Made by a program: the position numbers and the translations under genes. A DNA stretch of 64,000 bases from contig CAZDBT010000001.1 in assembly GCA_964503795.1 (NCBI GenBank), positions 4,518-68,517 on the forward strand, read 5' to 3'. Position 1 is the first letter of the stretch. The number at the start of each line of letters is the position of its first letter. Below the pieces are notes generated by a model that saw nothing but the letters and a program-made list of their open reading frames with translations, was not told the DNA's origin and made no database searches. Positions 1 to 64,000 of this stretch are shown here, piece after piece. This DNA comes from an uncultured Candidatus Saccharibacteria bacterium (GTDB taxonomy: Bacteria; Patescibacteriota; Minisyncoccia; UBA6257; WO2-44-18).

Positions 1-383
1 CGACCGGCCCAACAATCGCGTCTCCAACCAAGTAATAAATCTGGTAGTTAAGATCGGGGCGAATGGCCAGGAGAGCAGGCGGAGAAGTCTGGCTCGCTTG
101 TCTTTCTGAAAAACCGAACTGGCATAATAAAACTGCAAACTCGGCACGGAATCAAATTCGTGGATGCAATTAGTTCTCAAGAACTTCGTCAGCATTAGAA
201 GCCGAGAATTTTGAACGGACCAATTCACATACTCAACATTCTTAGAAATAAAATAATCTCCCCGTAAGGCGTCAACGGAGCTACTGAAAACAACTACCCG
301 ATATTTGCTGGCAAGATATTCAATGTACTTTCCGCGCAAAATGTCCGATATAAATATAGGATTCTTTACGAATAAAAAGACGG
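1..383 (-). CDS. Hypothetical protein, 5' part only (3' end beyond window start). Not in the supplied ORF track because it is at the window edge.
   Basis: Manual reverse-complement translation from ATG at 383-381 gives MKTVFLFVKNPIFISDILRGKYIEYLASKYRVVVFSSS... with no stop before position 1. It sits directly upstream of the polysaccharide locus. No family recognised. Confidence 0.35.
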
Positions 384-389
384 TCTTCA

Positions 390-1547
390 TTAGCGGAAAA
401 GGTCAATAACTTTCTGGTTAAGTTTTTCCAGAATTACCCTCTGCTCCGCGATGGAGGCCGGAAGGGCAGTTTTGAATTTTTTGTCGGCAAGGCAGTCGGT
501 TATCCTTTTGAAGATGGCCTCTTCGGTGTCTACTGCCCGATCAACAAATCGGATAGTGTAATCCGGAACACCAGTATCCTGAACAAAATGTTTGATCTTG
601 TCCTGATCGCCAAGAGGAATGAAGGGGGTGCCGGCGCCGTAAGCAAAGATACAGCCGTGCAGTCTCATAGACATCATCAGATCTAGTTTTCGGTAAATAT
701 TAGTGAAGAAAGGAACGTGGGGGTGCAAAAGTTCTCCCGGCGGGGCGTACAAGAACGGCAACTCCTGGTGGAGACTGTAAATACTGCCGGCCGGGAAGGG
801 CGCGGCAAAATCCGCATAAGCTTCAAAGTCCACGATAGAAAGATGCGGCAGATAAAGTATCTGGGCATTTAATTCTTTGACGCACCTTAACAAGGCCGAT
901 TGCAAAGCTTTACGGAAATGCTTTTCATTTTCTGCTCCCGGCTCGGGATAACGATAATGCGGGCGATCACCGGCCAGGTTGAAAGCGATAAGCGGGCCGG
1001 ATGTGCGTTTCATCGGCAGATCAATATCCCGATCATGCAAAAACATTCCGGTATCCGGAGTAACCTCGATCTTGCTCGGATCCAGTCCGAAATCCTTCAC
1101 CAAGTCGCTCTTAACACCGGCGCCGCGAACGGTAAATATCGCAGCCTGCCTTTGTAGTTGGGCGATGTGCGGAGCAGTATAAGCCGGGAACTCATTGCCG
1201 CCATAGCTGAACTTATTATTTCCCAAACTGTAAACTACTATCGGTTTTTTTATCCTGGCAAGATTTTCCGGAGAAATATTAAATCCCCATCCGGAAACGC
1301 TTTTATCTTCCGGGCGGTGGAAGATCAGGCCGCCCCCACCGATCATCACTAAGTCCGCCTCCTCATTCATCTGATCAACTAATTTGTCGTGGAAAAAAGT
1401 CCGCTGACCATCGACCGGATAGAACTTGAAATATAAACCCGCCGACTCGGCCTGTTTATTCAACAGCCGGTGCAAATGATAGGTCAATGCCCAATCGCCG
1501 ATATTGCGATTCCAGCCGGCAACCTGCCAAACATTAATAATTTTCAT
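390..1547 (-). CDS. Polysaccharide pyruvyl transferase family protein (CsaB/WcaK-like)
   Basis: 385 aa. The N-terminus MKIINVWQVAGWNRNIGDWAL matches the N-GD motif at the start of pyruvyl transferases. It lies in the glycan locus. Assignment is from memory of the family, not a search. Confidence 0.45.
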   Translation of the reverse strand: MKIINVWQVAGWNRNIGDWALTYHLHRLLNKQAESAGLYFKFYPVDGQRTFFHDKLVDQMNEEADLVMIGGGGLIFHRPEDKSVSGWGFNISPENLARIKKPIVVYSLGNNKFSYGGNEFPAYTAPHIAQLQRQAAIFTVRGAGVKSDLVKDFGLDPSKIEVTPDTGMFLHDRDIDLPMKRTSGPLIAFNLAGDRPHYRYPEPGAENEKHFRKALQSALLRCVKELNAQILYLPHLSIVDFEAYADFAAPFPAGSIYSLHQELPFLYAPPGELLHPHVPFFTNIYRKLDLMMSMRLHGCIFAYGAGTPFIPLGDQDKIKHFVQDTGVPDYTIRFVDRAVDTEEAIFKRITDCLADKKFKTALPASIAEQRVILEKLNQKVIDLFR

Positions 1548-1558
1548 TTGATTAATAA

Positions 1559-2248
1559 CTAATTTTTTTCGGAAAGTCTCGCCAACTTTTCGGCATAAAT
1601 GAAATCTTCCTCGGTATCAATATCTACCGCCTCAAATTTATTGACCGGATAACCCATCGGCTGACCATACTGAAAAGTTTTATTTTTCAAAAGAGCCTCC
1701 ACCGGCGCGCACTGCGCCGTACCCACTAGATAAAATAGCGAAGGGGCATCCTGGGTCTGGAAATTATAAACCGTATCAGCCGCCACATTATTTAGCAGGC
1801 CGTTTTCGGATAAAGTCCTCAAATGATTCACGGTGCACCCCAGATCCGCCACCGTCAGAACGTTCTTCTTATTTTTTTGAGAAAGCTTTATAACCGCATC
1901 GATCGTGGCCTCGCCTCGTACCGGAGAAGTGGGAAGCAACTTTAAACAATAGTCATATTTTTCCGCTCCGCCGATCTTTTCCAAAAGATCTAACACCGGA
2001 ACCGATGAATGAACCTCCGTGCCGGATTGATCCTGGGGGCGCAGGAATGGCACCTTGGCGCCTTCCTGCTCGGCGTATTTCTTGATCTCGGGATCGTCGG
2101 TGCTGACATAAACTTCATCAACAAGGGCGCTCTTTAGAGCGGCCTGAATGGTATAGGAGAGCAAAGGCTTCCCGTTGAATAACCTCATATTTTTCCCAGG
2201 CACCCGATTGGAGACACTTTTGGCCGGGATGATCGCAACGGTTTTCAT
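1559..2248 (-). CDS. CMP-nonulosonate (acylneuraminate) cytidylyltransferase, NeuA/PseF/LegF-like
   Basis: 229 aa. MKTVAIIPAKSVSNRVPGKNMRLFNGKPLL matches the IIPAR-S-R-KN motif of CMP-NeuAc/CMP-KDO synthetase-type cytidylyltransferases. A NeuB-like gene lies 4 kb away in the same operon direction. Confidence 0.7.
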   Translation of the reverse strand: MKTVAIIPAKSVSNRVPGKNMRLFNGKPLLSYTIQAALKSALVDEVYVSTDDPEIKKYAEQEGAKVPFLRPQDQSGTEVHSSVPVLDLLEKIGGAEKYDYCLKLLPTSPVRGEATIDAVIKLSQKNKKNVLTVADLGCTVNHLRTLSENGLLNNVAADTVYNFQTQDAPSLFYLVGTAQCAPVEALLKNKTFQYGQPMGYPVNKFEAVDIDTEEDFIYAEKLARLSEKN

Positions 2249-2295
2249 ATTAAATAAGCGCGAACACTATAGGCATATAATAAAAAATCACGCCC

Positions 2296-3309
2296 TTATT
2301 GTAAAGACGTGATCTGATTTTTCAGCAAGGAACTTTTGATCGCCAGGATCGTCTGCAGTACCTTCTTCCCTTCCGACAAAGGACCAGCAAGCGCGCTATT
2401 CATACCCTGGATCATCAAGCGAAATTCCCGAAGCTCGTTCAAAAAAGTCTCGTTGCGTTCAAACCCCTCGGGCTCCAAATTGATCATCGGCTTCTTGGAG
2501 CTGTCCAGCGGAATGAACTCCAGTTTTTGCCCGAAGTAATCCCAGCAGATCCGCCCCTTGGTGGTGACGATCTCCAGGCTCCGCTTCGGCGGACTCTTGA
2601 GGTAATCAAGATCCAGCGAACCGACGAGGCCTGACTTGAACTTCATCAGAACCTTCGCCACATCTTCCACCTGGATCTGCAGGCCGCCCAGCGATCCACC
2701 GATCGCCATCACGTTTGCGGGCTGGCCGAAAAGCCAATGCAGGTAATCCACTTCGTGACTCTGCGTAAGCACCACTCCGCCTCCCAGATCTTTCCTGGAG
2801 GCGTAGCTGTCGCGGTAGTCTTCCCAGGGATGCCAGCCGGTAACTCTTTCCGCCATCTCGGCATGAAAAGAGATCGCCTCCCCGAACCTCTCACTGCACT
2901 TGGAGAGCCTCTCCCTGATTATCCATATGAATGGATGGAATCGGAGATTGTAAGCCACGTAAGCGATCCGTCCCTGTCGGGTAACTTCCTGCTCCAATTC
3001 ATCCACGCCTTCCATACTGTCGGAAAGCGGCTTTTCGATGAAGAGGTGGCAGCCGGCCCGAGCGGCCTCCAAAGCCACAGGAATATGCAACGAGGTCGGA
3101 TTGGCGACTAGCGCGACATCGGGCTTCTCGGCCAAAGCCTCCTTGAGATCGGTAAAGATCTTGGGCTGATGTTCGGCGATGAACTTCTCAACAAATTCCG
3201 AAGATCCCTTACCCGTCCGAAAGACGATCAGGTCTTTTTCACCCAGCGTGAGCAGGTTGCGATAGTGTCTCTGCCCGATGGAACCCAATCCGCAGATCAG
3301 AAACTTCAT
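2296..3309 (-). CDS. Gfo/Idh/MocA family NAD(P)-dependent oxidoreductase
   Basis: 337 aa. N-terminus MKFLICGLGSIGQRHYRNL is a Rossmann GxGxxG motif with the Gfo/Idh/MocA signature. GGAGGA SD lies 6 nt upstream of the ATG. Confidence 0.7.
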   Translation of the reverse strand: MKFLICGLGSIGQRHYRNLLTLGEKDLIVFRTGKGSSEFVEKFIAEHQPKIFTDLKEALAEKPDVALVANPTSLHIPVALEAARAGCHLFIEKPLSDSMEGVDELEQEVTRQGRIAYVAYNLRFHPFIWIIRERLSKCSERFGEAISFHAEMAERVTGWHPWEDYRDSYASRKDLGGGVVLTQSHEVDYLHWLFGQPANVMAIGGSLGGLQIQVEDVAKVLMKFKSGLVGSLDLDYLKSPPKRSLEIVTTKGRICWDYFGQKLEFIPLDSSKKPMINLEPEGFERNETFLNELREFRLMIQGMNSALAGPLSEGKKVLQTILAIKSSLLKNQITSLQ

Positions 3310-3347
3310 CTTTTGTCCTCCGAATTTGACTATCAGGAACTGCCAGT

Positions 3348-3376
3348 ACTTTAGAATAATTTTTGAAGATTGTCAA
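3348..3376 (-). promoter_or_regulatory. Sigma70-like promoter for the minus-strand sugar-modification operon
   Basis: Minus-strand reading gives TTGACA, a 17-nt spacer, then TAAAGT, about 35 nt upstream of the ATG at 3309. It overlaps a TTGACtttttGtCAA inverted repeat. Confidence 0.35.
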
Positions 3377-3380
3377 AAAG

Positions 3381-3417
3381 TCAAAAAAATAAAAACACCC
3401 CGTAGAACGGGGCGTTA
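3381..3417 (-). terminator. Rho-independent terminator after the cupin gene
   Basis: Minus-strand CGCCCCG-ttcta-CGGGGTG stem followed by TTTTTATTTTTTT. Confidence 0.55.
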
Positions 3418-3422
3418 AGAAG

Positions 3423-4169
3423 CTAGTCAGTCGGCCGAATCTTGGCTTCGGCGAACGGCTTGGCGATGATGCCAAGCATGATGTGATCGTTGAGGTAATA
3501 GTCCCAGTAAAGGTGGGTGCGAAGCTCGTTGCCATCGTTGGCCACTCCGTGCAAACAGGACTGGTTGAAGGTGTAAACCCAGCCAGCCTCCATCGTATAC
3601 GGCTTCTCGTCCATTAGGAACTTAACTCCGGGGTTGGTGAAGATCGGGAGATGGAACCGCAGCTTCCAGTTGTGTTCCCGTCCCGGGATAGCGATGATCT
3701 TCTCACGGTGCTTGCCAAGCGTACCACCGCCGGTGATGGACTGCATCCGAACGTTCTGCAGTTCGGAATCTCCGAAATAACGCCGGAAGAACTCCGGGAT
3801 GTGGACCAGTCGGCTGTTAAACTTCCGCTCCACCGCGCTCCAGTGGTGATCATCCTTGAAATACAACACGTCGTCCTTGGAGTTGTAGAGACTATGTTGC
3901 ATCAGACTGTTCGGCTTCGGCTTCCAGGAAGGGTCCTCGCGAGAAACGAATTTGTAGGTCGGGTGATCGCCGTCAACCATCTGGCCGGGATCGCTGGACA
4001 GAATACCCCGCACCTCGGCCTGGATCTTGGCGAACAGCTCCGGATCACACCGGAACAAGCGAAGGATAGAAATTTCTCCATGAATCAGCTTCGGAATCAT
4101 AGCATTGGCTTCCGGCGAATTCCGGCACAAGTCATCACTAAGTGGGGTAAATGGCTGTTCGGGCGTCAT
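3423..4169 (-). CDS. Cupin-fold protein, aspartyl/asparaginyl beta-hydroxylase-like family
   Basis: Start chosen at MTPEQPF (ATG 4169, AAAGGAGA SD). The C-terminal half has His/Asp spacing (HLPIFTNPG..., CLHGVANDGN...THLYWDYY) reminiscent of PF05118. Assignment is tentative. Confidence 0.4.
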   Translation of the reverse strand: MTPEQPFTPLSDDLCRNSPEANAMIPKLIHGEISILRLFRCDPELFAKIQAEVRGILSSDPGQMVDGDHPTYKFVSREDPSWKPKPNSLMQHSLYNSKDDVLYFKDDHHWSAVERKFNSRLVHIPEFFRRYFGDSELQNVRMQSITGGGTLGKHREKIIAIPGREHNWKLRFHLPIFTNPGVKFLMDEKPYTMEAGWVYTFNQSCLHGVANDGNELRTHLYWDYYLNDHIMLGIIAKPFAEAKIRPTD

Positions 4170-4265
4170 TTGAGTCTCCTTTGAAAGTCCTGCCCGTAAA
4201 TTAACGAAAAATAACCCAAAAGTCAACATAGAAAAAACCCGAGCGCGAGCTCGGGATTAATTTGT

Positions 4266-5108
4266 TTACATCGACCGGTAAATGTCCCGGATGAATTGAA
4301 TGTTCCTTTTGGCGTTGGCGACGACCAGATCCTGCTCGCCGCGGGCTGCCTGAAGGATCAAGGGGTTCCGGTAATTGATCGCCTTCAGCGCGGCGAACAC
4401 CGCAGGGAAATTGGCAGCTCCGGTTCCCAGCGGAACCGAGGAACCTCCCAATTTCCTATCCTTGACGTGGACGCCAACGATCAGATCTTTCAGCAGCAAG
4501 ATCTCTTTAGGCACATCAAATCCCATAGAGGCGGCATTGCCGACATCATAGTACACCTTCACCCGAGGATGCCGGAAATTTTCTATCAACTCCTTCAACT
4601 CTACCGCCGGCAGAGACGACTCAAAGGCAATGTCTACTCCGGCCGCATTAGCCTGAACCAAAAAAGGCGTCAAGTTGTTGATCAGTTGCGTCTTTTCATT
4701 ATCGCCGACGACCTCCGATCTTTCCAAGATCGGGATCAGGATCGTCTTGATCCCGATCCGCCGGCAGTTCTTAATAAGCAACGCCAGCACCACCTGCGCC
4801 AGCGCCAGCTTATCTCCAACGGAACGATGCAGGGTGTAATCCATGAAAAAATCTACGCACACCGAACGGATGGCGACCGAATTTTTTTCCGCCAACAGTT
4901 TCATTTCTTCCAACTCTAGGCCGCCGAGGATCGGATTGTCGGGGTAGTCTTCCGTGTGGAAGATCGGCTCGATCAACTGCAGTCCGATCTGGTGAGCCAG
5001 CGAAAATTCCGCGCGCCAGTTGTTCTTAGGGAAAAATTGCAGTCGGCCATCCGGAGAAGGCGTGAGTCTGCCCTGGATAATGCCGATGGGCGGATGATCA
5101 TTTACCAT
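4266..5108 (-). CDS. Sugar phosphate isomerase/epimerase (xylose isomerase-like TIM barrel)
   Basis: Start at MVNDHPPIGIIQGRL (ATG 5108, GGAGGGAGGA SD). The IGIIQGRL-type N-terminus and overall layout fit the AP-endonuclease-2/xylose-isomerase-like TIM barrel family. Confidence 0.55.
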   Translation of the reverse strand: MVNDHPPIGIIQGRLTPSPDGRLQFFPKNNWRAEFSLAHQIGLQLIEPIFHTEDYPDNPILGGLELEEMKLLAEKNSVAIRSVCVDFFMDYTLHRSVGDKLALAQVVLALLIKNCRRIGIKTILIPILERSEVVGDNEKTQLINNLTPFLVQANAAGVDIAFESSLPAVELKELIENFRHPRVKVYYDVGNAASMGFDVPKEILLLKDLIVGVHVKDRKLGGSSVPLGTGAANFPAVFAALKAINYRNPLILQAARGEQDLVVANAKRNIQFIRDIYRSM

Positions 5109-5863
5109 GCTGTCCTCCCTCCGTCCACGTGCAAGCACGCGCCGGTTACGAACGCCGAAGCGTCCGAAGCCAGGAATAACATCGGTCCGTTAAATTCGCC
5201 TGGCTGCGCCATCCGGCCCAGCATGTTCAGAGCGCCGTTCTTCTTGGCAAACTCTTCGGAATGATTGTTGTTCATCCCGCCGGGCGCCAAAGCGTTGACG
5301 CGAACGTTGTATTCGCCCAAGCGGGCCGCCCAAAATCTCATCATCCCGAGTACTCCGGCCTTGGCTGTTCCGTAGGCAATGTCCTTGAACTGGCCCGGCT
5401 GGTATAGAGAATTGTTCGGACCGATCACTCCCAAGTCGGAAGAAATGAAGATGATGGAACCGAACTTCTGATTCATCATCACCGGCGCCACCGCCTGGGT
5501 GACGAACATCTGGCCGCTCAAGTTCACATCGATCTCTCTGCGCCAGAGCTCGGCCGAAAAATCTTCATAAGCCTCCCACTGACGATGGACGCCCTCTTTG
5601 GCCACTGCCGGATTCAGAGCCGCATTGTTGATCAACGCATCAATCCGGTCGTAGGAATCAGTCACCTCTTCAACGGCTTTTCTGATTGCTGCGGGATTGG
5701 TTATATCCGTTATTACAGTATTGCTACCGTGGAGAGAAATAGCGTCCAAAACAACCGGTTTGCCGCCAGCCTGTTTGACTGCGGCAACATACTGTCGGCC
5801 CAAAAATCCATTCCCACCTGTGATCAGGACCACCTTGCCCTTCAACGAAAACAAGTCGCTCAT
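5102..5863 (-). CDS. Short-chain dehydrogenase/reductase (SDR) family oxidoreductase
   Basis: Start at MSDLFSLKGKVVLITGGNGFLGRQY (ATG 5863, AAAGGAGG SD). TGxxxGxG is the SDR cofactor motif. Confidence 0.7.
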   Translation of the reverse strand: MSDLFSLKGKVVLITGGNGFLGRQYVAAVKQAGGKPVVLDAISLHGSNTVITDITNPAAIRKAVEEVTDSYDRIDALINNAALNPAVAKEGVHRQWEAYEDFSAELWRREIDVNLSGQMFVTQAVAPVMMNQKFGSIIFISSDLGVIGPNNSLYQPGQFKDIAYGTAKAGVLGMMRFWAARLGEYNVRVNALAPGGMNNNHSEEFAKKNGALNMLGRMAQPGEFNGPMLFLASDASAFVTGACLHVDGGRTAW

Positions 5864-5964
5864 AAAGCCTCCTTTAAAAGTCCTGCCCATAAATTACCTG
5901 GAAAATACGTAAATGTCAATAAAAAATCGCCCCGCAATGAGGGGCGATCTAGTTTCATTCTTGG

Positions 5965-6924
5965 TTAACCTTTTCGCCGCAACTTCTTCATGATCGGAAT
6001 TTCGCTCTCCAGCACCCGCTTCACTCCATCGCCGCGCGCCGCTTCGAACTCTCGAATCCTGCCGACCAACTCGGCAAAATCTTTCGGCTCCAGACTGGCG
6101 GCCTGATCGCTGCCCCACATCTTGCGATCCAGGGTGATATGCCGCTCGATCACGCAAGCGCCCATTGCCACCGCGCAGAGAGTGGTATAGAGACCGGTCT
6201 CATGACCGCTATAACCGACGGGGATCCCAGAGTGATGCAGGCTTAGGTGGCGAATGACCTCCAGATTCAACTCCTCAAGTTTGGCCGGATAGGTTGAAAC
6301 GCAATGGAGCAGTACCAACGCCGGCTCTTTCCAAGCCGGCGCCAACACTTTGATGGCCTCCTTGATCTGTGAGTCAGTGCTCATTCCCGTGGAAAGGATC
6401 GCGGGCTTGCCCTTCGAGTAGATATGCCGGAGCAAACCATCATCGGTCAGAGAAGCGGAAGCCACCTTATAGCAGACGGGGTCGAACTCGTCGAAAAAAT
6501 CGACGCTCGCCTCATCCCAACAGGAAGCGAACCACATCATCCCGATCTCCTTGCAGTAGCGATCGATCTCTCGGTACTCATCGCGCGTCAACTCCAAGGC
6601 CCATTTCAGATCACCGTTGGTGGTGTTCCGGTAGCCGGATTTCTCCAAACGCTCGATGGCTTCTGCCGACAAAATACCACGTCGGATAGCATCGTACATC
6701 ATTTCCGCCGGGACTTCTCTGGCTTTTGCCAGCTCTTCCGGAGAATAAACCACCGGAACGGTCCGCTTCTGGAATTTCACCGCCTGGCAACCGGCTGCCC
6801 TTGCGGCATCGATCAGTTGCTTGACCAGCTCCATCCTGCCGTTGTGATTGATGCCGATCTCTGCGATGACAAAGGTCGGACGGTCGCTGCCGAGCTTCAC
6901 CCCACCGATGACGATTTCTCTCAC
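5965..6924 (-). CDS. Nonulosonic acid synthase, NeuB/PseI/LegI family (N-acetylneuraminate synthase-like)
   Basis: 319 aa. FVIAEIGINHNGRMELVKQLIDAARAAGCQAVKFQKR is the hallmark NeuB motif. The start codon appears to be GTG (cac at 6922-6924) with a GAGGAT SD. Confidence 0.75.
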   Translation of the reverse strand: MREIVIGGVKLGSDRPTFVIAEIGINHNGRMELVKQLIDAARAAGCQAVKFQKRTVPVVYSPEELAKAREVPAEMMYDAIRRGILSAEAIERLEKSGYRNTTNGDLKWALELTRDEYREIDRYCKEIGMMWFASCWDEASVDFFDEFDPVCYKVASASLTDDGLLRHIYSKGKPAILSTGMSTDSQIKEAIKVLAPAWKEPALVLLHCVSTYPAKLEELNLEVIRHLSLHHSGIPVGYSGHETGLYTTLCAVAMGACVIERHITLDRKMWGSDQAASLEPKDFAELVGRIREFEAARGDGVKRVLESEIPIMKKLRRKG

Positions 6925-6997
6925 TGTTGATCCTCGCGAATGAAGGTTCTGGTATCAGCTTAGGTACCAGTGGCCGGTTATGTCAAGCTAGAGAAAA

Positions 6998-8185
6998 TTA
7001 AAACCGTTTGAGAAATTCTTCGAAAACTTCCAGTAAATAATCCATATGCTTATTGGTCAGACCGTGATGACAACCCACAACAAAGGAGCTCTTCATTATA
7101 AAGTCGGCCTTGGGATAACCGCTCTTCAATTCAACCCGCTTAACATTGCGGAAACCCGGCTGTTTCAAAATATTTCCGGTAAAGATCGGCCTGGTTTGCA
7201 CATCTTTGTTCTCCAAATAAGTAACGATCTCCGTTCTGGAAAAGGGGGCGTTCGGTTTTATCATCAACGGAAAGGCAAGCCAATTCGTTTCAACATTCTT
7301 CCCCTGCTCCGGAAGGACGAAGAAGCGCTCATAGCGCTGGAAGTAGCTTTTTAAAGTTTTGAAATTCTTTTTCCGGATGGCCGAGAATTTTTTCAATTTT
7401 TTCAATTGCGCCAGTCCGAAAGCAGCGGAAATATCAGTGGTGCGCATATTGTATCCAACTTCATCGAAGATAAATTTGGAATCGTACGGCAGACCGCCAA
7501 GCTTGAACTTTAATCGCTGACGTATGTCTTCGGATTCGTTCAAAGCCGATCGCCTGCCCCAGCCGCTCAAAATACGCGCTCGCTTGTATCGCTCGGGATC
7601 ATTGAAGCAAACCATCCCCCCCTCGCCGGCCGCCGTAACAATGTGGGAAGCGTAAAAGCTGGTAGTGGAGATATCGGAATAAGTACCGGTAGGCTTGCCG
7701 TTGAGGGTCGCCCCCAAGGTATCGCAGGAATCTTCTATGAGAAAAAGTTTATGTTTTTTGGCCAATGCTCTAAGGCGCGGCAGATCCGGAATATTTCCAA
7801 ACAAAGAGGGGGCCATAATGGCTCTGGTTCGGCTGGTGATGGCTTTCTCCACCTGATCGATGTTCAAAATATACTTTCCGAATTCCACATCCACGAATAC
7901 CGGGATCAATCCTTTTTGGATAATAGGAGCGACGGTAGTGGAAAAAGTCAGGATAGGAGTGATCACCTCTGCGCCCCGAGATAAATTCAACGACTCCAAG
8001 GCGAGCAAATTAGCGGAAGATCCCGAATTAACCATCAGGCCGAATTTTTTTCCGAAAATACCGGAGATCTTTTTTTCAAATTCAGCCACATTTTTCCCGG
8101 CCACAATCTGAGGTGTTTTTAAAACCTCATTAACCGCAGCGATCTCTTCTTTTCCAAAAACAGTTAGAGCGTATGGAATTCTCAT
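6998..8185 (-). CDS. DegT/DnrJ/EryC1/StrS-family PLP/PMP-dependent sugar enzyme, RfbH(E1)/ColD-like 3-dehydrase subtype
   Basis: Start chosen at MRIPYALTVFGKEEI (ATG 8185), overlapping the upstream stop as TAATG. SGSSANLLALESL and SFYASHIVTAAGEGG motifs are present. His occupies the position of the usual Schiff-base Lys, as in the PMP-dependent dehydrases E1 and ColD (established knowledge). Confidence 0.6.
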   Translation of the reverse strand: MRIPYALTVFGKEEIAAVNEVLKTPQIVAGKNVAEFEKKISGIFGKKFGLMVNSGSSANLLALESLNLSRGAEVITPILTFSTTVAPIIQKGLIPVFVDVEFGKYILNIDQVEKAITSRTRAIMAPSLFGNIPDLPRLRALAKKHKLFLIEDSCDTLGATLNGKPTGTYSDISTTSFYASHIVTAAGEGGMVCFNDPERYKRARILSGWGRRSALNESEDIRQRLKFKLGGLPYDSKFIFDEVGYNMRTTDISAAFGLAQLKKLKKFSAIRKKNFKTLKSYFQRYERFFVLPEQGKNVETNWLAFPLMIKPNAPFSRTEIVTYLENKDVQTRPIFTGNILKQPGFRNVKRVELKSGYPKADFIMKSSFVVGCHHGLTNKHMDYLLEVFEEFLKRF

Positions 8186-9162
8186 TATTTTTTTGTAGCC
8201 GGAAGGCGGTTTTCCTGATACCAGCGGATGGTTTTCGCTAAAGCGGCTTCTAGGGCGGTCTGGGCTTGCCAACCCAATAGTTTCTTCGCTTTGTCACTAT
8301 TCATATAGAAGCGAGCTACATCCAGGGGCCGATACGGCTCTTTTCCGAAGTTTATCTTGATCGGCTTGCCCATTAACTTATTTATTTTGTTAACAATATC
8401 TTTCACTCGATACTTGGTATTGCTACCAAGATTAATTATTTCACCAATCGCCTTTTTTTCAATGCCGGCAGCCAGAATGCCGCCTATCAGATCTTCTACA
8501 TAAAGGAAGTCGCGCCAGTGTTCGCCGGGATTCATATCGAAATCTTTTTTCGCCAAAGCAGATATGATCAGGTTCGAAACCAGCATTCCCAAGCCCTGCT
8601 TCGGCCCGAATGTAGCGGCGGGACGGATCACGCAGGCCTTCAGACCGACGATCTTATGAAACAACAAAACCAGATTCGTAGCCATGGTTTTACTTAGAGA
8701 ATATGGGGAGATCGGCGACTCTCTCTGTGATTCGGAAAATGGGGACGCCCCGCTCCCGTATTCTTCAATGGTTCCAAAATGAACAAATCTTTCCGGCTGA
8801 ATTTCCGCGGCGGCGGCAAGTAAATTCGCGGTATTTTGAAAATTTTCCTTTACCGCCTCATCAAGAGTCTGAAGCGCGCGTCGATTGTTCATAAAGCTGG
8901 CCAGGTGGAATATCAGCGACGGCCGTTCGGCCAAGATCATTTTCTTCACCGCGGCGGCATCACCCAGATCAGCACTGATGATCTTGATCCTTTTTTGCGT
9001 GCCACGAAGACGCCAGAGATCGGTTCCCGACCGGACCAATACCGCAACCTCAACGCCAAGACGGAAAAGCTCCGCCACCAAAAAGGAACCGATAAAGCCG
9101 GCCCCGCCGGTAACCAAGACCTTTTTGCCGCGATAGGATTTTTTGAGATTAGAGATGGTCAA
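8185..9162 (-). CDS. NAD-dependent sugar epimerase/dehydratase (extended SDR)
   Basis: 325 aa. [20 protein letters not shown] is a Rossmann motif with the extended-SDR layout. It lies next to the RfbH-like gene. Confidence 0.7.
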   Translation of the reverse strand: MTISNLKKSYRGKKVLVTGGAGFIGSFLVAELFRLGVEVAVLVRSGTDLWRLRGTQKRIKIISADLGDAAAVKKMILAERPSLIFHLASFMNNRRALQTLDEAVKENFQNTANLLAAAAEIQPERFVHFGTIEEYGSGASPFSESQRESPISPYSLSKTMATNLVLLFHKIVGLKACVIRPAATFGPKQGLGMLVSNLIISALAKKDFDMNPGEHWRDFLYVEDLIGGILAAGIEKKAIGEIINLGSNTKYRVKDIVNKINKLMGKPIKINFGKEPYRPLDVARFYMNSDKAKKLLGWQAQTALEAALAKTIRWYQENRLPATKK

Positions 9163-9168
9163 AACAAA

Positions 9169-10149
9169 TTAGACGGAGTGATTTTCCAGATACTTAACGT
9201 ACCAGGGGATGGTCTTTTTTATTCCCTGACTGAAAGTGTGCCGAGGCTCCCAATTCAAAAGCTTTTTGGCCAGCGCGTAGGAAGCATATTGATATTTGAT
9301 CTCGCATCCTTTGGTGCGGATTATTTTCGGCGCGATGTCCTGACCCTTTTCTTTGGAAATTGCCACGATCACGTCCTCGGTAGACATCGGCTTATTAGTG
9401 GAAAAGTTGAAGGCCTGGCCATAGATCTTTTCGTTCATCTTCTCGGCCATCTGCATATAGGCCGCGGCCGCGTCTTCCACGTAAAGGTAATCCCGCAGAG
9501 TTTCTTTGCTATCCCGGATCACCGGCGCCTGATTCTCATGCAAATGCTTGATGGTATTCGGAACGATACGGGTCAATTTCAGATCTCCTGGCCCATAAAG
9601 ATTGGTGCAGCGGGTGATACAAACCGGCAAATTAAAGGTTTTCCAATAGCTTTGGGCGATCAGGTCCGCGCAAGTCTTAGAAACTTCATATGGGTAAACC
9701 CCCTTTAAGTGATGGGTGTCCTCTTTATAGGGAAGGTCGGTATGGTGGCCATAAGCCTTATCCGAAGAAGCAATAATAATTCTTTTCACCGTGCCGAGGT
9801 TCCGACTGGCCTCCAAAATATTCCAGGTGCCGGCGACATTGGTCTCAAAAGTCTCTATCGGATCGTCTACCGCCTGATCCACGATAGCTTGGGCGGCCAA
9901 ATGGAAAACTGTGTCTATCTTTTTTTCTTTTAGAATTTTCTTGATCAACTCCCGGTCGCGGACATCACCTCGGATTATATTGGTCTTCTCCGCCAGCCGC
10001 TCTTCATCAAAAACCGAACCCGGATTGTCCTCATAAACCAAAACGAACGGCTTATTGCCGCTCTTGATCAGGGCTTTGACCAAATGAGCTCCCAGAAAAC
10101 CGTTACCCCCGGTCACAAAAACCCTATTATTTGACCAAAATTTACTCAT
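9169..10149 (-). CDS. NAD-dependent NDP-hexose 4,6-dehydratase-like (CDP-glucose 4,6-dehydratase RfbG-like)
   Basis: 326 aa. MSKFWSNNRVFVTGGNGFLGAHL resembles the FW-GKRVFVTG-TGFKG start of RfbG. The exact substrate is unknown. Confidence 0.55.
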   Translation of the reverse strand: MSKFWSNNRVFVTGGNGFLGAHLVKALIKSGNKPFVLVYEDNPGSVFDEERLAEKTNIIRGDVRDRELIKKILKEKKIDTVFHLAAQAIVDQAVDDPIETFETNVAGTWNILEASRNLGTVKRIIIASSDKAYGHHTDLPYKEDTHHLKGVYPYEVSKTCADLIAQSYWKTFNLPVCITRCTNLYGPGDLKLTRIVPNTIKHLHENQAPVIRDSKETLRDYLYVEDAAAAYMQMAEKMNEKIYGQAFNFSTNKPMSTEDVIVAISKEKGQDIAPKIIRTKGCEIKYQYASYALAKKLLNWEPRHTFSQGIKKTIPWYVKYLENHSV

Positions 10150-10837
10150 GCCAAGTTTGAATCCTGCCGTACCAAATTATCATATTTTTCAAAAATTGCC
10201 AAATATGGACCAGGCGCACTGTTGATTTTCCCTTTAACCTGGGTAGGTATTCTATCGGCATTTCTCCGATCGTATAGCCTAATTTTGCCGCCTTGATCAC
10301 TAATTCGGCATCAATGAACCAGTCGGTTGATTCCAAGCGGGCGCGTTTATAAAATTCGCGGCTGAAAATCTTCGGCGCGGCGTTGATGTCGACCGCCTTA
10401 AAACCAAATAAGATCCGGAACAAAAAATTAAATATCCGGCTGATAACTATTCTTTTTAAACCGTCATTGATGCGGCTTTTGCGGATAGCCTTATAGAAAT
10501 GCAGGCTCTCTTTTCGGCAGACCTGATACATCTTCAGCAGATCTTGGGGATCCTCTTGATTGTCCGAACGGATAATTCCCAAAAAATCTCCGCGGGCCGC
10601 CGCCAGGCCGGCCAAAACAGCGTGGCCGTAACCGAGTTTAGGTTCAGAGATCAGCACTAAATTGGGGATGGTCTTTTGAAATTCCGCCAGAACTTCCCGG
10701 CTATTGTCAGTTGAGGCGTTGTCGACGATCACCAGTTCGCAATTGAGCCCGCTAAGGGCGTTTTTTAATTTCGGCAGAAGAATTTTTAGATTCTCGGATT
10801 CGTTGTGGGCCGGTATAACAACTGAGAGATCGGTCAT
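10142..10837 (-). CDS. GT2 glycosyltransferase, polyprenol-phosphate sugar synthase-like (DPM1/GtrB/CsbB-like)
   Basis: 231 aa. LSVVIPAHNESENL...ELVIVDNASTDNS is a GT2 DXD-type N-terminus. A YfhO-like gene lies immediately downstream. Confidence 0.65.
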   Translation of the reverse strand: MTDLSVVIPAHNESENLKILLPKLKNALSGLNCELVIVDNASTDNSREVLAEFQKTIPNLVLISEPKLGYGHAVLAGLAAARGDFLGIIRSDNQEDPQDLLKMYQVCRKESLHFYKAIRKSRINDGLKRIVISRIFNFLFRILFGFKAVDINAAPKIFSREFYKRARLESTDWFIDAELVIKAAKLGYTIGEMPIEYLPRLKGKSTVRLVHIWQFLKNMIIWYGRIQTWHE

Positions 10838-10846
10838 CGCTGTAGG

Positions 10847-13003
10847 CTACAAAATTTGCTTGAACATGTCAAAATAACGAAATTCAAATTTTATCTCATG
10901 CTTACCCTCGGGAACAAAGATGCCCCCGAACACGGAATTAACCCGATACATTGGAGTTTCTTTTCCATCGATAAGGGCTTTCCAGCCGGGAAGGAAGTTC
11001 TGAGAGAACACCAGAAACTGCTGACCGGAAGAGTTGGTGGACACCGCTACGCCACTATTCTTCTGGGAATTTATTTTCACAGCCCCATCGCTCCTTACGA
11101 TCTTCTGGGCGCACTCCGCGCAGGTCACGAACACTCCATGAAAGTCGGCGGCCTTAAAGGATTGATAACCTTCTTCATCGTCTTTAACGAACTTGGTGAT
11201 CGGAGAAAAATAGGCCATCCGCTTCGCGTTCGGATTTTCATAAATGCCGAAAGAGAGTTGATGATTCCCCGCTGTCAATTCCGGTATACTCATCACTCCA
11301 ACCACCGGGAAATTAAAACCGGCGGCGCTAAGATTGAAAGCCGACAACAAATATCGTACCCCAAGAAAATTAAGCAAACCCTCCCGGTCCTTTAGCATAA
11401 GGATCTTCTCCATTTCGGGAACATTAAATTTATGCAGTTTCTTTTCTCCGTACTCTCCCAGCTGACGGCTGCCCAACAGAGCCATAAATCTCCCCATATT
11501 TCGCGGTAGCAACGGGTCAAGGAACTCTATGCTTTGGAGTCCATACCAAAGATTGATGTTCGGCTTAAGGGTATCGATCTCGCTGGCAGAAACAGATCGG
11601 ATGTCGTCCGGCGGAGCCTGATTTAACAAGGAGTAATAGAATACGGACATAGTATTTTCCGGCAGAACGAACAGGATGCGGCCGTCTTTCGCGGTAGCCT
11701 GCAATGTTTTTGTCGCGGAGTTGTCGGTAAAGATGGACGGGGCTACGGTTACCGGTCCGAATTTCCCGATCACGGCCAGTTTATAGTCCAAAACGGTTAA
11801 CCCGATCAAAAGTCCCAGCGCCCAAGATCGCGCCTTGGGATCTTTGAGCTGCTGGAACCTGGCTTCCAGCTTAGGCCATATTTGCGCCAAGCCCAGTCCG
11901 GCCAAAACCGATCCCGCGAAGGAACCCAGGATCATAAACCGGCTTGGGTAGCGGAAATAACGCAGAACCGGCAGATGCTGAAGAAGCCAGAAAAGCGGCG
12001 AACCGTTGAACGCGATAAAGAGAACTACGATGAATACGCAGCCGAAAAATTTAATGTAGGAATTCCGGAAAAAGAACGATCCGATGAAGAAAAGTAGCGG
12101 CAATAATCCCATATATAGAAATGCCTCCGATGAGCGCGGCCAAAACGGATCAATAAATAAAAGAAGGTCGGAAAAAGTTACCGGCTCAGCCGATGCCGCC
12201 TCGGTAAATGAAATCCCGCCCGCCCGGATCGAGTATTGGGTAACCGCAAAAGCGGGAATGAGCTGGAGAGACCCCAAGACGGTGCCGATGCCGCAGATCA
12301 GAATAAAATACCCGGCGATCTTCCATAACTTCTGCTTCATCTTCCAGGCCATAAATAGAGCGAATGCGAAACCGCCGATGATCGTATAGGTCACGAATTG
12401 ATAATTGCTGCTGCCTCCCAACCATCCCAAAAACACCCCCAAACTAAGCAGCCCTCCATACAACCAACGCCTTCTGGAAGAATCGGCTTTAATGAATTTT
12501 ATTATCCCCCAAAAGAAAAACGCCTGAAAAAGAACCGCGATCGCCGTAACCGAGTTGTTCTCATAAACTATCTGACTGATCAGATAACTGACGCCGCCAA
12601 CCCAGGCCGCAACTATTCCGGCATCCAACTCTTGTATGAATAAGACGGCAAAAAACAGAGCGAGAGACAAAACAAGGAAAAGACTTATGTGGTGCGCGGC
12701 CACCGGGGACAGGAAAAGAAGAAGGGCGTGGAGAGGAAAAAATGGATATGGTTGAGATACGAAAGCGGGAAAACCGCCGGCGTTATAGGGACTCCAAAAT
12801 GGACTATCGCCGCTCTGAAAGGCCGATTTTAAGAAAGTGAGATAAGGAATAAAAAGATCGCTCTGGTCTCCTCTGATGATCTTGCCTCCTAAAAAATAAG
12901 GGGAAAAGATCAGTAAAATTACAAAAAAAGACAGGCAGAGAATAAGAGGCGGTTTCTGGAATAAGACTTTCATTGTCAGATATAAAGTAAATATTACCTT
13001 CAA
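10847..13003 (-). CDS. YfhO-like polytopic membrane protein (putative GT-C extracytoplasmic glycosyltransferase)
   Basis: 718 aa. About 12 or more hydrophobic segments, followed by a large soluble C-terminal domain. Size and layout fit the YfhO family, and it pairs with the adjacent GT2 as in CsbB-YfhO systems. Confidence 0.5.
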   Translation of the reverse strand: MKVIFTLYLTMKVLFQKPPLILCLSFFVILLIFSPYFLGGKIIRGDQSDLFIPYLTFLKSAFQSGDSPFWSPYNAGGFPAFVSQPYPFFPLHALLLFLSPVAAHHISLFLVLSLALFFAVLFIQELDAGIVAAWVGGVSYLISQIVYENNSVTAIAVLFQAFFFWGIIKFIKADSSRRRWLYGGLLSLGVFLGWLGGSSNYQFVTYTIIGGFAFALFMAWKMKQKLWKIAGYFILICGIGTVLGSLQLIPAFAVTQYSIRAGGISFTEAASAEPVTFSDLLLFIDPFWPRSSEAFLYMGLLPLLFFIGSFFFRNSYIKFFGCVFIVVLFIAFNGSPLFWLLQHLPVLRYFRYPSRFMILGSFAGSVLAGLGLAQIWPKLEARFQQLKDPKARSWALGLLIGLTVLDYKLAVIGKFGPVTVAPSIFTDNSATKTLQATAKDGRILFVLPENTMSVFYYSLLNQAPPDDIRSVSASEIDTLKPNINLWYGLQSIEFLDPLLPRNMGRFMALLGSRQLGEYGEKKLHKFNVPEMEKILMLKDREGLLNFLGVRYLLSAFNLSAAGFNFPVVGVMSIPELTAGNHQLSFGIYENPNAKRMAYFSPITKFVKDDEEGYQSFKAADFHGVFVTCAECAQKIVRSDGAVKINSQKNSGVAVSTNSSGQQFLVFSQNFLPGWKALIDGKETPMYRVNSVFGGIFVPEGKHEIKFEFRYFDMFKQIL

Positions 13004-13060
13004 TAATACCGCTTTACAACATCATTGAAAGAATGGGGTTTTTATTGTAATCTGGTGCTA

Positions 13061-14035
13061 ATGAATGGTTCCCCAAAAGCCATATTAGTTACCGGTTGCG
13101 CCGGTTTTATCGGCGGCAATTTTGTGGATCATTTCCAACAACAATTTCCCGAAACCGAGATCATCGGGATCGACAACTTCGCCACCGGACGCCGTTCGAC
13201 CGTGAATACTAAAATAACTTTCTACGAAGGTTCGGTTCTCGATCAAGAATTACTCACACAAATATTCGGCCGGCACAAACCGGAATACGTTTTCCATTTC
13301 GCCGCCGTGCCGCGCGTATCTTATTCCGTGGAACACCCGAGAGAAACCACCGAAAACAACGTGATCGGAACAGTAGCCCTGCTGGAATCGGCCAAAACCC
13401 ACGGCGTAAAAAGGTTTATTTACTCTTCCTCGTCGTCCGTATATGGCGGAGCGGCCAAGCTCCCCACAAAAGAATCGGAAAACGCGCCGAACCCGAAGTC
13501 CCCCTATGCTTTTCAAAAATATGCCGGCGAACCTCTCTGCAGGATCTTCAGTGAACTTTACGGACTCGATACGGTCACTCTGCGATACTTCAATGTTTTC
13601 GGACCGGGCCAATACGGAGACTCGCCCTACGCCAGCGTAATTTCCGGCTGGCTTGAAGCGATCTTCCAACCCGATAAAAAACGGAATCCTTTTATTGAAG
13701 GCGACGGCGAGCAATCGCGCGACTTTTGCTACATCAGTAACGTGGTAGAGGCGAATATTCTGGCGATGCGGTATCCGAAGTCGCTCGGCGGAGAAGTGTT
13801 CAATATCGCCTGCGGCGACAGAACCAGCGTGAACCAAGTCCACGACTTAATAGAACAATATTCCGGAAAAAAATTAGATCTGGAAAAGCGCCCCGCCCGC
13901 GCCGGCGATATCAAACATTCTTACGCCGACATTTCCAAAGCCGGGGAATGGCTAGTCTATCAGCCTAAAGTATCGTTCGTAGAGGGACTCAAAAAAACGA
14001 TCGCCTGGCACCAGAGGCGGGCAGATCAACTGTAA
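13061..14035 (+). CDS. NAD-dependent epimerase/dehydratase (UDP-sugar 4-epimerase-like)
   Basis: Start at MNGSPKAILVTGCAGFIGGNF (ATG 13061). Rossmann and extended-SDR motifs are present. It is the only plus-strand gene in this stretch. Confidence 0.65.
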   Translation: MNGSPKAILVTGCAGFIGGNFVDHFQQQFPETEIIGIDNFATGRRSTVNTKITFYEGSVLDQELLTQIFGRHKPEYVFHFAAVPRVSYSVEHPRETTENNVIGTVALLESAKTHGVKRFIYSSSSSVYGGAAKLPTKESENAPNPKSPYAFQKYAGEPLCRIFSELYGLDTVTLRYFNVFGPGQYGDSPYASVISGWLEAIFQPDKKRNPFIEGDGEQSRDFCYISNVVEANILAMRYPKSLGGEVFNIACGDRTSVNQVHDLIEQYSGKKLDLEKRPARAGDIKHSYADISKAGEWLVYQPKVSFVEGLKKTIAWHQRRADQL

Positions 14036-14985
14036 AACTTCAGATTGTCCCGGAACCACTCAACCGATCTTTCAAATCCCTTGGCCGGAGAATAGAGCGG
14101 TTTCCATTTCAGCATTTTTTTTACTTTTCCCAGGTCGGCCTGCCAACGATTGTCGGTATCAAAAGAACGGGACTGTGTCGCGCCCCAAACGATCGGTATT
14201 TCATTCTTAAAAACTTTGGCGGCGATCTTCACCATCTCTCCGATAGAATAGTCCTTTCCATAACCGATATTGAAGATCTCTCCGCCCAGATCGGGGCGCT
14301 GACCGGCCATCTCTAAAGCTCTAACCACGTCATCAATGTGGACAAAATCACGCCGAGGCGTCGGCGAGGAAAGTTTCAGCGGCGTTTTTTTTATGAAACT
14401 GGTCAGGATCGAAGGAAATAAACGCCCCGGTTCTTCGTAGGGTCCGTAGGCCGAAAAAAGACGCAAAGTAATGATCGGCACCCGTCCGAATTTGGAAAAA
14501 TACTGTCCCAATAAAGATTGGGACAGCTTGGCGACCGCATACAAGCTATTGGGCTCCGGCCGGTCACTTTCCTTCATCGGTTTGGTTTTTACTCCGTATT
14601 CGGAAGAACTGCCGGCGCTGACGATCACCTTAATGCTCTCCACCGATTGAGCCGCCCGGAAAAGATTGACGCTGCCGTTAACATTGGTTTTCACGATCAG
14701 ATCTTCATTTTTGTGAGAAGGATAGGTTCCATAGGCCAGGAGATGGTAGACAACCTGCGGCCGAATTTTTTTCAGCGTCGCTTCAACGTTCGCGTAATCA
14801 AAGATATCAACGTTGTGGATCTTGATCTGCCTTCGTAAAGAACCGAATCGCCACAGCTTAGATTCCGGCCTGGAGAAAATATGCACCTCCTGGTTCTTCC
14901 CAACCAGATGTCTGACCAAATTGGCCCCAACGAATCCGGTGGCGCCGGTCACTAAAATTCTTGATCGGTTTCTAATTTTTAACAT
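14026..14985 (-). CDS. NAD-dependent epimerase/dehydratase
   Basis: 319 aa. RILVTGATGFVGANLVRHL Rossmann motif. Confidence 0.65.
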   Translation of the reverse strand: MLKIRNRSRILVTGATGFVGANLVRHLVGKNQEVHIFSRPESKLWRFGSLRRQIKIHNVDIFDYANVEATLKKIRPQVVYHLLAYGTYPSHKNEDLIVKTNVNGSVNLFRAAQSVESIKVIVSAGSSSEYGVKTKPMKESDRPEPNSLYAVAKLSQSLLGQYFSKFGRVPIITLRLFSAYGPYEEPGRLFPSILTSFIKKTPLKLSSPTPRRDFVHIDDVVRALEMAGQRPDLGGEIFNIGYGKDYSIGEMVKIAAKVFKNEIPIVWGATQSRSFDTDNRWQADLGKVKKMLKWKPLYSPAKGFERSVEWFRDNLKFYS

Positions 14986-16000
14986 AAATTTCTCTATATA
15001 ATTTCGCCGCCCTTTCCCAGGTCATCGCGCCGGCAAATTCCAGCGAAGCCCGGGACATCTGCGAACGCAAAGATGAACTGGACAACAGATCGGTCATTTT
15101 AAGGACTGCCTCCTCTGGATCGGATCCGTCCACCAGAAAACCATTCTTGCCATCCAGAACCGCGTCCTCGGCGCTGGTATTCTTAGCGCCGATCACCGGC
15201 AATCCGGCGGCGGCGGCCTCAAGATAGACCAGGCCAAAGCCTTCTATGTCTTTATTGTCATCTTGGGGCAATAAAATAAATAGTTCGGCATTTTTATACA
15301 AAGCGATCAGTTCTTCCTCGGAAAGTCCGCTCAAAAAAGTTATTTGGCCATGCTTTTTCTTAATTTCATCCGGAGGATTGCTTAGGATCAAATAACGAAG
15401 GTCCGGGAGTTTTGTTCTCAAAATATCAAAGGCGGCGATGGAATGCTCGAAACCCTTGCGCCGCTTCCAAGCTCCCACGCTCAAGATGTAGGGCTTAGCG
15501 ATTAGCGGCCGGTGATTAGCGGCCGGCGCCTGAAACTTCTTGAGATCAACTCCATGATTTATCACCTCAATTTTTAGATCGGGCAAGACTTTCAAGATCT
15601 CTTCTTTTGTGTGCCTGCTGACCGCTACTAATTTGTCGGCGCGCCGATAAGCCCAAGAAAGCAAATATTTTTTCCAGGGATGATAAAGGGCCTGCACTCC
15701 ACCGGTGCCCACTGCGGTAATGATCAGCTTTCTGCGCAGTCCCAAGGATGCGAAGGCGGCAATGAATCCGTAAGGCCAGCCATCAAGAGCATGAACCAGG
15801 TCGCTCTTAGCGAAAATGGCGCGGATCTTGCCAAGTTTCATCAATACTCGGAAAAAGCCCGGCCGCAAAACATCCTCCGAGGTCATTACCTCCGCTTCCA
15901 TATCCGCAGATGTTTTCCTCATCGCCAAGATCAGAGAATTATAGAAACGCCCGGCTCCGGTGTTTTCCCGCGTATCATGATTGAGATAACAAATCTTCAT
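14972..16000 (-). CDS. GT4 glycosyltransferase
   Basis: 342 aa. The C-terminal EGFGLVYLEAAAAGLPVI motif (E-x7-E region) is typical of GT4/GT-B. Confidence 0.65.
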   Translation of the reverse strand: MKICYLNHDTRENTGAGRFYNSLILAMRKTSADMEAEVMTSEDVLRPGFFRVLMKLGKIRAIFAKSDLVHALDGWPYGFIAAFASLGLRRKLIITAVGTGGVQALYHPWKKYLLSWAYRRADKLVAVSRHTKEEILKVLPDLKIEVINHGVDLKKFQAPAANHRPLIAKPYILSVGAWKRRKGFEHSIAAFDILRTKLPDLRYLILSNPPDEIKKKHGQITFLSGLSEEELIALYKNAELFILLPQDDNKDIEGFGLVYLEAAAAGLPVIGAKNTSAEDAVLDGKNGFLVDGSDPEEAVLKMTDLLSSSSLRSQMSRASLEFAGAMTWERAAKLYREIYVKN

Positions 16001-17286
16001 TAAAGCCTTTTTTCTCCATCCCTCGTTACAACGTGCGGATAAGGCATTGGGAACATCAGAGCGCCGCCCTTCTCCAAATAATCCTTTTCCCGCTTTAAAA
16101 GCTCATCTTTAAAGAACCAGATCAAGACCAGCATGGCGCTCGGCCGCAACTCTCTGGCTTTTTCTTCAGAAATTAATTCCAGGTCGGTTCCCAAAGTTCT
16201 CAATCCGACTTTTTCCGGATTGCGTTCGCTTAAATATGGGACCATTTGCTTATCAATGCCAAAAAACTGCAATAAAACATTTCCTTTGGTAGAGGCGCCC
16301 AGGCCGATCACCAAACCGCCTTTATTTTTTACCGCGGCAATATAATCCAGGGTGGTCTTTTTCAATTCGGCCACCTTCTTACCAAACTCCCGATAAGGTT
16401 CGGCGGAAAATAAATTTAAAGCGTCTTCTTTTTTATAGAATTCTTTTAAAATGTCAGAGGTAGCCCGGGGGTCGCCATCGTTGGTAACAAATATCCTAAG
16501 ACTCCCGCCATTAACTTCGTTCAAAGAAGCGTCAAAGATCTTCAGGCCGTGACGAGCCATTAAATTCTCCAGCACCCGCAGAGTGTAATATTCCAAATGC
16601 TCATGACAGACATCATAAAAATTCAAAGTTTCCAACGAGGTAGGGAGATAGCTTAATTGGACGCACCAGACACCACCGGGAGCCAAAACCGCCTTCGCGT
16701 CCGCGACAAAGGCGTTAGGATCGTCCAGATCATAGAACATAGCGATAGAAGTAATGGCTTTAAACTGCTTACCACCGCTCAATTCCAAAGCCTTCTTTTT
16801 TGAAAAATAATCAGCGGCAACTTTTATAGACTTATCCAGAGCGCTTCGATCGATATTTTCCGCCGGATCAATGCCGATCCTGTCGGTGAAATCCGGGTAG
16901 TAGGTAAGCATGGTGCCGTCGTTGCAACCAATATCCAAAACAGCGTCCCCCGGCTTCAATTCAACTTTTCCGGTCACCTCGTTAACGATATTTTGCAGCG
17001 CTTCCCGCATCATCGGGTTGGTTCCCGAACGATAGAAGTAACTACGGTACATCAGGTCCCGCTCGGCGGTCTCCCGAAGCTGCACTAATCCGCAAGCCTG
17101 ATCGTTTTTACTACGATCGCACAAGACGACTGTCAGCGGTATTTTGGTTTTTGCCAGTTCATTGTCATCGTTGGTCTTCACAAACGAAGAGGCTAAATAC
17201 TGCGAACCAAAATTCAGAACCTCGGTAAGATCGGGGTTGCCGCAGATCCGGCACTGATCGATCTCTTTATAATGCTTTTCGGACAT
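16000..17286 (-). CDS. SAM-dependent methyltransferase with N-terminal Zn-ribbon and C-terminal C-methyltransferase-like domain (NDP-sugar C-methyltransferase-like)
   Basis: 428 aa. The N-terminal CRICGNPDL...C pattern is a Zn ribbon. LDIGCNDGTML is a SAM motif I. The layout resembles TylC3-type sugar C-methyltransferases. Confidence 0.5.
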   Translation of the reverse strand: MSEKHYKEIDQCRICGNPDLTEVLNFGSQYLASSFVKTNDDNELAKTKIPLTVVLCDRSKNDQACGLVQLRETAERDLMYRSYFYRSGTNPMMREALQNIVNEVTGKVELKPGDAVLDIGCNDGTMLTYYPDFTDRIGIDPAENIDRSALDKSIKVAADYFSKKKALELSGGKQFKAITSIAMFYDLDDPNAFVADAKAVLAPGGVWCVQLSYLPTSLETLNFYDVCHEHLEYYTLRVLENLMARHGLKIFDASLNEVNGGSLRIFVTNDGDPRATSDILKEFYKKEDALNLFSAEPYREFGKKVAELKKTTLDYIAAVKNKGGLVIGLGASTKGNVLLQFFGIDKQMVPYLSERNPEKVGLRTLGTDLELISEEKARELRPSAMLVLIWFFKDELLKREKDYLEKGGALMFPMPYPHVVTRDGEKRL

Positions 17287-17953
17287 TGCTCCGGTTAAAG
17301 AATTCTCGCCCTATTACTTTCAATATCGCCCAGCCGGTCTTGAAAGGACGCATCTTTCTTTCTCCGCCGATCCTGGCCGGCTCATCCGCCCCGATATCGG
17401 CGCAACGCAGTCCGGCCTTCGCGAACTGTATCGGTAATTGCACCGACCAATCCAAGCCGGTGGCGGTAGGATTGATCTTATTAAACGCATCGCGTCGGTA
17501 GGCCCGAAAACCAACCAAAACATCGGTATATTCAGCCCAGAAAAGCAGGTCTACCAACAGAGTAAAGATGCGGTTGCCGATCTTGGTCAGAAAATCATCA
17601 TCAATACTTACCGCGCCATCCTTATATCGGGAGGCGATCACGAAATCATACCCTTCCTGAATTTTATCGATCAGCCTCGGTATCGCCTCCGGCAAAGAAT
17701 TGCCGTCCGGCGGAAACTCAATAACAATATCGGCATCGCTGGTTTCCAAAACCTCTCTTATGCCGGCTCCGTAACCCCGGCTCTTCTGACGGTGTACCCG
17801 ATAGCCATTTTGTTCGCAGTATTCGACGGTGCCGTCTGTTGAATTACAATCCACCACGACGATCTCGTCGAGCCATTTGCGATTAATTTTCGGAAAAACC
17901 GCCCTTAGCGCCACGACCTCGTTGATCGTCGGCGCGATTAAAATTGTTTTCAT
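17267..17953 (-). CDS. GT2 glycosyltransferase (small, polyprenol-P-sugar synthase-like)
   Basis: 228 aa. VVVDCNSTDGT...ADIVIEFPPDGN is a GT2 core. Confidence 0.6.
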   Translation of the reverse strand: MKTILIAPTINEVVALRAVFPKINRKWLDEIVVVDCNSTDGTVEYCEQNGYRVHRQKSRGYGAGIREVLETSDADIVIEFPPDGNSLPEAIPRLIDKIQEGYDFVIASRYKDGAVSIDDDFLTKIGNRIFTLLVDLLFWAEYTDVLVGFRAYRRDAFNKINPTATGLDWSVQLPIQFAKAGLRCADIGADEPARIGGERKMRPFKTGWAILKVIGREFFNRSNVRKAL

Positions 17954-17958
17954 ATTTT

Positions 17959-18957
17959 CTAAATTACTTTCAAGCCGCGAAGTTTTCTCTCCTGGCGATA
18001 CCAGGTGATGGTCTTGGCCAGGCCATCTCTTAAAGAAAAGGACGGTTGAAATCCGATCTTGGCTTTAGCTTTTGAGGTGTCGCAGGTTCTACGAGGCTGT
18101 CCCTCGGGTTTTCCGGTGTCAAAAACCAGATCCGTTTTCGCGCCCGTTAATTCTATCAACAATTTTGCCAGCTCGCCAATGGAAATTTCTTCGCTACTGC
18201 CGATATTCAGAACGTCGGCATTCGGGTACTTTTCACAAACCTCCAGAAGTCCGCGGGCAAAATCCTCAACATATAAAAAGGATCTGGTCTGCTTACCACT
18301 CCCCCAAACCACCAAAGGATTTTCTCCATCAAATATCCTGCGCAATAATCCGGGAATCACATGGCTCGTAGGGGCAAAGAAGTCATCCCGAGGGCCATAA
18401 GCGTTGTAAGGCCGGGCGATTGCCACCTTCATGCCAAACTCCTCCGCGTAGGCAGAACCGAGATACTCTTCCAGCCGCTTAGACCATCCGTAACCGGCAT
18501 TGGCCGGCTCGGGAACATCTTTAAACCCATCCTCCTCCGGAGTCGGATTGGCGGCATTGCGCGAATAGACACAGGCGGAGCTCACTACTAGGAATCGCTC
18601 CACGCCGGCGGCGCGCGCCGAATCTATTACATTCAAAAATACCGAGAGATTGTCACGGCAAAGACTAGCCTGATGAGCAATGCTGTTGGCAATCCCCCCG
18701 CCCTTGGCCGCCGCCAAGTTCAATACTATCTCCTGGCCTTGCATCGCCCGATCCACCGCCGAACGATCGTTAAGATCGGCCTCAACGAACTGCACCTTGT
18801 CTTTTACCGCGCTAAGGAAATCCAACTTGGTTGTCTTACGCACCGGCACGGTAACTTTGGCTCCTTTTTCAACCAACAATTCCACCACATGACTGCCGAT
18901 GAAACCGGCGCCACCGGTAACCAAAACTTTCTTATCCTTGTAAAGGTTTTTGTCCAT
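17959..18957 (-). CDS. NAD-dependent epimerase/dehydratase, likely GDP-4-keto-6-deoxymannose epimerase/reductase partner of Gmd
   Basis: 332 aa. [20 protein letters not shown] Rossmann motif. It is translationally coupled to gmd, with a 26-nt overlap. Confidence 0.55.
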
Positions 18958-19927
18958 GTTCCTTCAAGTCTTCATCCAGCATGATCCGGACCAGATCCTT
19001 AAACTTAACCTTCGGCTCCCAGCCAAGTTTAGTTTTTGCTTTAGTGAAATCACCCTTCAATAAAGGGGTCTCGGACGGACGGTAATAACGCGGATCGATC
19101 TCTACATAATTCTTGTAATCCAAACCGACCAGACGGAAGGCCTCTTCAACGAAGTCTTTGACGGTATGCGCCTCGCCGGTGGCAACGACGAAGTCGTCGG
19201 GTTCTTTGTGTTGCATCATCCGCCACATCGCCTCAACGTATTCCGGAGCATACCCCCAGTCTCGGATAGCATCCAAATTTCCCAAATATAACTTTTTAGC
19301 CAAGCCGGCTTTGATCCTGGCTACCCCTTGAGTGATCTTCTTGGAAACGAAATTCTCGCCACGGCGGGGAGACTCATGATTGAATAAGATACCGTTCACC
19401 GCGAAAAGACCGTAGGCCTCGCGATAATTCTTAGTGATCCAATAAGAATAAACCTTGGCGACCGCGTAGGGGCTGCGGGGATGGAACGGCGTGTCTTCAT
19501 TCTGCGGCGCCTGCTTCGCCAAACCGAACATCTCGGAAGAGGAGGCCTGATAAAATTTGGTGTGAATGCCGCTATCTCTGATCGCCTCCAGGATCCTCAA
19601 GGTACCAAGAGCCGTAACGTCTCCGGTATATTCGGGAATATCAAAACTCACCCGGACATGGCTTTGGGCGCCCAGGTTATAAATTTCATCCGGCTGGATC
19701 TTGCGCAATAAGCGGCTCAAGGCGCTACCATCGGTCAGGTCGCCATAGTGAAGATGCAGCCGGCTTTCCTTGTCTTGTAGCGAGTGCGGAATGTGGTCGA
19801 TCCGCTTGGTGTTAAAGGAGCTGGAACGACGCATTAAACCATGGACTTCATAGCCCTTAGACAGCAAAAGCTCCGCCAAATAGGAACCGTCTTGGCCGGT
19901 AATGCCGGTAATTAAAGCCTTCTTCAT
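18932..19927 (-). CDS. gmd: GDP-mannose 4,6-dehydratase
   Basis: 331 aa. [46 protein letters not shown] is a near-canonical Gmd N-terminus. Confidence 0.9.
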
Positions 19928-19970
19928 ACAAAAAAGATTGTAAACTTTTTGACGAAAATGTCAAAAAATA

Positions 19971-20756
19971 TTAATTTAAATCGTAAAAATTCCTGAACAG
20001 TTCGGCTACTAAAACGGGGCCGGTGCCGCCGGGAGTGGGGGTGTAGAAACTAAGCGACTCGCGACTAGCGACTAGCGAATTGGGATCGAAGTCGCCGCGA
20101 ATTTTTCCGTCCACCATTCCAAACCCGAAATCAATGACTCCGGCGCCGGCCTTCAGCATTTCCTGCTTAATTAATCCCGGTTTCCCCGTTCCACAGATCA
20201 CCAAGTCGCAATCTTTGATACGGACCAGGTCCGTTCCGGTGTGAAAAACAACGACCTCCCGGCACTTCCCGGAAAACCATTCCGCGATCGGGCGGCCGAC
20301 CAACAGACCGCGCCCGACCACTCCCACTACTTTATCGGTGATCGGGAAATTAACCTCCTTTAAAATGTCCAGAACCGCTAAAACCGCCGGCGGCACCGCC
20401 GCTCCTTTTCCAGTCAAAGCATCAACGTCTTTCTCCACAGGCAAAACCGTCAGGATGGCCGCTCGATCATATTTCTCCGGCAGGGGAAGCTGCAAAATGA
20501 ATCCGCCGACATTAGCGTTAGAAATGATTTTTATCAGCTCGGCGATTAATTCGCCCTCCGAAAGATCGGCGCTTAGATTGTGGACAACGAAGCGGATGCC
20601 GAGCTCATCGGCAATTTTCCCTTTTTGTTTCAAAAAACTGGCAGAGGCGGCATTTTCTCCGACCAAAACCGCCGCCAGTTCCTTTGATGGTGTCGGCCGA
20701 CTTTTCAATTCGGCAATTATTTTCCCGGCCAAAATCTTTCCATCTACTTTTATCAT
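19971..20756 (-). CDS. folD: Bifunctional methylene-THF dehydrogenase/methenyl-THF cyclohydrolase
   Basis: Start at MIKVDGKILAGKIIAEL (ATG 20756, 4 nt after the glyA stop). LAAVLVGENAASASFLKQK and GKPGLIKQEM motifs are present. Confidence 0.8.
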   Translation of the reverse strand: MIKVDGKILAGKIIAELKSRPTPSKELAAVLVGENAASASFLKQKGKIADELGIRFVVHNLSADLSEGELIAELIKIISNANVGGFILQLPLPEKYDRAAILTVLPVEKDVDALTGKGAAVPPAVLAVLDILKEVNFPITDKVVGVVGRGLLVGRPIAEWFSGKCREVVVFHTGTDLVRIKDCDLVICGTGKPGLIKQEMLKAGAGVIDFGFGMVDGKIRGDFDPNSLVASRESLSFYTPTPGGTGPVLVAELFRNFYDLN

Positions 20757-20760
20757 TAAA

Positions 20761-22008
20761 TTAAAATTTGTAAGGGAGGGGGAACTTTTTGCAGAGCTTT
20801 TGAACTTCGGCCAAAACATTCTCCTTCTTTATTAAGGATCGCCAGATCAGATCCGCCACGATCTTCATTTCTTTTTCTTTCATTCCCCTGGTAGTCAACG
20901 CCGGAGTTCCCATCCGCAATCCGCTCGGTTTTAGTGGCGAGGGATCGCCCGGAATGGAATTCCGGTTGGCGTTTATATTACTGGCTTCCAAGGCCTTTTC
21001 GGCAGTCTTCCCATCGATCTCCGAGCCTCGTAGATCAACCACTAGAAGATGATTGTCGGTACCGCCGGTCAGCAATTTAAATCCCAGCTTCATTAAAGAT
21101 TCAGCCAGTTTTTTAGAATTCTTCAGGGTCTGCTCCTGATATTTTTTAAATTCCGGCTGACTCGCCTCCCAGAACATCAACGCCCGAGCGGCAGTAGAAT
21201 TATTGTGTGGCCCGCCCTGCATTCCGGGAAAAACCGCCTTATCAATAGCATCGGAAATCAGCAGGTCGGATTTTTCACTTTTCACTTTCAACTTTTTACT
21301 ATAAATAACCGCTCCGCGGGGACCGCGCAGGGTTTTGTGGGTCGTGGTCATCACCACGTCGGCGTAAGGAAACGGGGAGGGATGCAGGTCAGCCAGCACC
21401 AAACCGGCAATGTGGGAAATATCGGCCAGGTGATAGGCGCCGACTCCCTCGGCGATCGCGCCGATCTTCTGGAAATCAATCTTCCGCGGATAAGCCGTTA
21501 GACCAGAAACGATCACTTTTGGCTTGTTGGCCCTAGCCAACTTTTCCAGCTCCGCATAGTTGATCAATCCGGTTTTCTCATCCACGCCATAATGCACGAC
21601 TTTGTAGGCTTTGCCGGAAAAATTAACTTTATGTCCGTGAGTAAGATGACCGCCGGCGTCTAAACGCAAACCCATCAGGGTATCGCCGAACTCCATCAGA
21701 GCGGAGTAAATTTCCAGATTGGCCGGCGAACCGGAATAAGGCTGAACATTCACTGACCACTCATCGGCGTTCAGGCCAAAAACTTCCAAGCCTCTCTGCT
21801 GGGCCAATTTTTCTATCTCGTCATAATAAAAATTTCCGGGATAATATCTTTTGCCAGGATAACCCTCCGAATATTTATTGGCTAACGGGGACCCCATTAG
21901 CTCCAAGATCTCCGACGATGCATAATTTTCCGACGGGATCAGATCCAAAGTTTCGTTTTGCCGCTTGATCTCGGCTTTAACCAAATTATTTAAAATCTTA
22001 TCGGTCAT
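20761..22008 (-). CDS. glyA: Serine hydroxymethyltransferase
   Basis: 415 aa. DLIPSENYASSEILELMGSPLANKYSEGYPGKRYY and VVMTTTHKTLRGPRG are canonical SHMT motifs. Confidence 0.95.
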   Translation of the reverse strand: MTDKILNNLVKAEIKRQNETLDLIPSENYASSEILELMGSPLANKYSEGYPGKRYYPGNFYYDEIEKLAQQRGLEVFGLNADEWSVNVQPYSGSPANLEIYSALMEFGDTLMGLRLDAGGHLTHGHKVNFSGKAYKVVHYGVDEKTGLINYAELEKLARANKPKVIVSGLTAYPRKIDFQKIGAIAEGVGAYHLADISHIAGLVLADLHPSPFPYADVVMTTTHKTLRGPRGAVIYSKKLKVKSEKSDLLISDAIDKAVFPGMQGGPHNNSTAARALMFWEASQPEFKKYQEQTLKNSKKLAESLMKLGFKLLTGGTDNHLLVVDLRGSEIDGKTAEKALEASNINANRNSIPGDPSPLKPSGLRMGTPALTTRGMKEKEMKIVADLIWRSLIKKENVLAEVQKLCKKFPLPYKF

Positions 22009-22687
22009 TTTTTAATACGAAATAAGTATAGCGGCCGAACCACTGATTTGCCGGCAATAACCTCCAAAAAGCTTTCCGGCGATTCAGAAAACGGTATTTG
22101 AACTCCGGCTTGGCATAACCCAGTTCCAGCAATCTGAAATTGTTCAAAAAAGCTTTTTTAAATGTCGCTTTAGTGAAAAAGGTGATGTGATTATCGCTCT
22201 CCAACCAATGATACAAATTTCCACGGAATAAAAATAGCAACCGATTCAAAATATGGAAGGGGTTGGGCATGGAAACAATAAAGATCCCTCCCGGCTTGAG
22301 AACCCGGCTCACTTCTCTGATGAAATAATAGGGGTTTTCCAGATGCTCCACGGTCTGCAGAGAAACCACCGCATCAAAAGAATGATCGGGCCAGGGAATT
22401 GGCTGCAGACAAACATCTCCGGTCTTGAAATCAAATTTTTTGGCCTCCGGCTGCCGGTAATCGTCAATGTCCAAGCCGCTTATATTAGCGTAACCGGCCT
22501 GGGATAGCTGTAACAAAAAACCTCCGCTCGCGGAAGCGCAATCCAAGATCGCGCTCGCGGTATTGGGCGTATATCGCCTCACTAGACCCAAAGCCCGGCC
22601 ACTGCGGATATCCCAGCTGGCATGCTGCTGAAGCCCGGAGAGTTCCGGGCGTGAATTTTTTATTTCTTCCGGAGTTAAATATTTCAT
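21998..22687 (-). CDS. Class I SAM-dependent methyltransferase
   Basis: 229 aa. ILDCASASGGF is motif I and LKPGGIFIVSMPN is motif III. Confidence 0.6.
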   Translation of the reverse strand: MKYLTPEEIKNSRPELSGLQQHASWDIRSGRALGLVRRYTPNTASAILDCASASGGFLLQLSQAGYANISGLDIDDYRQPEAKKFDFKTGDVCLQPIPWPDHSFDAVVSLQTVEHLENPYYFIREVSRVLKPGGIFIVSMPNPFHILNRLLFLFRGNLYHWLESDNHITFFTKATFKKAFLNNFRLLELGYAKPEFKYRFLNRRKAFWRLLPANQWFGRYTYFVLKNDR

Positions 22688-22795
22688 CCCGTTAGAAATA
22701 TTGACCCAATAATGGCCTAGGGCTAAATATTGATTTCCTTTGGATAATTATCATATTTTCTTTATAACTGTGTTGGGTAGAATTTCTAACGGGAT
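22686..22795. promoter_or_regulatory. 14-bp perfect inverted repeat pair bracketing a 110-bp intergenic region
   Basis: ATCCCGTTAGAAAT at 22686-22699 (abutting the methyltransferase ATG) pairs with ATTTCTAACGGGAT at 22782-22795 (abutting the stop of the TagF-like gene). CCTAGG lies between them. Confidence 0.5.
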
Positions 22796-22796
22796 T

Positions 22797-24140
22797 TCAT
22801 AGATTTTTCATAACCAGGTCCGCCAGCCGGGCGCCCGAACGGCCATCAAGACCTGGGCAGAAACTCTCGGCAAGCCCGCGACGGGCATCTCTGCCGATCT
22901 CGGGATGCGCCAGATCTTCTTTAATATACTCTAGCAGTTCTTCGCTATTCCGCGCGATCTTAATGCCTCCGGTCCGGATCGCCGATTCCTGGTGCTCATA
23001 ATCGTAATAACGGCTCAATCTCTGCCAATAGGGCTTAACTTTAGCGCCGTCAAAGCCGATCAATACCGTCGGTTTACCAAAAACTGCCGCGTCCAAAATT
23101 ACACTGGATGGGCCGGTGACCACTAGATCACTATGATAGAGCAGGTCGGCGAAATGAGCGTCATCGTGCCGACTCAACAAAGACTCCTCAAGGCGCGCGG
23201 CATTGCCGGGCCGGTCGAAAACGATATATGGCGGGGCCACAAAATCACCGACGTTCAGCTCTCCGAAAATAGGAAAGCGCACCACTACCTGTTCGCCCGC
23301 GCGGGCAATAGTTTTCAACAGATAAGGATTCAAGGATCTATCGCCGGTCCAAATATCGCTGGGCGGGGCGAAGAATATCAGCTTACGGGTGGGATCGAGC
23401 TTGATCTTCTGAAAAAGATCTTTTCTGGAAATCCGGACGCCGGTAATATAGGCATCGTAATGCGGAACACCCACCACCACTATCCGGTCGGTCGGAACGC
23501 TATGATAAGCAACGGCTTGGCTTTTTATATCCTCGGTTTGGACGGCCAGAATGTCGGGCAGGGTCCTCAATAAACCTTTGGTAGTCATGCTGTCCCAAGA
23601 GCGAGACATACCCACACTAAAAATTCCCCGGCGGCGCGCCGCTCTTATCAAAGCCGCGTCGCTGGATTCCTGGACTCGCAGATCCTGGATATCGGTGGCC
23701 AGAACCGCAGCGGGGCGATAGCGATCAAATAAGTCCTCAAACCCCCCGCTAGAAACCAGTCGGTAATCCAAATACCGGAATATCTTCCTGATCACCGGCC
23801 AGCCGCCCAACCCATTCAGGAATGCGGTCAAAAAATACCAAAAATAATTATGGTCTTTTCTCAATCGAACCAGCCGATGGATCTTTTTGCTGCGCGTGCG
23901 CAACAGATTCCAGGATAAAAGATGGAAGAGAAGGTTGATCTTAGCCATTGGCCGAATCGGCACTTCTTCCACTATGATATTGGGACCGCCGAATTCCTTG
24001 CGGAAGAAATCGCCATTCTTTTCGGGCGCCAGTAAAACTATCCGCAGATCCCGACGGCCGCGTAAGATCCTGAAGAACTCCGTTTCTAAAATGTTACGGA
24101 CCGCCAAATTAAAGAAACAGGTTATGAAAATAGTCTTCAT
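22797..24140 (-). CDS. CDP-glycerol glycerophosphotransferase (TagF/TagB)-like family protein
   Basis: 447 aa. The C-terminal SDLVVTGPSSVILDAAVFGKPTVLIG resembles the conserved TagF C-terminal core. Assignment is tentative. Confidence 0.4.
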   Translation of the reverse strand: MKTIFITCFFNLAVRNILETEFFRILRGRRDLRIVLLAPEKNGDFFRKEFGGPNIIVEEVPIRPMAKINLLFHLLSWNLLRTRSKKIHRLVRLRKDHNYFWYFLTAFLNGLGGWPVIRKIFRYLDYRLVSSGGFEDLFDRYRPAAVLATDIQDLRVQESSDAALIRAARRRGIFSVGMSRSWDSMTTKGLLRTLPDILAVQTEDIKSQAVAYHSVPTDRIVVVGVPHYDAYITGVRISRKDLFQKIKLDPTRKLIFFAPPSDIWTGDRSLNPYLLKTIARAGEQVVVRFPIFGELNVGDFVAPPYIVFDRPGNAARLEESLLSRHDDAHFADLLYHSDLVVTGPSSVILDAAVFGKPTVLIGFDGAKVKPYWQRLSRYYDYEHQESAIRTGGIKIARNSEELLEYIKEDLAHPEIGRDARRGLAESFCPGLDGRSGARLADLVMKNL

Positions 24141-24153
24141 ATAAGAATAGGAT

Positions 24154-25554
24154 TCATAGGTTTGGGGCCTCGGGAGGCGAGCTGCGCCAAAAGAAAATTC
24201 TGGCGATCATTTTGCGCAGGAAATCTCGGTCAGCGCGGTCAAATTTTATAAAATTTTTGAACTTCATCTTAAATTCCGGACGCGCCTTAACCAGGCTGGT
24301 ATAGAAATAGTAGACCCGTTCAATGTAAACAAAAGTATAAACGAGTCCCGCGCCCAGAATTCCGAAGATCGGCAAGAGGATCACCGATCCCAAGGGAGTC
24401 ATCAGAGTTTCATTGATGATCCGCATGGTCAAGATCCGGTACTCCCTAAGAACCGAGAGCAGGGCTTTCAAGATCTTATAGAAACCATAGATCGGCATAG
24501 CCAGAAGCATCAACCGAAAAAGCGGTAGGGCGGGCGCGTACTTGGGGAATAAGAAAACAACGACCGGCGGCACCGCCACCAGCCCGACGATCGTCAGCAA
24601 CACTCCCAACCAGAAAGAATACTTAACCGTCCGCTGGAAAATAAAACCCAGTTCTTCCTTAGCGTCCGCCTTGAGCATAAAAATCGGGGAAAGTCCGTCC
24701 AGCGGAACGGCATTCTGTATAAAAGTTATGAGATTGACCGCCAGAGAATAGAAACCAACCGCCTCGGTATTAACGAAGAATTTTATGAAAAATGGGGCGG
24801 TGTTTTTGGATATCTTCGAGGCGCCGTAACGAATGGCCGCCCATTTTCCGTAACCGCTGAAGACTTTTCCGATCAAATGATCGGCCTGTGGCGCGACCTT
24901 ACCGAAAACGATCCAATATTTTCTCACTACCAACAATAGCCCCAATGCTAGAACCGAGATCGCCTCGGCGGAAACGTGAGCGATGATCACCTGAAGAATT
25001 GTAAATTGATTAGACAGCAGAAAAACAATTATGAAGGCCAGCTTAGCCACTTCCCGGATCGCCCCCAGGCTCCAATGGGCGAACGAGATGACGGATTTAA
25101 GAAACATGGTCTCCAAAGCCTGGATGGCGCCCGTTATCAGCAGCAATCCGGAGATCTTTATAAAAAGGGCGATGTCTTCTCCGTAAAATCCGGAAATTAT
25201 ATGCGCCCCCAGAAAGATTATCAGCGCCGAAAGGAGCGCAATGGGGATCTTGATCATGGCGCTGTCTAAAAATAGCCGCTTAGCGGCGGCTGGATTTTTA
25301 ACGTTGAAGTAACGCCGCATCTCCACGATGACGACGCCATCCACGAATTCCAAATTGAAATTGTCCAAAAGGTTAATGAAAGCCAACACCAGCTGATAAG
25401 AGCCGAATTGGAAGACGCTAAGAGTGTGGATGATGAAATAAGAATTCACCAGACCGAAAACCATCGCTATGTTGTCAAAAAATTTCTTAAGAAACTCGCT
25501 TTTCGCGAAATAGTGGAATAGAGGGTTTTTCTGGTCTTTGAGATCAACGATCAT
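24154..25554 (-). CDS. Polysaccharide/oligosaccharide flippase (Wzx-like, MOP superfamily)
   Basis: 466 aa. About 12-14 hydrophobic helices throughout, and it lies in the glycan locus. Confidence 0.6.
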   Translation of the reverse strand: MIVDLKDQKNPLFHYFAKSEFLKKFFDNIAMVFGLVNSYFIIHTLSVFQFGSYQLVLAFINLLDNFNLEFVDGVVIVEMRRYFNVKNPAAAKRLFLDSAMIKIPIALLSALIIFLGAHIISGFYGEDIALFIKISGLLLITGAIQALETMFLKSVISFAHWSLGAIREVAKLAFIIVFLLSNQFTILQVIIAHVSAEAISVLALGLLLVVRKYWIVFGKVAPQADHLIGKVFSGYGKWAAIRYGASKISKNTAPFFIKFFVNTEAVGFYSLAVNLITFIQNAVPLDGLSPIFMLKADAKEELGFIFQRTVKYSFWLGVLLTIVGLVAVPPVVVFLFPKYAPALPLFRLMLLAMPIYGFYKILKALLSVLREYRILTMRIINETLMTPLGSVILLPIFGILGAGLVYTFVYIERVYYFYTSLVKARPEFKMKFKNFIKFDRADRDFLRKMIARIFFWRSSPPEAPNL

Positions 25555-25555
25555 T

Positions 25556-26623
25556 TTAGGTAGAGAGGATGGCCTTATTCAGCTTATCCATTAAATCATT
25601 TAATCCGTGCTTGGCAATGATCAGCTCGCGCAAAGCTGCGCCGATCTCCCGCCGTTCCTCTTCCGATAAATTAACGAGTTCCGATATCCGGGCCGCCAAA
25701 GCGCCGGCATCGTTCTCCAGAAACATCAGCCGGTCCTGTAATTTCGGCGGCAGGATCTCCCTGAAAGCCAGATTGCTCACCAGCACCGGCAAACCGCATG
25801 CCATTGCTTCCAGCGTGCTCTTATCAAAACTGCCGGTAACGGTGAGATTCACGAATAGATCGTGCTGATTATAGATGGACGGTGTTTGAAAGTTAGGAAC
25901 GGGGGGGTGGAATCTGATCTTGGAGGCTATAACCGGATCTCCGGCCAGTTTTTTTATCTGCTCAAAGTAGGCCGCTTCCGAGTTTTTGCCGGGCGTCGGG
26001 CCGCCGACCACCGATAACTCTATGGCCGACCGGGAGGCGGCCATTTGAAAAGCTCGGATCAGCACATCTAGGTTCTTGACCGGAGAAATTCTCCCCAAAA
26101 AAAGAATTTTTAACGGCGGCTGGCCAGCTTTAAAACGATGCTCGATCGGCCGGAACAGGTCGGTGTCTATGCCCTGTTGAAGCACTAATAATTTTTTGCT
26201 TGGAAAAGGAAAAGCCCGTCGGGTAGAAGTTACAAGACGATCGGCCAACATAGCCGCCAGACGAATTTTCCAGTTAGAAATATAGTGAGCATACCACAAA
26301 ATGATTTTCTTTCCGGTTAACCTCCAAAATATCCCACCAAGCAGCACATATTCGGGATTCATATGAACGAATACCCGGTCGTACTCTTTCCGTAATTTCC
26401 AGATCAGACCTAAAAAACGAAAAATGAACCGGATCCGTGTCCGGCCCGATTCCTTGCCCAAAGAATAAACTGTAACATTGGCCGGCAATTCGGTTTTGCC
26501 CTGATACAGGCAAACAACCGTCACTTTTTCGCAGCGCTTGGCTTGGCCTTCTATCCAGCGATGATAAACTCCCAACACATCATCGTTTTTGTCCGCTTTT
26601 TGGGTGATGAATAATAACTTCAT
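25556..26623 (-). CDS. GT4 glycosyltransferase
   Basis: 355 aa. The C-terminal FDKSTLEAMACGLPVLVSN is a GT4 motif. Confidence 0.65.
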   Translation of the reverse strand: MKLLFITQKADKNDDVLGVYHRWIEGQAKRCEKVTVVCLYQGKTELPANVTVYSLGKESGRTRIRFIFRFLGLIWKLRKEYDRVFVHMNPEYVLLGGIFWRLTGKKIILWYAHYISNWKIRLAAMLADRLVTSTRRAFPFPSKKLLVLQQGIDTDLFRPIEHRFKAGQPPLKILFLGRISPVKNLDVLIRAFQMAASRSAIELSVVGGPTPGKNSEAAYFEQIKKLAGDPVIASKIRFHPPVPNFQTPSIYNQHDLFVNLTVTGSFDKSTLEAMACGLPVLVSNLAFREILPPKLQDRLMFLENDAGALAARISELVNLSEEERREIGAALRELIIAKHGLNDLMDKLNKAILST

Positions 26624-26626
26624 AAG

Positions 26627-27685
26627 TTAGAAAGTTAAACTTTTCTTAAATTGATCAAAGTATTGCTCCTTGGTTGGCCAATTTTTAAAAAATTCATTTT
26701 GTTGTTCAACCAACTTTTTTCTCTTTTCCGGGCTCCGGATCAATTCTTCAATGATCGCGACCGCCTTTTCTTTATCGCCGACCGGGAAAATAGCTCCCAA
26801 CGCCACGCCAACATCGGTCATCACCACTGGCACCACGGCAGCAGCAGCCTCCACTGCAACCATCCCATAACCCTCATAATTTGAGGTTAGTAAAAATAAA
26901 TCAGCAGCTTTATAGTATCGGGCTTTCAAATCCTGATTATCCAAGGCCTCATCTAGCCACTCAGCGCCAACGTCGTTTCTACCATACCCAAAATGAAACC
27001 ATTTAACCCGATTCCCTCGTTTCTTTAGCTCGCCGATTATATCATTCGCTAAAGCCATGTTTTTCTCCGGGCCTTTCCGCGCCACAGTTAATATCAAAAA
27101 ATCTTCGCGGGCAATCTTGAGCGCATCGCGAGATACAGGAGAGGCCAATCTGAAAGTCTCCTTGTCCACAAAGATCGGTAGCACGGCAATCTTACTTTCT
27201 AATTTGGCATCGAGAACAACTAAGGATTTTTTGATGCGCTCCGAAACAACTCGAATCCGATCCGCTTTCCGGACAATTTTTTTTGCGATTACAACTCGCA
27301 ATCGGTTTTTCAAAGATGCCCGGCCAAAATATGAGCTCATAAAATCAGTGTGAATTTGGACCTGGAAAGGGATCCGGAGGGTTTTTTTCAGCCGATAGGC
27401 CACCCAGCCGGTTTCAAATGGATCCTGCGATGAGACCACCCAGCCGCCGCCATCCCCCATTACTTTCCGGCCCAATCGAATCGCGCGCGCGAAATATCCC
27501 ATCCGGAACCGATTGTTGGTCGGGAGAATCGAGACATTACCGATCTCTTCTTTTATTTTTCCCGGTCGCGTATAAACCACGACGCAGAGCTCTTCAAATA
27601 ATTTCCCGTATTCTAAAATTCTAGCGCGCGCCGGGCTCGCTTCGTTGAATATCTGGGAGTCGGTTGATAATAATAGAACTTTCAT
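26627..27685 (-). CDS. GT4 glycosyltransferase
   Basis: 352 aa. YEGYGMVAVEAAAAVVPVVMTDVG is a GT4 motif. Confidence 0.6.
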   Translation of the reverse strand: MKVLLLSTDSQIFNEASPARARILEYGKLFEELCVVVYTRPGKIKEEIGNVSILPTNNRFRMGYFARAIRLGRKVMGDGGGWVVSSQDPFETGWVAYRLKKTLRIPFQVQIHTDFMSSYFGRASLKNRLRVVIAKKIVRKADRIRVVSERIKKSLVVLDAKLESKIAVLPIFVDKETFRLASPVSRDALKIAREDFLILTVARKGPEKNMALANDIIGELKKRGNRVKWFHFGYGRNDVGAEWLDEALDNQDLKARYYKAADLFLLTSNYEGYGMVAVEAAAAVVPVVMTDVGVALGAIFPVGDKEKAVAIIEELIRSPEKRKKLVEQQNEFFKNWPTKEQYFDQFKKSLTF

Positions 27686-27692
27686 TATTTCT

Positions 27693-28331
27693 TTATTTCT
27701 TTAATACAAAAAACCGGTGGTAATGATCCAGTACCGGGCTGATCTCTTTTTCTATACGGAAAAATTTACGGATAGTTCCTCTAACCTTGCTTAGGGGAGT
27801 TTTAAAAAGATCTATCTCCCAATAATGCTGGCCGGAAACCTTGATGCCGCCGAAGGGCAATGGAATCCGGAAATGAATGTCCAAAAACAACCGGCGAAAA
27901 ATTGTCCGGACGAACGGAAACTTCAAAACCATTTCAAAGTAGGTGGACTTATAGGGAACGGAAATGAGAACCCGGCCGCCGGAGACTCGTTTCAATTCCG
28001 CCAGCGCCACCTCCACGTCCGCGAACGGCAGATGCTCTAAAACCTCAAAAGCCGTAACCAGATCAAAACTGTTATCCGGAAAAGGCAATTTGCGGATATC
28101 GGCTACCACATCGGGGCCCAGGTCTTTATCAAAATCACAAGTGGTGACCTGATAGCCCAACTTCTTCAGATAGTCCGAAAAAAATCCATTGCCCTTGCCG
28201 ATCTCTAAAATCTTGGCCCCCGCCTCAACCGCTTCCTGCGAAAGATCTATCTGATAGAAATAGGAAATAAAACGATCCAGGGTATCGTATTTTTTCCGGA
28301 AATAATGGTCTTTTTTAACCTGTATGTTCAT
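27693..28331 (-). CDS. Class I SAM-dependent methyltransferase
   Basis: 212 aa. ILEIGKGNGFF is motif I and FDLVTAFEVLEHL is the post-motif II region. Confidence 0.6.
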   Translation of the reverse strand: MNIQVKKDHYFRKKYDTLDRFISYFYQIDLSQEAVEAGAKILEIGKGNGFFSDYLKKLGYQVTTCDFDKDLGPDVVADIRKLPFPDNSFDLVTAFEVLEHLPFADVEVALAELKRVSGGRVLISVPYKSTYFEMVLKFPFVRTIFRRLFLDIHFRIPLPFGGIKVSGQHYWEIDLFKTPLSKVRGTIRKFFRIEKEISPVLDHYHRFFVLKK

Positions 28332-29400
28332 TGATTAGTTTTACTAGATTATCCACGGTGCGTTCGATGGTGAAATTCTTTGCTTTGTCTCGCGCGGCCA
28401 ACGCAACATGATTACTAAAATTGCTATCTATCTGCATCCTATTTATGGCTGCGAGGATCTGCTCCTTGTTGTTCGGCTCTATCAAGATGCCCTCTTTGCC
28501 GCTTTCTATCAACTCAGGAATACTTCCTATATTGGTAGCAATTACCGGCAAGCCGGCGTTCATTGCCTCAGCGACCGCAAAAGAAAAACTTTCGAAAGCG
28601 GTATTCAAAATGAACAATCCCGCATTGGGCAGGTATTCTTTTAGCATCACTTCACGACTAACATCTCCGGGCAATTCAACGCGATCCTCAAGTTTGAGTT
28701 CCTTGATGATGTTAACTAGCCTGCCTCGATCTGGTCCGTCACCGATAATGACTAGCCGGGAACCGACAAGCTCGGGTTCAGTCATCAAGTGAATTAGAAA
28801 ATCAAAGCCCTTCCAGGGCACAAGACGCCCCACCGATATGAACATCTTTGGATCCCTAGCTGTCATAACCACCGGATCAAATTTGATCCCATTATAAATC
28901 GTTTTCACCCTGTCAGGATTTTTTATCCAACCGCCAACGAGTTTCCGAAAATAGTTGCTTGGCGTGATCACCAGATCCGCGCGACCGACAACGAACCGTT
29001 GGATCGCCCGCAATAACCCGACTCGCCAACCGTATCTTTTATGCTGGAAATCATCTATCGTATCGCCCACGCCGAAACGTTGCGCCGATTGTTCCCAAGC
29101 ATAATCTCCCGCGACGCGAATAAAAAATCTCTTGCCCCGTAGTCGCGCGGCGATCAACGCCGGCAAACCAACGCTCACCGGATCTTGCGCGTAAACGACG
29201 TCGCAATTTTTAGCCTTCCAAAAACAGTCCCACAGATACAAACAATGCCGGATCAACTTCGGCTTCTTCCGATATTCCGTAAAGGCCAGATGATCAACCA
29301 CAAAGCCGCGGCTTGGAAGCTCTTTTTCCATAAGAACCGTGTAAGTGGCCGGACCGCCAATATCCGGAGGATATATTCCGGTAGCAATTAGGATTCGCAT
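28315..29400 (-). CDS. GT4 glycosyltransferase
   Basis: 361 aa. ESFSFAVAEAMNAGLPVIATNIGSIPE is a GT4 motif. Confidence 0.7.
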   Translation of the reverse strand: MRILIATGIYPPDIGGPATYTVLMEKELPSRGFVVDHLAFTEYRKKPKLIRHCLYLWDCFWKAKNCDVVYAQDPVSVGLPALIAARLRGKRFFIRVAGDYAWEQSAQRFGVGDTIDDFQHKRYGWRVGLLRAIQRFVVGRADLVITPSNYFRKLVGGWIKNPDRVKTIYNGIKFDPVVMTARDPKMFISVGRLVPWKGFDFLIHLMTEPELVGSRLVIIGDGPDRGRLVNIIKELKLEDRVELPGDVSREVMLKEYLPNAGLFILNTAFESFSFAVAEAMNAGLPVIATNIGSIPELIESGKEGILIEPNNKEQILAAINRMQIDSNFSNHVALAARDKAKNFTIERTVDNLVKLINEHTG

Positions 29401-30539
29401 AATTTTTGGAAAATATTCCTCATTTTTGCCGCAACAATATCCCAGGTATATTTTTCGGCGATCAATTTTTTGCCATTCGCGATCAGCTTCTCCCGTAAGT
29501 TCCGGTCGCCGGACAAACGGTCTAGCTTTTCGGCTAGATCCCCGGGGTCATCCACTTTAGCGAATAACCCGGTCTCGCCGTCTTTGAGAAAATCCGGTAT
29601 ACCCCCAACATTAGTGCCGATGATCGGCAGACCGATCGCCATCGCTTCCAGAAAAGAATTACCCAGACCCTCCGAACGCGACGCCCGCGCAAAGACAGTA
29701 GACCGTAGCAAGTAGGAGGGTATTTGGTCTGGCTCTATATGACCAAGAAACTGCACCTGATCTCCAATGCCCAGATCTTTAGTCAACAATTCAAGTTTTT
29801 GACGTTCCGGTCCGTCGCCCAGGATCAGTAGCTTGTAACTAGCAGTATGTAACAGTGGTAATGACCTGATCAAAATATCAACGCCATTTTTGTACACTAA
29901 TCGTGAGGTGGTGATAATTATATGAGACTTATTGGTCCTATAAGACTTATCGGTCCTATAATTGGCCAAATCTACCCCATTAGGAATAACTTCGATCGGG
30001 CAACGGGCTCCGTGCCGGCGCGCAAAATCCGCCAAAAAATTGCTGATGACCTGAATATAGTCCGCTTTTTTGAATATTTTTTTCCAGAGCGGATAGAAAA
30101 TGCCGACTTTTCCTAAAATATGCTCCTCGGAGTCCCCCTCTTGCAAAGTAAGCAGAAGAGGCACGCTCGGGTGCCGCAGTTTAAATATCAAGGCGGCTAT
30201 TCCCGCGTAAGAAGCCATCACCGCCCAGATCGCCGAAAAAGGCCGCCCGCGATGGATCTTTTCCGCGACCCGGACTGCCTGAAAAATATAAAGGATCTTT
30301 CCGAAAAGTCCTCCGTAGTAACTGCGCGGGGAGTTTTTCCCCCTGCCGATGCGCAAGATCGAACAATTATCAAAAGATTCCGCCGTAGGCCAGCTTCGGT
30401 CAAATTTCTTAGTAAAAACCACAAAGTCACTGGCCGGAGCGCGCGAGATGATCTCTTTAAGGGCGATCTCCGCCCCTCCGATGAACGGCGGATAAGCCAA
30501 ACTAAAAACCCCGATCGCTTGTTTTGACATCCGTCTCAT
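29388..30539 (-). CDS. GT4 glycosyltransferase carrying an in-frame 18-bp tandem duplication
   Basis: 383 aa. EGLGNSFLEAMAIGLPIIGTNVGGIPD is a GT4 motif. Codons at 29925-29960 encode the tandem YRTDKS-YRTNKS, derived from the duplicated motif AGACTTAT(T/C)GGTCCTATA. Confidence 0.7.
   Translation of the reverse strand: MRRMSKQAIGVFSLAYPPFIGGAEIALKEIISRAPASDFVVFTKKFDRSWPTAESFDNCSILRIGRGKNSPRSYYGGLFGKILYIFQAVRVAEKIHRGRPFSAIWAVMASYAGIAALIFKLRHPSVPLLLTLQEGDSEEHILGKVGIFYPLWKKIFKKADYIQVISNFLADFARRHGARCPIEVIPNGVDLANYRTDKSYRTNKSHIIITTSRLVYKNGVDILIRSLPLLHTASYKLLILGDGPERQKLELLTKDLGIGDQVQFLGHIEPDQIPSYLLRSTVFARASRSEGLGNSFLEAMAIGLPIIGTNVGGIPDFLKDGETGLFAKVDDPGDLAEKLDRLSGDRNLREKLIANGKKLIAEKYTWDIVAAKMRNIFQKLCES
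29925..29960. repeat. Tandem 18-bp direct duplication of the GGTCCTATAAGAC motif family (copy 1 of 3 loci)
   Basis: agacttattggtcctata immediately followed by agacttatcggtcctata, 17 of 18 identical. Confidence 0.8.
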
Positions 30540-30571
30540 AGTATCGTATAAATTGTAAAACTTAAAGACTT

Positions 30572-31681
30572 ATGAAGAAGCAAAAAATACTCTACTTGGT
30601 CACTAAAGATGATGTGGGCGGCGCGCAGAAATACGTCGCCGACCTCTCCGGCGGCCTAGATCCCGAGCAATTTGACATCAAGGTGATCACCGGCGGAAAA
30701 GCCGGAGCGCGGTTTTTATCTAATTCCTTTTGGCCTTTCCTGCTGTTCATCAATGACTGGCTGGCGTTGGGAGGATTATTCCTGATCTTCCGGAGAGAGC
30801 GGCCGGCGATAGTCCATCTTAACAGCTCTAAGGCAGGAGTGATCGGCGCTATAGCGGCGAAGCTGGCCGGAGTGCCTAAGGTGGTCTTCACGGCCCATGG
30901 CTGGGTTTTTAATCCGGACAATTACCTAAGCCTCTCCCGACGCTGGACCTATATCGCCTTTCATAAATTCGCCGGCTATTTTCAAAATAAGATCATCAAC
31001 GTTTCCGAATATGACCGCCAGCTGGCGCTAAAATATCACATTGCCGATCCCGCCAAACTGGTCACCATTCACAACGGCCTGGACTGGCAGAATCTGAAAT
31101 TTCTGGATAAAAAAACCGCCCGCAAAGCGCTGGCGACTCTGGCGCGAACCAGATCCGATAATGAAATTTGGATAGGCTCGATCGGCCGACTGGTCGCCGA
31201 AAAAAGTCATGAGGATTTTATTGAGGCCGCCGCCCTGGTAGAAAATCCACAAACCAAGTTTTTTGTTATCGGCGACGGATCTTTAAAAACAAAATTGGAA
31301 CGCCGGATCAAAGCAGTCGGATTAGAGAACCGGTTCTTCCTGATCCAAAACATTTCACCAGCCGCTCCTTATCTGAAGGCCTTTGATCTGTTCCTGCTCT
31401 CCTCGATCAAGGAAGGACTGCCGTACACTTTATTGGAAGCAATGACCGCCCAGCTGCCGATCATCGTCACGCGCGTCGGAGGGATGCCGGAAATAATTTC
31501 CGACCGGGGATTGATAATGCCGCCCCGCGAACCGGAGGAGTTGGCTCGCGCCATCAATCATCTGATCTCCAAACCGGAAGAGGCCAAAAAAATAGCGGCG
31601 GCGGGTAACGAATTTCTCAAAAAGAAACTGGGGATCGAGCAAATGTTGGCCGCCACCAGAGAAATTTATCTTAACGACTAA
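30572..31681 (+). CDS. GT4 glycosyltransferase
   Basis: 369 aa. KEGLPYTLLEAMTAQLPIIVTRVGGMPE is a GT4 motif. Transcribed divergently from the upstream GT4. Confidence 0.7.
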   Translation: MKKQKILYLVTKDDVGGAQKYVADLSGGLDPEQFDIKVITGGKAGARFLSNSFWPFLLFINDWLALGGLFLIFRRERPAIVHLNSSKAGVIGAIAAKLAGVPKVVFTAHGWVFNPDNYLSLSRRWTYIAFHKFAGYFQNKIINVSEYDRQLALKYHIADPAKLVTIHNGLDWQNLKFLDKKTARKALATLARTRSDNEIWIGSIGRLVAEKSHEDFIEAAALVENPQTKFFVIGDGSLKTKLERRIKAVGLENRFFLIQNISPAAPYLKAFDLFLLSSIKEGLPYTLLEAMTAQLPIIVTRVGGMPEIISDRGLIMPPREPEELARAINHLISKPEEAKKIAAAGNEFLKKKLGIEQMLAATREIYLND

Positions 31682-32471
31682 GAGCGTCCACTTCGTTCTG
31701 GACCTGCTGTTGCTGGAGCCCGGTAATTCCCGATAACTTCAAGAACCGGTTGAAATATTCCAACGCCTGCTCTTTATTCTGGACGGACTTATAATAAAAC
31801 CCGAGCTGAAGAAGCAAATTGGGATCGGCAGGTAAAACTTTCAGACCAGCCAGCAGAACATCATCTATCTGGTCGGATTTTGCTTTGTAGAAATCACGGT
31901 AGAATTCCGCCAAACCAAGGTAAGTATAATCGGAATTAGGGTCAAGCTTTAAAGCTCCTAGAAAATTTTGCTCCGCCTTTTGATTATCCCCCAAGTAAGA
32001 GGCGTACAAATTTCCGAGGTTGTAACAGTTGAGGGCGTTGCTGGGGTTGAGTAATTTGGCATACTCCCAAGCATCCCGGACACCGAAAAAATTATCAAAA
32101 TTCTTCTTCACTAATCCGATGTCCATCCAATTGGTTTCATCGGTCGGATCGGCCTCAACCAATTTGATGATGTCAGCCAGTTGATTCCGTTTCTGCTCCA
32201 CAAACTCGGCGGGGTATTTGGCTAAAATTTGCGGATCGCCTAAAAATTTCAAAGCCTGCCCACTATATTTTTTAGTGGTGGCGGGTTTGATAGAACCTTG
32301 GCTGACTGGCGGCGGCGCGAGCAAAGATCCGGTAGATGGCGTAGCGGAAGCAAGGTCGTCCGGATTACTTCCGGCAACTGGAGAACTTCCACGATGAACC
32401 ACCGAATAGACCGCAGTCGCGGTTACGGCCAATAATCCAAAAACGCCGACGGAAAGTAAGATTTTCTTCAT
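31671..32471 (-). CDS. Secreted tetratricopeptide-repeat (TPR) protein
   Basis: 266 aa. An N-terminal hydrophobic signal/anchor (LLSVGVFGLLAVTATAVYSVV) is followed by TPR-like repeats (NALNCYNLGNLYASYLGDNQKAEQNFLGALKLDPN...). Confidence 0.6.
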   Translation of the reverse strand: MKKILLSVGVFGLLAVTATAVYSVVHRGSSPVAGSNPDDLASATPSTGSLLAPPPVSQGSIKPATTKKYSGQALKFLGDPQILAKYPAEFVEQKRNQLADIIKLVEADPTDETNWMDIGLVKKNFDNFFGVRDAWEYAKLLNPSNALNCYNLGNLYASYLGDNQKAEQNFLGALKLDPNSDYTYLGLAEFYRDFYKAKSDQIDDVLLAGLKVLPADPNLLLQLGFYYKSVQNKEQALEYFNRFLKLSGITGLQQQQVQNEVDALSR

Positions 32472-32572
32472 AGATTTAAAAACATAGAAATCTTAACCCA
32501 ATTCAAAACCCCCCGCAAGGGGGGTTTTGAATTCCTAACAGATCTCAAGATGTCGGTTGCCCGACAAACCCG

Positions 32573-35500
32573 TTAGAGACCGAGTACGACCGCAAGACCA
32601 GTGTCGCCGTTGGACAGTCCAGGGACTAAGAATCCGTTGAACCAGTCGTAGTCAACAATGCTCTGTGAGGTATTAGTGGCGTTACCGGACCAGATGAAGT
32701 CATCATCATCTCCAGCATCCACATTGGCAGCCGTGGTTGCGAAGATATAACGACCAGAGGACCAGTCATCACCACCCGAGGTCAGATCTAAGCCGCCTTC
32801 ACTGACGCCCGTTGTTCGATCACCCAAGCTTCCAGTTGAATTATTCAAGCTGGAGAAGGTCGCATCGCCGTCCATCTTGGTAGAGATAGATGGGGTGCTC
32901 GTGCCACCAGTTGCATCTGCGATCAGAGCAAAATACTTGGTAGTACCAGCCGAGACGCGGATAGCTTCAGCGGTAGAACCGCCGGTAGCATCAGTTGGAT
33001 TGAACAAGACGCTTACCCTCGGCGAAGTAGAGCTGTACACCGGGGCATTGGCGTTATCAGCTCCTAGCCGATCGTGAGACGCATTGGCCAAGCCTCCTTG
33101 GTTCAAGAGACCAGAGTTATCAAACGTGTTGCAAGACGGAGAGGAAAATCCGGAATCCGAATAGCAATACAGTCTGAAGTTGGTCACCTTGAAGTTCGCT
33201 GGATGCTGAGCGCCGTCGTTAAGCTCGGTGCTGCTAGTAGCAACCTCAAAAGTCATCTTGTATAAGCTCACACCGTTGCCGCTCGAAGGAGCAGATACGG
33301 AGAACTTGTATAAGGTTTGATTGGTGTTATTAGCAAACTTGCTCGTCCCTAAATCAAGTTTAGAGATAGTCGGAATGCTTCGGGCAATTCTTGCGCCATT
33401 GGAAGCCGAGTCCGAACCACCAGAACCGATCGTGAGACCGGAAGATAGTCCTACGCCGACAGCGCCAGTATTGGTTTTGTCGGAGCTGTTATCCGCGTCG
33501 TAGTTCACGACCACTAAGTGGCCAGGTCGAGCAGCCAATCCGATGCCGATGTTCCCAATGTCACCCTTGATCGTCAAGAGCACTTGGTCATCCTTCGGAA
33601 CAGTCACGCCAGTCAGGGTAGCAGTCGCGAAATCGCTCGCGCTAAAGACTGCTTCGCCGACTTTAGTAGAACCATTCCAAACAGTGACCTTGCTCAAGTC
33701 GTTCGGGGTGTTGGAAGCCATACCTCCATAAGCAACACCGTTGCCGGTGGAAGTAGCGATCTGCAAACCAAGGGTGTTCACGCTGATCGCCTCATTAGTG
33801 GCATTCAATCGCAGGACAGCCAAGGTGTTATCCGTGGTGCCGGCTTGGAGCCACTTCAAGGACGGACTGGAAGAATCCAGGCTTATAGCCAAACTACCAC
33901 CGCTGGCAGCCGTAATTATGCGGCCGTTGTCAGTAGTGCCGGTTTCGGTAATAGATTGACCGGAAACCGCGCCATTACTGGACACGTTGGTGGCAATGCT
34001 CGCAATACCCCAAGACCACTGGCCGCCAAGCTTAGCGCCGGAGATCAAGTTACATTTCATAGAAAGTATCTTGATGGTGCCCTTTGCAAGGGTCATCGGC
34101 GTATCAAGCGAGAAGGTAGAGTCTAATGGAGAAGTGTCGGAGTTGGTCGGATTAATGGTGTTAGTACCAGTAGTCAAAGCAGTCGCGCCATCCCACAGCT
34201 GACAATTAGTTAGGTCATCAGCTGAATTGGAGCCGCTGAAAGTGAGACGAAGCTTCATTGAATTCAGCTTCACATCTTCACCGGAACCGCTAGCATCTAG
34301 GACGTACCTGGTAAACTCATAGCCGTTGACTCCAGCTACCACGGTCTGGGCAGTAGAACTGCCAGTGCCAGAATTGGTGTTGGAATCCAAAGTAACAACC
34401 AATGCGGCGGCCCGAACAGTCATCGTGTTGGTAGTTACGGCGCTGGCCGGGGTCGGAGTAATGCTTACTCCGGAAACCGTACCTCTAACCGTAGTCCAAT
34501 CAGAACTTGGTGTCGTGGAAGCAGCTACAGTGTCGCCATTCGAGAAGTCGGTGTTGTACTTACCTTTTAAGGTGTAGGTATGACGGCCAACTTTGAAGGT
34601 AACAGTGTCGCTGAAGCGGATGGCATTATTGCCACCAGCTACTCCATCAACCGGACCAGCTACTACGGCGCCATTTTCGTCTACCAAAGTGATATTGGTG
34701 ACATCGTTGGTGTCGATAGTACCGCCAGTTCCGGCAGACTCAATGGTAGCCGCATCAAAATTCATTGCAGCAACGGTGATATCTTCACCTTTTACGTCAA
34801 CGACGATGCCCCCCAAAGGCTGGTTAGGCAAGTTGATGGCTACATTTTGAGCGCCGACAGTTGTGGCGTTCTGAACGCTGATGCTGCCAGTGCCGATCTG
34901 CACCTGATAAGCATCAAACCGAGGCTCGGACGCATGGAACAAACCATCATCAGCCGCTGAGCCAGTTTCACTAGCCGTCGGAGAGAGGGAATATCCATAA
35001 GTCAGACCGGTAACCTGAAGATCCTCGTAGCGGTACAGATCAAAGTCAACAGTTCGGTTAGAACCATTAACCACATCGCCCTGTACGTGGAGCTCCTTGT
35101 TGAGGCCTTTCTCGATCTTTATGCCAGAACCGAATTTGGCAGTGTAGTACTTACCATCGGCGCTAACCATGGTGTCATAACTGACGCCATCGAGAACGAT
35201 CTTAACATTAGCCAAGTCGCTAGCCGCGGCAGAACCGGATTGGTTCAAACGGATAGACTTAACCAATACATCTTCATTGGTACCTGCATTTAATCTCAAG
35301 CCGGTAAAGCGATATCCCACGGTGCCGACTTCTTTAGTCTGGCCGGATCCTGGGTCATAAGCGCCTCGAGCAAGAGTTACGCTGCCGATAGACAATGTAG
35401 AATTCACGGTCATTAAGTTGCCTACCATCGGGTAGGAAGCGTTAACCGCGGAAGAACCAGAGACTTCCACGCCTACCAAAGCCAAAGAAACTAATTGGCC

Positions 35501-36331
35501 AGCATAAGCGTCTTGGTCACTGTCGGAATCGCCGGCAAGAGTGATCGTACGGGTCTGGCCAGCTTTCACGACAAAGGAGTCGGTCAAGCGGGCGCGGTGA
35601 TCCGAACCGAAGGTCTTGGACGAACCAAGCCGAATGCCATCTTCATCCAGGTCTACGACTCCGGAGAAAGCGGCATCAGCGCCTTGGCCCTGTCTTTCCA
35701 CTGTCAAAGCTTTGACGGTTACGTCTCCATCAGCGGAAGCGCGGAACACCAACTTGGTGAACGGCCGGCTGGCGAAGGATTCGCCGAAAAGACCCGCAGC
35801 GGGTTGATCAGATGCTAAGGAAACGGTCAAACCAGAACCAACCGGAGTTGGAGCCGGAGTACCAGGAGGAACCGGAACGGCAGAGGCTGATAAAGCTGCA
35901 TATTTAGCCCGAGACTTCGGACCAAAATATCCTACTGCCGGAGCAACTCCATTGGCGGCTTGCCAAGAGGCAACCGCAGCGCTGGTTTTTGCACCAAAGT
36001 AGGTAGTTTCATAGCCAGAAGAACCAGCAGTGCCGGCAACGCCGACGATAGCATGGCCTCCATCATTCAAATACTTTTGCAAGCACATTACGTCATCTCC
36101 TTTTACACCCACGGTGAGGTCGCGAGTGAAATTGCAGGCAACGAAAGAAGGATTGCTACCACCAGCCAATTGTGACTGCAAGGCGGCAATCTGTGCTAAC
36201 AAAGCATTGATTTGGGCTTGCAAGTCGGTCTGCGCGTGAGCGACAGGAACCAACAGGGCAAAACCCGAAAGTGATGCAACGGTCGCCACTGAAATGGCGA
36301 TCGAGGCAAATTTCTTTGTTATATTTCCCAT
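32573..36331 (-). CDS. Giant secreted cell-surface protein: signal peptide, coiled coil, PG_binding_1-like domain, then about 1000 aa of Thr/Ser/Gly-rich beta-rich sequence (S-layer-like)
   Basis: 1252 aa. The N-terminal signal is MGNITKKFASIAISVATVASLSGFALLVPVAHA, and QTDLQAQINALLAQIAALQSQL is a coiled coil. LTVGVKGDDVMCLQKYLN matches the peptidoglycan-binding-domain motif. The remainder is low-complexity T/S/G/V/A-rich. Confidence 0.7.
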   Translation of the reverse strand: MGNITKKFASIAISVATVASLSGFALLVPVAHAQTDLQAQINALLAQIAALQSQLAGGSNPSFVACNFTRDLTVGVKGDDVMCLQKYLNDGGHAIVGVAGTAGSSGYETTYFGAKTSAAVASWQAANGVAPAVGYFGPKSRAKYAALSASAVPVPPGTPAPTPVGSGLTVSLASDQPAAGLFGESFASRPFTKLVFRASADGDVTVKALTVERQGQGADAAFSGVVDLDEDGIRLGSSKTFGSDHRARLTDSFVVKAGQTRTITLAGDSDSDQDAYAGQLVSLALVGVEVSGSSAVNASYPMVGNLMTVNSTLSIGSVTLARGAYDPGSGQTKEVGTVGYRFTGLRLNAGTNEDVLVKSIRLNQSGSAAASDLANVKIVLDGVSYDTMVSADGKYYTAKFGSGIKIEKGLNKELHVQGDVVNGSNRTVDFDLYRYEDLQVTGLTYGYSLSPTASETGSAADDGLFHASEPRFDAYQVQIGTGSISVQNATTVGAQNVAINLPNQPLGGIVVDVKGEDITVAAMNFDAATIESAGTGGTIDTNDVTNITLVDENGAVVAGPVDGVAGGNNAIRFSDTVTFKVGRHTYTLKGKYNTDFSNGDTVAASTTPSSDWTTVRGTVSGVSITPTPASAVTTNTMTVRAAALVVTLDSNTNSGTGSSTAQTVVAGVNGYEFTRYVLDASGSGEDVKLNSMKLRLTFSGSNSADDLTNCQLWDGATALTTGTNTINPTNSDTSPLDSTFSLDTPMTLAKGTIKILSMKCNLISGAKLGGQWSWGIASIATNVSSNGAVSGQSITETGTTDNGRIITAASGGSLAISLDSSSPSLKWLQAGTTDNTLAVLRLNATNEAISVNTLGLQIATSTGNGVAYGGMASNTPNDLSKVTVWNGSTKVGEAVFSASDFATATLTGVTVPKDDQVLLTIKGDIGNIGIGLAARPGHLVVVNYDADNSSDKTNTGAVGVGLSSGLTIGSGGSDSASNGARIARSIPTISKLDLGTSKFANNTNQTLYKFSVSAPSSGNGVSLYKMTFEVATSSTELNDGAQHPANFKVTNFRLYCYSDSGFSSPSCNTFDNSGLLNQGGLANASHDRLGADNANAPVYSSTSPRVSVLFNPTDATGGSTAEAIRVSAGTTKYFALIADATGGTSTPSISTKMDGDATFSSLNNSTGSLGDRTTGVSEGGLDLTSGGDDWSSGRYIFATTAANVDAGDDDDFIWSGNATNTSQSIVDYDWFNGFLVPGLSNGDTGLAVVLGL

Positions 36332-36462
36332 TGTTTAATTTAACTTTTTTACTATCTTAATGTTTTTAATTGCTACTAAAAATTGTTTCCCGTCCCTTCC
36401 CAAGCGCTGATGCGCAGGAGAATCGACCACGAACCGAAAACCAATCTTTATTTCAAACCTTA

Positions 36463-36500
36463 TGGGACTTATAAGTCTTATAGGACCTATAGGTCTTAAG
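36463..36500. repeat. Overlapping perfect palindromes GACTTATAAGTC and GACCTATAGGTC (motif family copy 2), 5' of the giant surface protein gene
   Basis: gggacttataagtcttataggacctataggtcttaag. Both 12-mers are perfect palindromes and share the TATAGGACC core with the 29925 locus. Confidence 0.75.
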
Positions 36501-36602
36501 TAATAACTGGGGATCTTTTTACTGTGAGGAATAAAAAAACTCTCCCAATTGTGGGAGGGCTGAAAATTACGGATTATAAGCAAACAGAACGTAAACTTAC
36601 CC

Positions 36603-36655
36603 GTAAATGACTCAGCCTCACACAAAGTCATTACACTAGTTATAACGAGGCTGTT
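36603..36655 (+). terminator. Plus-strand rho-independent terminator-like hairpin in the intergenic region
   Basis: CAGCCTC, a 27-nt loop, then GAGGCTG followed by TTTTTGTTTT on the plus strand. Both flanking genes are on the minus strand. Confidence 0.4.
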
Positions 36656-36664
36656 TTTGTTTTA

Positions 36665-37306
36665 TTACGCCCTATTTTTGGCTGAATAATAGCTACCGGG
36701 ACCACCGCTACCAATGCGTTCAATTAGGCCTTGAGCGCAAAGTTTTTGCAGGTCATAACGCATTGTTCGCTCGCTGATATCCGGGAATGCGGCAAGGATA
36801 TCTTTTAGCGGCGCCCGCCCCTTGTCTGATTGCCGGATCTTTTCCAAAATTGCCGATTGCCGCATTGTTGCCGAAAACCCATTGCCGCTTCCGCTTTCTT
36901 CCGTGATCAAGAGCTCGGATGCGGCAATTCCAGAGGAATGCCGGATGTCCGCAAAGGTCTTTGCCGGATAATTTGCCGCATTTCCGGCATTTTGAAAAAC
37001 TTTGTCCAAATTCGGCAATCCATCGATTCCCAGTGTTTGCCGCATTGCCGCATTAACAGATTCCAACTCTCCTAAGATAACCTTGGCATTCACCGGCTCA
37101 ATTTCATAAAGCGCCTGACCGATCTTCAGAACGGCATCAATAGCAGACGACGTTTTTATAGCGACGTCAAAATTCTCGGAAGCAACTTCTTCCATGAAAC
37201 GAAAGGCCAGACTTTCAATGCTTTGTTTGAGTTGTTGACGACGGATCTGCGCCGCCACTCGCAAGAGGGCATAACAGATCTCTATGGATTTCTGGTTTGC
37301 AAACAT
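36665..37306 (-). CDS. Putative transcriptional regulator with C-terminal winged-HTH (DeoR/Fic-associated type)
   Basis: 213 aa. The C-terminus ILEKIRQSDKGRAPLKDILAAFPDISERTMRYDLQKLCAQGLIERIG looks like a wHTH DNA-binding module. Divergent from galU-like. Confidence 0.45.
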   Translation of the reverse strand: MFANQKSIEICYALLRVAAQIRRQQLKQSIESLAFRFMEEVASENFDVAIKTSSAIDAVLKIGQALYEIEPVNAKVILGELESVNAAMRQTLGIDGLPNLDKVFQNAGNAANYPAKTFADIRHSSGIAASELLITEESGSGNGFSATMRQSAILEKIRQSDKGRAPLKDILAAFPDISERTMRYDLQKLCAQGLIERIGSGGPGSYYSAKNRA

Positions 37307-37332
37307 TAAAAATTATATTAAGCTTTTGCTAT

Positions 37333-38172
37333 ATGAAAGTCAAAAAGGCCATCGTGCCGGTAGCCGGGTTGGGGATCAGAGTTATGCCTCTCACGTTGCA
37401 TCAGCCAAAAGCGATGATCGGTATTGTGGACCGACCGATCATTCATTACGTGCTGGATGAAATAGTAGCCGCCGGAGTCAGAGAAATAATCTTCGTTACC
37501 GGCCCTAATCAGCCAGAGTTTAAAAAATATATTAGCTACCTGGAAAGCAACCCCGAATGGCAAAAGCTAAAAGTGAAGTTTGAATTTGTCGTGCAGCAAG
37601 AACCATTGGGAAATGGCGACGCCGTTTATGCCGCCCGCTCCTTCATTAAAAATGAGCCCTTTTTGGTCTGCTTCGGCGATGACCTGCTGGCGGATAAAAA
37701 TCCCCCATTAAAAACCTTGGTCGGTTTGTTTCAAAAAACCGGAGCGCCGATAGTGACATTGGAACCGGTGCCCGGCCAATTGGTTTCCAGCTATGGCGTG
37801 GTCAGATCCATTCCATCCCCGTTGGCTAAAGACTTACACCTGATCACGGACGTAGTGGAAAAACCCGAGATCGGCAAAGCGCCTTCAAATCTGACGATCA
37901 TCGGAAGATATATACTGACACCGGCCATTTTTCAAGAGATCAAAGCGCTCTACCCATACCAAGGAAAGGAGATCGCGCTGGCCCACGCCCTGAAAAATTA
38001 CGCGGCCGGGGGAGATAAGTTGTATGGGTGGCATTTTCGGGGAAAAAGATTTGATGCCGGATCAAAGATCGGCATTTTAAAAGCCCAGGTGTATTTCGGC
38101 CTGCGACATAAAGACTTCGGACCGGAATTCCAGAAATATCTAAAGGCCCCAGCGGGAAAAGGCCAGAACTAA
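37333..38172 (+). CDS. Sugar-1-phosphate nucleotidyltransferase, UTP-glucose-1-phosphate uridylyltransferase (GalU)-like
   Basis: Start at MKVKKAIVPVAGLGIRVMPLT (ATG 37333). The AIVPVAGLG-R--P-T motif is typical of GalU/RmlA-type nucleotidyltransferases. Confidence 0.7.
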   Translation: MKVKKAIVPVAGLGIRVMPLTLHQPKAMIGIVDRPIIHYVLDEIVAAGVREIIFVTGPNQPEFKKYISYLESNPEWQKLKVKFEFVVQQEPLGNGDAVYAARSFIKNEPFLVCFGDDLLADKNPPLKTLVGLFQKTGAPIVTLEPVPGQLVSSYGVVRSIPSPLAKDLHLITDVVEKPEIGKAPSNLTIIGRYILTPAIFQEIKALYPYQGKEIALAHALKNYAAGGDKLYGWHFRGKRFDAGSKIGILKAQVYFGLRHKDFGPEFQKYLKAPAGKGQN

Positions 38173-38850
38173 AACCAGGAGCAGAACGAATATATTGATC
38201 AGGATCAGCGCCGATCTCTTGTTTAGTTCGCCCCGCAAATATTGGTCGCAAAAAGAAATAACCACGGCGTAAAACAGCATAGAGATGTTGGAGGCGCTGA
38301 CAAAACCAACCGGCAGAAAATTCGCCGCCCAAGCTATCTGGGAACTAAGAAAAGCGGTCAGCCAAAAAGCCAGCCGTTTTTTTAGAAAATCCTTGGACAA
38401 AAAAAGCAAAACGGAAAAAAGAAGCGGCAATGTCCACCAAAGGCTTCCTTGATCGTAATAAAAGAACATCAGGAAGGACGGGTAGGCCAAAGCGAAACTT
38501 AAGAACACGCGCCAGCCGCCTCTTTGGATAAGGATCAGGTCTTTAATGCCGATCAAGACATAGAAAAGGAAGGGAAAATAGACGACCGCAAAATAAAAAT
38601 CGATCGTATCCGTGAAGGTCCGGATGAACAAGATTGCGCTAAGTAATAACACAAAAAAGGTCCCGGCGAGCTCCAAAGTCCGGAAAAACGGCCTAAGATA
38701 GAGGAAGATGGAAACCGCTAAGAAAAACAGGATCGGAAGAGTAGAAAAACCACCCAGTTTTGCAAGAGCAAAAAAAGCGGCAAAAACGAGCGCCTTAAGC
38801 GCTAACGCTGATTGCGGATTCCGAAAAACCGATTTTAACTTTGTCACCAT
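38140..38850 (-). CDS. Hypothetical polytopic membrane protein
   Basis: 236 aa, 6-7 hydrophobic segments. No family recognised. Confidence 0.4.
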   Translation of the reverse strand: MVTKLKSVFRNPQSALALKALVFAAFFALAKLGGFSTLPILFFLAVSIFLYLRPFFRTLELAGTFFVLLLSAILFIRTFTDTIDFYFAVVYFPFLFYVLIGIKDLILIQRGGWRVFLSFALAYPSFLMFFYYDQGSLWWTLPLLFSVLLFLSKDFLKKRLAFWLTAFLSSQIAWAANFLPVGFVSASNISMLFYAVVISFCDQYLRGELNKRSALILINIFVLLLVLVLAFSRWGL

Positions 38851-41410
38851 CTTTAATTTCCCCGCCGATTATCTTATCGGCGAGCTTATCAAGGATCGTC
38901 TTTTGTATCAAACGGCGGATCGGCCGGGCTCCATATTCAGGATCAAATCCATTCTCCACGATATATTTACGGGCCGCCGCGTCTACATTAATAGTGATCC
39001 CCCGCTCTTTCAGGCGATCTTTCACCTCCTCTATCTGTAGATCGACTATCCTTTCTATTTCCTTTTTCGTCAAAGCATTGAAGATCACCACTTCGTCCAG
39101 TCGGTTCAAGAACTCCGGCTTGAAAGTGCGCTTCAATGATTCCGTAACCTTACTTCGGAAACCTTCCTCGGCCGTTTCCTGATGATTTTCATTGACCGAC
39201 GAAAATCCGATGTTCGACATAGCTTTAAAATACTGGCTACCAACATTCGAAGTAAGCAAAATTATCGAATTCTTGAAATTCACCATCTTGCCCTTACTGT
39301 CGGTCAGACGGCCATTATCAAGTATTTGAAGGAGAATATTAAATACTTCCGGATGAGCTTTCTCGATCTCATCAAACAAAATAAGACTATATGGACGGTG
39401 GCGCACCAACTCGGTCAACTGGCCTCCATCTTCAAATCCAACATAACCCGGCGGCGATCCGATCAATCGGGAAACCGAGTGCTTCTCCATATACTCGGAC
39501 ATATCGATCCGGATCAACGCCTTTTCATCGTTGAACATGAACTCCGCCAAAGCTTTGGCAAGCTCGGTTTTACCGACACCGGTCGGACCCAGGAACATAA
39601 ATGATCCGAGCGGGCGATCTTCATCGGAAAGTCCCGCGCGCGCGCGTCGCAAAGAACTGGCTACCGCCTTGATCGCCTCTTGTTGACCGATGACCCGTCC
39701 CTCCAAGGCATCTTCTATTCTAACCAACTTTTTGGCCTCGGATTCCAACATCCGACTGACCGGAATTCCGGTCCAGCGGGAAACCACCGCCGCGATATCT
39801 TCGGCATCCACCATTTCCTTGATAAAACCGGAGGATTTGGCGTGTTTCTTGGTAAAACTCTTATAATCTTTTTCCGCCTGGGGCAAACTGCCGTAAACGA
39901 TCTGCGCTACCGACTCCAGATCCCCCTCTCGTTCCGCTAATTCCGCCTGACGTTTCAGATCCTCAATTTTTTTCCGCAGGTTGTGCAAATTTTCAAAAGT
40001 TATTTTTTCCGCATGCCAACCAGCCGACAACTCGTCGTTCTTTTCCTTTAATTTTACGACTTGAGAATCAATGGCCTTCATTCGGCTTTTGCTTTTAGCG
40101 GAAGTTTCCTGGGCAATAGCCGATTTCTCTATCTCCAGCTTGGTGATCTCCCTTCTTATTTTATCCAGTTCCGCTGGCAGGCTTTCGGTCTCCAAGCGGC
40201 GGGCCGCGGCGGCTTCATCCATAAGATCAACGGCCTTGTCCGGCAAAAAGCGGTCGGTGATATAACGCGCGGCCAGATTGACTGCGGCCGTGATCGCCTC
40301 ATCACTGATCTGCAAACCATGATGCATCTCATATTTTTCCTTCAAACCGCGCAAGATCGAAACCGCGTCATCAGAGGTCGGCTCCTCAACCATGATCGGC
40401 TGAAAGCGCCTTTCCAGTGCCGGGTCCTTCTCAATATGACGCTGGTATTCCCGGATCGTAGTCGCTCCGATAGCGTGCAGCTCGCCCCTAGCCAACGGCG
40501 GCTTCAGCAGATTGGAAGCGTCGATTGCCCCTTCGGCGGCGCCGGCGCCTACTATCATATGTATCTCATCTATGAACAAAATGAGGCGGCCAGCCGAATT
40601 CTGGATCTCCTTAACGAAGGCCTTCAGGCGGTCTTCAAATTCACCTCGGAATTTCGTACCGGCGATCAGCGAACCAAGGTCCAACATGATTATTTCCTTG
40701 TCCTTCAAAGTTTCCGGCACATCCCCAGCCACAATTCTTTGGGCCAAACCCTCCACTATCGCGGTCTTGCCAACGCCGGATTCACCGATCAAAACCGGAT
40801 TATTTTTGGTGCGGCGACTTAAGACCTGGATCAGGCGGCGCAATTCTTCCTGCCGGCCGATCACTGGGTCCAGCTTTCCCTCTTTGGCGCGCTCGGTCAG
40901 ATTTACCGCGTATTTTTCCAAAACCTGGAATTTGCTTTCTGGAGTCTCGTCGGTGATCCGGGTTGATCCGCGAAGTTGCGCCAAAGCCCGGAAAGCCAGG
41001 TCCCGTTTCAGACCGGTCTTTTCCAACATTTTTTGAGCGGACGAGGTGGCATCAAGAATGCCCAACAGCAAATGTTCGCAGGAAATATATTCGTCTTTTT
41101 GAGAAATAGCGATCTTGCCGGCTTTTTCCAAAACCTGCATCAATTCCGGAGAAAGATAAAGTTGCCCGACATTGGAGGCGGTGAAGATCTTGGGCATCTT
41201 TTTCATTTCTGCCTCAACGTCACGCAAAAGATTTTCTACGTTCAAGCCGGCCTTGATCAACATCGGACGAACTAAAGTTTGCTCGTCTTGTAAAAGAGTA
41301 TGGAGAAGGTGAAGCACGCGAAATTCTCCATGATTCCGCTGCGCCGCCAGTTCCTGGGCGTTCTGAAGAGCCTCTTGGGCTCTGATAGTGAATCTATTAA
41401 AAGAAGGCAT
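38795..41410 (-). CDS. clpB: ATP-dependent chaperone ClpB (Hsp100)
   Basis: 871 aa. Two AAA+ modules (GESGVGKTAIVEGLA and GPTGVGKTELAKALA Walker A motifs), a coiled-coil middle domain and a Clp N-domain. Confidence 0.95.
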   Translation of the reverse strand: MPSFNRFTIRAQEALQNAQELAAQRNHGEFRVLHLLHTLLQDEQTLVRPMLIKAGLNVENLLRDVEAEMKKMPKIFTASNVGQLYLSPELMQVLEKAGKIAISQKDEYISCEHLLLGILDATSSAQKMLEKTGLKRDLAFRALAQLRGSTRITDETPESKFQVLEKYAVNLTERAKEGKLDPVIGRQEELRRLIQVLSRRTKNNPVLIGESGVGKTAIVEGLAQRIVAGDVPETLKDKEIIMLDLGSLIAGTKFRGEFEDRLKAFVKEIQNSAGRLILFIDEIHMIVGAGAAEGAIDASNLLKPPLARGELHAIGATTIREYQRHIEKDPALERRFQPIMVEEPTSDDAVSILRGLKEKYEMHHGLQISDEAITAAVNLAARYITDRFLPDKAVDLMDEAAAARRLETESLPAELDKIRREITKLEIEKSAIAQETSAKSKSRMKAIDSQVVKLKEKNDELSAGWHAEKITFENLHNLRKKIEDLKRQAELAEREGDLESVAQIVYGSLPQAEKDYKSFTKKHAKSSGFIKEMVDAEDIAAVVSRWTGIPVSRMLESEAKKLVRIEDALEGRVIGQQEAIKAVASSLRRARAGLSDEDRPLGSFMFLGPTGVGKTELAKALAEFMFNDEKALIRIDMSEYMEKHSVSRLIGSPPGYVGFEDGGQLTELVRHRPYSLILFDEIEKAHPEVFNILLQILDNGRLTDSKGKMVNFKNSIILLTSNVGSQYFKAMSNIGFSSVNENHQETAEEGFRSKVTESLKRTFKPEFLNRLDEVVIFNALTKKEIERIVDLQIEEVKDRLKERGITINVDAAARKYIVENGFDPEYGARPIRRLIQKTILDKLADKIIGGEIKDGDKVKIGFSESAISVSA

Positions 41411-41456
41411 TGTAGTTTTAACGGATTATACCACTAAAATATGAAATTTCAAGAAC

Positions 41457-42629
41457 CTATACTATCTTAATTATAGCAGAAATCACGGAATCAATATCCT
41501 TCTTTGTGGTTTGTCTGCCCAGACTAAATCTTAAACTGCCTGAAGCGCGATCAGCCGAGAAGCCCATCGCCTCTAAGACGTAAGAGGCTTTGGAAACTCT
41601 GGTGGAGCAGGCGGCACCCGGAGAAACCGCGATTCCCACCAAATCAAGCCGGATCAGCAGGTCATGAGCCTTATGGCCGGGAAAATAAAGATTAAGATTA
41701 TTCGGCAATCTTTCGGTCATAGAGCCGTTCAACAGAACTCGCTTTTTCTCCAATGACTTTTGGATCTTGGCTAAGAAATAATTCCTTAATTCCGCAACCC
41801 GCTTCGACTCCCTGGTTCGCAAAACGCCGGCCAGCTCTACTGCCTTTGCAAAACCAACCATCAATGGAACGTTTTCCGTTCCGGAACGCAGACCGTTCTC
41901 CTGTTTACCGCCGGTAATCACCGGCTTCATCAACGGACTCACTGTCTTATTCACATAAAGAGCGCCGATCCCCTTCGGACCGTAGATCTTGTGGGCCGAT
42001 AGGGTCATCAGATCCACGCCCAACTTTTGGACGTTGCAATCCAAATATTGAAAGGATTGCGCCGCGTCGGTGTGAAAATACGGAAAGCTGGTTTTATTTT
42101 TAGAACGATGCCGTTGGATGATCTCGGAAATTTGCCTGATCGGTTGGATAACGCCGATCTCATTGTTGGCGTGCATCACCGAAACTAAAACAGCGCGGTC
42201 ATTGATCGCCGCCTCCAGCTTCACCAGATCGATCACGCCTTCTTTGTCCACCGGAATAATAATCGTTTCGGCCTCCGACTTCAGATCTGCGCAGGTATTT
42301 AAAACCGACTCATGCTCAATGGCAGAAATAATTATTCTTGGCTTTAAAGATCTCCGGCCAACCGACGCTCCCCCAACCAGACCACGGATCGCCAAATTAT
42401 TCGCCTCTGTCGCCGAGCCGGTAAAAATTATCTCTTCATAATCGGCGCCGATCGCCTTCGCGATCTTTTGGCGAGACTCAAAGACCGCCCGGGAGGCTTT
42501 TTGGCCGAAACGATGCAAAGCTTGAGCGTTACCATAGATATCGGTAAAGTACGGTCCCATAGCGGCCAGCACCTTCGGGTCAACCGGGGTTGAAGCTGCG
42601 TGATCCAAATAGATCTCTTTCATCCTCAT
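41457..42629 (-). CDS. Cysteine desulfurase (IscS/NifS/SufS class V aminotransferase)
   Basis: Start chosen at MRMKEIYLDHAASTPVDP (ATG 42629). The longer upstream extension lacks homology. SAHKIYGPKGIGALYV has the PLP lysine. Confidence 0.85.
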   Translation of the reverse strand: MRMKEIYLDHAASTPVDPKVLAAMGPYFTDIYGNAQALHRFGQKASRAVFESRQKIAKAIGADYEEIIFTGSATEANNLAIRGLVGGASVGRRSLKPRIIISAIEHESVLNTCADLKSEAETIIIPVDKEGVIDLVKLEAAINDRAVLVSVMHANNEIGVIQPIRQISEIIQRHRSKNKTSFPYFHTDAAQSFQYLDCNVQKLGVDLMTLSAHKIYGPKGIGALYVNKTVSPLMKPVITGGKQENGLRSGTENVPLMVGFAKAVELAGVLRTRESKRVAELRNYFLAKIQKSLEKKRVLLNGSMTERLPNNLNLYFPGHKAHDLLIRLDLVGIAVSPGAACSTRVSKASYVLEAMGFSADRASGSLRFSLGRQTTKKDIDSVISAIIKIV

Positions 42630-42699
42630 GATCAAGTATATATAGTAGGACCAGTCGGACTTCTTTACAAATCCGGCTAAAAGGGCTAGTTTATAACCA

Positions 42700-43182
42700 A
42701 TGAATACTTTCTTCAACAGCAATTTAGGCGTCCAGCTTAGCGCCGAACAGGTCAGTCGGCATATTGTGGACTTCATGAAGGCCGACCCTTTCCGGGAATA
42801 TAAGATCACCATCGGCACCGATTCGGAAAAAGACTCCAATGATGAAGCTGATTTCGTCACCGCGATCGTTATTCATCGCGTGGGCAACGGCGCCCGATAC
42901 TTTTGGCGCCGGATCTCCGGAAAAACCAAATTCCATACTCTGCGCGACCGCATTACCCAGGAAGTTCTGATATCGCTGGATATAGCCAAAGAATTCCTTG
43001 AGGCTATCTCCAAGTTTGACGCGCCTAAATATGATTTTGAGATCCATTTGGATATCGGCCAGAACGGCGCGACCAAGGTGATGATCCAAGAACTAGTAGG
43101 AATGGTGCGCGCTCATAACTTTGAGGCCAAAACCAAACCGGACAGCTACGCCGCCACTAATGTCGCCGACAAACACGTATAA
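42700..43182 (+). CDS. YkuK-like (DUF458) RNase-H-fold protein
   Basis: 160 aa. YKITIGTDSEKD and FVTAIVIHRVGNGARYF resemble the YkuK family. Assignment is from memory and tentative. Confidence 0.4.
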   Translation: MNTFFNSNLGVQLSAEQVSRHIVDFMKADPFREYKITIGTDSEKDSNDEADFVTAIVIHRVGNGARYFWRRISGKTKFHTLRDRITQEVLISLDIAKEFLEAISKFDAPKYDFEIHLDIGQNGATKVMIQELVGMVRAHNFEAKTKPDSYAATNVADKHV

Positions 43183-43209
43183 GACCTATTGGTCCGATAA
43201 GGCTTATAA
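43178..43209. repeat. Imperfect palindrome TATAAGACCTATTGGTCCGATAAGGCTTATAA (motif family copy 3)
   Basis: Overlaps the stop codon of the YkuK-like gene. Shares the TAAGAC/GGTCC/GATAAG elements with the 29925 and 36463 loci. Confidence 0.6.
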
Positions 43210-43220
43210 AAAAATAATTT

Positions 43221-43787
43221 ATGGATAAACTCGTATTAGACATTGAGACCAAAAACAGCTTCGCCGACGTCGGCGGGCAACAGAACATCGACAAGCTCGA
43301 GGTTTCTTTTGTCGGAGTTTATTCCTACGACCAGAACAAATACTTGTCTTTTTTTGAAAAAGATCTGGATCAACTTGGGCCCCTGTTGCAAAAAACCGGC
43401 CTACTGATCGGCTTTAGCATGAACCGTTTCGATCTGCCGGTGCTGGAAAAGCATTGCAAGTTCAACCTTTTCGCTCTACCCCGACTGGATCTGCTCGACG
43501 AGATCGAATTGGCGCTCGGCCACCGCATCAGCTTGGATATACTTGCCAAGACTAACCTGGGTATCGGAAAAACCCATTCCACCGGCCTGGAGGCGATCCG
43601 TCTTTATAAAGAAGGGAGGTTTGATGAACTGGAACATTACTGCCTAAATGATGTGAAGATCACGAAAGAACTCTATGATCTGGCTAAAAAGCAGGGGCAT
43701 CTGATGGTGCCGAAAAAATATTCGGAAGAAGTAGTGAAAGCGCAATTTAATTGGAAGGAGGAGGTTCTGCCCGCTACGCTTTTCTAA
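43221..43787 (+). CDS. DEDDh-family 3'-5' exonuclease (DnaQ/RNase T-like)
   Basis: 188 aa. Exo I LVLDIETKN, Exo II GFSMNRFDLPVL and Exo III HYCLNDVKITKELYD are present. Confidence 0.6.
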   Translation: MDKLVLDIETKNSFADVGGQQNIDKLEVSFVGVYSYDQNKYLSFFEKDLDQLGPLLQKTGLLIGFSMNRFDLPVLEKHCKFNLFALPRLDLLDEIELALGHRISLDILAKTNLGIGKTHSTGLEAIRLYKEGRFDELEHYCLNDVKITKELYDLAKKQGHLMVPKKYSEEVVKAQFNWKEEVLPATLF

Positions 43788-43817
43788 AATAAAAGACCCC
43801 TCGTCGCCGAGGGGTCT
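43783..43817 (-). terminator. Bidirectional hairpin terminator
   Basis: AGACCCCTCG-tcgc-CGAGGGGTCT perfect 10-bp stem, with TTTTATTTT on the minus strand. Confidence 0.55.
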
Positions 43818-43824
43818 AGTTTAC

Positions 43825-44292
43825 CTACTTGTCATCGCCATGACCATGATGGTCATCACTGTGATCATCGCCATTCTTATCGGGATCATCACCGTGTCCA
43901 TGGCCGTGCGGCGGCTTGCCATCACCGTCGCCAGGAGGCCCGGTCTGCGTCTGGCTCTGCGACTGATCCTGATTTTGAGTTTGACTCTGCGTTGCAGAGC
44001 TCGTAGAACTCGCTGAACTCGTCGAAGAGCTGGAACCGTCATTGTTGATCTTGATGTCATTCCGATACATTGAGGGCGGATTGACCACCGCCGGCGCGCC
44101 CGGATACTGATTGAACAGGGTGAGTGAAAGCCCGGCCTGCCAGTGCATTCCCCGCTCATAACTCGAATCGGTATTGCCGCTAAAACCTCCATACGGGGTT
44201 ACGCTCCAGCCGATACCTCCGCCTCCGCCCATACAACCCGAACAGAGAACCACAGAAAGAACGACCAGCACGACCGCCAGGAAACGACCCAT
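43825..44292 (-). CDS. Small secreted/lipoprotein-like protein with Ser/Gln-rich linker and His/Asp/Gly-rich C-terminal tail (putative metal-binding)
   Basis: 155 aa. The signal is MGRFLAVVLVVLSVVLCSGC. The tail is GKPPHGHGHGDDPDKNGDDHSDDHHGHGDDK. The gene is visibly GC-richer than its neighbours. Confidence 0.5.
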   Translation of the reverse strand: MGRFLAVVLVVLSVVLCSGCMGGGGGIGWSVTPYGGFSGNTDSSYERGMHWQAGLSLTLFNQYPGAPAVVNPPSMYRNDIKINNDGSSSSTSSASSTSSATQSQTQNQDQSQSQTQTGPPGDGDGKPPHGHGHGDDPDKNGDDHSDDHHGHGDDK

Positions 44293-44358
44293 TGCTTTCT
44301 CCTTGAAAAGGGACCGTTGATATATTAGATTATTCTCTTACTTCTGTCAACCCCGTCA

Positions 44359-45291
44359 CTAAAACAAGCCGTAAAACCAAATGAGCTTTTTCAGCTCCGC
44401 GAGCCGCCGATCTAAAACTTTCTTATCCTGGGCTTCCATCACCAAACGCAATAAATTTTCCGTGTTGGAGGGACGCAACGCAAACCACCATCCGCCAGCT
44501 GGCGGACCGAATTCCATTTTCAATCCATCGATCTTGGAAACCCGCTCGGCGACCGAACTGTATTTTTTTTCTATCATCGCCATCACCCCTTCCTTATCTT
44601 TCACCTCAAAATTCAATTCTCCCGACCGATAAAATACCGGCAAACCGTCCAGCCAACCGGAGAGCCTCTGACCGGCAGCCTTCATTTCCGCTACCGCATT
44701 CATCAGATAAATAGCCGCCAAAATTCCTGAATCAAAATAAGAAGCGCCTAGCGGAAAATAATAATGGCCGGAAAATTCACCGCCGAAGTCGGCTTTTTTT
44801 ACTTTCATCGTATTTTTAATGAAATAGTGGCCCACCCGAGATTCGATCAGCTTCTTCTTGGCCTTTTTAAAAAGATCGGCGGCCAGATATCCCGCTAGGA
44901 TGTTAGTCACTACCGGTCCGTGGAAATTCTTGCTCAATAGATACAAGATGGCATCGGCCGGAACTACCCTGCCCAGATCATCAACAAAAAACGCCCGATC
45001 GCCATCCGCGTCAAAGATCGCTCCGAAATCCGCCTTGTTTTTGACAACCGTTTTTTGCAAATCGCCGATCGCCCCTTCCGCCAGCGGATTGGGTCCGTGC
45101 GCCGGGAAGTTGCCGTCCGGTTTTTCATTGATCAATACATACTTAATACCGGATACTGAATACTTAATACTAAAAAGTTTTTCCAGAACTTTTCCCGTCG
45201 TTCCATTAGAACAATCAAAAACCACGCTCACCGTTTCGGCCAATTTAACTTTGCTTTTTAAAAAATCGACGTAGGACTTTAAATAATCCAT
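44359..45291 (-). CDS. Phosphomannomutase/phosphoglucomutase, C-terminal fragment (domains II-IV)
   Basis: 310 aa. GAIFDADGDRAFFVDD is the DxDxDR metal-binding loop of alpha-D-phosphohexomutases. It begins at the domain II start (DYLKSYVDFLKS, VVFDCSNGTTG). Confidence 0.8.
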   Translation of the reverse strand: MDYLKSYVDFLKSKVKLAETVSVVFDCSNGTTGKVLEKLFSIKYSVSGIKYVLINEKPDGNFPAHGPNPLAEGAIGDLQKTVVKNKADFGAIFDADGDRAFFVDDLGRVVPADAILYLLSKNFHGPVVTNILAGYLAADLFKKAKKKLIESRVGHYFIKNTMKVKKADFGGEFSGHYYFPLGASYFDSGILAAIYLMNAVAEMKAAGQRLSGWLDGLPVFYRSGELNFEVKDKEGVMAMIEKKYSSVAERVSKIDGLKMEFGPPAGGWWFALRPSNTENLLRLVMEAQDKKVLDRRLAELKKLIWFYGLF

Positions 45292-45316
45292 CTGTTCAGT
45301 TTACAAAAAACGGTCG

Positions 45317-45349
45317 GAATAAAAAATCCCCCGCTCTGACAAGAGCGGG
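45317..45349 (-). terminator. Rho-independent terminator after paralog A
   Basis: Minus-strand CCCCGCTCT-tgtc-AGAGCGGGG stem followed by ATTTTTTATT. Confidence 0.6.
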
Positions 45350-45360
45350 GAAAAGACTCA

Positions 45361-46125
45361 CTAGCGGGGGAACTTCCGGGAGGCGGCGAGACCGAGGTAG
45401 GAATCGGAGGAGTCGCCGTCGTACCAGTAGTCGACGTGGAGCTGGCCCCCGTAGAAGAGGACGTAGACGCGGCCGCCGTCCGAGGAAAGGGACGAGCTAC
45501 GCACTCCGTCGTTCTTCTCCCAGGTGTAGAGCTTGGTACCGGTCATCATATGATAGATGACCATCAGCTGGGCTAGGACAACGGCGGGCGGGTTCTCTTC
45601 CTGATTGGAGAGAAGCGCCATCTGCTGGCTGTAGGTCTTGTTGGTGGAATTGGGCACCCGATCCTTACGGATCAGGTGCCAGCGGACTTCCGGACGCTCC
45701 GAGTGAGCGAACGAATGGCCGTTGTACCAGGCGTCGGAGTAGGAGTAGAAAAGCTTGTTTGGAGCCTTCTCGCGGGTCTCCAAAATGGAGAGCGGGAAGC
45801 TGGGGAAAAGAATGTGTGTGTCTTTGCATTCCCGAAGGACGGATTCACCGAACGGGATAGTCGCCAGCTTCAGCAGGTCGCTTGAGGAGTATTTCACTGT
45901 GAGCTTGGACATCACGTCGGACGGAAAGATGAAATTCTGTCCCATGATCATCCGAGCCGCTTCCTGCGCGAGACCTTCTCCGACCGGTTGGCTCTGCTCG
46001 AGCTGTTTCACTAACCCGGCAACCTTCTGAAAAAGCGATGAGGTCGAGCTGATCAGCTTCTCTGCTTCGTCCCGGACTTCCACCAGAGCTAGCTTCACTG
46101 CTTCGCTCTTTTCCGCGTCGGTCAT
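45361..46125 (-). CDS. Unknown-family protein, paralog A of a tandem pair flanking hicBA
   Basis: 254 aa. It shares HILFPSFPLSILET, SERPEVRWHLIRKDRVPNSTNKTYSQQMALLS, EENPPAVVLAQLMVIY and LGLAASRKF blocks with the ORF at 46939..47697. GC-rich codon usage. AGGAGA SD. Confidence 0.6.
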   Translation of the reverse strand: MTDAEKSEAVKLALVEVRDEAEKLISSTSSLFQKVAGLVKQLEQSQPVGEGLAQEAARMIMGQNFIFPSDVMSKLTVKYSSSDLLKLATIPFGESVLRECKDTHILFPSFPLSILETREKAPNKLFYSYSDAWYNGHSFAHSERPEVRWHLIRKDRVPNSTNKTYSQQMALLSNQEENPPAVVLAQLMVIYHMMTGTKLYTWEKNDGVRSSSLSSDGGRVYVLFYGGQLHVDYWYDGDSSDSYLGLAASRKFPR

Positions 46126-46193
46126 GGCTTATCTCCTAAAAATTGAGTTTTGAGTTTTTTATCCGCTCATTGCGGATGTTTTGAACTGCCGTA

Positions 46194-46223
46194 AATATAG
46201 CACACTTTAGGCTTATTTGTCAA
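46194..46223 (-). promoter_or_regulatory. Sigma70-like promoter for paralog A
   Basis: Minus-strand TTGACA, an 18-nt spacer, then TATATT, about 60 nt upstream of the ATG at 46125. A 6-bp hairpin ATCCGC/GCGGAT sits in the 5' UTR. Confidence 0.45.
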
Positions 46224-46246
46224 GGGATCATCGGCGCCTCTTCGCT

Positions 46247-46480
46247 TTAGAAATTCAACCACTCTCCTTTCGGAATACCTGACTGCGCGATCATACCTTT
46301 TAAAGTTCGGGGTTTAAAAGTTTTCGATGAATGAAATGGGACGCAAACCTGCATCAATTTTCCCTCATAGACTCCAGTAAAAAAATGATGGCTTCCCTCC
46401 GTATGATTCAGGCGAAAACCGTGTTCTTTTAAAAACTCTGCGACGTCATGAAACGTCCAATTAAAAACCTTTCTAGGCAT
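46247..46480 (-). CDS. hicA: HicA-family toxin (mRNA interferase)
   Basis: 77 aa. FLKEHGFRLNHTEGSHHFFTG...VCVPFHSSKTFKPRTLKGMIAQSGI matches HicA/YcfA (GSHH-F motif). AT-rich compared with its flanks. Confidence 0.7.
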   Translation of the reverse strand: MPRKVFNWTFHDVAEFLKEHGFRLNHTEGSHHFFTGVYEGKLMQVCVPFHSSKTFKPRTLKGMIAQSGIPKGEWLNF

Positions 46481-46814
46481 GCACCAAGCTACGGTTACTC
46501 ATGCTGCCAAAAGTAAACACATTTGACGGCACCTCTTCTTTGTTAGACTTTTTTACCTCCAACGAGTCCCACAGATCTTCATATTCGGGATCAGTTTTTT
46601 GATTCAAGATATGATTGATTCTGGCTTTGGCTTTTTGGGCTGATTTTAAATACCCGCGGGTGGCTTCAAGTAAGAGGAAAAGAGCCTCATCTGGGGTATC
46701 CGCCGATTCAACAATATTGAACTCTAAACCCACTCCGTACCAAACACCCTCTTCGCGAAAGATTATATACCTCAATGACCCTTTTTGAAGAGTATTTTGA
46801 TTTAATTTAGTCAT
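46473..46814 (-). CDS. hicB: HicB-family antitoxin (RNase-H-like fold, UPF0150)
   Basis: 113 aa. YIIFREEGVWYGVGLEFNIVESADTPDEA matches the HicB N-domain. It overlaps hicA by 8 nt. Confidence 0.6.
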   Translation of the reverse strand: MTKLNQNTLQKGSLRYIIFREEGVWYGVGLEFNIVESADTPDEALFLLLEATRGYLKSAQKAKARINHILNQKTDPEYEDLWDSLEVKKSNKEEVPSNVFTFGSMSNRSLVHA

Positions 46815-46938
46815 TGTCTGTTAGAACTATTTTAACAAAAAATCCTCTTCGACGCAACGTCGGAGAGGATTGAGGATCAAGGGGAACAAGGGGTCAAAAG
46901 CTTCATCGGGATCAATCCGCCAGCTGGCGGACCAAAGC

Positions 46939-47697
46939 TCACTTCTGGAACTTCCGGGAGGCGGCGAGACCGAGGTCGGAATTGTAGTAGTCGCCGTTCC
47001 CGTCGCCGACGTCGAGCCGGCCCTCGTAGAAGCCGACGCCGACGCGGTCGCCGTCCGAGGACTTGGAGCAGGAGCGCGCGTAGACCGACTCGAACAACTT
47101 CTTGCCGGTCATCAGGAAATAGATGACCATCATCTGCACCAGCACAACCGCCGGCGGATTCTCTTCCTTGTCGGAAAGCAGAGCCAGCTGCTGATCGTAG
47201 GTCTTATTGGTGGAATTGGGCAGGTGGTCCTTGCGGATCAGATGCCAACGGACTTCCGGACGCTCGCTCTTGGCGAACTTCTCGGTGTTGTACCAGTCCT
47301 GTTCGTAGAACAGGCCGGAAGCTTTCGCCTTCGTCTCCAAGATGGAGAGGGGGAAGGTCGGGAAAAGGATGTGGTTGTCCCGAAGCTCTTGCAGGATTTC
47401 GGGGCTCCAGGGGATCTTCTCCAGCGACTTCAGCTCCTTGTCGGAGTATTTCACTCCAAGTTTGGCCATCACCTCGCCGGGAAGGATGCACTGATCGCCG
47501 AGGATCAGCTTGGCGCCGGACTGGTCGGAGGAATGACCACGACCACCGGAACGGATGAACTCCACCACTCTCTGCGCCAGGGCGTTGCCCTTGCTTTCGA
47601 TCACCGCCTGGGCTTCTTTCTGGCCCAGTCCGGCCGCTTCCAACTTCACCAGAAGCTCATGCTCGCTGTGAACGGAAAGCTCACGATGATTGCTCAT
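46939..47697 (-). CDS. Unknown-family protein, paralog B
   Basis: 252 aa, paralogous to 45361..46125 (about 50% identity by eye). GAAAGGAAG SD. A 29-nt stretch, gaacttccgggaggcggcgagaccgaggt, is identical at the 3' ends of both genes. Confidence 0.6.
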   Translation of the reverse strand: MSNHRELSVHSEHELLVKLEAAGLGQKEAQAVIESKGNALAQRVVEFIRSGGRGHSSDQSGAKLILGDQCILPGEVMAKLGVKYSDKELKSLEKIPWSPEILQELRDNHILFPTFPLSILETKAKASGLFYEQDWYNTEKFAKSERPEVRWHLIRKDHLPNSTNKTYDQQLALLSDKEENPPAVVLVQMMVIYFLMTGKKLFESVYARSCSKSSDGDRVGVGFYEGRLDVGDGNGDYYNSDLGLAASRKFQK

Positions 47698-47780
47698 CGC
47701 ACACTTCCTTTCTTGAAAAGAACTGTTGCTCGAGGCCCGAGCAGGCAGTCAAGCGAACGCTTGATTGCCTAAATTATAAT

Positions 47781-48173
47781 CTATTCCGCAGCTTTTGTCA
47801 ACAAGTCGAGAATTTCGGTTCCACTAATAATTTCGGCGCCTTTTTTCACCACCTTCAGACCGTTGAACTCCTTTGGCGCGTGCGAAGCGGTAACCATTAC
47901 TCCGCCAACCGCCTTCAATTCATTGGCCAGAAAATAAAACATCGGGGTGGTGCAAAGACCCGCCTCTTCAATAATAAAACCGCGATCCTGAAAAACTTCG
48001 CGAATCGCCTCATATATGGAAGGCGAACTCAAGCGTGCGTCGTAGCCAATAATGATCTTGCCCTGCTGGAAACGGTCGGCTAAGACTTCCGCGATCTGCC
48101 TGCCCGCCGCCTCGTTGATCTCATCCGGGTAGCGGCCGCGAATGTCGTAAGCCTTGAAGATCGCCCGGTTCAT
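47781..48173 (-). CDS. Phosphomannomutase/phosphoglucomutase, N-terminal fragment (domain I)
   Basis: Start at MNRAIFKAYDIRG (ATG 48173, forming an ATGA overlap with the HAD gene stop). VMVTASHAPKEFNGLKV is the phosphoserine loop (TASHNP-type). It stops after about 130 aa at the domain I/II boundary. Confidence 0.8.
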   Translation of the reverse strand: MNRAIFKAYDIRGRYPDEINEAAGRQIAEVLADRFQQGKIIIGYDARLSSPSIYEAIREVFQDRGFIIEEAGLCTTPMFYFLANELKAVGGVMVTASHAPKEFNGLKVVKKGAEIISGTEILDLLTKAAE

Positions 48174-48745
48174 AGAAGATGCGGCAGCAGTTCGCTCCAA
48201 GAACGAACTTGATGATCGACAAAAGACAATTTTCCGAATTTATGAAAACGATCGAACAATAACCGGGTGTTAACGTCAGTCAACTTTTCCAAAACGCTCG
48301 GCTGGTCATCCACGTAAAGATCAATGCCTAAACGAACGGCATGCTCATTTTTTTCTTCCGGCTCGCGCACAAAAAAAGCGTTCCGCTCGTTGAAATAAAT
48401 AGGCCAGATCCCGTGTTTTTCCAGAAGCCGGATCGCCATGCCGGGATTGTGACGGCGGGAGATCAGAAAAAAGGGCCGCCCGGAAGCTTTCACCCGCGCC
48501 AGACCCTCTTTGGCTCCGGTAACAGTCCCGGCTTCTAAAGCCAGAACCGGATCATCGTAAAGTAGCGGCCGCATCTTCGCCAAAATTCTCTCCGGCACGA
48601 TTGTTTCAATAAAATCAGCCGGAGTATCTTCCTCTTTCAGGGCAAAACCGAATTTTTTAGCCAGCAGGATCTTGTTTGCGGTGTTATCAATGATAACTCC
48701 GTCCATATCAAAACCAATTATTTTTGAGGTGGCTTTATTTGTCAT
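48170..48745 (-). CDS. HAD-superfamily hydrolase
   Basis: 191 aa. IIGFDMDGVIID is HAD motif I (DxDGV). GIDLYVDDQ is a motif IV candidate. Confidence 0.65.
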   Translation of the reverse strand: MTNKATSKIIGFDMDGVIIDNTANKILLAKKFGFALKEEDTPADFIETIVPERILAKMRPLLYDDPVLALEAGTVTGAKEGLARVKASGRPFFLISRRHNPGMAIRLLEKHGIWPIYFNERNAFFVREPEEKNEHAVRLGIDLYVDDQPSVLEKLTDVNTRLLFDRFHKFGKLSFVDHQVRSWSELLPHLL

Positions 48746-48790
48746 TTAACTTATATTATCCTTTAAAACAGCTGATTGAAAAGAGGCGAT

Positions 48791-49516
48791 ATGAAGAACG
48801 AAAATGTTTTTGAGGAAAAGGCTCAAAAGATACTGAACTATCTGAAAACGGATATCCGGCACAATAATAGCTTCCTGCCCAGACCATTTTTCTTTGAGCT
48901 GACCGGCTCTCCCGATGCGGGTAAAACCACCACCATTAAAGAGTCGTACAACTTTCTCCGTTTGATGAAATTCAAGGTTTTGATGCCCCAGGAAGGAGCA
49001 GAGGTCATCCAGCATATCGAACGCACAACGCCTCTCTACAATATCCGCACCGGTCTCTACGCCCTGACACAACTCATCGACTTTTCTACCAGCCATCTCT
49101 ACGATGTGGTGATCTTCGACCGCTGCATCTTTGATGCTTACTGCTGGATGATGTATTGGAGAGGAAAAGAAAAGTTGTCCGATCAGGAAATGGCCATGAT
49201 CCAATCATTTTTCCTGTCCAGATTCTGGATGGATCGCATTGATCTATCAATATTCATGATCTGCGATCCGGAGGAGGCGATGCGGCGCGGGAAAAGAATC
49301 GCCGTGAGCCAAAAAATGGGTCAGACCTCTAATCCCGGGACTATTCAAACCCTCGTGGACCGCTACCGAACCGCTTTTGCCCAGCTCAAGCCCGATCATC
49401 CGCAGCTCCAGCTTTTGGATACTACGAAGATGAGGGAGCGGGCAGTCATCGAGAAAGTAACCGGCCTGCTGCTGGAAGCAATGGAAAAGAAAGTAGAACG
49501 ATCAACCACTCTCTAA
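48791..49516 (+). CDS. P-loop NTPase, (deoxy)nucleoside/nucleotide kinase-like
   Basis: Start at MKNENVF (ATG 48791, AAAGAGG SD). FELTGSPDAGKTT is a Walker A motif. VIFDRCIFDAY resembles the DRS/DRY region of dNK/dTMP kinases. Assignment is tentative. Confidence 0.45.
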   Translation: MKNENVFEEKAQKILNYLKTDIRHNNSFLPRPFFFELTGSPDAGKTTTIKESYNFLRLMKFKVLMPQEGAEVIQHIERTTPLYNIRTGLYALTQLIDFSTSHLYDVVIFDRCIFDAYCWMMYWRGKEKLSDQEMAMIQSFFLSRFWMDRIDLSIFMICDPEEAMRRGKRIAVSQKMGQTSNPGTIQTLVDRYRTAFAQLKPDHPQLQLLDTTKMRERAVIEKVTGLLLEAMEKKVERSTTL

Positions 49517-49565
49517 AGGGGTGGTTTTTTAATTTCTCGCTGATTTCCGTTATACTATTGAATAG

Positions 49566-51707
49566 ATGTCCAGGAAAGATAAAAAGAAGGCGGACCGCAT
49601 CCATCCGGAAACCAAAAACAGCATCCTGGCTGTTATTTTAGTCGGCGTTGCGGTTCTTTTGTTGCTGGCATCCTTCCACAAAGCCGGGCCGGTTGGTGAA
49701 TTCGTTTATATGGTATTGGAAAAATTATTCGGTTGGGGCTACTACTTGTTGCCGACGATCGCCTTGCTGGTGGCCGGCACATTCCTTCTGGCGAAACGGA
49801 AGATCTTTCTTGCCAACAGCATAATCGGATCGGCGTTATTTATCGTCTCCGGCTTGGGTCTGATGGATATTCTGCTCGACGGGAAAGGCGGGATGGCCGG
49901 AAAGCTAGTGGGCTTCCTCCAAGTTCCCTTCGGATATACCGCTTCTATTATACTGGCCTTCGTTCTGCTGATCACCTCGATCCTCGTCACCTTCAACGCT
50001 TCAATAAAATTCTGGAGAGTTGGGAAGGAGGGACCGGAAAAACTTGCTGGGTCCGCAATGGACGAAGAACCGGACGAGGTGAAGATCGCGGAAGATATGC
50101 CGCCTGCTCCGAAAACTAAAAAAGGCGGGGCCGATGAAGATGAAGAGGAAATTGAAGGGGACGAGGAAGAGTTGGAGCTGAAAGTCGTAGGCGCTTCCGC
50201 TCCGTCCGCTGTCGTAAAAAAAGCCGGTCTGAAAATAAAAGAATATGGAAATTACGTGGCGCCGCCGCAATCTTTATTGAAATCATCGGTAGAAAAACCG
50301 ACCTCCGGCGATCTGCGCGCTAACGCCAATATCATCAAGCGGACTTTGGACAGTTTCGGCATTCCCGTGGAGATGGGCGAGATAAATATCGGTCCCAAAG
50401 TTACCCGCTACACGCTCAAACCGGCAGAAGGAGTGAAGCTGGCTAAGATCCTTGCGTTGAACCAAGACCTTTCGCTGGCCCTCGCCGCTCATCCGATCCG
50501 CATTGAAGCCCCGATCCCGGGCAAATCTCTGGTCGGCATTGAGGTCCCTAATAAATCAGCGGCCGTGGTGCGCTTGGGCAGTCTGATCGCTTATCCGGAA
50601 TTTAAAGACTCCGGTCCGCTGGCCTTCGTTGTCGGGCGCGGCGTCAGCGGTGAACCGATCATGGCGGATATAGAAAAAATGCCCCACTTGCTGATCGCCG
50701 GGGCCACCGGCAGCGGCAAAAGCGTTGGCATCCATTCTTTGATCGTCTCATTGCTTTATAAAAACTCCCCCGCCACATTGCGACTGGCGATGGTAGATCC
50801 AAAGCGCGTGGAGCTGTCGGTTTATGGAGGACTGCCGCACCTGATAGCGCCGGTGGTCGTGGAAGGAAAAAAATCGGTTGGGCTGTTCCGCTGGGCGATC
50901 AAAGAAATGGAAAACCGATATGAGATCCTGCTTAATGCCGGCGCCCGCGATATCCGCTCCTACAACCAAAAAAATTCTCCGCCACTGCCCTACTTAGTGA
51001 TGATCATCGATGAGCTGGCCGATCTGATGGCGTCTTATGGAAAAGAGATCGAAGGTTCTATCGTGCGCCTCGCCCAGATGGCCCGGGCAACCGGTATCCA
51101 TTTGGTGGTTGCCACTCAACGGCCGTCGGTAGAGGTTGTCACCGGTCTGATCAAAGCCAACATCACCTCCCGGATGGCGATGCAGGTGGGAAGCCAAATA
51201 GATTCACGAACGATCCTAGATATGGCCGGAGCGGAAAAACTTTTGGGCGGCGGCGATATGCTTTTCCTTTCTTCCGAATTCTCCAAACCCAAACGTATTC
51301 AGGGCGCCTATATTTCCGAAGAAGAGATCAAAGCGGTGGCTAATTTTATCGAGGAGAATAACGAATTGGCCGATATGACGGCGGAGATCCCAGACAACAA
51401 GAGCCTGCCGATGAAGAACGAACCGTCTGATTTTTTGGAAAACCTGGATGATGGCGACGAGGCCGACGATGAACTTTATCACGAAGCGATCAAGGTGGTT
51501 ACGGAAGCCGGGAAAGCCTCCGCTTCCCTGCTCCAACGCCGATTGAAAGTGGGCTACGCCAGAGCCGCCCGCCTGCTGGATATAATGGAAGACAAAGGAG
51601 TGATCGGCCCGGGAGACGGCGCTAAACCGCGCGAAGTTTACAATGACAATCCCGCCGCTCCATCCGCCGGCGACCCCGGCCCATCCGAACCGGATTCTTT
51701 TGCTTAA
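49566..51707 (+). CDS. ftsK: DNA translocase FtsK/SpoIIIE
   Basis: 713 aa. N-terminal transmembrane helices, Walker A GATGSGKSVGIHSLI, Walker B VMIIDELADL, and a C-terminal gamma winged helix (LLQRRLKVGYARAARLLDIMEDKGVIGP). Confidence 0.9.
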   Translation: MSRKDKKKADRIHPETKNSILAVILVGVAVLLLLASFHKAGPVGEFVYMVLEKLFGWGYYLLPTIALLVAGTFLLAKRKIFLANSIIGSALFIVSGLGLMDILLDGKGGMAGKLVGFLQVPFGYTASIILAFVLLITSILVTFNASIKFWRVGKEGPEKLAGSAMDEEPDEVKIAEDMPPAPKTKKGGADEDEEEIEGDEEELELKVVGASAPSAVVKKAGLKIKEYGNYVAPPQSLLKSSVEKPTSGDLRANANIIKRTLDSFGIPVEMGEINIGPKVTRYTLKPAEGVKLAKILALNQDLSLALAAHPIRIEAPIPGKSLVGIEVPNKSAAVVRLGSLIAYPEFKDSGPLAFVVGRGVSGEPIMADIEKMPHLLIAGATGSGKSVGIHSLIVSLLYKNSPATLRLAMVDPKRVELSVYGGLPHLIAPVVVEGKKSVGLFRWAIKEMENRYEILLNAGARDIRSYNQKNSPPLPYLVMIIDELADLMASYGKEIEGSIVRLAQMARATGIHLVVATQRPSVEVVTGLIKANITSRMAMQVGSQIDSRTILDMAGAEKLLGGGDMLFLSSEFSKPKRIQGAYISEEEIKAVANFIEENNELADMTAEIPDNKSLPMKNEPSDFLENLDDGDEADDELYHEAIKVVTEAGKASASLLQRRLKVGYARAARLLDIMEDKGVIGPGDGAKPREVYNDNPAAPSAGDPGPSEPDSFA

Positions 51708-51736
51708 ACTTTTTTGGAAATAAAAATCCCCCGGCC

Positions 51737-51967
51737 CTAGGTCGGGGGATTTAGATTGGTAAGCAAAGCCTGGATGCAGGCGCGAGACTTCGCGATCTCA
51801 TCGATAACTGCTCGGAGCCCACTTTCCGATCTCGCCAACTCGGCCTCCGCGCTTTTCAGCACCGAAACCGCCAGCTCCCTGGAAACCGAATCATCAATCT
51901 CTCTCTGCAACGCCGCGTTCTCCTCCCGCAACTGCAGCAGCGCCAGATCTTTTAAGTCCTTGAGCAT
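51737..51967 (-). CDS. Small coiled-coil protein, hypothetical
   Basis: 76 aa. Heptad-like LKDLALLQLREENAALQREID. Its 3' end overlaps the ftsK terminator hairpin, so it is uncertain. Confidence 0.3.
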   Translation of the reverse strand: MLKDLKDLALLQLREENAALQREIDDSVSRELAVSVLKSAEAELARSESGLRAVIDEIAKSRACIQALLTNLNPPT

Positions 51968-52095
51968 ACCGAGCTCCTTTGCTTGGGTTCTTGTTAAAGT
52001 CCAAACTTCACTTCCGCGATAATAGCACGACTAAAAAAATTTGCAACCCCGTTGTGCGGGATAAAAAAACTCTTTATAATGCGAGGGAAACAAAG

Positions 52096-52767
52096 ATGGA
52101 GCAGAAAACCCTTAAAGAAATTATTTTGGAACGGATCGACGCCAAAGGGCTGAACCTTGAAAAGGTTTGCATCCTGACCGGCGTGCCAAAACATTACCTG
52201 GACTATATTTTCGCCGGAGAATGGCATCGGTTACCGGCCGCGCCGTACACCCGCGGATATTTTAAAAAATTGGAAATGGCCCTTGACGCGACACCGGGCG
52301 ACCTTTGGGAGTTATACAAAGACGAGGCGGAAATGCGATCCTCCGGAGCCACCGACAAGCTGCCGGAGAACCGCTTTGCGATCAAAAAAGTTAAGCGCGC
52401 CTGGATCTGGCCGGTCGTGCTGGGAGGAATTGCGATCGTCTATCTGGCGATCAATGCCAGCCGGCTGATCGGTATCCCTCCCTTGGATATTCAAAATCCG
52501 CTAAGCGCCACCGTCATATCTCACCTGCCCGGTTTTGAGTTAAGCGGGATGATCGACCCCCGCGACAAAGTATTCGTCAACAACGAAGAGGTTTTTGTTG
52601 ACAAAGACGGCCGATTCCAAGAAAATTATAATCTGCAACCCGGCCTAAACACTTTTGAAGTTCTAGCCAAGCGTTTTCTCGGCCGGGAAACTAAAGTCGT
52701 CAAACAAATAATTTATCAACCGCAGCCGGAAGAGCCGAAAACCACGGCGCCGAATGGCTGGAAATAA
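52096..52767 (+). CDS. RodZ-like HTH-domain membrane protein
   Basis: Start at [13 protein letters not shown] (ATG 52096, GAGGGAAACAAAG upstream). It has an N-terminal XRE-type HTH, one transmembrane helix ([18 protein letters not shown]) and a C-terminal extracellular domain. A TATAAT box at 52072-52077 may be its promoter. Confidence 0.5.
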
Positions 52768-53788
52768 TCCAATGACCAATAAAAAGGAAGATACTAGTAA
52801 GGAAGTGGAAACAAAAAAAGAAGCTACCGCCTTAGACAGTTTGCTGTCTTCGCTGCAGGAAAAATTCGGGGAGGGAGCGATCATGAAGCTTGGGGACGCG
52901 AAAAAGCTGAATGTGGAATCCATTCCCACCGGATCGTTCTCGCTCGATCTGGCTTTGGGGGTTGGCGGACTGCCGAAAGGCAGGATCATTGAGATCTATG
53001 GCCCCGAATCTTCCGGAAAGACCACCTTGGCGCTCAACGTGATCGCTCAAGCCCAAAAAAGGGGCGGTAAGGCGGCTTTCATAGATGCGGAACATGCCAT
53101 GGACCCGGAGTATGCCTCAAAACTCGGCGTGAGGGTTAAAGAACTGCTCATCTCCCAACCTGATAACGGCGAAGAAGCTCTGAATATTCTGGAAAGCCTG
53201 GTACGATCCGGGATTATTGATGTAGTGGTGGTGGACTCTGTTGCCGCACTGACTCCCAAAGTTGAAATAGAGGGCGAGATGGGCGCTCAATATATGGGCT
53301 TGCAGGCGCGTATGATGTCCCAGGCATTGCGAAAATTAACCGCTATCTCCGCAAAATCCAACACCATGGTGATCTTCATCAACCAGCTACGCGAAAAGAT
53401 CGGCATTGTATTCGGCAATCCGGAAACTACTCCCGGCGGCCGCGCTCTGAAGTTCTATTGCTCTGTTCGTATTGACGTTCGCAAGGAAGCAGTAATTAAA
53501 AAAGGAGAGGATGTCGTTGGCAATCGGGTCCGGGCAAAAGTGGTGAAAAATAAAGTAGCGGCGCCGTTTAAGATAGCGGAATTTGATATTATGTACGGAT
53601 CGGGAATGTCTTATGAGGCCGATGTCGCCAATGCCGCTTTAAAATACGGAGTGATCACCAAGGCTGGCGCGTCTTATAGCTTTGATGGAGAAAAATTGGG
53701 TGTAGGGATAGAGAACGTGAAGGCCCGCCTGGTAGAGGACAAAAAACTTCTTCACGCGATAGAACAGAAGGTCCGCGCAGTCGCCTAG
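52754..53788 (+). CDS. recA: Recombinase RecA
   Basis: 344 aa. [19 protein letters not shown] is Walker [10 protein letters not shown] and [10 protein letters not shown] are canonical RecA motifs. The start may be the downstream Met at 52772. Confidence 0.95.
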
Positions 53789-53800
53789 CAATAAGAAACA

Positions 53801-54847
53801 CTAAAGGATCGGGTAAATTAAGCCGACCAAAAATTCAAGAACGCCATCGTACCATCGCTGGCGGAATCCCGCCGCCGAAAAGCGCGCGGACTGCGTTTTC
53901 CATTTATTCAAAATAATTTTAAGATCTCCGATCATGTCTTTGCGCTGAAAAACTACGCTGGCTTCTAAATTAAAATCAAAGCTTTGGGCGTCCACATTGT
54001 TGGACCCAACCAATCCCTCGTGGTCATCCACCAGTAAGACTTTGGCGTGATTCATTTCCGACATAATAAAGAAATTGATCATCGGGCTTAATTTTTTCAA
54101 AATATAACGGTGCGCCAGCTGAACCAGCGCATGATCGGTATCGCCGGGAACGATCACCTCGATCTCAACTCCCCGCTTGGCGGCTTTCTTTAGGGCGTTG
54201 AAAAACCAACGCTGGGGAACAAAGTAAGGAGTAACGATGGTGATCTTATTCCGCGCTTCAGCGCACTTCTTTTTATAATATTTGATCAAAGACCGGCGCC
54301 CATAGAACGGCCAGCGTTCAATTAGCCAGGTTTTCGCTTGATATAATGAGGCGTTCAGTTTTTGCAATTTCCATTTCCGGAACCTCAACACTTCTAGATC
54401 CCTTCCTCCGGAAAGATAATAGATCTTCGCGAAAGAACTCAAAAAGCGTTTCACCAAGATCCCGGTGGCGCGCAAATGCAGATCTAACCAGTCGGCATAT
54501 TCTCCTCGGATATTCACTCCGCCGATGAAGCCAACCTGCTCATCAACCACTAATAATTTTCGGTGGGTGTGGTTGATCCAGCGATTGTAGATCAGGATCT
54601 CCGCTCCGGCTTCGGTGAAAGCTTTCCGATCGATCGTACCGAACCAAAAACTACCGGCTCGATCAATAATAATTTTTACTTTCACCCCATTCCGAGCCTT
54701 GGTTTTGATTGCCTCCAAAAAATGGTGGGTGTCCGGATCGTCGGCGAGAATAAAACTTTCTAAAAAAATGGACTTGGTGGCATGCTCGATCGCCTCAAGC
54801 ATCGCCGCCCAAGCCTTGTCGGATCTTGTGTAGAATTTGTACTTCAT
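53801..54847 (-). CDS. Phospholipase D-family protein (cardiolipin synthase-like), soluble
   Basis: 348 aa. Two HKD motifs: HRKLLVVD and HAKVLLVDD. Confidence 0.7.
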   Translation of the reverse strand: MKYKFYTRSDKAWAAMLEAIEHATKSIFLESFILADDPDTHHFLEAIKTKARNGVKVKIIIDRAGSFWFGTIDRKAFTEAGAEILIYNRWINHTHRKLLVVDEQVGFIGGVNIRGEYADWLDLHLRATGILVKRFLSSFAKIYYLSGGRDLEVLRFRKWKLQKLNASLYQAKTWLIERWPFYGRRSLIKYYKKKCAEARNKITIVTPYFVPQRWFFNALKKAAKRGVEIEVIVPGDTDHALVQLAHRYILKKLSPMINFFIMSEMNHAKVLLVDDHEGLVGSNNVDAQSFDFNLEASVVFQRKDMIGDLKIILNKWKTQSARFSAAGFRQRWYDGVLEFLVGLIYPIL

Positions 54848-54851
54848 CCAA

Positions 54852-55814
54852 TTAGATCAGCATCCGGACCACCTCCGCCACCTTATCTGGATCGTGGCGT
54901 ATGAAACCGGTCTTCCGCAATAAGTCGGCTACGATCGGCACGGGCTTTGCTGAAAAATTATTAACATCTACCTCCACGAACTGCGCCTTTTCTTTAGCAT
55001 AGGGCTTAAACCGCATCAATGTCGGTTGGGTTTTATTGATAACGACATAGTCCAAGACGTTCCTTCCCAAATAATCTTCCACCGTTCTCACGAAGTCCGA
55101 AACGCGGAAACCGTTGGTTTCTCCGAATTTGGTCATGATATTAACAAAGTAGATCTTTTTGCCTTTAGCTTTTTCCAGGGCTTGCTTAACGCCTTTTACC
55201 AACAAATTGGGCAGCAGGCTGGAATAAAGATCGCCCGGACCGATCAAGATCAGATCCGCTTCGATGATGGCTTTCCGGGCGAGTGGATTGATCTGCGCTT
55301 CGGGGCTTAGCCAGACTTTTTTTATTTTAAGATTCCCGTCATGCTTAGGAATATCAATGTTGGTTTCTCCTTTGATGACCTCTCCGTTCTCCAGCTCCGC
55401 CATCAGCGAGCACTTCTTCAGAGTGGCCGGCAAAACCCGTCCCTGTACGGACAAAATTTTCCCCGCTTCCATCACTGCCTTATCAAAACTGCCGGTGATC
55501 CGCTCTAGGGCGGTAATGATCAGGTTGCCGAAGCTGTGTCCCGACAAGCCACTCCCCTCCTGAAAACGATAATTGAAAAGATCGGACAACATCTTATTGT
55601 CAGAAGAAGAAAGCGCGATCAGGGCGCGACGAATATCGCCGGGCGGCAAAATTCCGAACTCTTCCCGCAATATGCCGGAGGACCCTCCTTCGTCCGCGGC
55701 GGTAACCACGGCGGTAATGTCGGGAAATCGGGTTTTTAATCCCAATAACACCGGGAATATTCCCGTGCCACCCCCGATCACCACGATCTTTTTTCCTTTC
55801 TGTTGACCAGTCAT
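54852..55814 (-). CDS. YvcK/CofD-like gluconeogenesis factor family protein (UPF0052)
   Basis: 320 aa. KIVVIGGGTGIFPVLLGLK...AVVTAADEGGSSGILR is the family signature. Confidence 0.8.
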   Translation of the reverse strand: MTGQQKGKKIVVIGGGTGIFPVLLGLKTRFPDITAVVTAADEGGSSGILREEFGILPPGDIRRALIALSSSDNKMLSDLFNYRFQEGSGLSGHSFGNLIITALERITGSFDKAVMEAGKILSVQGRVLPATLKKCSLMAELENGEVIKGETNIDIPKHDGNLKIKKVWLSPEAQINPLARKAIIEADLILIGPGDLYSSLLPNLLVKGVKQALEKAKGKKIYFVNIMTKFGETNGFRVSDFVRTVEDYLGRNVLDYVVINKTQPTLMRFKPYAKEKAQFVEVDVNNFSAKPVPIVADLLRKTGFIRHDPDKVAEVVRMLI

Positions 55815-55886
55815 TTATTGTTATCCATCTTAGCTCTTCGCCCGACTTTGGTCTAGATAGAAAAACCACTCCGAGGGGCAGAGTGG

Positions 55887-56534
55887 TTAAGGATTCCATT
55901 TGAGTGTGGACGGCATACCGAAAGTGGAGCTCCGAACTCCGTTCGCATAAGACAGAAAGGTGCCTTTGTCGGCCCGCATTGCCATTACCTTACTGCTGGG
56001 AACGGGCGGACAACCCAGCAAATAAAGATTGCGCTGGGTTAGGATCTCCGGATCCCAGCACAGAAGCGCGATCGCCTCCTCTACCGTCAGACCGCGGCGG
56101 TCCGCCTCGTTTAGCCTCCTGCGAACATTATTTATATCTTCCCGATACTCTATACCCGGCTCAACATCAAAGATCAGGTAAATGTCGTTCGGAACGGTTG
56201 ATGGAGGCTGGTAGAAGGCGCGGGCTTCTGCGTCGCACTCTCCGGAACGGCTCAACTCTTCAACCTGACCGACAAATACATCCTTCAGCTGCCGGAGCCA
56301 TGAAACGACCTGGTCGGGAATGACGATCAGGCACGGAATGTGATTTTCGTGAAACGTAAGATGTAAAACTTCTTCATTGCTACGCACGAACCTGGCCAAG
56401 AACGAAAGCCTTTTGAGAAAATTCACGCTTTGTTTACCGGCTTTTTGCTCATAGCAAAGATCGAGCAATTTTTTGGCCTGTCGGTCGTAAACTTCTACCA
56501 GCTGATCACGCGCAACCTCCACTATCTCCGCCAT
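55887..56534 (-). CDS. Hypothetical protein
   Basis: 215 aa, no recognisable motifs. GC somewhat above the local background. Confidence 0.4.
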   Translation of the reverse strand: MAEIVEVARDQLVEVYDRQAKKLLDLCYEQKAGKQSVNFLKRLSFLARFVRSNEEVLHLTFHENHIPCLIVIPDQVVSWLRQLKDVFVGQVEELSRSGECDAEARAFYQPPSTVPNDIYLIFDVEPGIEYREDINNVRRRLNEADRRGLTVEEAIALLCWDPEILTQRNLYLLGCPPVPSSKVMAMRADKGTFLSYANGVRSSTFGMPSTLKWNP

Positions 56535-56679
56535 ACAGGCCTCCGCTTTTTCGGTCTCAAGATTCTACCGAGAGCATACCGCTTTTTTAATATTCGTCAA
56601 CAAAAATCCCGGCTCCACGCCGAGACATACAAAACGATCTTAATCAGTCAATGACTTGACTATCTAGTCAAGCAGTTGT

Positions 56680-57051
56680 CTAAAGATTTTCGTAGTGGGA
56701 AATTTGCAGCGGATCCAGACAGATCGCCACCAGATCGATCCGGTATCCCCTTGTTGGGTCTATGATTGCCTCATTGGATCCGGCAAATAATGCGGCAACT
56801 CGTTTTAACTTTGTCAGTTTGGCGCTAGTTAAATTGTCTTCTGGATGTAAATCAGTGTTTGCCGGCAAACGTCGTACGCTTTTTACCTCCACGAAAACCA
56901 GAACTCCTTCATGATCTTTAGCGATAATATCCAACTCGCCCCAGGGCTTCCAATAATTTCTTTCAAGAATCTTGTATCCTTTCTTAATTAGAAAATCACA
57001 TGCGTGACCTTCTCCGATTGCTCCGGTGATAGATGTTTTACTTTTAAGCAT
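56680..57051 (-). CDS. yraN: YraN-family (UPF0102) endonuclease-like protein
   Basis: 123 aa. GAIGEGHACDFLIKKGYKILERNYWKPWGELDIIAKDHEGVLVFVEVKSVR matches the YraN consensus. Confidence 0.75.
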   Translation of the reverse strand: MLKSKTSITGAIGEGHACDFLIKKGYKILERNYWKPWGELDIIAKDHEGVLVFVEVKSVRRLPANTDLHPEDNLTSAKLTKLKRVAALFAGSNEAIIDPTRGYRIDLVAICLDPLQISHYENL

Positions 57052-57058
57052 AATCGTT

Positions 57059-57184
57059 AAGTGATGTTTAGCGTTTTACATTGTACTACGAATTTCCAGA
57101 CTACAAAAGGCCAGATTCTGTGATGGGCATTCTAACTTTGACTGGGCGTAGTTACGAAACGACGTAAAACGCTAAGCATCACTT
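57059..57184. repeat. 126-bp MITE-like element or large stem-loop with 21-bp terminal inverted repeats
   Basis: AAGTGATGTTTAGCGTTTTAC at 57059-57079 pairs with GTAAAACGCTAAGCATCACTT at 57164-57184 (20/21). It starts 8 nt upstream of the yraN ATG. Confidence 0.6.
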
Positions 57185-57396
57185 GTCGCCTTTGGCATAT
57201 CTAAATATGTTTCACACTAAACACTTTTTTTAATTCCCTCACAAAGTTGGTACGGTGTTTAACACTTAAGTGTTAAACAATTCCCCTAATAGCCCCTGTT
57301 AAACAAATTAGTATGTTTCACACTGATTGCCGCATTCTGTCAAGTAGTTGTTTTGCCGCATTATGCGGCAATCCGGCAAAGAAAAACCCCGCTAAA

Positions 57397-57912
57397 CTAA
57401 GCAGGGTCAATTAGACAGTGGAAGCCTCTGTCTAAGGCATCAAATATTGCTTCTCTCATAAGGGCGGCGCAATGCTCTCTGGCGCGAGGCAGGCCAGAGA
57501 GTCTCATCAGGTCTGCTTCTTTTAATGATAGGATCTCTTCGACTCTCTTATGTTCTACATATCCGGAAAACCAACTAGAGGCGGCGATCAGCCAGCTACA
57601 ACCTATTGAGACATGCTTCACGGCCTCAATGTAATAACAGGACCCAAACGCGAGGCAAAAGGAACAGTTAACGAATTCTACGTCAGAACTGCCATAGGCG
57701 GAGTTGGGAGCTTTTCCGGTGGCCGAACACTCCAAGCAGGGAAGCATCTCCCACTTGAAACTCAACGCCAAGAAATCGTTGTACAATTCCTTTTTGGCGA
57801 TCCCGGTCAGGATCCTCGCTTCTCTATCCGGAAAACTTCCCCAGTTACGAGGTTTCCGGTAATGCTCGAGAAGAAGATCATTGGCGTCCTGGGATTCATT
57901 CATGGCCAACAT
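57397..57912 (-). CDS. NifU/IscU-like Fe-S cluster scaffold domain protein (divergent, with insertions)
   Basis: 171 aa. LLEHYRKPRNWGSFPD matches the IscU N-terminus (DHYENPRNVGS). SIGCSWLIAASS matches YGCGSAIASSS, and LPRAREHCAALMREAIFDAL matches LPPVKIHCSILAEDAIKAAI. Confidence 0.55.
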   Translation of the reverse strand: MLAMNESQDANDLLLEHYRKPRNWGSFPDREARILTGIAKKELYNDFLALSFKWEMLPCLECSATGKAPNSAYGSSDVEFVNCSFCLAFGSCYYIEAVKHVSIGCSWLIAASSWFSGYVEHKRVEEILSLKEADLMRLSGLPRAREHCAALMREAIFDALDRGFHCLIDPA

Positions 57913-58219
57913 TTCTCAACTCGCTTCGGATCCTTTCCAAAAGCGCCGCGTAAATATTTTTTTCTATCCAAGCGGCATAAGTCGGGCATTGGGAATCCAG
58001 TGAAAGCGACCGCAAGGAATTCAGGATTCCGAGCGTGCCCTCCTGGAGTAGATCATCAGCCTCGATCCGAGTTTTATGTTCGGCCTGTAGATTGTCCGCT
58101 GTGTCCTTAACATAATTTTGGTAGAGACGGATCAACTCAACTTTCGCGTCACCGTCACCTTGAGCTGCCAAAGAATAAAGGGAGGGGATATCGCCCGGAG
58201 GAGTTTTCGTTTCGCTCAT
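57896..58219 (-). CDS. Sigma-70 region-2-like domain protein (no region 4 detected)
   Basis: Start at MSETKTPPGD (ATG 58219, AGGAAG SD). VELIRLYQNYVKDTADNL...EADDLLQEGTLGILNSL resembles sigma-70 regions 2.1-2.2. Only 107 aa. It overlaps the NifU-like gene by 17 nt. Confidence 0.35.
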   Translation of the reverse strand: MSETKTPPGDIPSLYSLAAQGDGDAKVELIRLYQNYVKDTADNLQAEHKTRIEADDLLQEGTLGILNSLRSLSLDSQCPTYAAWIEKNIYAALLERIRSELRNVGHE

Positions 58220-58449
58220 CACAGAACTTCCTAAATTAAAAAACTGACTACAGCATACTGCGGGAAATAGAAAAACGGAAGAGGTGATGTGCGCTAAGGG
58301 AATTTCGCTTCGCCGAACCACTATCGCCGCACCCCGACCCCCATCTTGGACACCTTCTGGTTTCCAAGTGCCTTCCAACACGGGGTACGGCTGGTTCGAT
58401 TCCTAGAACCTGTAATTTAAAATCACCCTTGTGGGTGATTTTAAATTAG

Positions 58450-58520
58450 TGCGCGCTAAGGGAATCGAACCCCTGTATATCGCGTGTAAGGCGATCGCTC
58501 TGCCATTAAGCTAAGCGCGC
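58450..58520 (-). tRNA. tRNA-Val (anticodon TAC)
   Basis: Manual fold of the reverse complement GCGCGCTTAGCTTAATGGCAGAGCGATCGCCTTACACGCGATATACAGGGGTTCGATTCCCTTAGCGCGCA. It has a 7-bp acceptor stem, D-arm GCTT/GAGC, anticodon stem ATCGC/GCGAT with loop CTTACAC, and T-loop TTCGATT. No encoded CCA. Confidence 0.85.
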
Positions 58521-58524
58521 TCTG

Positions 58525-58595
58525 TGCCCTCACTTGGAATCGAACCAAGGTACTTCGCTTAAGAGGCGAGTGCTTTACCACTAAGCTATGAGGGC
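58525..58595 (-). tRNA. tRNA-Lys (anticodon CTT)
   Basis: Reverse complement GCCCTCATAGCTTAGTGGTAAAGCACTCGCCTCTTAAGCGAAGTACCTTGGTTCGATTCCAAGTGAGGGCA. It has a 7-bp acceptor stem, anticodon loop CTCTTAA and T-loop TTCGATT. It lies 4 nt from tRNA-Val. Confidence 0.85.
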
Positions 58596-58666
58596 GGGTG
58601 TGGATAACTCTGGGATAATTCTAATCGCGATTTGACATTCTGTAAACTCTGACGGCTGATTTAAGC

Positions 58667-59821
58667 TTATTTCGCCAGCTTTTTCAGCTTATTGACCCGG
58701 TCGGTCCGCTCCCAGGGCAAGTCAACATCCGTACGGCCAAAATGACCATAAGCCGCGGTAGGGAGGTAGATCGGGCGCAGTAGATCGAGATCGCGAATGA
58801 TCGCCGCCGGACGAAAATCAAAAACCTCGCTAACAATATCGGCGATCCGATTGTCGGATAGCTTGCCTGTGCCGAAAGTGTTCACATTGAACGCCAGCGG
58901 CCGACTCATACCGATCGCGTAGGCAACTTTCACTTCGGCTTTCTTGGCCAGCCCGGCGGCAACAATATTTTTCGCCGCCCAACGCATCGCGTAGGCCGCG
59001 GAGCGATCCACCTTGCTCGGATCCTTCCCGGAAAAAGCTCCTCCACCGTGCTTGGCCATTCCGCCATAGGTATCAACGATTATTTTTCTCCCCGTGAGCC
59101 CCGTGTCACCGGCCGGACCACCGATCACGAACCTCCCGGTCGGATTCACGAAAATTTCTGTCTCCTTATCAATAAACTTTTTTGGAACAACCGGTTTGAT
59201 GACTTTTTCTATCAAGGCCTTCCGCAGCTGCTCTCCGGAAAAATCCGGATGATGCTGGGTGGAAATTAAAATATTTTTTATCCGATGCGGCGCGCCATCC
59301 CGATACTCAATGGTCACTTGGGTTTTTCCGTCCGGTCGGAGGTTGGGGAGTGTGCCGTCTTTTCTAACTTGAGAAAGTTTCCAGGCCAGTAAATGCGCAA
59401 GCGCGATCGGCAAAGGCATCAAAGTTTTGGTTTCATCCGACGCGTAGCCATACATCATTCCCTGGTCTCCCGCTCCTTGCTCCATCGGATCCTTCCGATC
59501 CACGCCCATCGCGATATCCGGCGACTGACGATTGAGCATCAACGTAACTTTTACGGTTTTATAGTCCAAACCTTTTTCCACACTATCGTAACCGATATTT
59601 TTTATGACCCGCCGAGCAACTTTTTCCGCATCTACTTTCCCTTTGGAAGTTATCTCGCCACCAATTACTAACTGATCATTGCAGGCGAAAGTCTCACAAG
59701 CCACCCGAGATTTTGGGTCCTGCTTCAAATAGGCGTCTAAAATAGCGTCGCTTATCTGATCACAGACCTTATCCGGATGCCCCTCGGTAACCGATTCTGA
59801 AGCCAGGTAATCGATCTTCAT
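58667..59821 (-). CDS. metK: S-adenosylmethionine synthetase
   Basis: 384 aa. [23 protein letters not shown] and [19 protein letters not shown] are canonical MetK motifs. Confidence 0.95.
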
Positions 59822-59904
59822 ACCAGAATTCTAAACCCCATAATCCAAGCTGGCAAACCATTGAAATTGTGTTCAAATAAATACTCTGCTAACATTACTA
59901 GCAA

Positions 59905-60381
59905 ATGACCAATTTCGCAGAGTTCGAAAAAGCCAATGTCCCGGAAGAGGCTGCGGACAAAGCAAAATCCGAGTCGGCGCCGGAAACTAAAGAAGGCGTA
60001 CAGGAACAAATTGCTAAAGAAAGCAAAAAGCTGGAGTTAAACGTCGCCCTGATGGACGCCGGGTTGACCGACCTCAATAAGCAGGCGGAAAAACAAACCA
60101 GCCCGGAAGCCAAGATGACGCGCGAGGAAAAGCTTAAAAAAATTCAGGAAAGCTATGAGGTTGAGAAGACTGGAATAAATGTCTTCCCAATCGTTGGAAT
60201 CGCAATGTCTGTGTTCAGCGGCGCCATGATGCTTTCCCAAGGAAGCCCCGAGGATCTGCCGGGGACTCTCTTAATGTCGGGCGCTATTACAGCGGCAACT
60301 GCGGGCATTTGGGCTTTTGCTAGATTGCATGAATTCTTGAAATTCAAGAAGGAAACCAAGGCTGTGGAGAAAGAAGGATAA
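59905..60381 (+). CDS. Hypothetical protein with charged N-terminal region and two C-terminal transmembrane helices
   Basis: 158 aa. A Lys/Glu-rich N-terminal half is followed by FPIVGIAMSVFSGAMML and LMSGAITAATAGIWAFA hydrophobic segments. Confidence 0.45.
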   Translation: MTNFAEFEKANVPEEAADKAKSESAPETKEGVQEQIAKESKKLELNVALMDAGLTDLNKQAEKQTSPEAKMTREEKLKKIQESYEVEKTGINVFPIVGIAMSVFSGAMMLSQGSPEDLPGTLLMSGAITAATAGIWAFARLHEFLKFKKETKAVEKEG

Positions 60382-60395
60382 AAATCAAAAATTAA

Positions 60396-60593
60396 ATGGA
60401 AAATAGACTAAACGAACTTGCGGAAAAAGCGAAAAATCAGACTCTCTCGCCAGAAGAGCAACAGGAGTTTTTGACGTTATTCAATCAGGAGATGGTAACT
60501 CTAGAAAAAGAGCAGCCGGAAAAATATTTGGAGATCCTCAAGGTTTTGAATAAAACCTTGGATAAAGTTAACGACACGCTCGCCGGTAGATAA
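60396..60593 (+). CDS. Small hypothetical helical protein
   Basis: 65 aa, followed by a strong terminator. No homology recognised. Confidence 0.35.
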   Translation: MENRLNELAEKAKNQTLSPEEQQEFLTLFNQEMVTLEKEQPEKYLEILKVLNKTLDKVNDTLAGR

Positions 60594-60626
60594 GGTTCGG
60601 CTGTTCGATTCCAAAGGCAAGAAATA

Positions 60627-60657
60627 CAAAACAGGGCAATTGCCCTGTTTTGTATTT
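60627..60657 (+). terminator. Rho-independent terminator (bidirectional)
   Basis: AAAACAGGGCAATTGCCCTGTTTT perfect palindromic stem followed by GTATTTG. It lies between the small plus-strand gene and the 3' end of tRNA-Arg. Confidence 0.6.
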
Positions 60658-60658
60658 G

Positions 60659-60730
60659 TGCCCCCGGAGGGAATCGAACCCCCATCTCTTGGTTCGAAGC
60701 CAAGTATTCTAACCATTGTACTACAGGGGC
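60659..60730 (-). tRNA. tRNA-Arg (anticodon TCG)
   Basis: Reverse complement GCCCCTGTAGTACAATGGTTAGAATACTTGGCTTCGAACCAAGAGATGGGGGTTCGATTCCCTCCGGGGGCA. It has anticodon stem CTTGG/CCAAG with loop CTTCGAA, and T-loop TTCGATT. The D-stem has one mismatch. Confidence 0.8.
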
Positions 60731-60900
60731 AAAGCTGTCTAAATCTCCTACATTATACCTTACTTTCCGTCTATTGACAAATTCTTGCGGCCTGCTATAA
60801 TGTGCCTAGAACTTCGTAATCGCTTCTACCTTATAGCTTGCCAATAGGCGGGCGGTAGGAGCACCAAACGGGGGCAACCCCATTTTTACAGGAGGTCGTC

Positions 60901-61797
60901 ATGTTCGATGTGAAAACGATGTTGACCGAAGAGGCCCAGAAATCCTGGACCGAGGGAAGATGGAAGGGCAAAATCACCATTCATGATTTTGTCCCGGCGA
61001 TGAAGTCGCTTGGTCGTCTCGCGACGACCGAAGACATCGACACCTACGTGGCATCGGCGAAGGCCGATGATCTCGACCAGCCGCTGACGCGGCACGATGT
61101 CCGGGAGCGGTTCAGAGGGGCGAAGAGCCTCGATGACTTTCCTGTGACTCGGGCGCTGCTCCGCTGGCTTCGCAGCCAGAAGGTCAACGGCCGGGAAGCG
61201 AACCTGGACTTCACCGTCTGGAAGGCAATGAAGACGCGGGCCAACAAGGAAGGTCGGCAGCTCGACCTCGCTTTGGGACAGGCGCTCTTCGCCACGATCA
61301 CGAAAGTGATCTCGGTGAAGGCGGCCGGTCCGGACACGACGGTCATCGACTACAAAGTCGGCGGCCGGTTCTCCTGCGCCTGGGACGGCTGCATCGGTCA
61401 GAGCATCCCCCAGATGCAGACGCTGACGGACCCGAACGGCCAGGTGCGGACCCATGAGAGCGGACCCCTCGCGGGCCAGGCTCTCCGGGTCGGCGACTTC
61501 CTGATCCGCCGGGGGAAGGACAACAGCTGGGAGATCCAGCCCCTGTGCCACGAGCACCGGAGACTGGCGGTCCAGGCCGGCAACACCACGTATCCCTTCG
61601 GGGACGCGATGGCGATCGTCGACTCTCTCAACGCCGCAGAGGCGGACGAGAAGGCGAGGGAGGCGAAACGTCTGGGCGATCTCGCGGCCATGAAGCAGCT
61701 GGCGGCGAGTTCTCCGGTGGCTGCCCAGCGGCAGCGCAACCAGGAGGTCCGCCAGACGGTCGCCGGAAACCGGATCAATCGTGATCGTCGCCGGTAG
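60901..61797 (+). CDS. GC-rich hypothetical protein with Cys/His cluster (possible HNH-like/zinc-binding motif), likely horizontally acquired
   Basis: 298 aa. Strong AGGAGG SD 7 nt upstream. Codon usage is markedly GC-rich (GAC/CGG/GCG/CTC) compared with the flanks. The motif is CAWDGC...H...C-HEH. A strong terminator follows. The antisense 335-aa ORF on the minus strand is R/L/P-rich, as expected for a GC artefact. Confidence 0.6.
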   Translation: MFDVKTMLTEEAQKSWTEGRWKGKITIHDFVPAMKSLGRLATTEDIDTYVASAKADDLDQPLTRHDVRERFRGAKSLDDFPVTRALLRWLRSQKVNGREANLDFTVWKAMKTRANKEGRQLDLALGQALFATITKVISVKAAGPDTTVIDYKVGGRFSCAWDGCIGQSIPQMQTLTDPNGQVRTHESGPLAGQALRVGDFLIRRGKDNSWEIQPLCHEHRRLAVQAGNTTYPFGDAMAIVDSLNAAEADEKAREAKRLGDLAAMKQLAASSPVAAQRQRNQEVRQTVAGNRINRDRRR

Positions 61798-61803
61798 CAC
61801 TAA

Positions 61804-61854
61804 CCCCCCTGCGGAGGAGAGAGTAGAATCTCTTCTCCCAGGGGTCTTTTTTTG
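61804..61854 (+). terminator. Strong rho-independent terminator
   Basis: CCCCTGCGGAGGAGAGA-gtagaa-TCTCTTCTCCCAGGGG stem followed by TCTTTTTTT. Confidence 0.7.
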
Positions 61855-61931
61855 AAAATTTGATTCTTGGCGCATGCAATGGGCATGTTTCAAGAAACAA
61901 GTTTTTTAAAATCTTTTTGAGGAGCAGAGCC

Positions 61932-62672
61932 GTGAACAAACAAGAAAGAAGGCAGGCGAAAGATCAGATCGTTGCTTTGCTGGCCGAAGCCACAAAGGAC
62001 TTCGAAGACATCTTCGAAGAGCAGCGCCGCAAGCTGGGCATGGCCTTCAGAACACTGAACATCGGGAACCATCATTCCAAGATGGTCTTCCGCAGTTTGG
62101 GCGATGGCGAGCTTGAAGAAGCGAAAAAGCATCTCGACGAATGTCTGGAGAAGTACAACGAACTGAAACAGGCGAACATTCCCAGCATCTTCTTGCGGGA
62201 ACTCGTCAACGATGCCGGCCAGGAGCTTTACGAAGCTGTTCTGGGTTTCGAACTTTACCCTTTTTTGATCGGAAAAAACGATGCTCTTAAGATCAGCCTC
62301 CCCAATGACATGGACTTTGACATCACCCCACAGGCTCTGCTGGCTGGGATGGGGGATGTGGCCAGCGAACTGGGAAAGCTGATCGAGCTCATCTTCTACT
62401 ACCAGGTGAAGCATGGCTCTTTGAAGATCAGCCGCAAGGAACTCTTCGAGCGCCGGATCCTCATCGCCGAAGCAATCCAGGTCTACATGGATCGGTACGC
62501 CAGCGCCTACCCTCTGGTGCTGAGCGCCTCCCGTCGTCCCGGTCAGGGCTTCAGCAACAAGAAGCGTGGCGTGGACATGGGCAAGTTCTTCGGAATCAAG
62601 GACTACAACAACCTGATCGAAAGCGAGGAAGTCGAAGCGGATGAAGAAGTCGATCCGGCTCGGATCGGATAA
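61932..62672 (+). CDS. Hypothetical protein (acidic C-terminus), second gene of the tRNA-Arg-adjacent islet
   Basis: Start chosen at the GTG at 61932, preceded by GAGGAG at 7 nt. The ORF-track start (ATG 61860) lies inside the upstream terminator T-run. No family recognised. Intermediate GC. Confidence 0.5.
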   Translation: MNKQERRQAKDQIVALLAEATKDFEDIFEEQRRKLGMAFRTLNIGNHHSKMVFRSLGDGELEEAKKHLDECLEKYNELKQANIPSIFLRELVNDAGQELYEAVLGFELYPFLIGKNDALKISLPNDMDFDITPQALLAGMGDVASELGKLIELIFYYQVKHGSLKISRKELFERRILIAEAIQVYMDRYASAYPLVLSASRRPGQGFSNKKRGVDMGKFFGIKDYNNLIESEEVEADEEVDPARIG

Positions 62673-62705
62673 CAAGCAACCCCGACGGGAAACCGTCGGG
62701 GTCTT

Positions 62706-63677
62706 TTATTTAGCAAACGGGTTCCTGGCTCCGTGAATTTCAAAATGCAGATGGCAGCCGGTCGGGCCGTGTACCATGCCGGTATTGCCGATCTTGGCGA
62801 TCACATCGCCCTGCAAAACATAATCACCGACCGAGACCGAATTCTTTTCGGTGTGCGCGTATTTAGTAACCACGCCGTTCGGATGTTCTATCTCCACGAA
62901 TCCGCCGTAGCCGTCGTTCCAGCTGCCCGGGTCGCCGATGTGCGCCACTAAGCCTTCGGCGGACGCGTAGATCGGAGTGCCGCAAGCATTCGCGATATCC
63001 ACCGCGTTGAAATTGTGCAGCTGGCCCCAGTTCCAGCCAGTGGTTGGCAGGATGAAATAACCGGGATAATTCGGCAGGTTGGCCAAAGAAGCGCTAGCCA
63101 AAGTTTGTTTCGGTTTCGCGCCGGGAATTACCAATGTGGAACCGACTTTCAAATTTCCGGATGCCTGCTTGTTGTATTGAACGATCTTTGCGGGCGGAAC
63201 CCCGTAAAATTCGGCCAGCGAGTCAGTTGTATCGCCATCTTCCACGTGGTGTAATACTCCGGAGACCGGCAAGATAACCAACTCTTGCCCCAGCCGAAGA
63301 TTATTGCCCAAGCTGCTGTTCGCCCAAAAAATCGTGTTCAGAGAAATGCCGAAGTTGGAGGCGATCTTGGAAAGCGTATCTCCTTTTTGAACCTTATAAG
63401 TCAGCAGGCCGTCGCGGTTCGACAGGATTGTGCTTAATGGATTACCGGCGTTCAACATTGAGTCGCCATCAACCACCACGAACCCGGCGGTCTCATCGGG
63501 GTTACTGGCCACATCAAAGCTATCTCCGAGGATCTGATCGGCCGTCACCGAATCCTGCTGCAGACCAACCGATTCCTGCAGATCGGCAAATGCCTTGGGA
63601 ATCACCGATCCCTCGCCGGCCACCCGGTTACTGCGAGCTAAAACCAAAAAATTCAGGCCAATGCCCATAAGAACCAA
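62706..63677 (-). CDS. LysM-domain M23-family metallopeptidase (peptidoglycan hydrolase)
   Basis: 323 aa. It has an N-terminal transmembrane anchor and two LysM repeats (YKVQKGDTLSKIASNFGISLNTIFWAN and HHVEDGDTTDSLAEFYGVPPAKIVQYN). The M23 core is HPNGVVTKYAHT...GNTGMVHGPTGCHLHFEI. Confidence 0.85.
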   Translation of the reverse strand: MVLMGIGLNFLVLARSNRVAGEGSVIPKAFADLQESVGLQQDSVTADQILGDSFDVASNPDETAGFVVVDGDSMLNAGNPLSTILSNRDGLLTYKVQKGDTLSKIASNFGISLNTIFWANSSLGNNLRLGQELVILPVSGVLHHVEDGDTTDSLAEFYGVPPAKIVQYNKQASGNLKVGSTLVIPGAKPKQTLASASLANLPNYPGYFILPTTGWNWGQLHNFNAVDIANACGTPIYASAEGLVAHIGDPGSWNDGYGGFVEIEHPNGVVTKYAHTEKNSVSVGDYVLQGDVIAKIGNTGMVHGPTGCHLHFEIHGARNPFAK

Positions 63678-63744
63678 AACAACCGGTATAACGGTTGTCA
63701 GCGGAAGCTTATTAAAAATTGTTCTTATCTTACCAATACTGATA

Positions 63745-63750
63745 TAATAT
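63745..63750 (+). promoter_or_regulatory. -10 box TATAAT immediately upstream of the helicase start (near-leaderless)
   Basis: gatATAATATcacgaATG. TATAAT ends 5 nt before the ATG at 63756. No SD. Confidence 0.3.
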
Positions 63751-63755
63751 CACGA

Positions 63756-64000
63756 ATGAGCTCGATTCTCAACAATCTAAATGACAGCCAAAAAGAGGCT
63801 GTTGAGCACGAAACTGGCCCGATCTTGATCGCTGCCGGAGCTGGCTCCGGCAAAACTAAAACCCTCACCGCCCGCCTGGCCCGCCTGATAGAAAAAGGCG
63901 CCAAACCGGAAAGCATTATCGCCATTACCTTTACCAACAAGGCCGCCAAAGAGATGGGCGACCGGGTAGTCAAGCAGCTGGCCGGAGCGCCGTCTCCGTT
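63756..64000 (+). CDS. UvrD/PcrA/Rep-family DNA helicase, N-terminal part (continues beyond window)
   Basis: Manual translation MSSILNNLNDSQKEAVEHETGPILIAAGAGSGKTKTLTARLARLIEKGAKPESIIAITFTNKAAKEMGDRV gives the helicase motifs Q, I (Walker A) and Ia. It is not in the ORF track because it is truncated. Confidence 0.85.
   Translation, partial: MSSILNNLNDSQKEAVEHETGPILIAAGAGSGKTKTLTARLARLIEKGAKPESIIAITFTNKAAKEMGDRVVKQLAGAPSP

Follow-up and report, generated by a model that had tools for sequence, protein, structure and literature searches.

Within the 64-kb stretch of DNA analysed here (the window), which derives from a Patescibacteria/Parcubacteria MAG, a gap of 345 bp (57052-57396) separates yraN (56680-57051, minus strand), encoding a PD-(D/E)XK nuclease of the UPF0102 family (Pfam PF02021, E = 5.6e-20), from a gene for a NifU_N-like protein (57397-57912, minus strand). 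The local genes are all encoded on the minus strand, i.e., metK, tRNA-Lys, tRNA-Val, a small ORF resembling sigma-70 region 2, the NifU-like gene, yraN, a DUF5701 gene, cofD and a PLD-like gene, and the region from 56.5 to 57.5 kb is relatively AT-rich (GC 0.43). A terminator scan located the intrinsic terminator of the NifU-like gene at 57385-57408 (minus strand; 9-bp stem, then a T run), and an equivalent hairpin is found 3' of the NifU-like gene in relatives. This terminator is the upstream limit of the regulatory gap. The identical YraN protein is recorded on Logan assemblies SRR8931230, SRR8931231, and SRR8931233. Logan contigs of the same strain stop at or near palindromes (window positions 57370 and 57250), which is probably an assembly effect and not biology.

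The gap had attracted attention in a preliminary description by its unusual density of structure, and this impression is corroborated by counting half-sites of the types TGTTTNNC/GNNAAACA, seven of which are present in the 345 bp versus 0.17 predicted from the window average, with no further 345-bp stretch of the window containing more than three. The direct repeat TATGTTTCACACT indeed occurs in exact copies at 57206 and 57312. Taken alone, it is weak evidence, because at least two matches with up to two mismatches were also obtained in 15 of 100 shuffles. Taken together, the repeats of the gap are exceptional and far above chance. The perfect palindrome TTGCCGCATTATGCGGCAA at 57353-57371 was correctly described, and a second one, reported to be 22 bp in length, is likewise perfect but actually comprises 24 bp (57256-57279). 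The T run at 57225-57231, in contrast, is a T7 and not the T8 that had been claimed.

As previously noted, terminal inverted repeats matching at 20 of 21 core positions delimit an element of 126 bp (57059-57184), and the arms (57059-57084 and 57159-57184) can be extended to 26 nt at 88% complementarity. The arm 21-mer is found twice in the 64 kb (0 expected), both copies being the arms themselves. Such short elements with terminal inverted repeats are reminiscent of MITEs or foldback elements, and a mobile element of this kind upstream of yraN had been considered; the 126-bp length and the 26-nt arms with 88% identity would agree with it. This explanation is scarcely plausible, as the arms are the sole copies in the window, a target-site duplication is missing (flanks …ATCGTT / element / GTCGCC…) and exact matches to the terminal inverted repeat number zero in 596 Gb of genomes as well as in a metagenome collection, neither of which apparently contains the source genome. 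Moreover, the same inverted repeat is present at the orthologous place in a related genome (locus L004) at about 75% identity, with three positions changed in both arms together (AAGTGATG/CATCACTT versus AAACGATG/CATCGTTT; TAGCG/CGCTA versus TAGTG/CACTA). Hence, the arms are kept alike, by selection or conversion, and the element is no recent insertion. The element is vertically inherited at one locus, and its arms are members of a local site family.

This family becomes apparent from orthologous loci obtained through YraN homologues, whose source names include "Patescibacteria group bacterium" and "Parcubacteria group bacterium" (L-numbers refer to the fetched loci). In these relatives, the space before yraN is filled by 16-bp palindromes, TGTTTnnCGnnAAACA, belonging to the family of the ParB site parS (TGTTTCACGTGAAACA). 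Scanning of 80 species-representative loci resulted in 85 strict sites in the 92.6 kb from -700 to +500 of the yraN start versus six in the other 359 kb, corresponding to a 55-fold enrichment. CG forms the center of 77 of the 85 sites near yraN, 42 of the 85 are fully palindromic and 14 correspond to canonical parS, although two or more strict sites are present in only 17 of the 80 loci. The linkage is specific for yraN, since in a clustering of the neighboring genes YraN was represented in 80 loci, every other family being limited to at most 22.

The best-ordered example, L016, shows ten sites with one mismatch or less between -421 and +250, the nine upstream ones being 48-50 bp apart and five of these reading TGTTTCACGTGAAACA; over 20 kb of this genome, all strict sites are at yraN. 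About ten sites are present in L023, and arrays are also found in L017, L014, L013, and L011, with L014 bearing a perfect canonical parS (TGTTTCACGTGAAACA) 16 nt before yraN. Sites of the TGTTTAGCGCTAAACA type (AGCGCT) occur four times each in L046, L050, L052, and L069, at a spacing of about 83 bp in L046, and L058 possesses four GCCGGC-type sites on a 42-bp grid. The array spacers hold a mid-spacer AAGCTN motif, and those of L023 resemble one another as diverged duplications. Furthermore, the sites continue into the coding sequence, with TGTTTGCCGGCAAACA-type sites at +160 to +455 inside yraN of relatives, where they coincide with the protein motifs LPAN and LFAG. For alanine of the FAG motif, 12 of 13 genes use the codon GCC, the background being 31%, indicating a codon choice biased to the palindrome.

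In the window, the top three matches of the site matrix (57208, 56856, and 57065) are all located at the yraN locus. Rank 1 with 20.1 bits is TGTTTCACACTAAACA (57208-57223), which together with the first copy of the direct repeat occupies 57206-57223. It is the best 16-mer site of the window and agrees with canonical parS at 13 of 16 positions, a full canonical parS being absent from the window. It is one base (G9 to A) away from TGTTTCACGCTAAACA, a sequence occurring twice in L017. Rank 2 (16.1 bits) is TGTTTGCCGGCAAACG at 56856-56871, a GCCGGC variant with one outer mismatch that lies inside the yraN ORF and encodes the LPAN motif. Rank 3 (8.6 bits) is the variant site TGTTTAGCGTTTTACA (57065-57080) of the proximal inverted-repeat arm, which reads TGTAAAACGCTAAACA in yraN orientation, 14-29 nt upstream of the ATG, and whose half-site TGTAAAAC is also known from the L023 array, which contains it three times, in phase, as TGTAAAACGTGAAACA. 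Another variant site, CGTAAAACGCTAAGCA (57163-57178), is held by the distal arm. The supposed terminal inverted repeats are two inverted copies of a variant site with in-phase counterparts in the array of L023. Counted from the coordinates, the site starts upstream of the yraN ATG are at distances of about 29, 128, 172, 228, and 278 nt from it in the window, roughly following the phasing in L016 (-33, -81, -129, -179, -227, and -275), and a site at about 14-33 nt before the yraN start is also present in L011, L013, L014, L016, L017, L023, and L069.

The remaining repeats can be read in the same way. The direct repeat TATGTTTCACACT is the canonical half-site TGTTTCAC plus flank, and two such canonical half-sites (TGTTTCAC / GTTTCAC) are found in the window. 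The 24-bp perfect palindrome (57256-57279; TGTTTAAC-ACTTAAGT-GTTAAACA) consists of a pair of parS-type half-sites whose center is expanded by 8 bp; at an apparently equivalent place, L014 has an unexpanded 16-mer, TGTTTAACGTTAAACA, followed by CTGTAC, while counterparts are TGTTTAACAGTTAAGTGTTAAACA in L011 and the analogous ATGTTTCACACTAGTGTGAAACAT upstream of the L016 array. A lone half-site TGTTAAACAA at 57297-57306 repeats 57271-57280. At the gap edge, four TTGCCGNA/TNCGGCAA octamers (57325-57380), including the 19-bp palindrome at 57353-57371 and an inverted repeat (57325-57335/57363-57373), represent a second repeat family of the locus, which is encountered, often as 8-bp tandems, at the same gap edge and inside or after yraN in L004, L005, L007, L009, L011, L012, L013, L014, and L016.

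A conserved array-edge leader (57312-57343, minus strand) reads TTGACA (57338-57343)-N13-CAGTGTGAAACAT in yraN orientation, the latter part being the second direct-repeat copy (57312-57324), and includes the half-parS GTTTCAC. In an alignment of seven loci, the leader TTGAC(A/G)-N13-(C/G)(A/G)GTGTGAAACAT-N5-TTTGTTTAACA is nearly invariant down to 53% YraN identity. Within it, TTGACA-N17-TGAAAC might be taken as a candidate promoter, which is our own reading of the motif, and ATTGTA at 57080-57085 (TACAAT on the minus strand) is a candidate -10 box of yraN. A promoter scan gave no sigma-70 match on the yraN strand of the gap by the criteria of the tool. A conserved non-repeat block (57229-57255, minus strand; CACCGTACCAACTTTGTGAGGGAAT in yraN orientation) is part of a stretch of about 170 nt aligning at 77-79% to L007, L010, and L011, the YraN proteins of which are only 67-74% identical. 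A shorter part of this stretch is matched by L012, L005, and L009, such parts extending down to 53% YraN identity, and the block is also present in L004. Since the 170-nt stretch is more conserved than YraN itself, the gap is under constraint.

Consequently, the repeats of the gap appear to be one thing, all built from half-sites and variants of the TGTTTnnCGnnAAACA palindrome, and the high-confidence conclusion from these comparisons is that the locus is homologous to the arrays of the relatives. Overall, we consider it rather probable that the gap is the window genome's eroded copy of a clade-wide parS-type array at yraN and that this array is a ParB-family centromere overlapping the yraN promoter.

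The state of the array is related to the presence of another gene. An ORF of 147-169 aa encoding a LAGLIDADG_1 protein is located in the same gap, divergent from yraN, in L005, L007/L010, L009, and L012, and altogether 20 of the 83 loci contain it. In 19 cases, its start either overlaps the yraN start derived by tblastn or is situated upstream of it at a distance of 12-180 nt, mostly of no more than about 130 nt; the outlier is L045 with a distance of about 900 nt between the two starts. Several of the copies do not possess the catalytic acidic residue. At least two strict sites were found in none of 18 LAGLIDADG-positive loci versus 15 of 56 negative ones (Fisher p = 0.015, a value that ignores relatedness), demonstrating that the presence of the LAGLIDADG gene and that of an intact array are mutually exclusive. 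The gene is absent from the window and L004, and no credible remnant was detected in either gap (tblastn, best E 0.04 over 20 aa). The sites of both are eroded like those of the LAGLIDADG-positive sisters, which, besides L004, are the closest relatives of the window. In these sisters, the divergent promoter region is enclosed by TGTTTAnCGTTTTAC in two short inverted copies, the arms being about 17 nt long, and the same TGTTTAnCGTTTTAC pair is present in the window and L004 with longer, near-perfect arms.

Accordingly, it has to be considered that the LAGLIDADG gene invaded and was then lost in the window/L004 lineage, leaving the repeats as non-functional leftovers of the homing cycle or of its target. 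The occurrence of the ORF at exactly this place in the loci named above, its exclusion of intact arrays and the LAGLIDADG-positive status of the window's closest relatives other than L004 would all be in line with such a scar. Nevertheless, we regard it as quite unlikely, given the failure to find an endonuclease remnant and the signs of ongoing constraint, i.e., the conservation of about 170 nt of the gap beyond that of YraN and the joint change of both arms at three positions. It complements the interpretation as an eroded parS-type array more than it replaces it.

The nature of the binding partner can be approached from the variation of the sites. Their central hexamers change between lineages (CACGTG, AGCGCT, GCCGGC, GTCGAC, AACGTT, and ACCGGT), with positions 6-7 changing together with 10-11, and hybrid sites exist. 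Covariation of half-sites and the hybrids thus establish dyad symmetry, and as there are just two bases between positions 7 and 10, this covariation is not that of an RNA hairpin. It fits a dimeric protein on duplex DNA. Such a protein-site family also bears on the very unlikely case that the 126-bp inverted repeat is transcribed as a long RNA hairpin, acting as 5'-UTR regulator of yraN or as small RNA. Folding is strong, with z = -5.9 for the element of the window (-25.3 kcal/mol as single-stranded DNA), z = -8.1 for the orthologous element of L004 and z = -4.3 to -4.4 for the entire gap on either strand, and the joint changes of the two arms at three positions relative to L004 would likewise agree with a hairpin. 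However, the strands fold equally well, as is given by symmetry at the DNA level, the arms belong to the protein-site family and are only about 17 nt long in LAGLIDADG-positive relatives, and the candidate -10 box TACAAT of yraN lies inside the element, so that the mRNA would probably include just one of the arms. In addition, the structured ncRNA that had been suggested is not matched by any Rfam family: Rfam 15 at gathering threshold returned three tRNAs only for the window, and all sub-threshold hits within 56950-57500 were far below gathering, the best being a plant miRNA model (E = 0.19).

Regular short repeats with uniform spacers and a mid-spacer motif beside a small nuclease gene, found in CPR bacteria, also call to mind CRISPR and TIGR arrays (TIGR-Tas, PMC12045711). 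In contrast to these, Cas or Nop-domain (Tas) genes are not encoded among the neighbors (Pfam), the repeats vary within one array with positions 7 and 10 covarying as a DNA dyad, the spacers resemble one another (L023), and the sites continue into the yraN ORF. A relation to TIGR-Tas or box C/D elements was also dismissed at the level of the arms, where GTGATG resembles box C but is not conserved (CGATG in L004), and no Nop-domain protein was found.

With respect to the suggestion of an origin- or partition-like site, its two parts have to be separated. Partition is supported by the perfect canonical parS arrays of relatives at the same position. For the origin part, the 9-mers thought to be DnaA-box-like turned out not to match the DnaA box TTATCCACA at one mismatch or less anywhere in 57052-57396, and their CACA is not the conserved part of the sites, because the central bases vary. 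GC skew shows neither a sign change nor an inflection at 57 kb; it tracks the coding strand and is hence uninformative on the origin. Neither dnaA nor dnaN is present in the window or in any yraN locus. Therefore, despite the repeat density, the relatively high AT content and the arrays abutting dnaA in Moranbacteria (see below), it is most improbable that the region is oriC.

The canonical 16-mer consensus TGTTNCACGTGAAACA is the site of ParB/Spo0J, which also binds GTTTCAC half-sites and is able to repress neighboring genes from intergenic parS (PMC7022226). Tandem parS of other bacteria normally adjoin parAB, as established with a control set of 120 metagenome loci having two canonical parS 20-50 bp apart, where ParA adjoins in 74 and ParB in 61 (tblastn with Spo0J/Soj probes); a YraN homologue is encoded in none of these 120. 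With the same probes and Pfam, neither ParB nor ParA was detected in the 64-kb window (36 ORFs covered by the Pfam search), in the roughly ±3 kb around each of 89 yraN loci or in the ±10 kb covered for L212 and L213. Among the control loci lacking parAB, one (L117) displays 15 canonical sites in the interval from cca to dnaA, homologues of its DnaA being named Candidatus Moranbacteria, and a second Moranbacteria contig, L213, has eight canonical sites in the cca-dnaA gap. Therefore, dense canonical parS arrays are a recurrent trait of the Parcubacteria group. In the searchable literature, no description of parS/ParB in Patescibacteria or Parcubacteria, or of yraN with parS, was found.

The failure to find a parB near the arrays raises the question of whether another dimeric transcription factor, e.g., a LacI-like, TrpR-like or competence regulator, uses the sites as an operator array for controlling yraN and, where present, the divergent LAGLIDADG gene, in which case the similarity to parS would be convergent. 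In many lineages the proximal site is positioned 14-33 nt before the yraN start, the linkage to yraN and to no other gene could mean a yraN-specific regulator, and in L212, yraN is directly followed by a gene of the Trp_repressor family. Palindromes with central CG, as in the arrays, are also typical of LacI-family operators. We nevertheless think this unlikely, as nine to ten phased sites plus those within the ORF far exceed what a promoter needs, Moranbacteria have the same arrays at dnaA without yraN, and a candidate regulator conserved beside the arrays was not found. Fourteen sites near yraN are exact copies of canonical parS, a 16-mer with a chance expectation of once per 4.3 Gb. ParB is proposed with moderate confidence as the probable binder of the sites.

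Among known architectures, chromosomal parS clusters and the array of the F plasmid, sopC, come closest. With the former, the arrays have in common the 16-bp palindrome itself, in exact canonical copies in relatives and as half-sites and a 13/16 site in the window, and the location of sites inside genes, which is possible for parS as well. Unlike these clusters, the yraN-type arrays are phased (48-49, about 42 or about 83 bp) with up to 10-15 sites per 0.5-1 kb, their place is at yraN (at dnaA in Moranbacteria) and not beside parAB, the dinucleotides flanking the central CG have drifted from lineage to lineage, and the window copy is degenerate; for these genomes, ParB would be a putative binder. 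The KorB protein of the IncP plasmid RK2 is a ParB-family regulator with operators OB (TTTAGCSGCTAAA), and binding of the KorB type combines partition with promoter control. The half-site TTTAGC/GCTAAA of OB is shared by the TGTTTAGCGCTAAACA sites of L046, L050, L052, and L069 and by the window arm (TTTAGCG), whereas OB contains one more base at its center and is scattered across the plasmid, and a KorB-like gene was not identified here. The sopC centromere consists of 12 tandem 43-bp repeats, each with a 16-bp palindrome for the ParB-family protein SopB. The regular tandem arrangement of 16-bp palindromes with spacers of fixed length is likewise seen in L016 and L023; in contrast to sopC (discussed in PMC3597684), the yraN arrays are chromosomal, their repeat is the chromosomal parS sequence, their spacers have diverged except for AAGCTN, and they run into a coding gene.

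From these observations, the following scenario can be proposed. A putative dimeric ParB-family protein would bind palindromes as well as half-sites. In the relatives with well-formed arrays, ParB would nucleate a partition or condensation complex there, making the array a chromosomal centromere built like sopC of the F plasmid, and occupancy of the one site about 15-30 nt before the yraN start might also gate yraN transcription. In the sub-lineage of the window, the array would have been remodelled, with a LAGLIDADG endonuclease gene inserted at the same spot in sister genomes. What would remain in the window is one good site, one in-gene site, several half-sites and expanded palindromes, plus two inverted copies of an asymmetric variant site that are kept alike and make up the 126-bp element. 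Function as a centromere, an effect on the yraN promoter and continued activity of the window copy may each apply, but because its arms are asymmetric variants, the window copy may no longer bind the protein.

More broadly, and as a tentative generalization that we put forward as possible, the chromosomal centromere of the Parcubacteria group could be a plasmid-like phased parS array (up to 10-15 sites per 0.5-1 kb with mid-spacer AAGCTN) located in many Paceibacteria at yraN, including its coding sequence, or, in Moranbacteria, between cca and dnaA; a long-resident LAGLIDADG gene would compete for this spot, and the window would represent an eroded state after invasion. The occurrence of the LAGLIDADG gene only where the array is eroded suggests either a homing endonuclease targeting centromere DNA or a replacement of the array function. 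If true, this exclusion would be an unusual interaction of a selfish or domesticated endonuclease with centromere DNA. In genome annotation, regions with such dense inverted repeats should not be labelled as MITEs or ncRNAs.

For the ultra-small Patescibacteria, most of which are uncultured, there is to our knowledge no experimental insight into chromosome segregation. If our interpretation is correct, the compact array would be a cis-acting landmark for the origin/centromere region in fragmented MAGs and would offer a biochemical handle on the binding protein and on whether this loads SMC. Likewise, the lineage-specific sites would provide a natural series of parS variants for studying the drift of specificity in the ParB family. 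In natural transformation, YraN has recently been shown to act as the nuclease partner of ComM (bioRxiv 10.1101/2024.02.06.579203), and a bolder variant of our interpretation would have the arrays serve YraN/ComM-dependent recombination instead of ParB. The link to yraN raises the possibility that segregation and recombination are coupled in these reduced genomes.

Among the clusters of parS-like 16-bp palindromes found around yraN in relatives, those of the orthologous loci L016 (2580-3000, corresponding to 9589-9992 in L212, a longer stretch of the same genome) and L023 (2330-2990) are phased arrays with a strict period of 48-49 bp. The spacers in both arrays are 32-33 nt long and each is unique, while a mid-spacer motif, AAGCT(A/C/T), is common to them at a fixed distance and is also present in the yraN loci L013 and L014. 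Within the L023 array, similar spacer sequences reappear after about 300 bp, a pattern that looks like internal segmental duplication. Canonical parS sites (TGTTTCACGTGAAACA) are present on two Candidatus Moranbacteria contigs, with 15 perfect copies in L117 (1044-2027) and 8 in L213 (8815-9663), on both contigs crowded between the gene for the CCA-adding enzyme and dnaA-dnaN; parAB was not found in the examined DNA of these contigs. A comparable array of 8-9 sites adjoins a cca homologue in L211 (24% GC).

The yraN locus also bears a second repeat family, consisting of the octamers TTGCCGNA/TNCGGCAA and frequently arranged as 8-bp tandems, which occupies positions 57325-57380 and 56779-56798 of the window. 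In many relatives, too, the octamers mark the gap's upstream edge and recur within or beyond yraN, for example, as three tandem copies within the yraN ORF of L016 (+160 to +183). Two independent Logan assemblies of the window's strain (L002 and L003) stop at or near the gap palindromes, at window positions 57370 and 57250, which reflects either assemblies broken by the palindromes or a drop in coverage. A further palindrome, CTTGACTA-TC-TAGTCAAG (56655-56672), is situated downstream of the yraN stop codon, ahead of the terminator at 56606-56626, and is not a member of the parS-like family. Besides, a perfect DnaA box, TTATCCACA, is located at 58599-58607, 4 nt from tRNA-Lys. Allowing up to one mismatch, 20 DnaA-box-like 9-mers were counted in the window versus 10.6 expected; a count of 20 was attained in none of the shuffles, and the 9-mers are scattered over the window without clustering.

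Upstream of the NifU-like gene and overlapping it, a small ORF of 106-161 aa that weakly matches Sigma70_r2 is kept in eight loci, among them the window (57896-58381), its close relative L004 (2873-3214), L005 (2255-2611) and L011 (1854-2174); in L017, a resembling ORF is found on the downstream side of yraN. In L212, whose genome bears the best array, a Trp_repressor-family gene (PF01371, 10595-11098) follows directly downstream of yraN, with ComM some 3 kb upstream and RecG some 2 kb downstream. Recombination genes surround yraN in other lineages: RecA is nearby in the window, where it was identified by Pfam, as well as in L004, L007 and L009, and the adjoining ORFs in L046 look, presumably, like RuvA, YebC and RuvC, judging from their N-termini. 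Elsewhere in the window, the coding sequence of a phosphoglucomutase/phosphomannomutase seems to be divided between two minus-strand ORFs, with domain I encoded at 47781-48200 and domains II-IV about 2.5 kb downstream at 44359-45291. The intervening ORFs (45361-46125, 46473-46814 and 46870-47772) gave no Pfam matches, and the arrangement may be due to an insertion into the gene.

A single-domain LAGLIDADG_1 ORF divergent from yraN is encoded in 20 of 83 Paceibacteria loci, namely L005 (3478-3921), L007 (3457-3921), L009 (1285-1728), L012 (2431-2940) and 16 more, and adjoins yraN on the upstream side in all of them except L045. The copies share 45-79% identity and comprise 142-174 aa, except that L047 has a fragment of 75 aa, and those of L018, L031, L033 and L045 carry V, K, Q or T in place of the catalytic acidic residue. 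An intact palindrome array and the LAGLIDADG gene never occur together, with arrays in none of 18 positive versus 15 of 56 negative loci.

Follow-up and report, generated by a model that had tools for sequence, protein, structure and literature searches.

A strikingly GC-rich gene (gene 1) and a second gene of intermediate GC (gene 2) lie 5′ of a tRNA-Arg gene in a 64,000-nt stretch of DNA (the window), raising the question of whether they are horizontally acquired cargo, as proposed by the first-pass annotation, or long-standing residents of the lineage. We compared the window with related loci, labelled L001, L003 etc., from independent Patescibacteria assemblies. Our preferred reading, to which we give an even chance, is that the locus is old and hypervariable, keeps a fixed position within a Patescibacteria (CPR; Paceibacteria-like) lineage, and serves as a two-cassette conflict module.

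Anatomy of the locus

The features of the locus and its flanks, in window coordinates, are as follows.

58667..59821, minus strand: metK (S-adenosylmethionine synthetase), conserved left flank
59905..60593, plus strand: two small genes (158 aa and 65 aa), a window-specific insertion on the tRNA-Arg 3′ side
60622..60657: perfect palindrome of 18+18 nt, a terminator-like hairpin adjoining the tRNA-Arg 3′ end
60658..60730, minus strand: tRNA-Arg, anticodon TCG (ARAGORN; Rfam 67.8 bits)
60752..60780, minus strand: putative tRNA-Arg promoter, TTGTCA-N17-TATAAT, matching 11/12
60774..60801, plus strand: gene 1 promoter, TTGACA-N16-TATAAT with extended -10 TG, scoring 12/12
60802..60900, plus strand: gene 1 5′ leader of about 100 nt, conserved, predicted three-way junction
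60886..61893, minus strand: antisense ORF of 335 aa, codon-aligned with gene 1
60888..60893, plus strand: gene 1 Shine-Dalgarno AGGAGG, read from the sequence, followed by 7 nt and then ATG
60901..61797, plus strand: gene 1, 298 aa, GC 0.640, GC3 0.823
61375-7, 61390-2, 61546-8 and 61555-7, plus strand: codons of gene 1 residues C159, C164, C216 and H219 (Cys3-His)
61806..61853, plus strand: gene 1 intrinsic terminator, a 16-bp stem with one bulge (61806-61844), then UCUUUUUUU
61854..61931, plus strand: spacer with the gene 2 Shine-Dalgarno (GAGGAG, 61919-61924) and a possible weak promoter
61932..62672, plus strand: gene 2, 246 aa, divergent TRAX/translin-superfamily protein, predicted two-metal nuclease
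62223-5, 62232-4, 62355-7 and 62367-9, plus strand: codons of the predicted gene 2 catalytic tetrad E98, E101, D142 and E146
62679..62711: bidirectional terminator common to gene 2 and the convergent M23 peptidase gene
62706..63677, minus strand: LysM/M23 peptidase (Pfam), conserved right flank
from about 63757: UvrD, next after the M23 peptidase

The long plus-strand stretch recognized in the first pass does hold genes 1 and 2, but it starts earlier, at 59905, with the two small genes. Pfam matches for this insertion are weak, the 65-aa product being weakly DUF896-like. The pair is not present between metK and tRNA-Arg in L001, L004 or L005, and the insertion lies outside the conserved locus.

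The perfect AGGAGG of gene 1 and its strong terminator were both present as first described, the latter with a stability of -30 kcal/mol (z = -3.7) that was equalled by none of 200 shuffles. The hairpin of the gene 2 terminator (62679-62702) reaches -21.9 kcal/mol. The gene 1 promoter is one of two perfect promoter matches in the 64 kb, against 0.01 expected. It overlaps the putative tRNA-Arg promoter, which runs in the opposite direction, and is kept upstream of the GC-rich gene in L001, L003-L008, L086 and L087. A perfect promoter is also found in L086 at the position of the inter-gene spacer.

On our reading the region bounded by tRNA-Arg/metK at one end and M23 peptidase/UvrD at the other would comprise two separate, self-contained expression cassettes. 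The first would join a consensus extended -10 promoter, a leader occluding the Shine-Dalgarno, a protein with a zinc module and an Arg-tipped helix, and a strong terminator; the second would encode a divergent TRAX/C3PO-type nuclease dependent on Mg2+/Mn2+.

Position, divergence and exchange of the two genes

The usual order of tRNA-Arg, GC-rich gene 1, gene 2, M23 peptidase and UvrD is seen again in over 10 independent assemblies of Patescibacteria. The same slot is filled in L001-L009, L011, L086 and L087, which come from independent samples and whose metK and M23 peptidase are 79-94% and 59-93% identical, respectively, to those of the window. The position of the tRNA-Arg is unchanged in L001-L008 and L086, and the tRNA is not adjacent to the locus in some relatives (L009, L087). 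A chimeric assembly was rejected because the same arrangement and GC jump occur in independent assemblies from different samples.

These comparisons bear directly on the first-pass proposal of acquired cargo at a tRNA hotspot, taken strictly as a recent genomic islet with gene 1 an HNH-type nuclease and gene 2 its immunity partner. Like tRNA-linked integrative genomic islands, the locus lies beside a tRNA gene and is anomalous in composition, and gene 1 does encode a Cys/His cluster. However, neither an integrase nor an att-like repeat of the tRNA is present, the genes stand 5′ of the tRNA with a divergent promoter region common to both, and they occur in all close relatives. The nuclease-like protein is moreover gene 2 (see below). 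With its position conserved across the lineage, we find a recent islet scarcely credible, and judged by the synteny and family analyses its strict form is already refuted. What survives of the proposed horizontal acquisition is a movement of alleles between related genomes.

While position is stable, sequence is not. Flanking genes are 85-94% identical between genomes whose gene 1 proteins are 65-80% and gene 2 proteins only 26-32% identical; metK shares 92-94% with L001 and L004 (dN/dS 0.02-0.03) and the M23 peptidase 85-93% with L001, L003 and L005. With a dN/dS of 0.32-0.46, gene 1 contrasts with its flanks (0.02-0.07), but its dS (0.4-0.8) is no larger than theirs (1.0-1.8). The borders of similarity are sharp, one coinciding with the gene 2 start codon and the other with the terminator. 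Conservation of the spacer with L001 and L003 reaches the start of gene 2, blastn similarity extending to 61912/61934, and 62677-62707 is 100% identical to L001 though the gene 2 coding sequence shows no DNA similarity.

Genes 1 and 2 also assort incongruently with the host backbone. The window and L005 share 93% identity in the M23 peptidase but 37-43% in gene 1; L003 and L086 share 85% in gene 2 but 78% in the M23 peptidase and 41% in gene 1; and the best match of the window gene 2 (43%) is in L087, where the M23 peptidase is at 65%. Because of this incongruence, the sequences indicate that related genomes exchange alleles of gene 1 and gene 2. Some of the incongruence could also arise from very rapid divergence in the absence of recombination. 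Under our model, the alleles would swap by recombination within the conserved borders, namely the promoter/leader, the inter-cassette spacer and the terminator/M23 region.

The content of the slot varies as well. Gene 2 is absent from L005, where gene 1 is present, and truncated in L086, and the gene 1 slot of L008 holds an unrelated GC-rich gene. Unrelated GC-rich orphans were found in the same neighbourhood in L008, L010, L012-L014 and L022, with none in L015. Hotspots between conserved core genes are known to carry variable cargo, such as defence islands and polymorphic toxin/immunity loci. Our locus resembles them in its conserved flanks, sharp similarity borders, incongruent alleles, fast evolution, predicted nuclease and varying slot content. 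It differs in that no known defence family or mobility gene was detected in it, in that the same two families remain in place across large evolutionary distances, and in that the promoter and leader of cassette 1 are host-conserved.

Base composition, mRNA structure and leader of gene 1

Formal calculation bore out the GC contrast seen by eye. Gene 1 has a GC of 0.640, the window averages 0.494, and no other part of the window is so strong a GC outlier; an 897-nt sliding window gives z of about 4.5-4.6 over the gene, with the maximum at 60921. Its GC3 is ∼4 SD above host ORFs (n = 51-60; mean 0.57-0.58, SD about 0.06). At third positions G3 about equals C3, and A3 and T3 are both depleted, so that the enrichment is strand-symmetric. 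The intermediate GC ascribed to gene 2 was also confirmed (0.533, 88th percentile), with GC3 of 0.70, about 2 SD above host genes. The open antisense frame (GC3 0.62 versus 0.82 on the sense strand) is, as the first-pass annotation held, typical of high GC; we rejected it as a gene and regard it as a composition artefact, since its stops need sense TTA, CTA or TCA codons, which are absent at high GC3.

The anomaly is old and maintained. Gene 1 alleles of nearly all loci have GC3 of 0.80-0.91 in hosts of GC 0.42-0.52, the exception being the remotest allele examined, in L088 (P0015 type), at 0.50 in a host of GC 0.417. Compared with synonymous permutations, gene 1 mRNAs are predicted to be excessively structured: with MFE predicted for 24 permutations of each gene, the alleles, which are partly non-independent, gave z = -1.9 to -5.8 (mean -3.6), against -0.55 for host genes (p = 1.7e-5) and -1.11 for high-GC control genes (p = 6e-4). 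Since GC3 stays at 0.8-0.9 whatever the host GC, and since the mRNA exceeds its permutations in structure, the GC-richness is maintained, most likely through selection acting on the RNA, rather than a relic of import.

Two other accounts of the composition were weighed. Exchange of alleles at a recombination hotspot could raise GC3 by GC-biased gene conversion, leaving GC-richness and mRNA structure functionless. The recombination signatures at the locus fit such a process, as does the moderately raised GC3 of gene 2, which is also exchanged, and the strand-symmetric enrichment suits conversion bias better than transcription-linked mutation. However, gene 1 has GC3 of 0.85 in a host with genes near 0.35, a shift far larger than biased conversion is known to produce in bacteria; gene 2, no less hypervariable, is much less GC-rich; and composition bias alone does not predict structure above that of permutations with identical GC3. 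We consider this explanation very unlikely.

The second account invokes moron-like or domesticated mobile cassettes, captured repeatedly from a GC-rich pool of CPR phages or plasmids into a hotspot beside the M23 gene, their GC content reflecting the donor pool. Phage morons are autonomous promoter-gene-terminator units of deviating composition, and the GC-rich genes share this architecture, with their own strong promoter, Shine-Dalgarno and factor-independent terminator and a composition unlike that of their neighbours. The exchange of alleles and the unrelated GC-rich orphans nearby are in keeping with capture, and two further GC-rich paralogues elsewhere in the window, with consensus-type promoters, lie beside a HicA-family toxin gene with a HicB-like neighbour. 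However, we found no prophage context, no PHROG matches, and no relatives in 50,697 phage genomes, 72,556 plasmids or IMG/VR, in which CPR phages are poorly sampled. The chromosomal position is conserved across species, promoter and leader are conserved with the host lineage, and the tRNA promoter region is shared. In addition, gene 1 dS between lineages does not exceed that of the flanks, GC3 of 0.8-0.9 persisting after dS of 0.4-0.8 needs active maintenance, and donor composition leaves the excess mRNA structure unexplained. We therefore judge repeated capture unlikely.

The leader of gene 1 is 79-98% identical across five lineages in which the synonymous sites of the flanks differ by 56-68% and gene 1 proteins are as little as 43% identical; in more distant alleles its sequence differs. 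Its minimum free energy is -37.3 kcal/mol (z = -2.7). The predicted fold combines two hairpins, one long and the other a GNRA-capped GGGG/CCCC hairpin with a U-run, and is closed by a helix in which the 5′ CUUCGUAA pairs with the 3′ part of the Shine-Dalgarno and the bases just upstream of it, and the leader is thus predicted to occlude the Shine-Dalgarno. Variable columns are fewer among paired (5/56) than unpaired (19/39) positions (p = 2e-5), a comparison that is partly circular because the structure came from the same sequences. The gene 1 leader is comparable with riboswitches and the autoregulatory leaders of r-protein operons in its predicted structure and occlusion of the Shine-Dalgarno, in its terminator-like hairpin with a U-run, and in a conservation far exceeding that of neutral sites and of the downstream protein. 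It differs from them in having no Rfam match at E <= 1 and no covariation (no compensatory double change among the compared lineages), and in lacking a known ligand or partner.

The two protein families and the role of the locus

The gene 1 protein begins with helical modules, continues with a beta-rich Cys3-His module of zinc type and ends in a long helix with an Arg-rich tail; its AF2 model is confident (pLDDT 85.9). C159, C164 and C216 are invariant in the family and H219 nearly so. The Cys/His cluster noted earlier is real, although its first pair is C-x4-C, not CxxxC. It resembles HNH/beta-beta-alpha-metal nucleases in this C-x4-C knuckle and in a C-x2-H at a helix start with beta strands before it. 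The HNH assignment was nevertheless rejected, as H217 is not conserved and there was no match to an HNH or other nuclease fold. We found five close and about 20 distant clusters of relatives among 1.84 billion representatives, no sequence or fold relatives outside the family itself, and no recognizable functional domain. By these searches gene 1 is the founder of a novel, extremely rare orphan family, whose members may bind zinc and probably bind nucleic acid.

Gene 2, first taken for an orphan, belongs instead with distant TRAX/C3PO-type proteins. Its family, also extremely rare (3 matches), aligns by profile nearly full length with AfTRAX (E = 1.7e-8 and 1.3e-6) and more weakly with NeC3PO (E = 0.005). 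Seven of eight members match the NCBIfam entry PRK14562, which AfTRAX itself matches at 3e-40, and one of eight matches Pfam Translin (PF01997; E = 9e-4). The nearest known system is archaeal TRAX-like C3PO (AfTrax, PDB 3ZC0/3ZC1; Nanoarchaeum NEQ131/NeC3PO, PDB 5JR9), likewise a single-gene prokaryotic form. The E-x2-E and D-x3-E motifs of gene 2, which hold its four acidic metal-site residues, align with the published catalytic positions E82/E85/D117/E121 of NeC3PO and D114 of AfTrax, and the E-E-D-E tetrad is kept in seven of eight family members, being altered in L008. With its metal site intact, gene 2 is predicted to be a distant TRAX/C3PO-type nuclease and, judging from archaeal C3PO, probably assembles into a homo-oligomeric cage. 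It differs from the archaeal proteins in its very low identity (26 bits to PRK14562, far below the cut-off of 228), in a distinct C-terminal region with an acidic tail, in being a hypervariable, exchangeable cassette, and in its occurrence in Patescibacteria. Prokaryotic translins have been reported only from archaea and Chloroflexi (PMC5100593).

A housekeeping role in RNA metabolism was also considered, with the TRAX-like nuclease clearing RNA fragments and gene 1 an abundant RNA-binding or chaperone protein. Eukaryotic C3PO is reported to clear fragments such as pre-tRNA leaders. Fast evolution would here reflect relaxed constraint in the reduced, small-population genomes of CPR rather than conflict. 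The stable position by tRNA genes, metK, M23 and UvrD across a broad clade agrees with this, as do the retained catalytic site, the occurrence of the gene 1 promoter class before NusA-like and tRNA genes too, and a beta-CASP metallo-beta-lactamase (RNase J-like fold) found at the corresponding site of L012, with a similar 513-aa ORF in L022. PADLOC defence models were matched by no member of either family. However, such genes are not normally 26-32% identical beside neighbours at 85-94%, and the allele incongruence, the loss, truncation or catalytic alteration of gene 2 in L005, L086 and L008, the replacement of gene 1 in L008 and the rarity of both families all argue against it. We regard it as unlikely.

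In the conflict module that we prefer, the locus would most likely be under diversifying selection in anti-phage, anti-mobile-element or inter-strain conflict. The TRAX-like protein would be the effector cleaving nucleic acid, and gene 1, at a guess, a tightly controlled nucleic-acid-binding factor also able to act alone. Conservation of position over long evolutionary distance, unusual for defence cargo, counts against such a role, as do the lack of PADLOC matches and of relatives in the phage, plasmid and IMG/VR sets. The earlier suggestion of a nuclease/immunity or defence pair holds in part, in that a predicted nuclease is present and a conflict role is plausible, but the pair is not obligate, since a strong terminator divides the two genes into separate transcription units and L005 carries gene 1 alone.

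Position of the locus in relatives

Two plus-strand genes lie upstream of the 5' end of a minus-strand tRNA-Arg gene, and the features of this segment are as follows.

60658-60730, minus strand: tRNA-Arg(TCG)
60774-60801, plus strand: gene 1 promoter, perfect, with an extended -10 (TTGACA-N16-TGcTATAAT)
60780-60752, minus strand: tRNA-Arg promoter-like site, divergent from and overlapping the gene 1 promoter
60901-61797, plus strand: gene 1, 298 aa, GC 0.640, GC3 0.823
61932-62672, plus strand: gene 2, 246 aa, GC 0.533, GC3 0.70

The AGGAGG SD, strong terminator and basic tail of gene 1 and the acidic C-terminus of gene 2, all described in the first-pass annotation, were confirmed in the sequence. 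The gene 1 promoter is one of 2 perfect consensus promoters in the 64 kb window, where 0.01 would be expected by chance. A terminator of -30 kcal/mol stands in the 134-nt spacer between the two genes, and another of -21.9 kcal/mol follows gene 2. The 335-aa antisense ORF reported earlier exists and is codon-aligned with gene 1, but as a gene it is a frame artefact, remaining open because A-ending sense codons are missing from gene 1. Directly against the tRNA-Arg 3' end lies a loopless, perfect palindrome of 18+18 nt (60622-60657), which is probably a bidirectional terminator.

Close relatives of gene 1 numbered only five among 5.8 billion proteins, and all occur in one shared arrangement: tRNA-Val, tRNA-Lys, metK, tRNA-Arg, gene 1, the second gene, a LysM/M23 peptidase and UvrD. 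Among the window's close relatives gene 1 is always present, and gene 2 is missing in L005 only. An exhaustive profile search returned ~20 further, more distant gene 1 clusters, and those with readable context (loci L086 and L087, from other Patescibacteria assemblies) again place gene 1 beside the second gene, M23 and UvrD; the L088 sequence is truncated on the downstream side. Five GTDB species representatives found via the M23 gene (L006-L009 and L011), variously labelled Patescibacteria, Paceibacterota, Harrisonbacteria or Minisyncoccia, carry members of the gene 1 and/or gene 2 family in the same slot, with HMM E-values down to 1e-16 and 1e-25, respectively. A scan of GTDB representatives for the gene 1 peptide pattern returned none, and a metagenome scan for the family returned one locus. 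That the locus is old and fixed in position is well supported.

The tRNA-Arg had been proposed as an integration hotspot carrying horizontally acquired cargo, and this original tRNA-islet idea was retained as a rival to a fixed, old locus. It did not survive comparison: a Pfam scan of the ORFs nearby gave no integrase domain, no att-like repeat derived from the tRNA was found, both genes sit 5' of the tRNA, and gene 1 of L009 and L087 does not have the tRNA beside it. A tRNA-integrated genomic island was therefore rejected, its hallmarks (integrase, att repeat, 3'-side insertion and presence/absence polymorphism) not being those of this locus. The sole window-specific indel relative to the other loci is on the tRNA 3' side, at 59905-60593 (plus strand), where two small genes, encoding a 158-aa protein whose C-terminal half is hydrophobic and a weakly DUF896-like 65-aa protein, lie between metK and the tRNA-Arg 3' end. 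This pair is absent from the equivalent position in L001, L004 and L005, and no att repeat was found at the insertion. Small homing-endonuclease-type ORFs of the LAGLIDADG and GIY-YIG types occur near the locus in L004 (1465-1911, plus) and L002 (81-347, minus), and in L001/L002 the GIY-YIG ORF separates tRNA-Arg from the promoter of gene 1.

Other mobile or paired systems were also considered. Moron-like captured cassettes are a rival reading of the pair; neither family had matches in INPHARED, PLSDB or IMG/VR, and a phage or plasmid origin was set aside on their absence from these collections. A diversity-generating retroelement target was rejected because no islet segment has a second copy in the 64-kb window; A3 and T3 are equally depleted in gene 1, with no adenine bias, and variation extends across whole genes; a reverse transcriptase may lie beyond the window. 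A type II toxin-antitoxin pair was rejected in view of the terminator and spacer between the genes, the size of both proteins and the occurrence of gene 1 alone in L005.

Composition, leader and mRNA structure of gene 1

The description of gene 1 as a compositional outlier held on formal calculation: its GC, against a window mean of 0.494, is the window's absolute maximum (z = 4.6), and its GC3 lies ~4 SD over host ORFs (mean 0.57-0.58, SD about 0.06). In every family locus described above except L088 the gene 1 alleles have GC 0.61-0.65 and GC3 0.80-0.91, in hosts of 42 to 52% GC, and a GC3 of 0.8-0.9 is kept across alleles of just 22-45% identity. When the window was compared with L001, L003 and L004, gene 1 dS (0.38-0.78) was not larger than flank dS (1.0-1.8), and dN/dS was 0.32-0.46 for gene 1 and 0.02-0.07 for the flanks. 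A compositional trace of import should have faded with time, and not in the same way in each lineage; here the anomaly is maintained. This maintenance, together with occupation of the same slot in relatives, contradicts the suggestion of recent insertion, and the GC3 of gene 1 shows that an outlying composition need not mean recent import.

Several sources of the high GC3 were set aside. Codon adaptation was rejected because in L009 the host genes have a GC3 of ~0.35 and gene 1 has 0.85, and transcription-linked mutation bias is unlikely since G3 ~ C3 in gene 1. A link to tRNA-Arg(UCG) through CGG was also rejected, this codon making up 52% of the Arg codons of the window gene 1 and being used inconsistently across alleles.

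The leader between promoter and gene (60802-60900) is 79-98% identical in five lineages, including L086, whose gene 1 protein is 43% identical; flank synonymous sites differ at 56-68% of positions. Its predicted fold (-37 kcal/mol, z = -2.7) comprises a long hairpin, a GNRA-capped GC hairpin followed by a U-run, and a closing helix over part of the SD. Variation falls in 5 of 56 paired columns versus 19 of 39 unpaired ones (p = 2e-5), in a test that is partly circular; in the main hairpin every change is G-U compatible, and the leader as a whole has no double compensatory change. Rfam 15 gave no match to 60731-60900 at E <= 1. The more distant gene 1 alleles have different leaders of similar length, often with predicted SD-occluding hairpins. 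We regard the segment as a conserved candidate cis-regulatory leader preceding gene 1.

Structure also extends into the coding sequence. Under a synonymous-codon permutation null that leaves protein, codon usage and GC3 unchanged, seven gene 1 alleles gave z from -1.9 to -5.8 (mean -3.6), compared with means of -0.55 (SD 1.15) for 14 host genes and -1.11 (SD 1.33) for 12 GC-rich alphaproteobacterial genes (Mann-Whitney p = 1.7e-5 against host genes and 6e-4 against the GC-rich controls). Dinucleotide shuffles agree, with -3.1 for gene 1, -4.7 for gene 2 and -1.1 for M23. The rival explanation is that GC-biased gene conversion is the sole cause of the composition; it has to be weighed against structure scores obtained with GC3 unchanged. 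Maintained GC-richness with an excess of RNA structure is well supported, and the two together point to selection at the nucleotide or RNA level of gene 1.

Allele exchange and the encoded proteins

Divergence is unevenly distributed along the locus. Between the window and L001, L003 and L004, protein identity is 85-94% in the flanks, 65-80% in gene 1 and 26-32% in gene 2. DNA similarity to L001 and L003 runs at ~78-80% across gene 1 and the spacer, ends at the gene 2 start codon (61912/61934) and returns at the terminator, with 100% identity to L001 over 62677-62707. By M23 (93%) L005 is the window's nearest relative, yet its gene 1 is just 37-43% identical and it has no gene 2. L003 and L086 share 85% identity in gene 2, compared with 78% in M23 and 41% in gene 1, and the best match of the window gene 2 is L087 at 43%, where M23 is at 65%. 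For gene 1, the window has a dN of 0.20 to L001, the more distant genome, and is far more diverged from the nearer L005. On this pattern, replacement of alleles by recombination in the conserved borders is more parsimonious than rate variation. It is well supported that the alleles are hypervariable and exchanged.

The slot also accommodates other genes. In L008 an unrelated 462-aa orphan with GC3 0.90 (11849-13237, minus) occupies the gene 1 slot behind the same conserved promoter. In the adjacent TRAX-like gene (11002-11727, minus) D and K replace the first two catalytic Glu, and its product may be inactive. Other GC-rich orphans were found at the slot in L010, L012, L013, L014 and L022, and none in L015; iterated HMMs did not unite the orphans of L008, L010/13/14 and L012/22 with gene 1. 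The gene 2 allele of L086 (1309-1941, plus), the one 85% identical to L003, ends early at 210 aa with loss of the C-terminal SRR..RG motif, perhaps because the copy is decaying; a perfect consensus promoter of its own lies at 1203-1231.

No meaningful match to gene 1 was found when 17 family members were searched against Pfam, PHROG, NCBIfam and PADLOC, nor was there one among PDB sequences. An initial AF2 run on 5 close sequences reached a pLDDT of 48, which rose to 86 on addition of distant homologues (85.9 in AlphaFold with 17 sequences). In the model, residues 4-58 and 64-140 form helical modules, ~145-232 a beta-rich one, and 233-297 a long helix whose end is an Arg-rich tail. Residues D145, C159, C164, G198, C216 and A236 are invariant across the 17 sequences, and H219 is nearly so (C in some). 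The resulting C-x4-C ... C-x2-H pattern looks like a structural zinc site; predicted secondary structure is compatible with a zinc module of zinc-ribbon or treble-clef type, and the fold search gave no significant structural match. The HNH motif proposed earlier is not conserved, as H217 of its "HEH" varies, and with no fold match either, HNH, beta-beta-alpha-Me and other nuclease assignments for gene 1 were rejected. The protein may bind nucleic acid, a suggestion made solely on its putative zinc module and basic tail.

The N-terminal module of gene 1 is duplicated in some homologues: six family members (P0011, P0017-P0019, P0023 and P0024) carry a second copy of a W..G.W.GK module. In the L005 allele (367-1608, plus; family member P0009, 413 aa) the whole Cys/His beta module is tandemly duplicated. 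The family evolves by module duplication. By sequence and predicted fold alike, gene 1 is a new protein family with no relatives, and it is well supported that this Cys3-His family is novel and that the gene has a top-strength promoter and conserved leader in front of it.

C3PO has an all-alpha translin fold and forms a closed octameric cage with Mg2+/Mn2+-dependent RNase/DNase activity. Gene 2 had been called an orphan, a view overturned by profile similarity to the archaeal TRAX-like C3PO nucleases AfTRAX and NeC3PO. The single sequence matched AfTRAX (3ZC1) at E = 1.3e-4; a 3-sequence profile reached E = 1.7e-8 over residues 10-181 of 199, and an 8-sequence profile gave E = 1.3e-6 for AfTrax and 0.005 for Nanoarchaeum NeC3PO. 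Only one of eight gene 2 members matches the Pfam Translin model PF01997 (E = 9e-4), the window gene 2 giving no match to it at E <= 1, and seven of eight match the PRK14562 models of NCBIfam, for which the window protein scores 26 bits against a cut-off of 228. With scores so far under the curated thresholds, gene 2 is a distant new branch rather than an equivalog. Models PRK14562.1-1 to -6 are named "haloacid dehalogenase superfamily protein"; because AfTRAX matches them at 3e-40, this name appears to be a misnomer for the archaeal TRAX-like family.

Two-metal ligands are reported at E123/E126/D193/E197 in HsTrax, E82/E85/D117/E121 in NeC3PO and D114 in AfTrax (PMC5100593). Gene 2 residues E98, E101, D142 and E146 align with the TRAX metal ligands; D142 and E146 are invariant in all eight members, and E98 and E101 are kept in seven, the L008 protein being the exception. 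On this similarity gene 2 is a distant member of the translin/TRAX superfamily, and its putative metal ligands make it TRAX-type (catalytic) rather than translin-type. Its assignment as a TRAX-like predicted nuclease is well supported. Prokaryotic translin genes have been listed only for archaea and Chloroflexi (PMC5100593), and our literature search returned no paper connecting translin-family genes to Patescibacteria. The present locus extends the TRAX/C3PO family to a new phylum, unexpectedly as an exchangeable hypervariable cassette, and it combines a novel protein family with a candidate regulatory RNA.

Other GC-rich orphans and possible roles

The second perfect promoter of the window (47773-47801, minus) precedes a GC-rich orphan at 46939-47697 (minus, GC3 0.81). 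Its paralogue at 45361-46125 (minus, GC3 0.77) is 54% identical and has a near-consensus promoter (about 46185-46212, minus) and a strong terminator, with an AGGAG SD and a hairpin in its leader. As with gene 1, both paralogues lack a Pfam match and have their own promoter, leader, AGGAG-type SD and terminator; their mRNA-structure z values are -1.4 (46939-47697) and -3.5 (45361-46125). Between them (46247-46814, minus) lie a HicA toxin gene (Pfam E = 6.7e-12) and, upstream of it, a gene for a 113-aa HicB-like protein with no Pfam match. Across 424 kb of Patescibacteria loci, 11 of 17 perfect promoters precede either the slot's GC-rich gene or the 46939 orphan, the remainder standing before NusA-like genes, near tRNA genes or before the L086 gene 2. 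No relatives of the GC-rich genes were found in phage, plasmid or IMG/VR collections. A published "hypervariable gene" of Gracilibacteria was considered and dismissed as an unrelated repeat locus.

In L012 and L022 another ORF takes the place of the TRAX-like gene, next to an orphan of GC3 0.85-0.88. That of L012 (11024-12487, minus), between M23 and the GC-rich orphan, encodes a beta-CASP metallo-beta-lactamase (RNase J-like fold, Pfam); that of L022 (11313-12854, minus), in the same position, has 513 aa and a start resembling L012's.

The earlier suggestion of a defence or nuclease pair stood in part: gene 2 is of nuclease type and a conflict role fits the evolutionary mode, but gene 1 has no HNH and PADLOC-DB 2.0 defence models matched none of the window proteins at E <= 1, with one stray weak match per family (E = 0.0045 and 0.0017) among 17 + 8 members. 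From the evolutionary mode and the predicted nuclease, we consider the chances about even that the locus is a conflict/defence-type module with gene 2 as effector and gene 1 as a controlled nucleic-acid-binding factor, and the description of the locus is far more secure than this role. In eukaryotes, RNases of the TRAX/C3PO family have a central part in RNAi and tRNA processing. A rival reading makes the two genes a fast-evolving housekeeping pair of RNA metabolism, to be set against the exchange of alleles described here. The CPR bacteria, uncultured episymbionts whose genomes are tiny, keep this locus, drive it from a top-strength promoter and diversify it, so that it likely matters in conflict with phages, with hosts or among themselves.

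A more speculative reading, which we consider improbable, is that gene 1 and the other GC-rich orphans form a class of "privileged transcripts" not recognised before. Each would be a self-contained unit with a consensus promoter and a coding sequence under selection for GC-richness and heavy base-pairing. Such mRNAs would survive single-strand-specific RNase activity from neighbouring nucleases, namely the TRAX-like protein here, the HicA-family toxin next to the two paralogues at 45.4-47.7 kb and the beta-CASP protein in L012 (probably also L022). The nuclease would degrade AU-richer cellular or invader RNA, and the GC-armoured message would still be translated under leader control. If true, the pair would give CPR bacteria a conflict or abortive-response module of a new type, acting at the RNA level.

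Elsewhere in the window, five consecutive ORFs at 2296-6924 (minus) have a GC3 of 0.66-0.70, above the host mean of 0.57; as a gene cluster, this block may have been acquired separately or be under different constraint.
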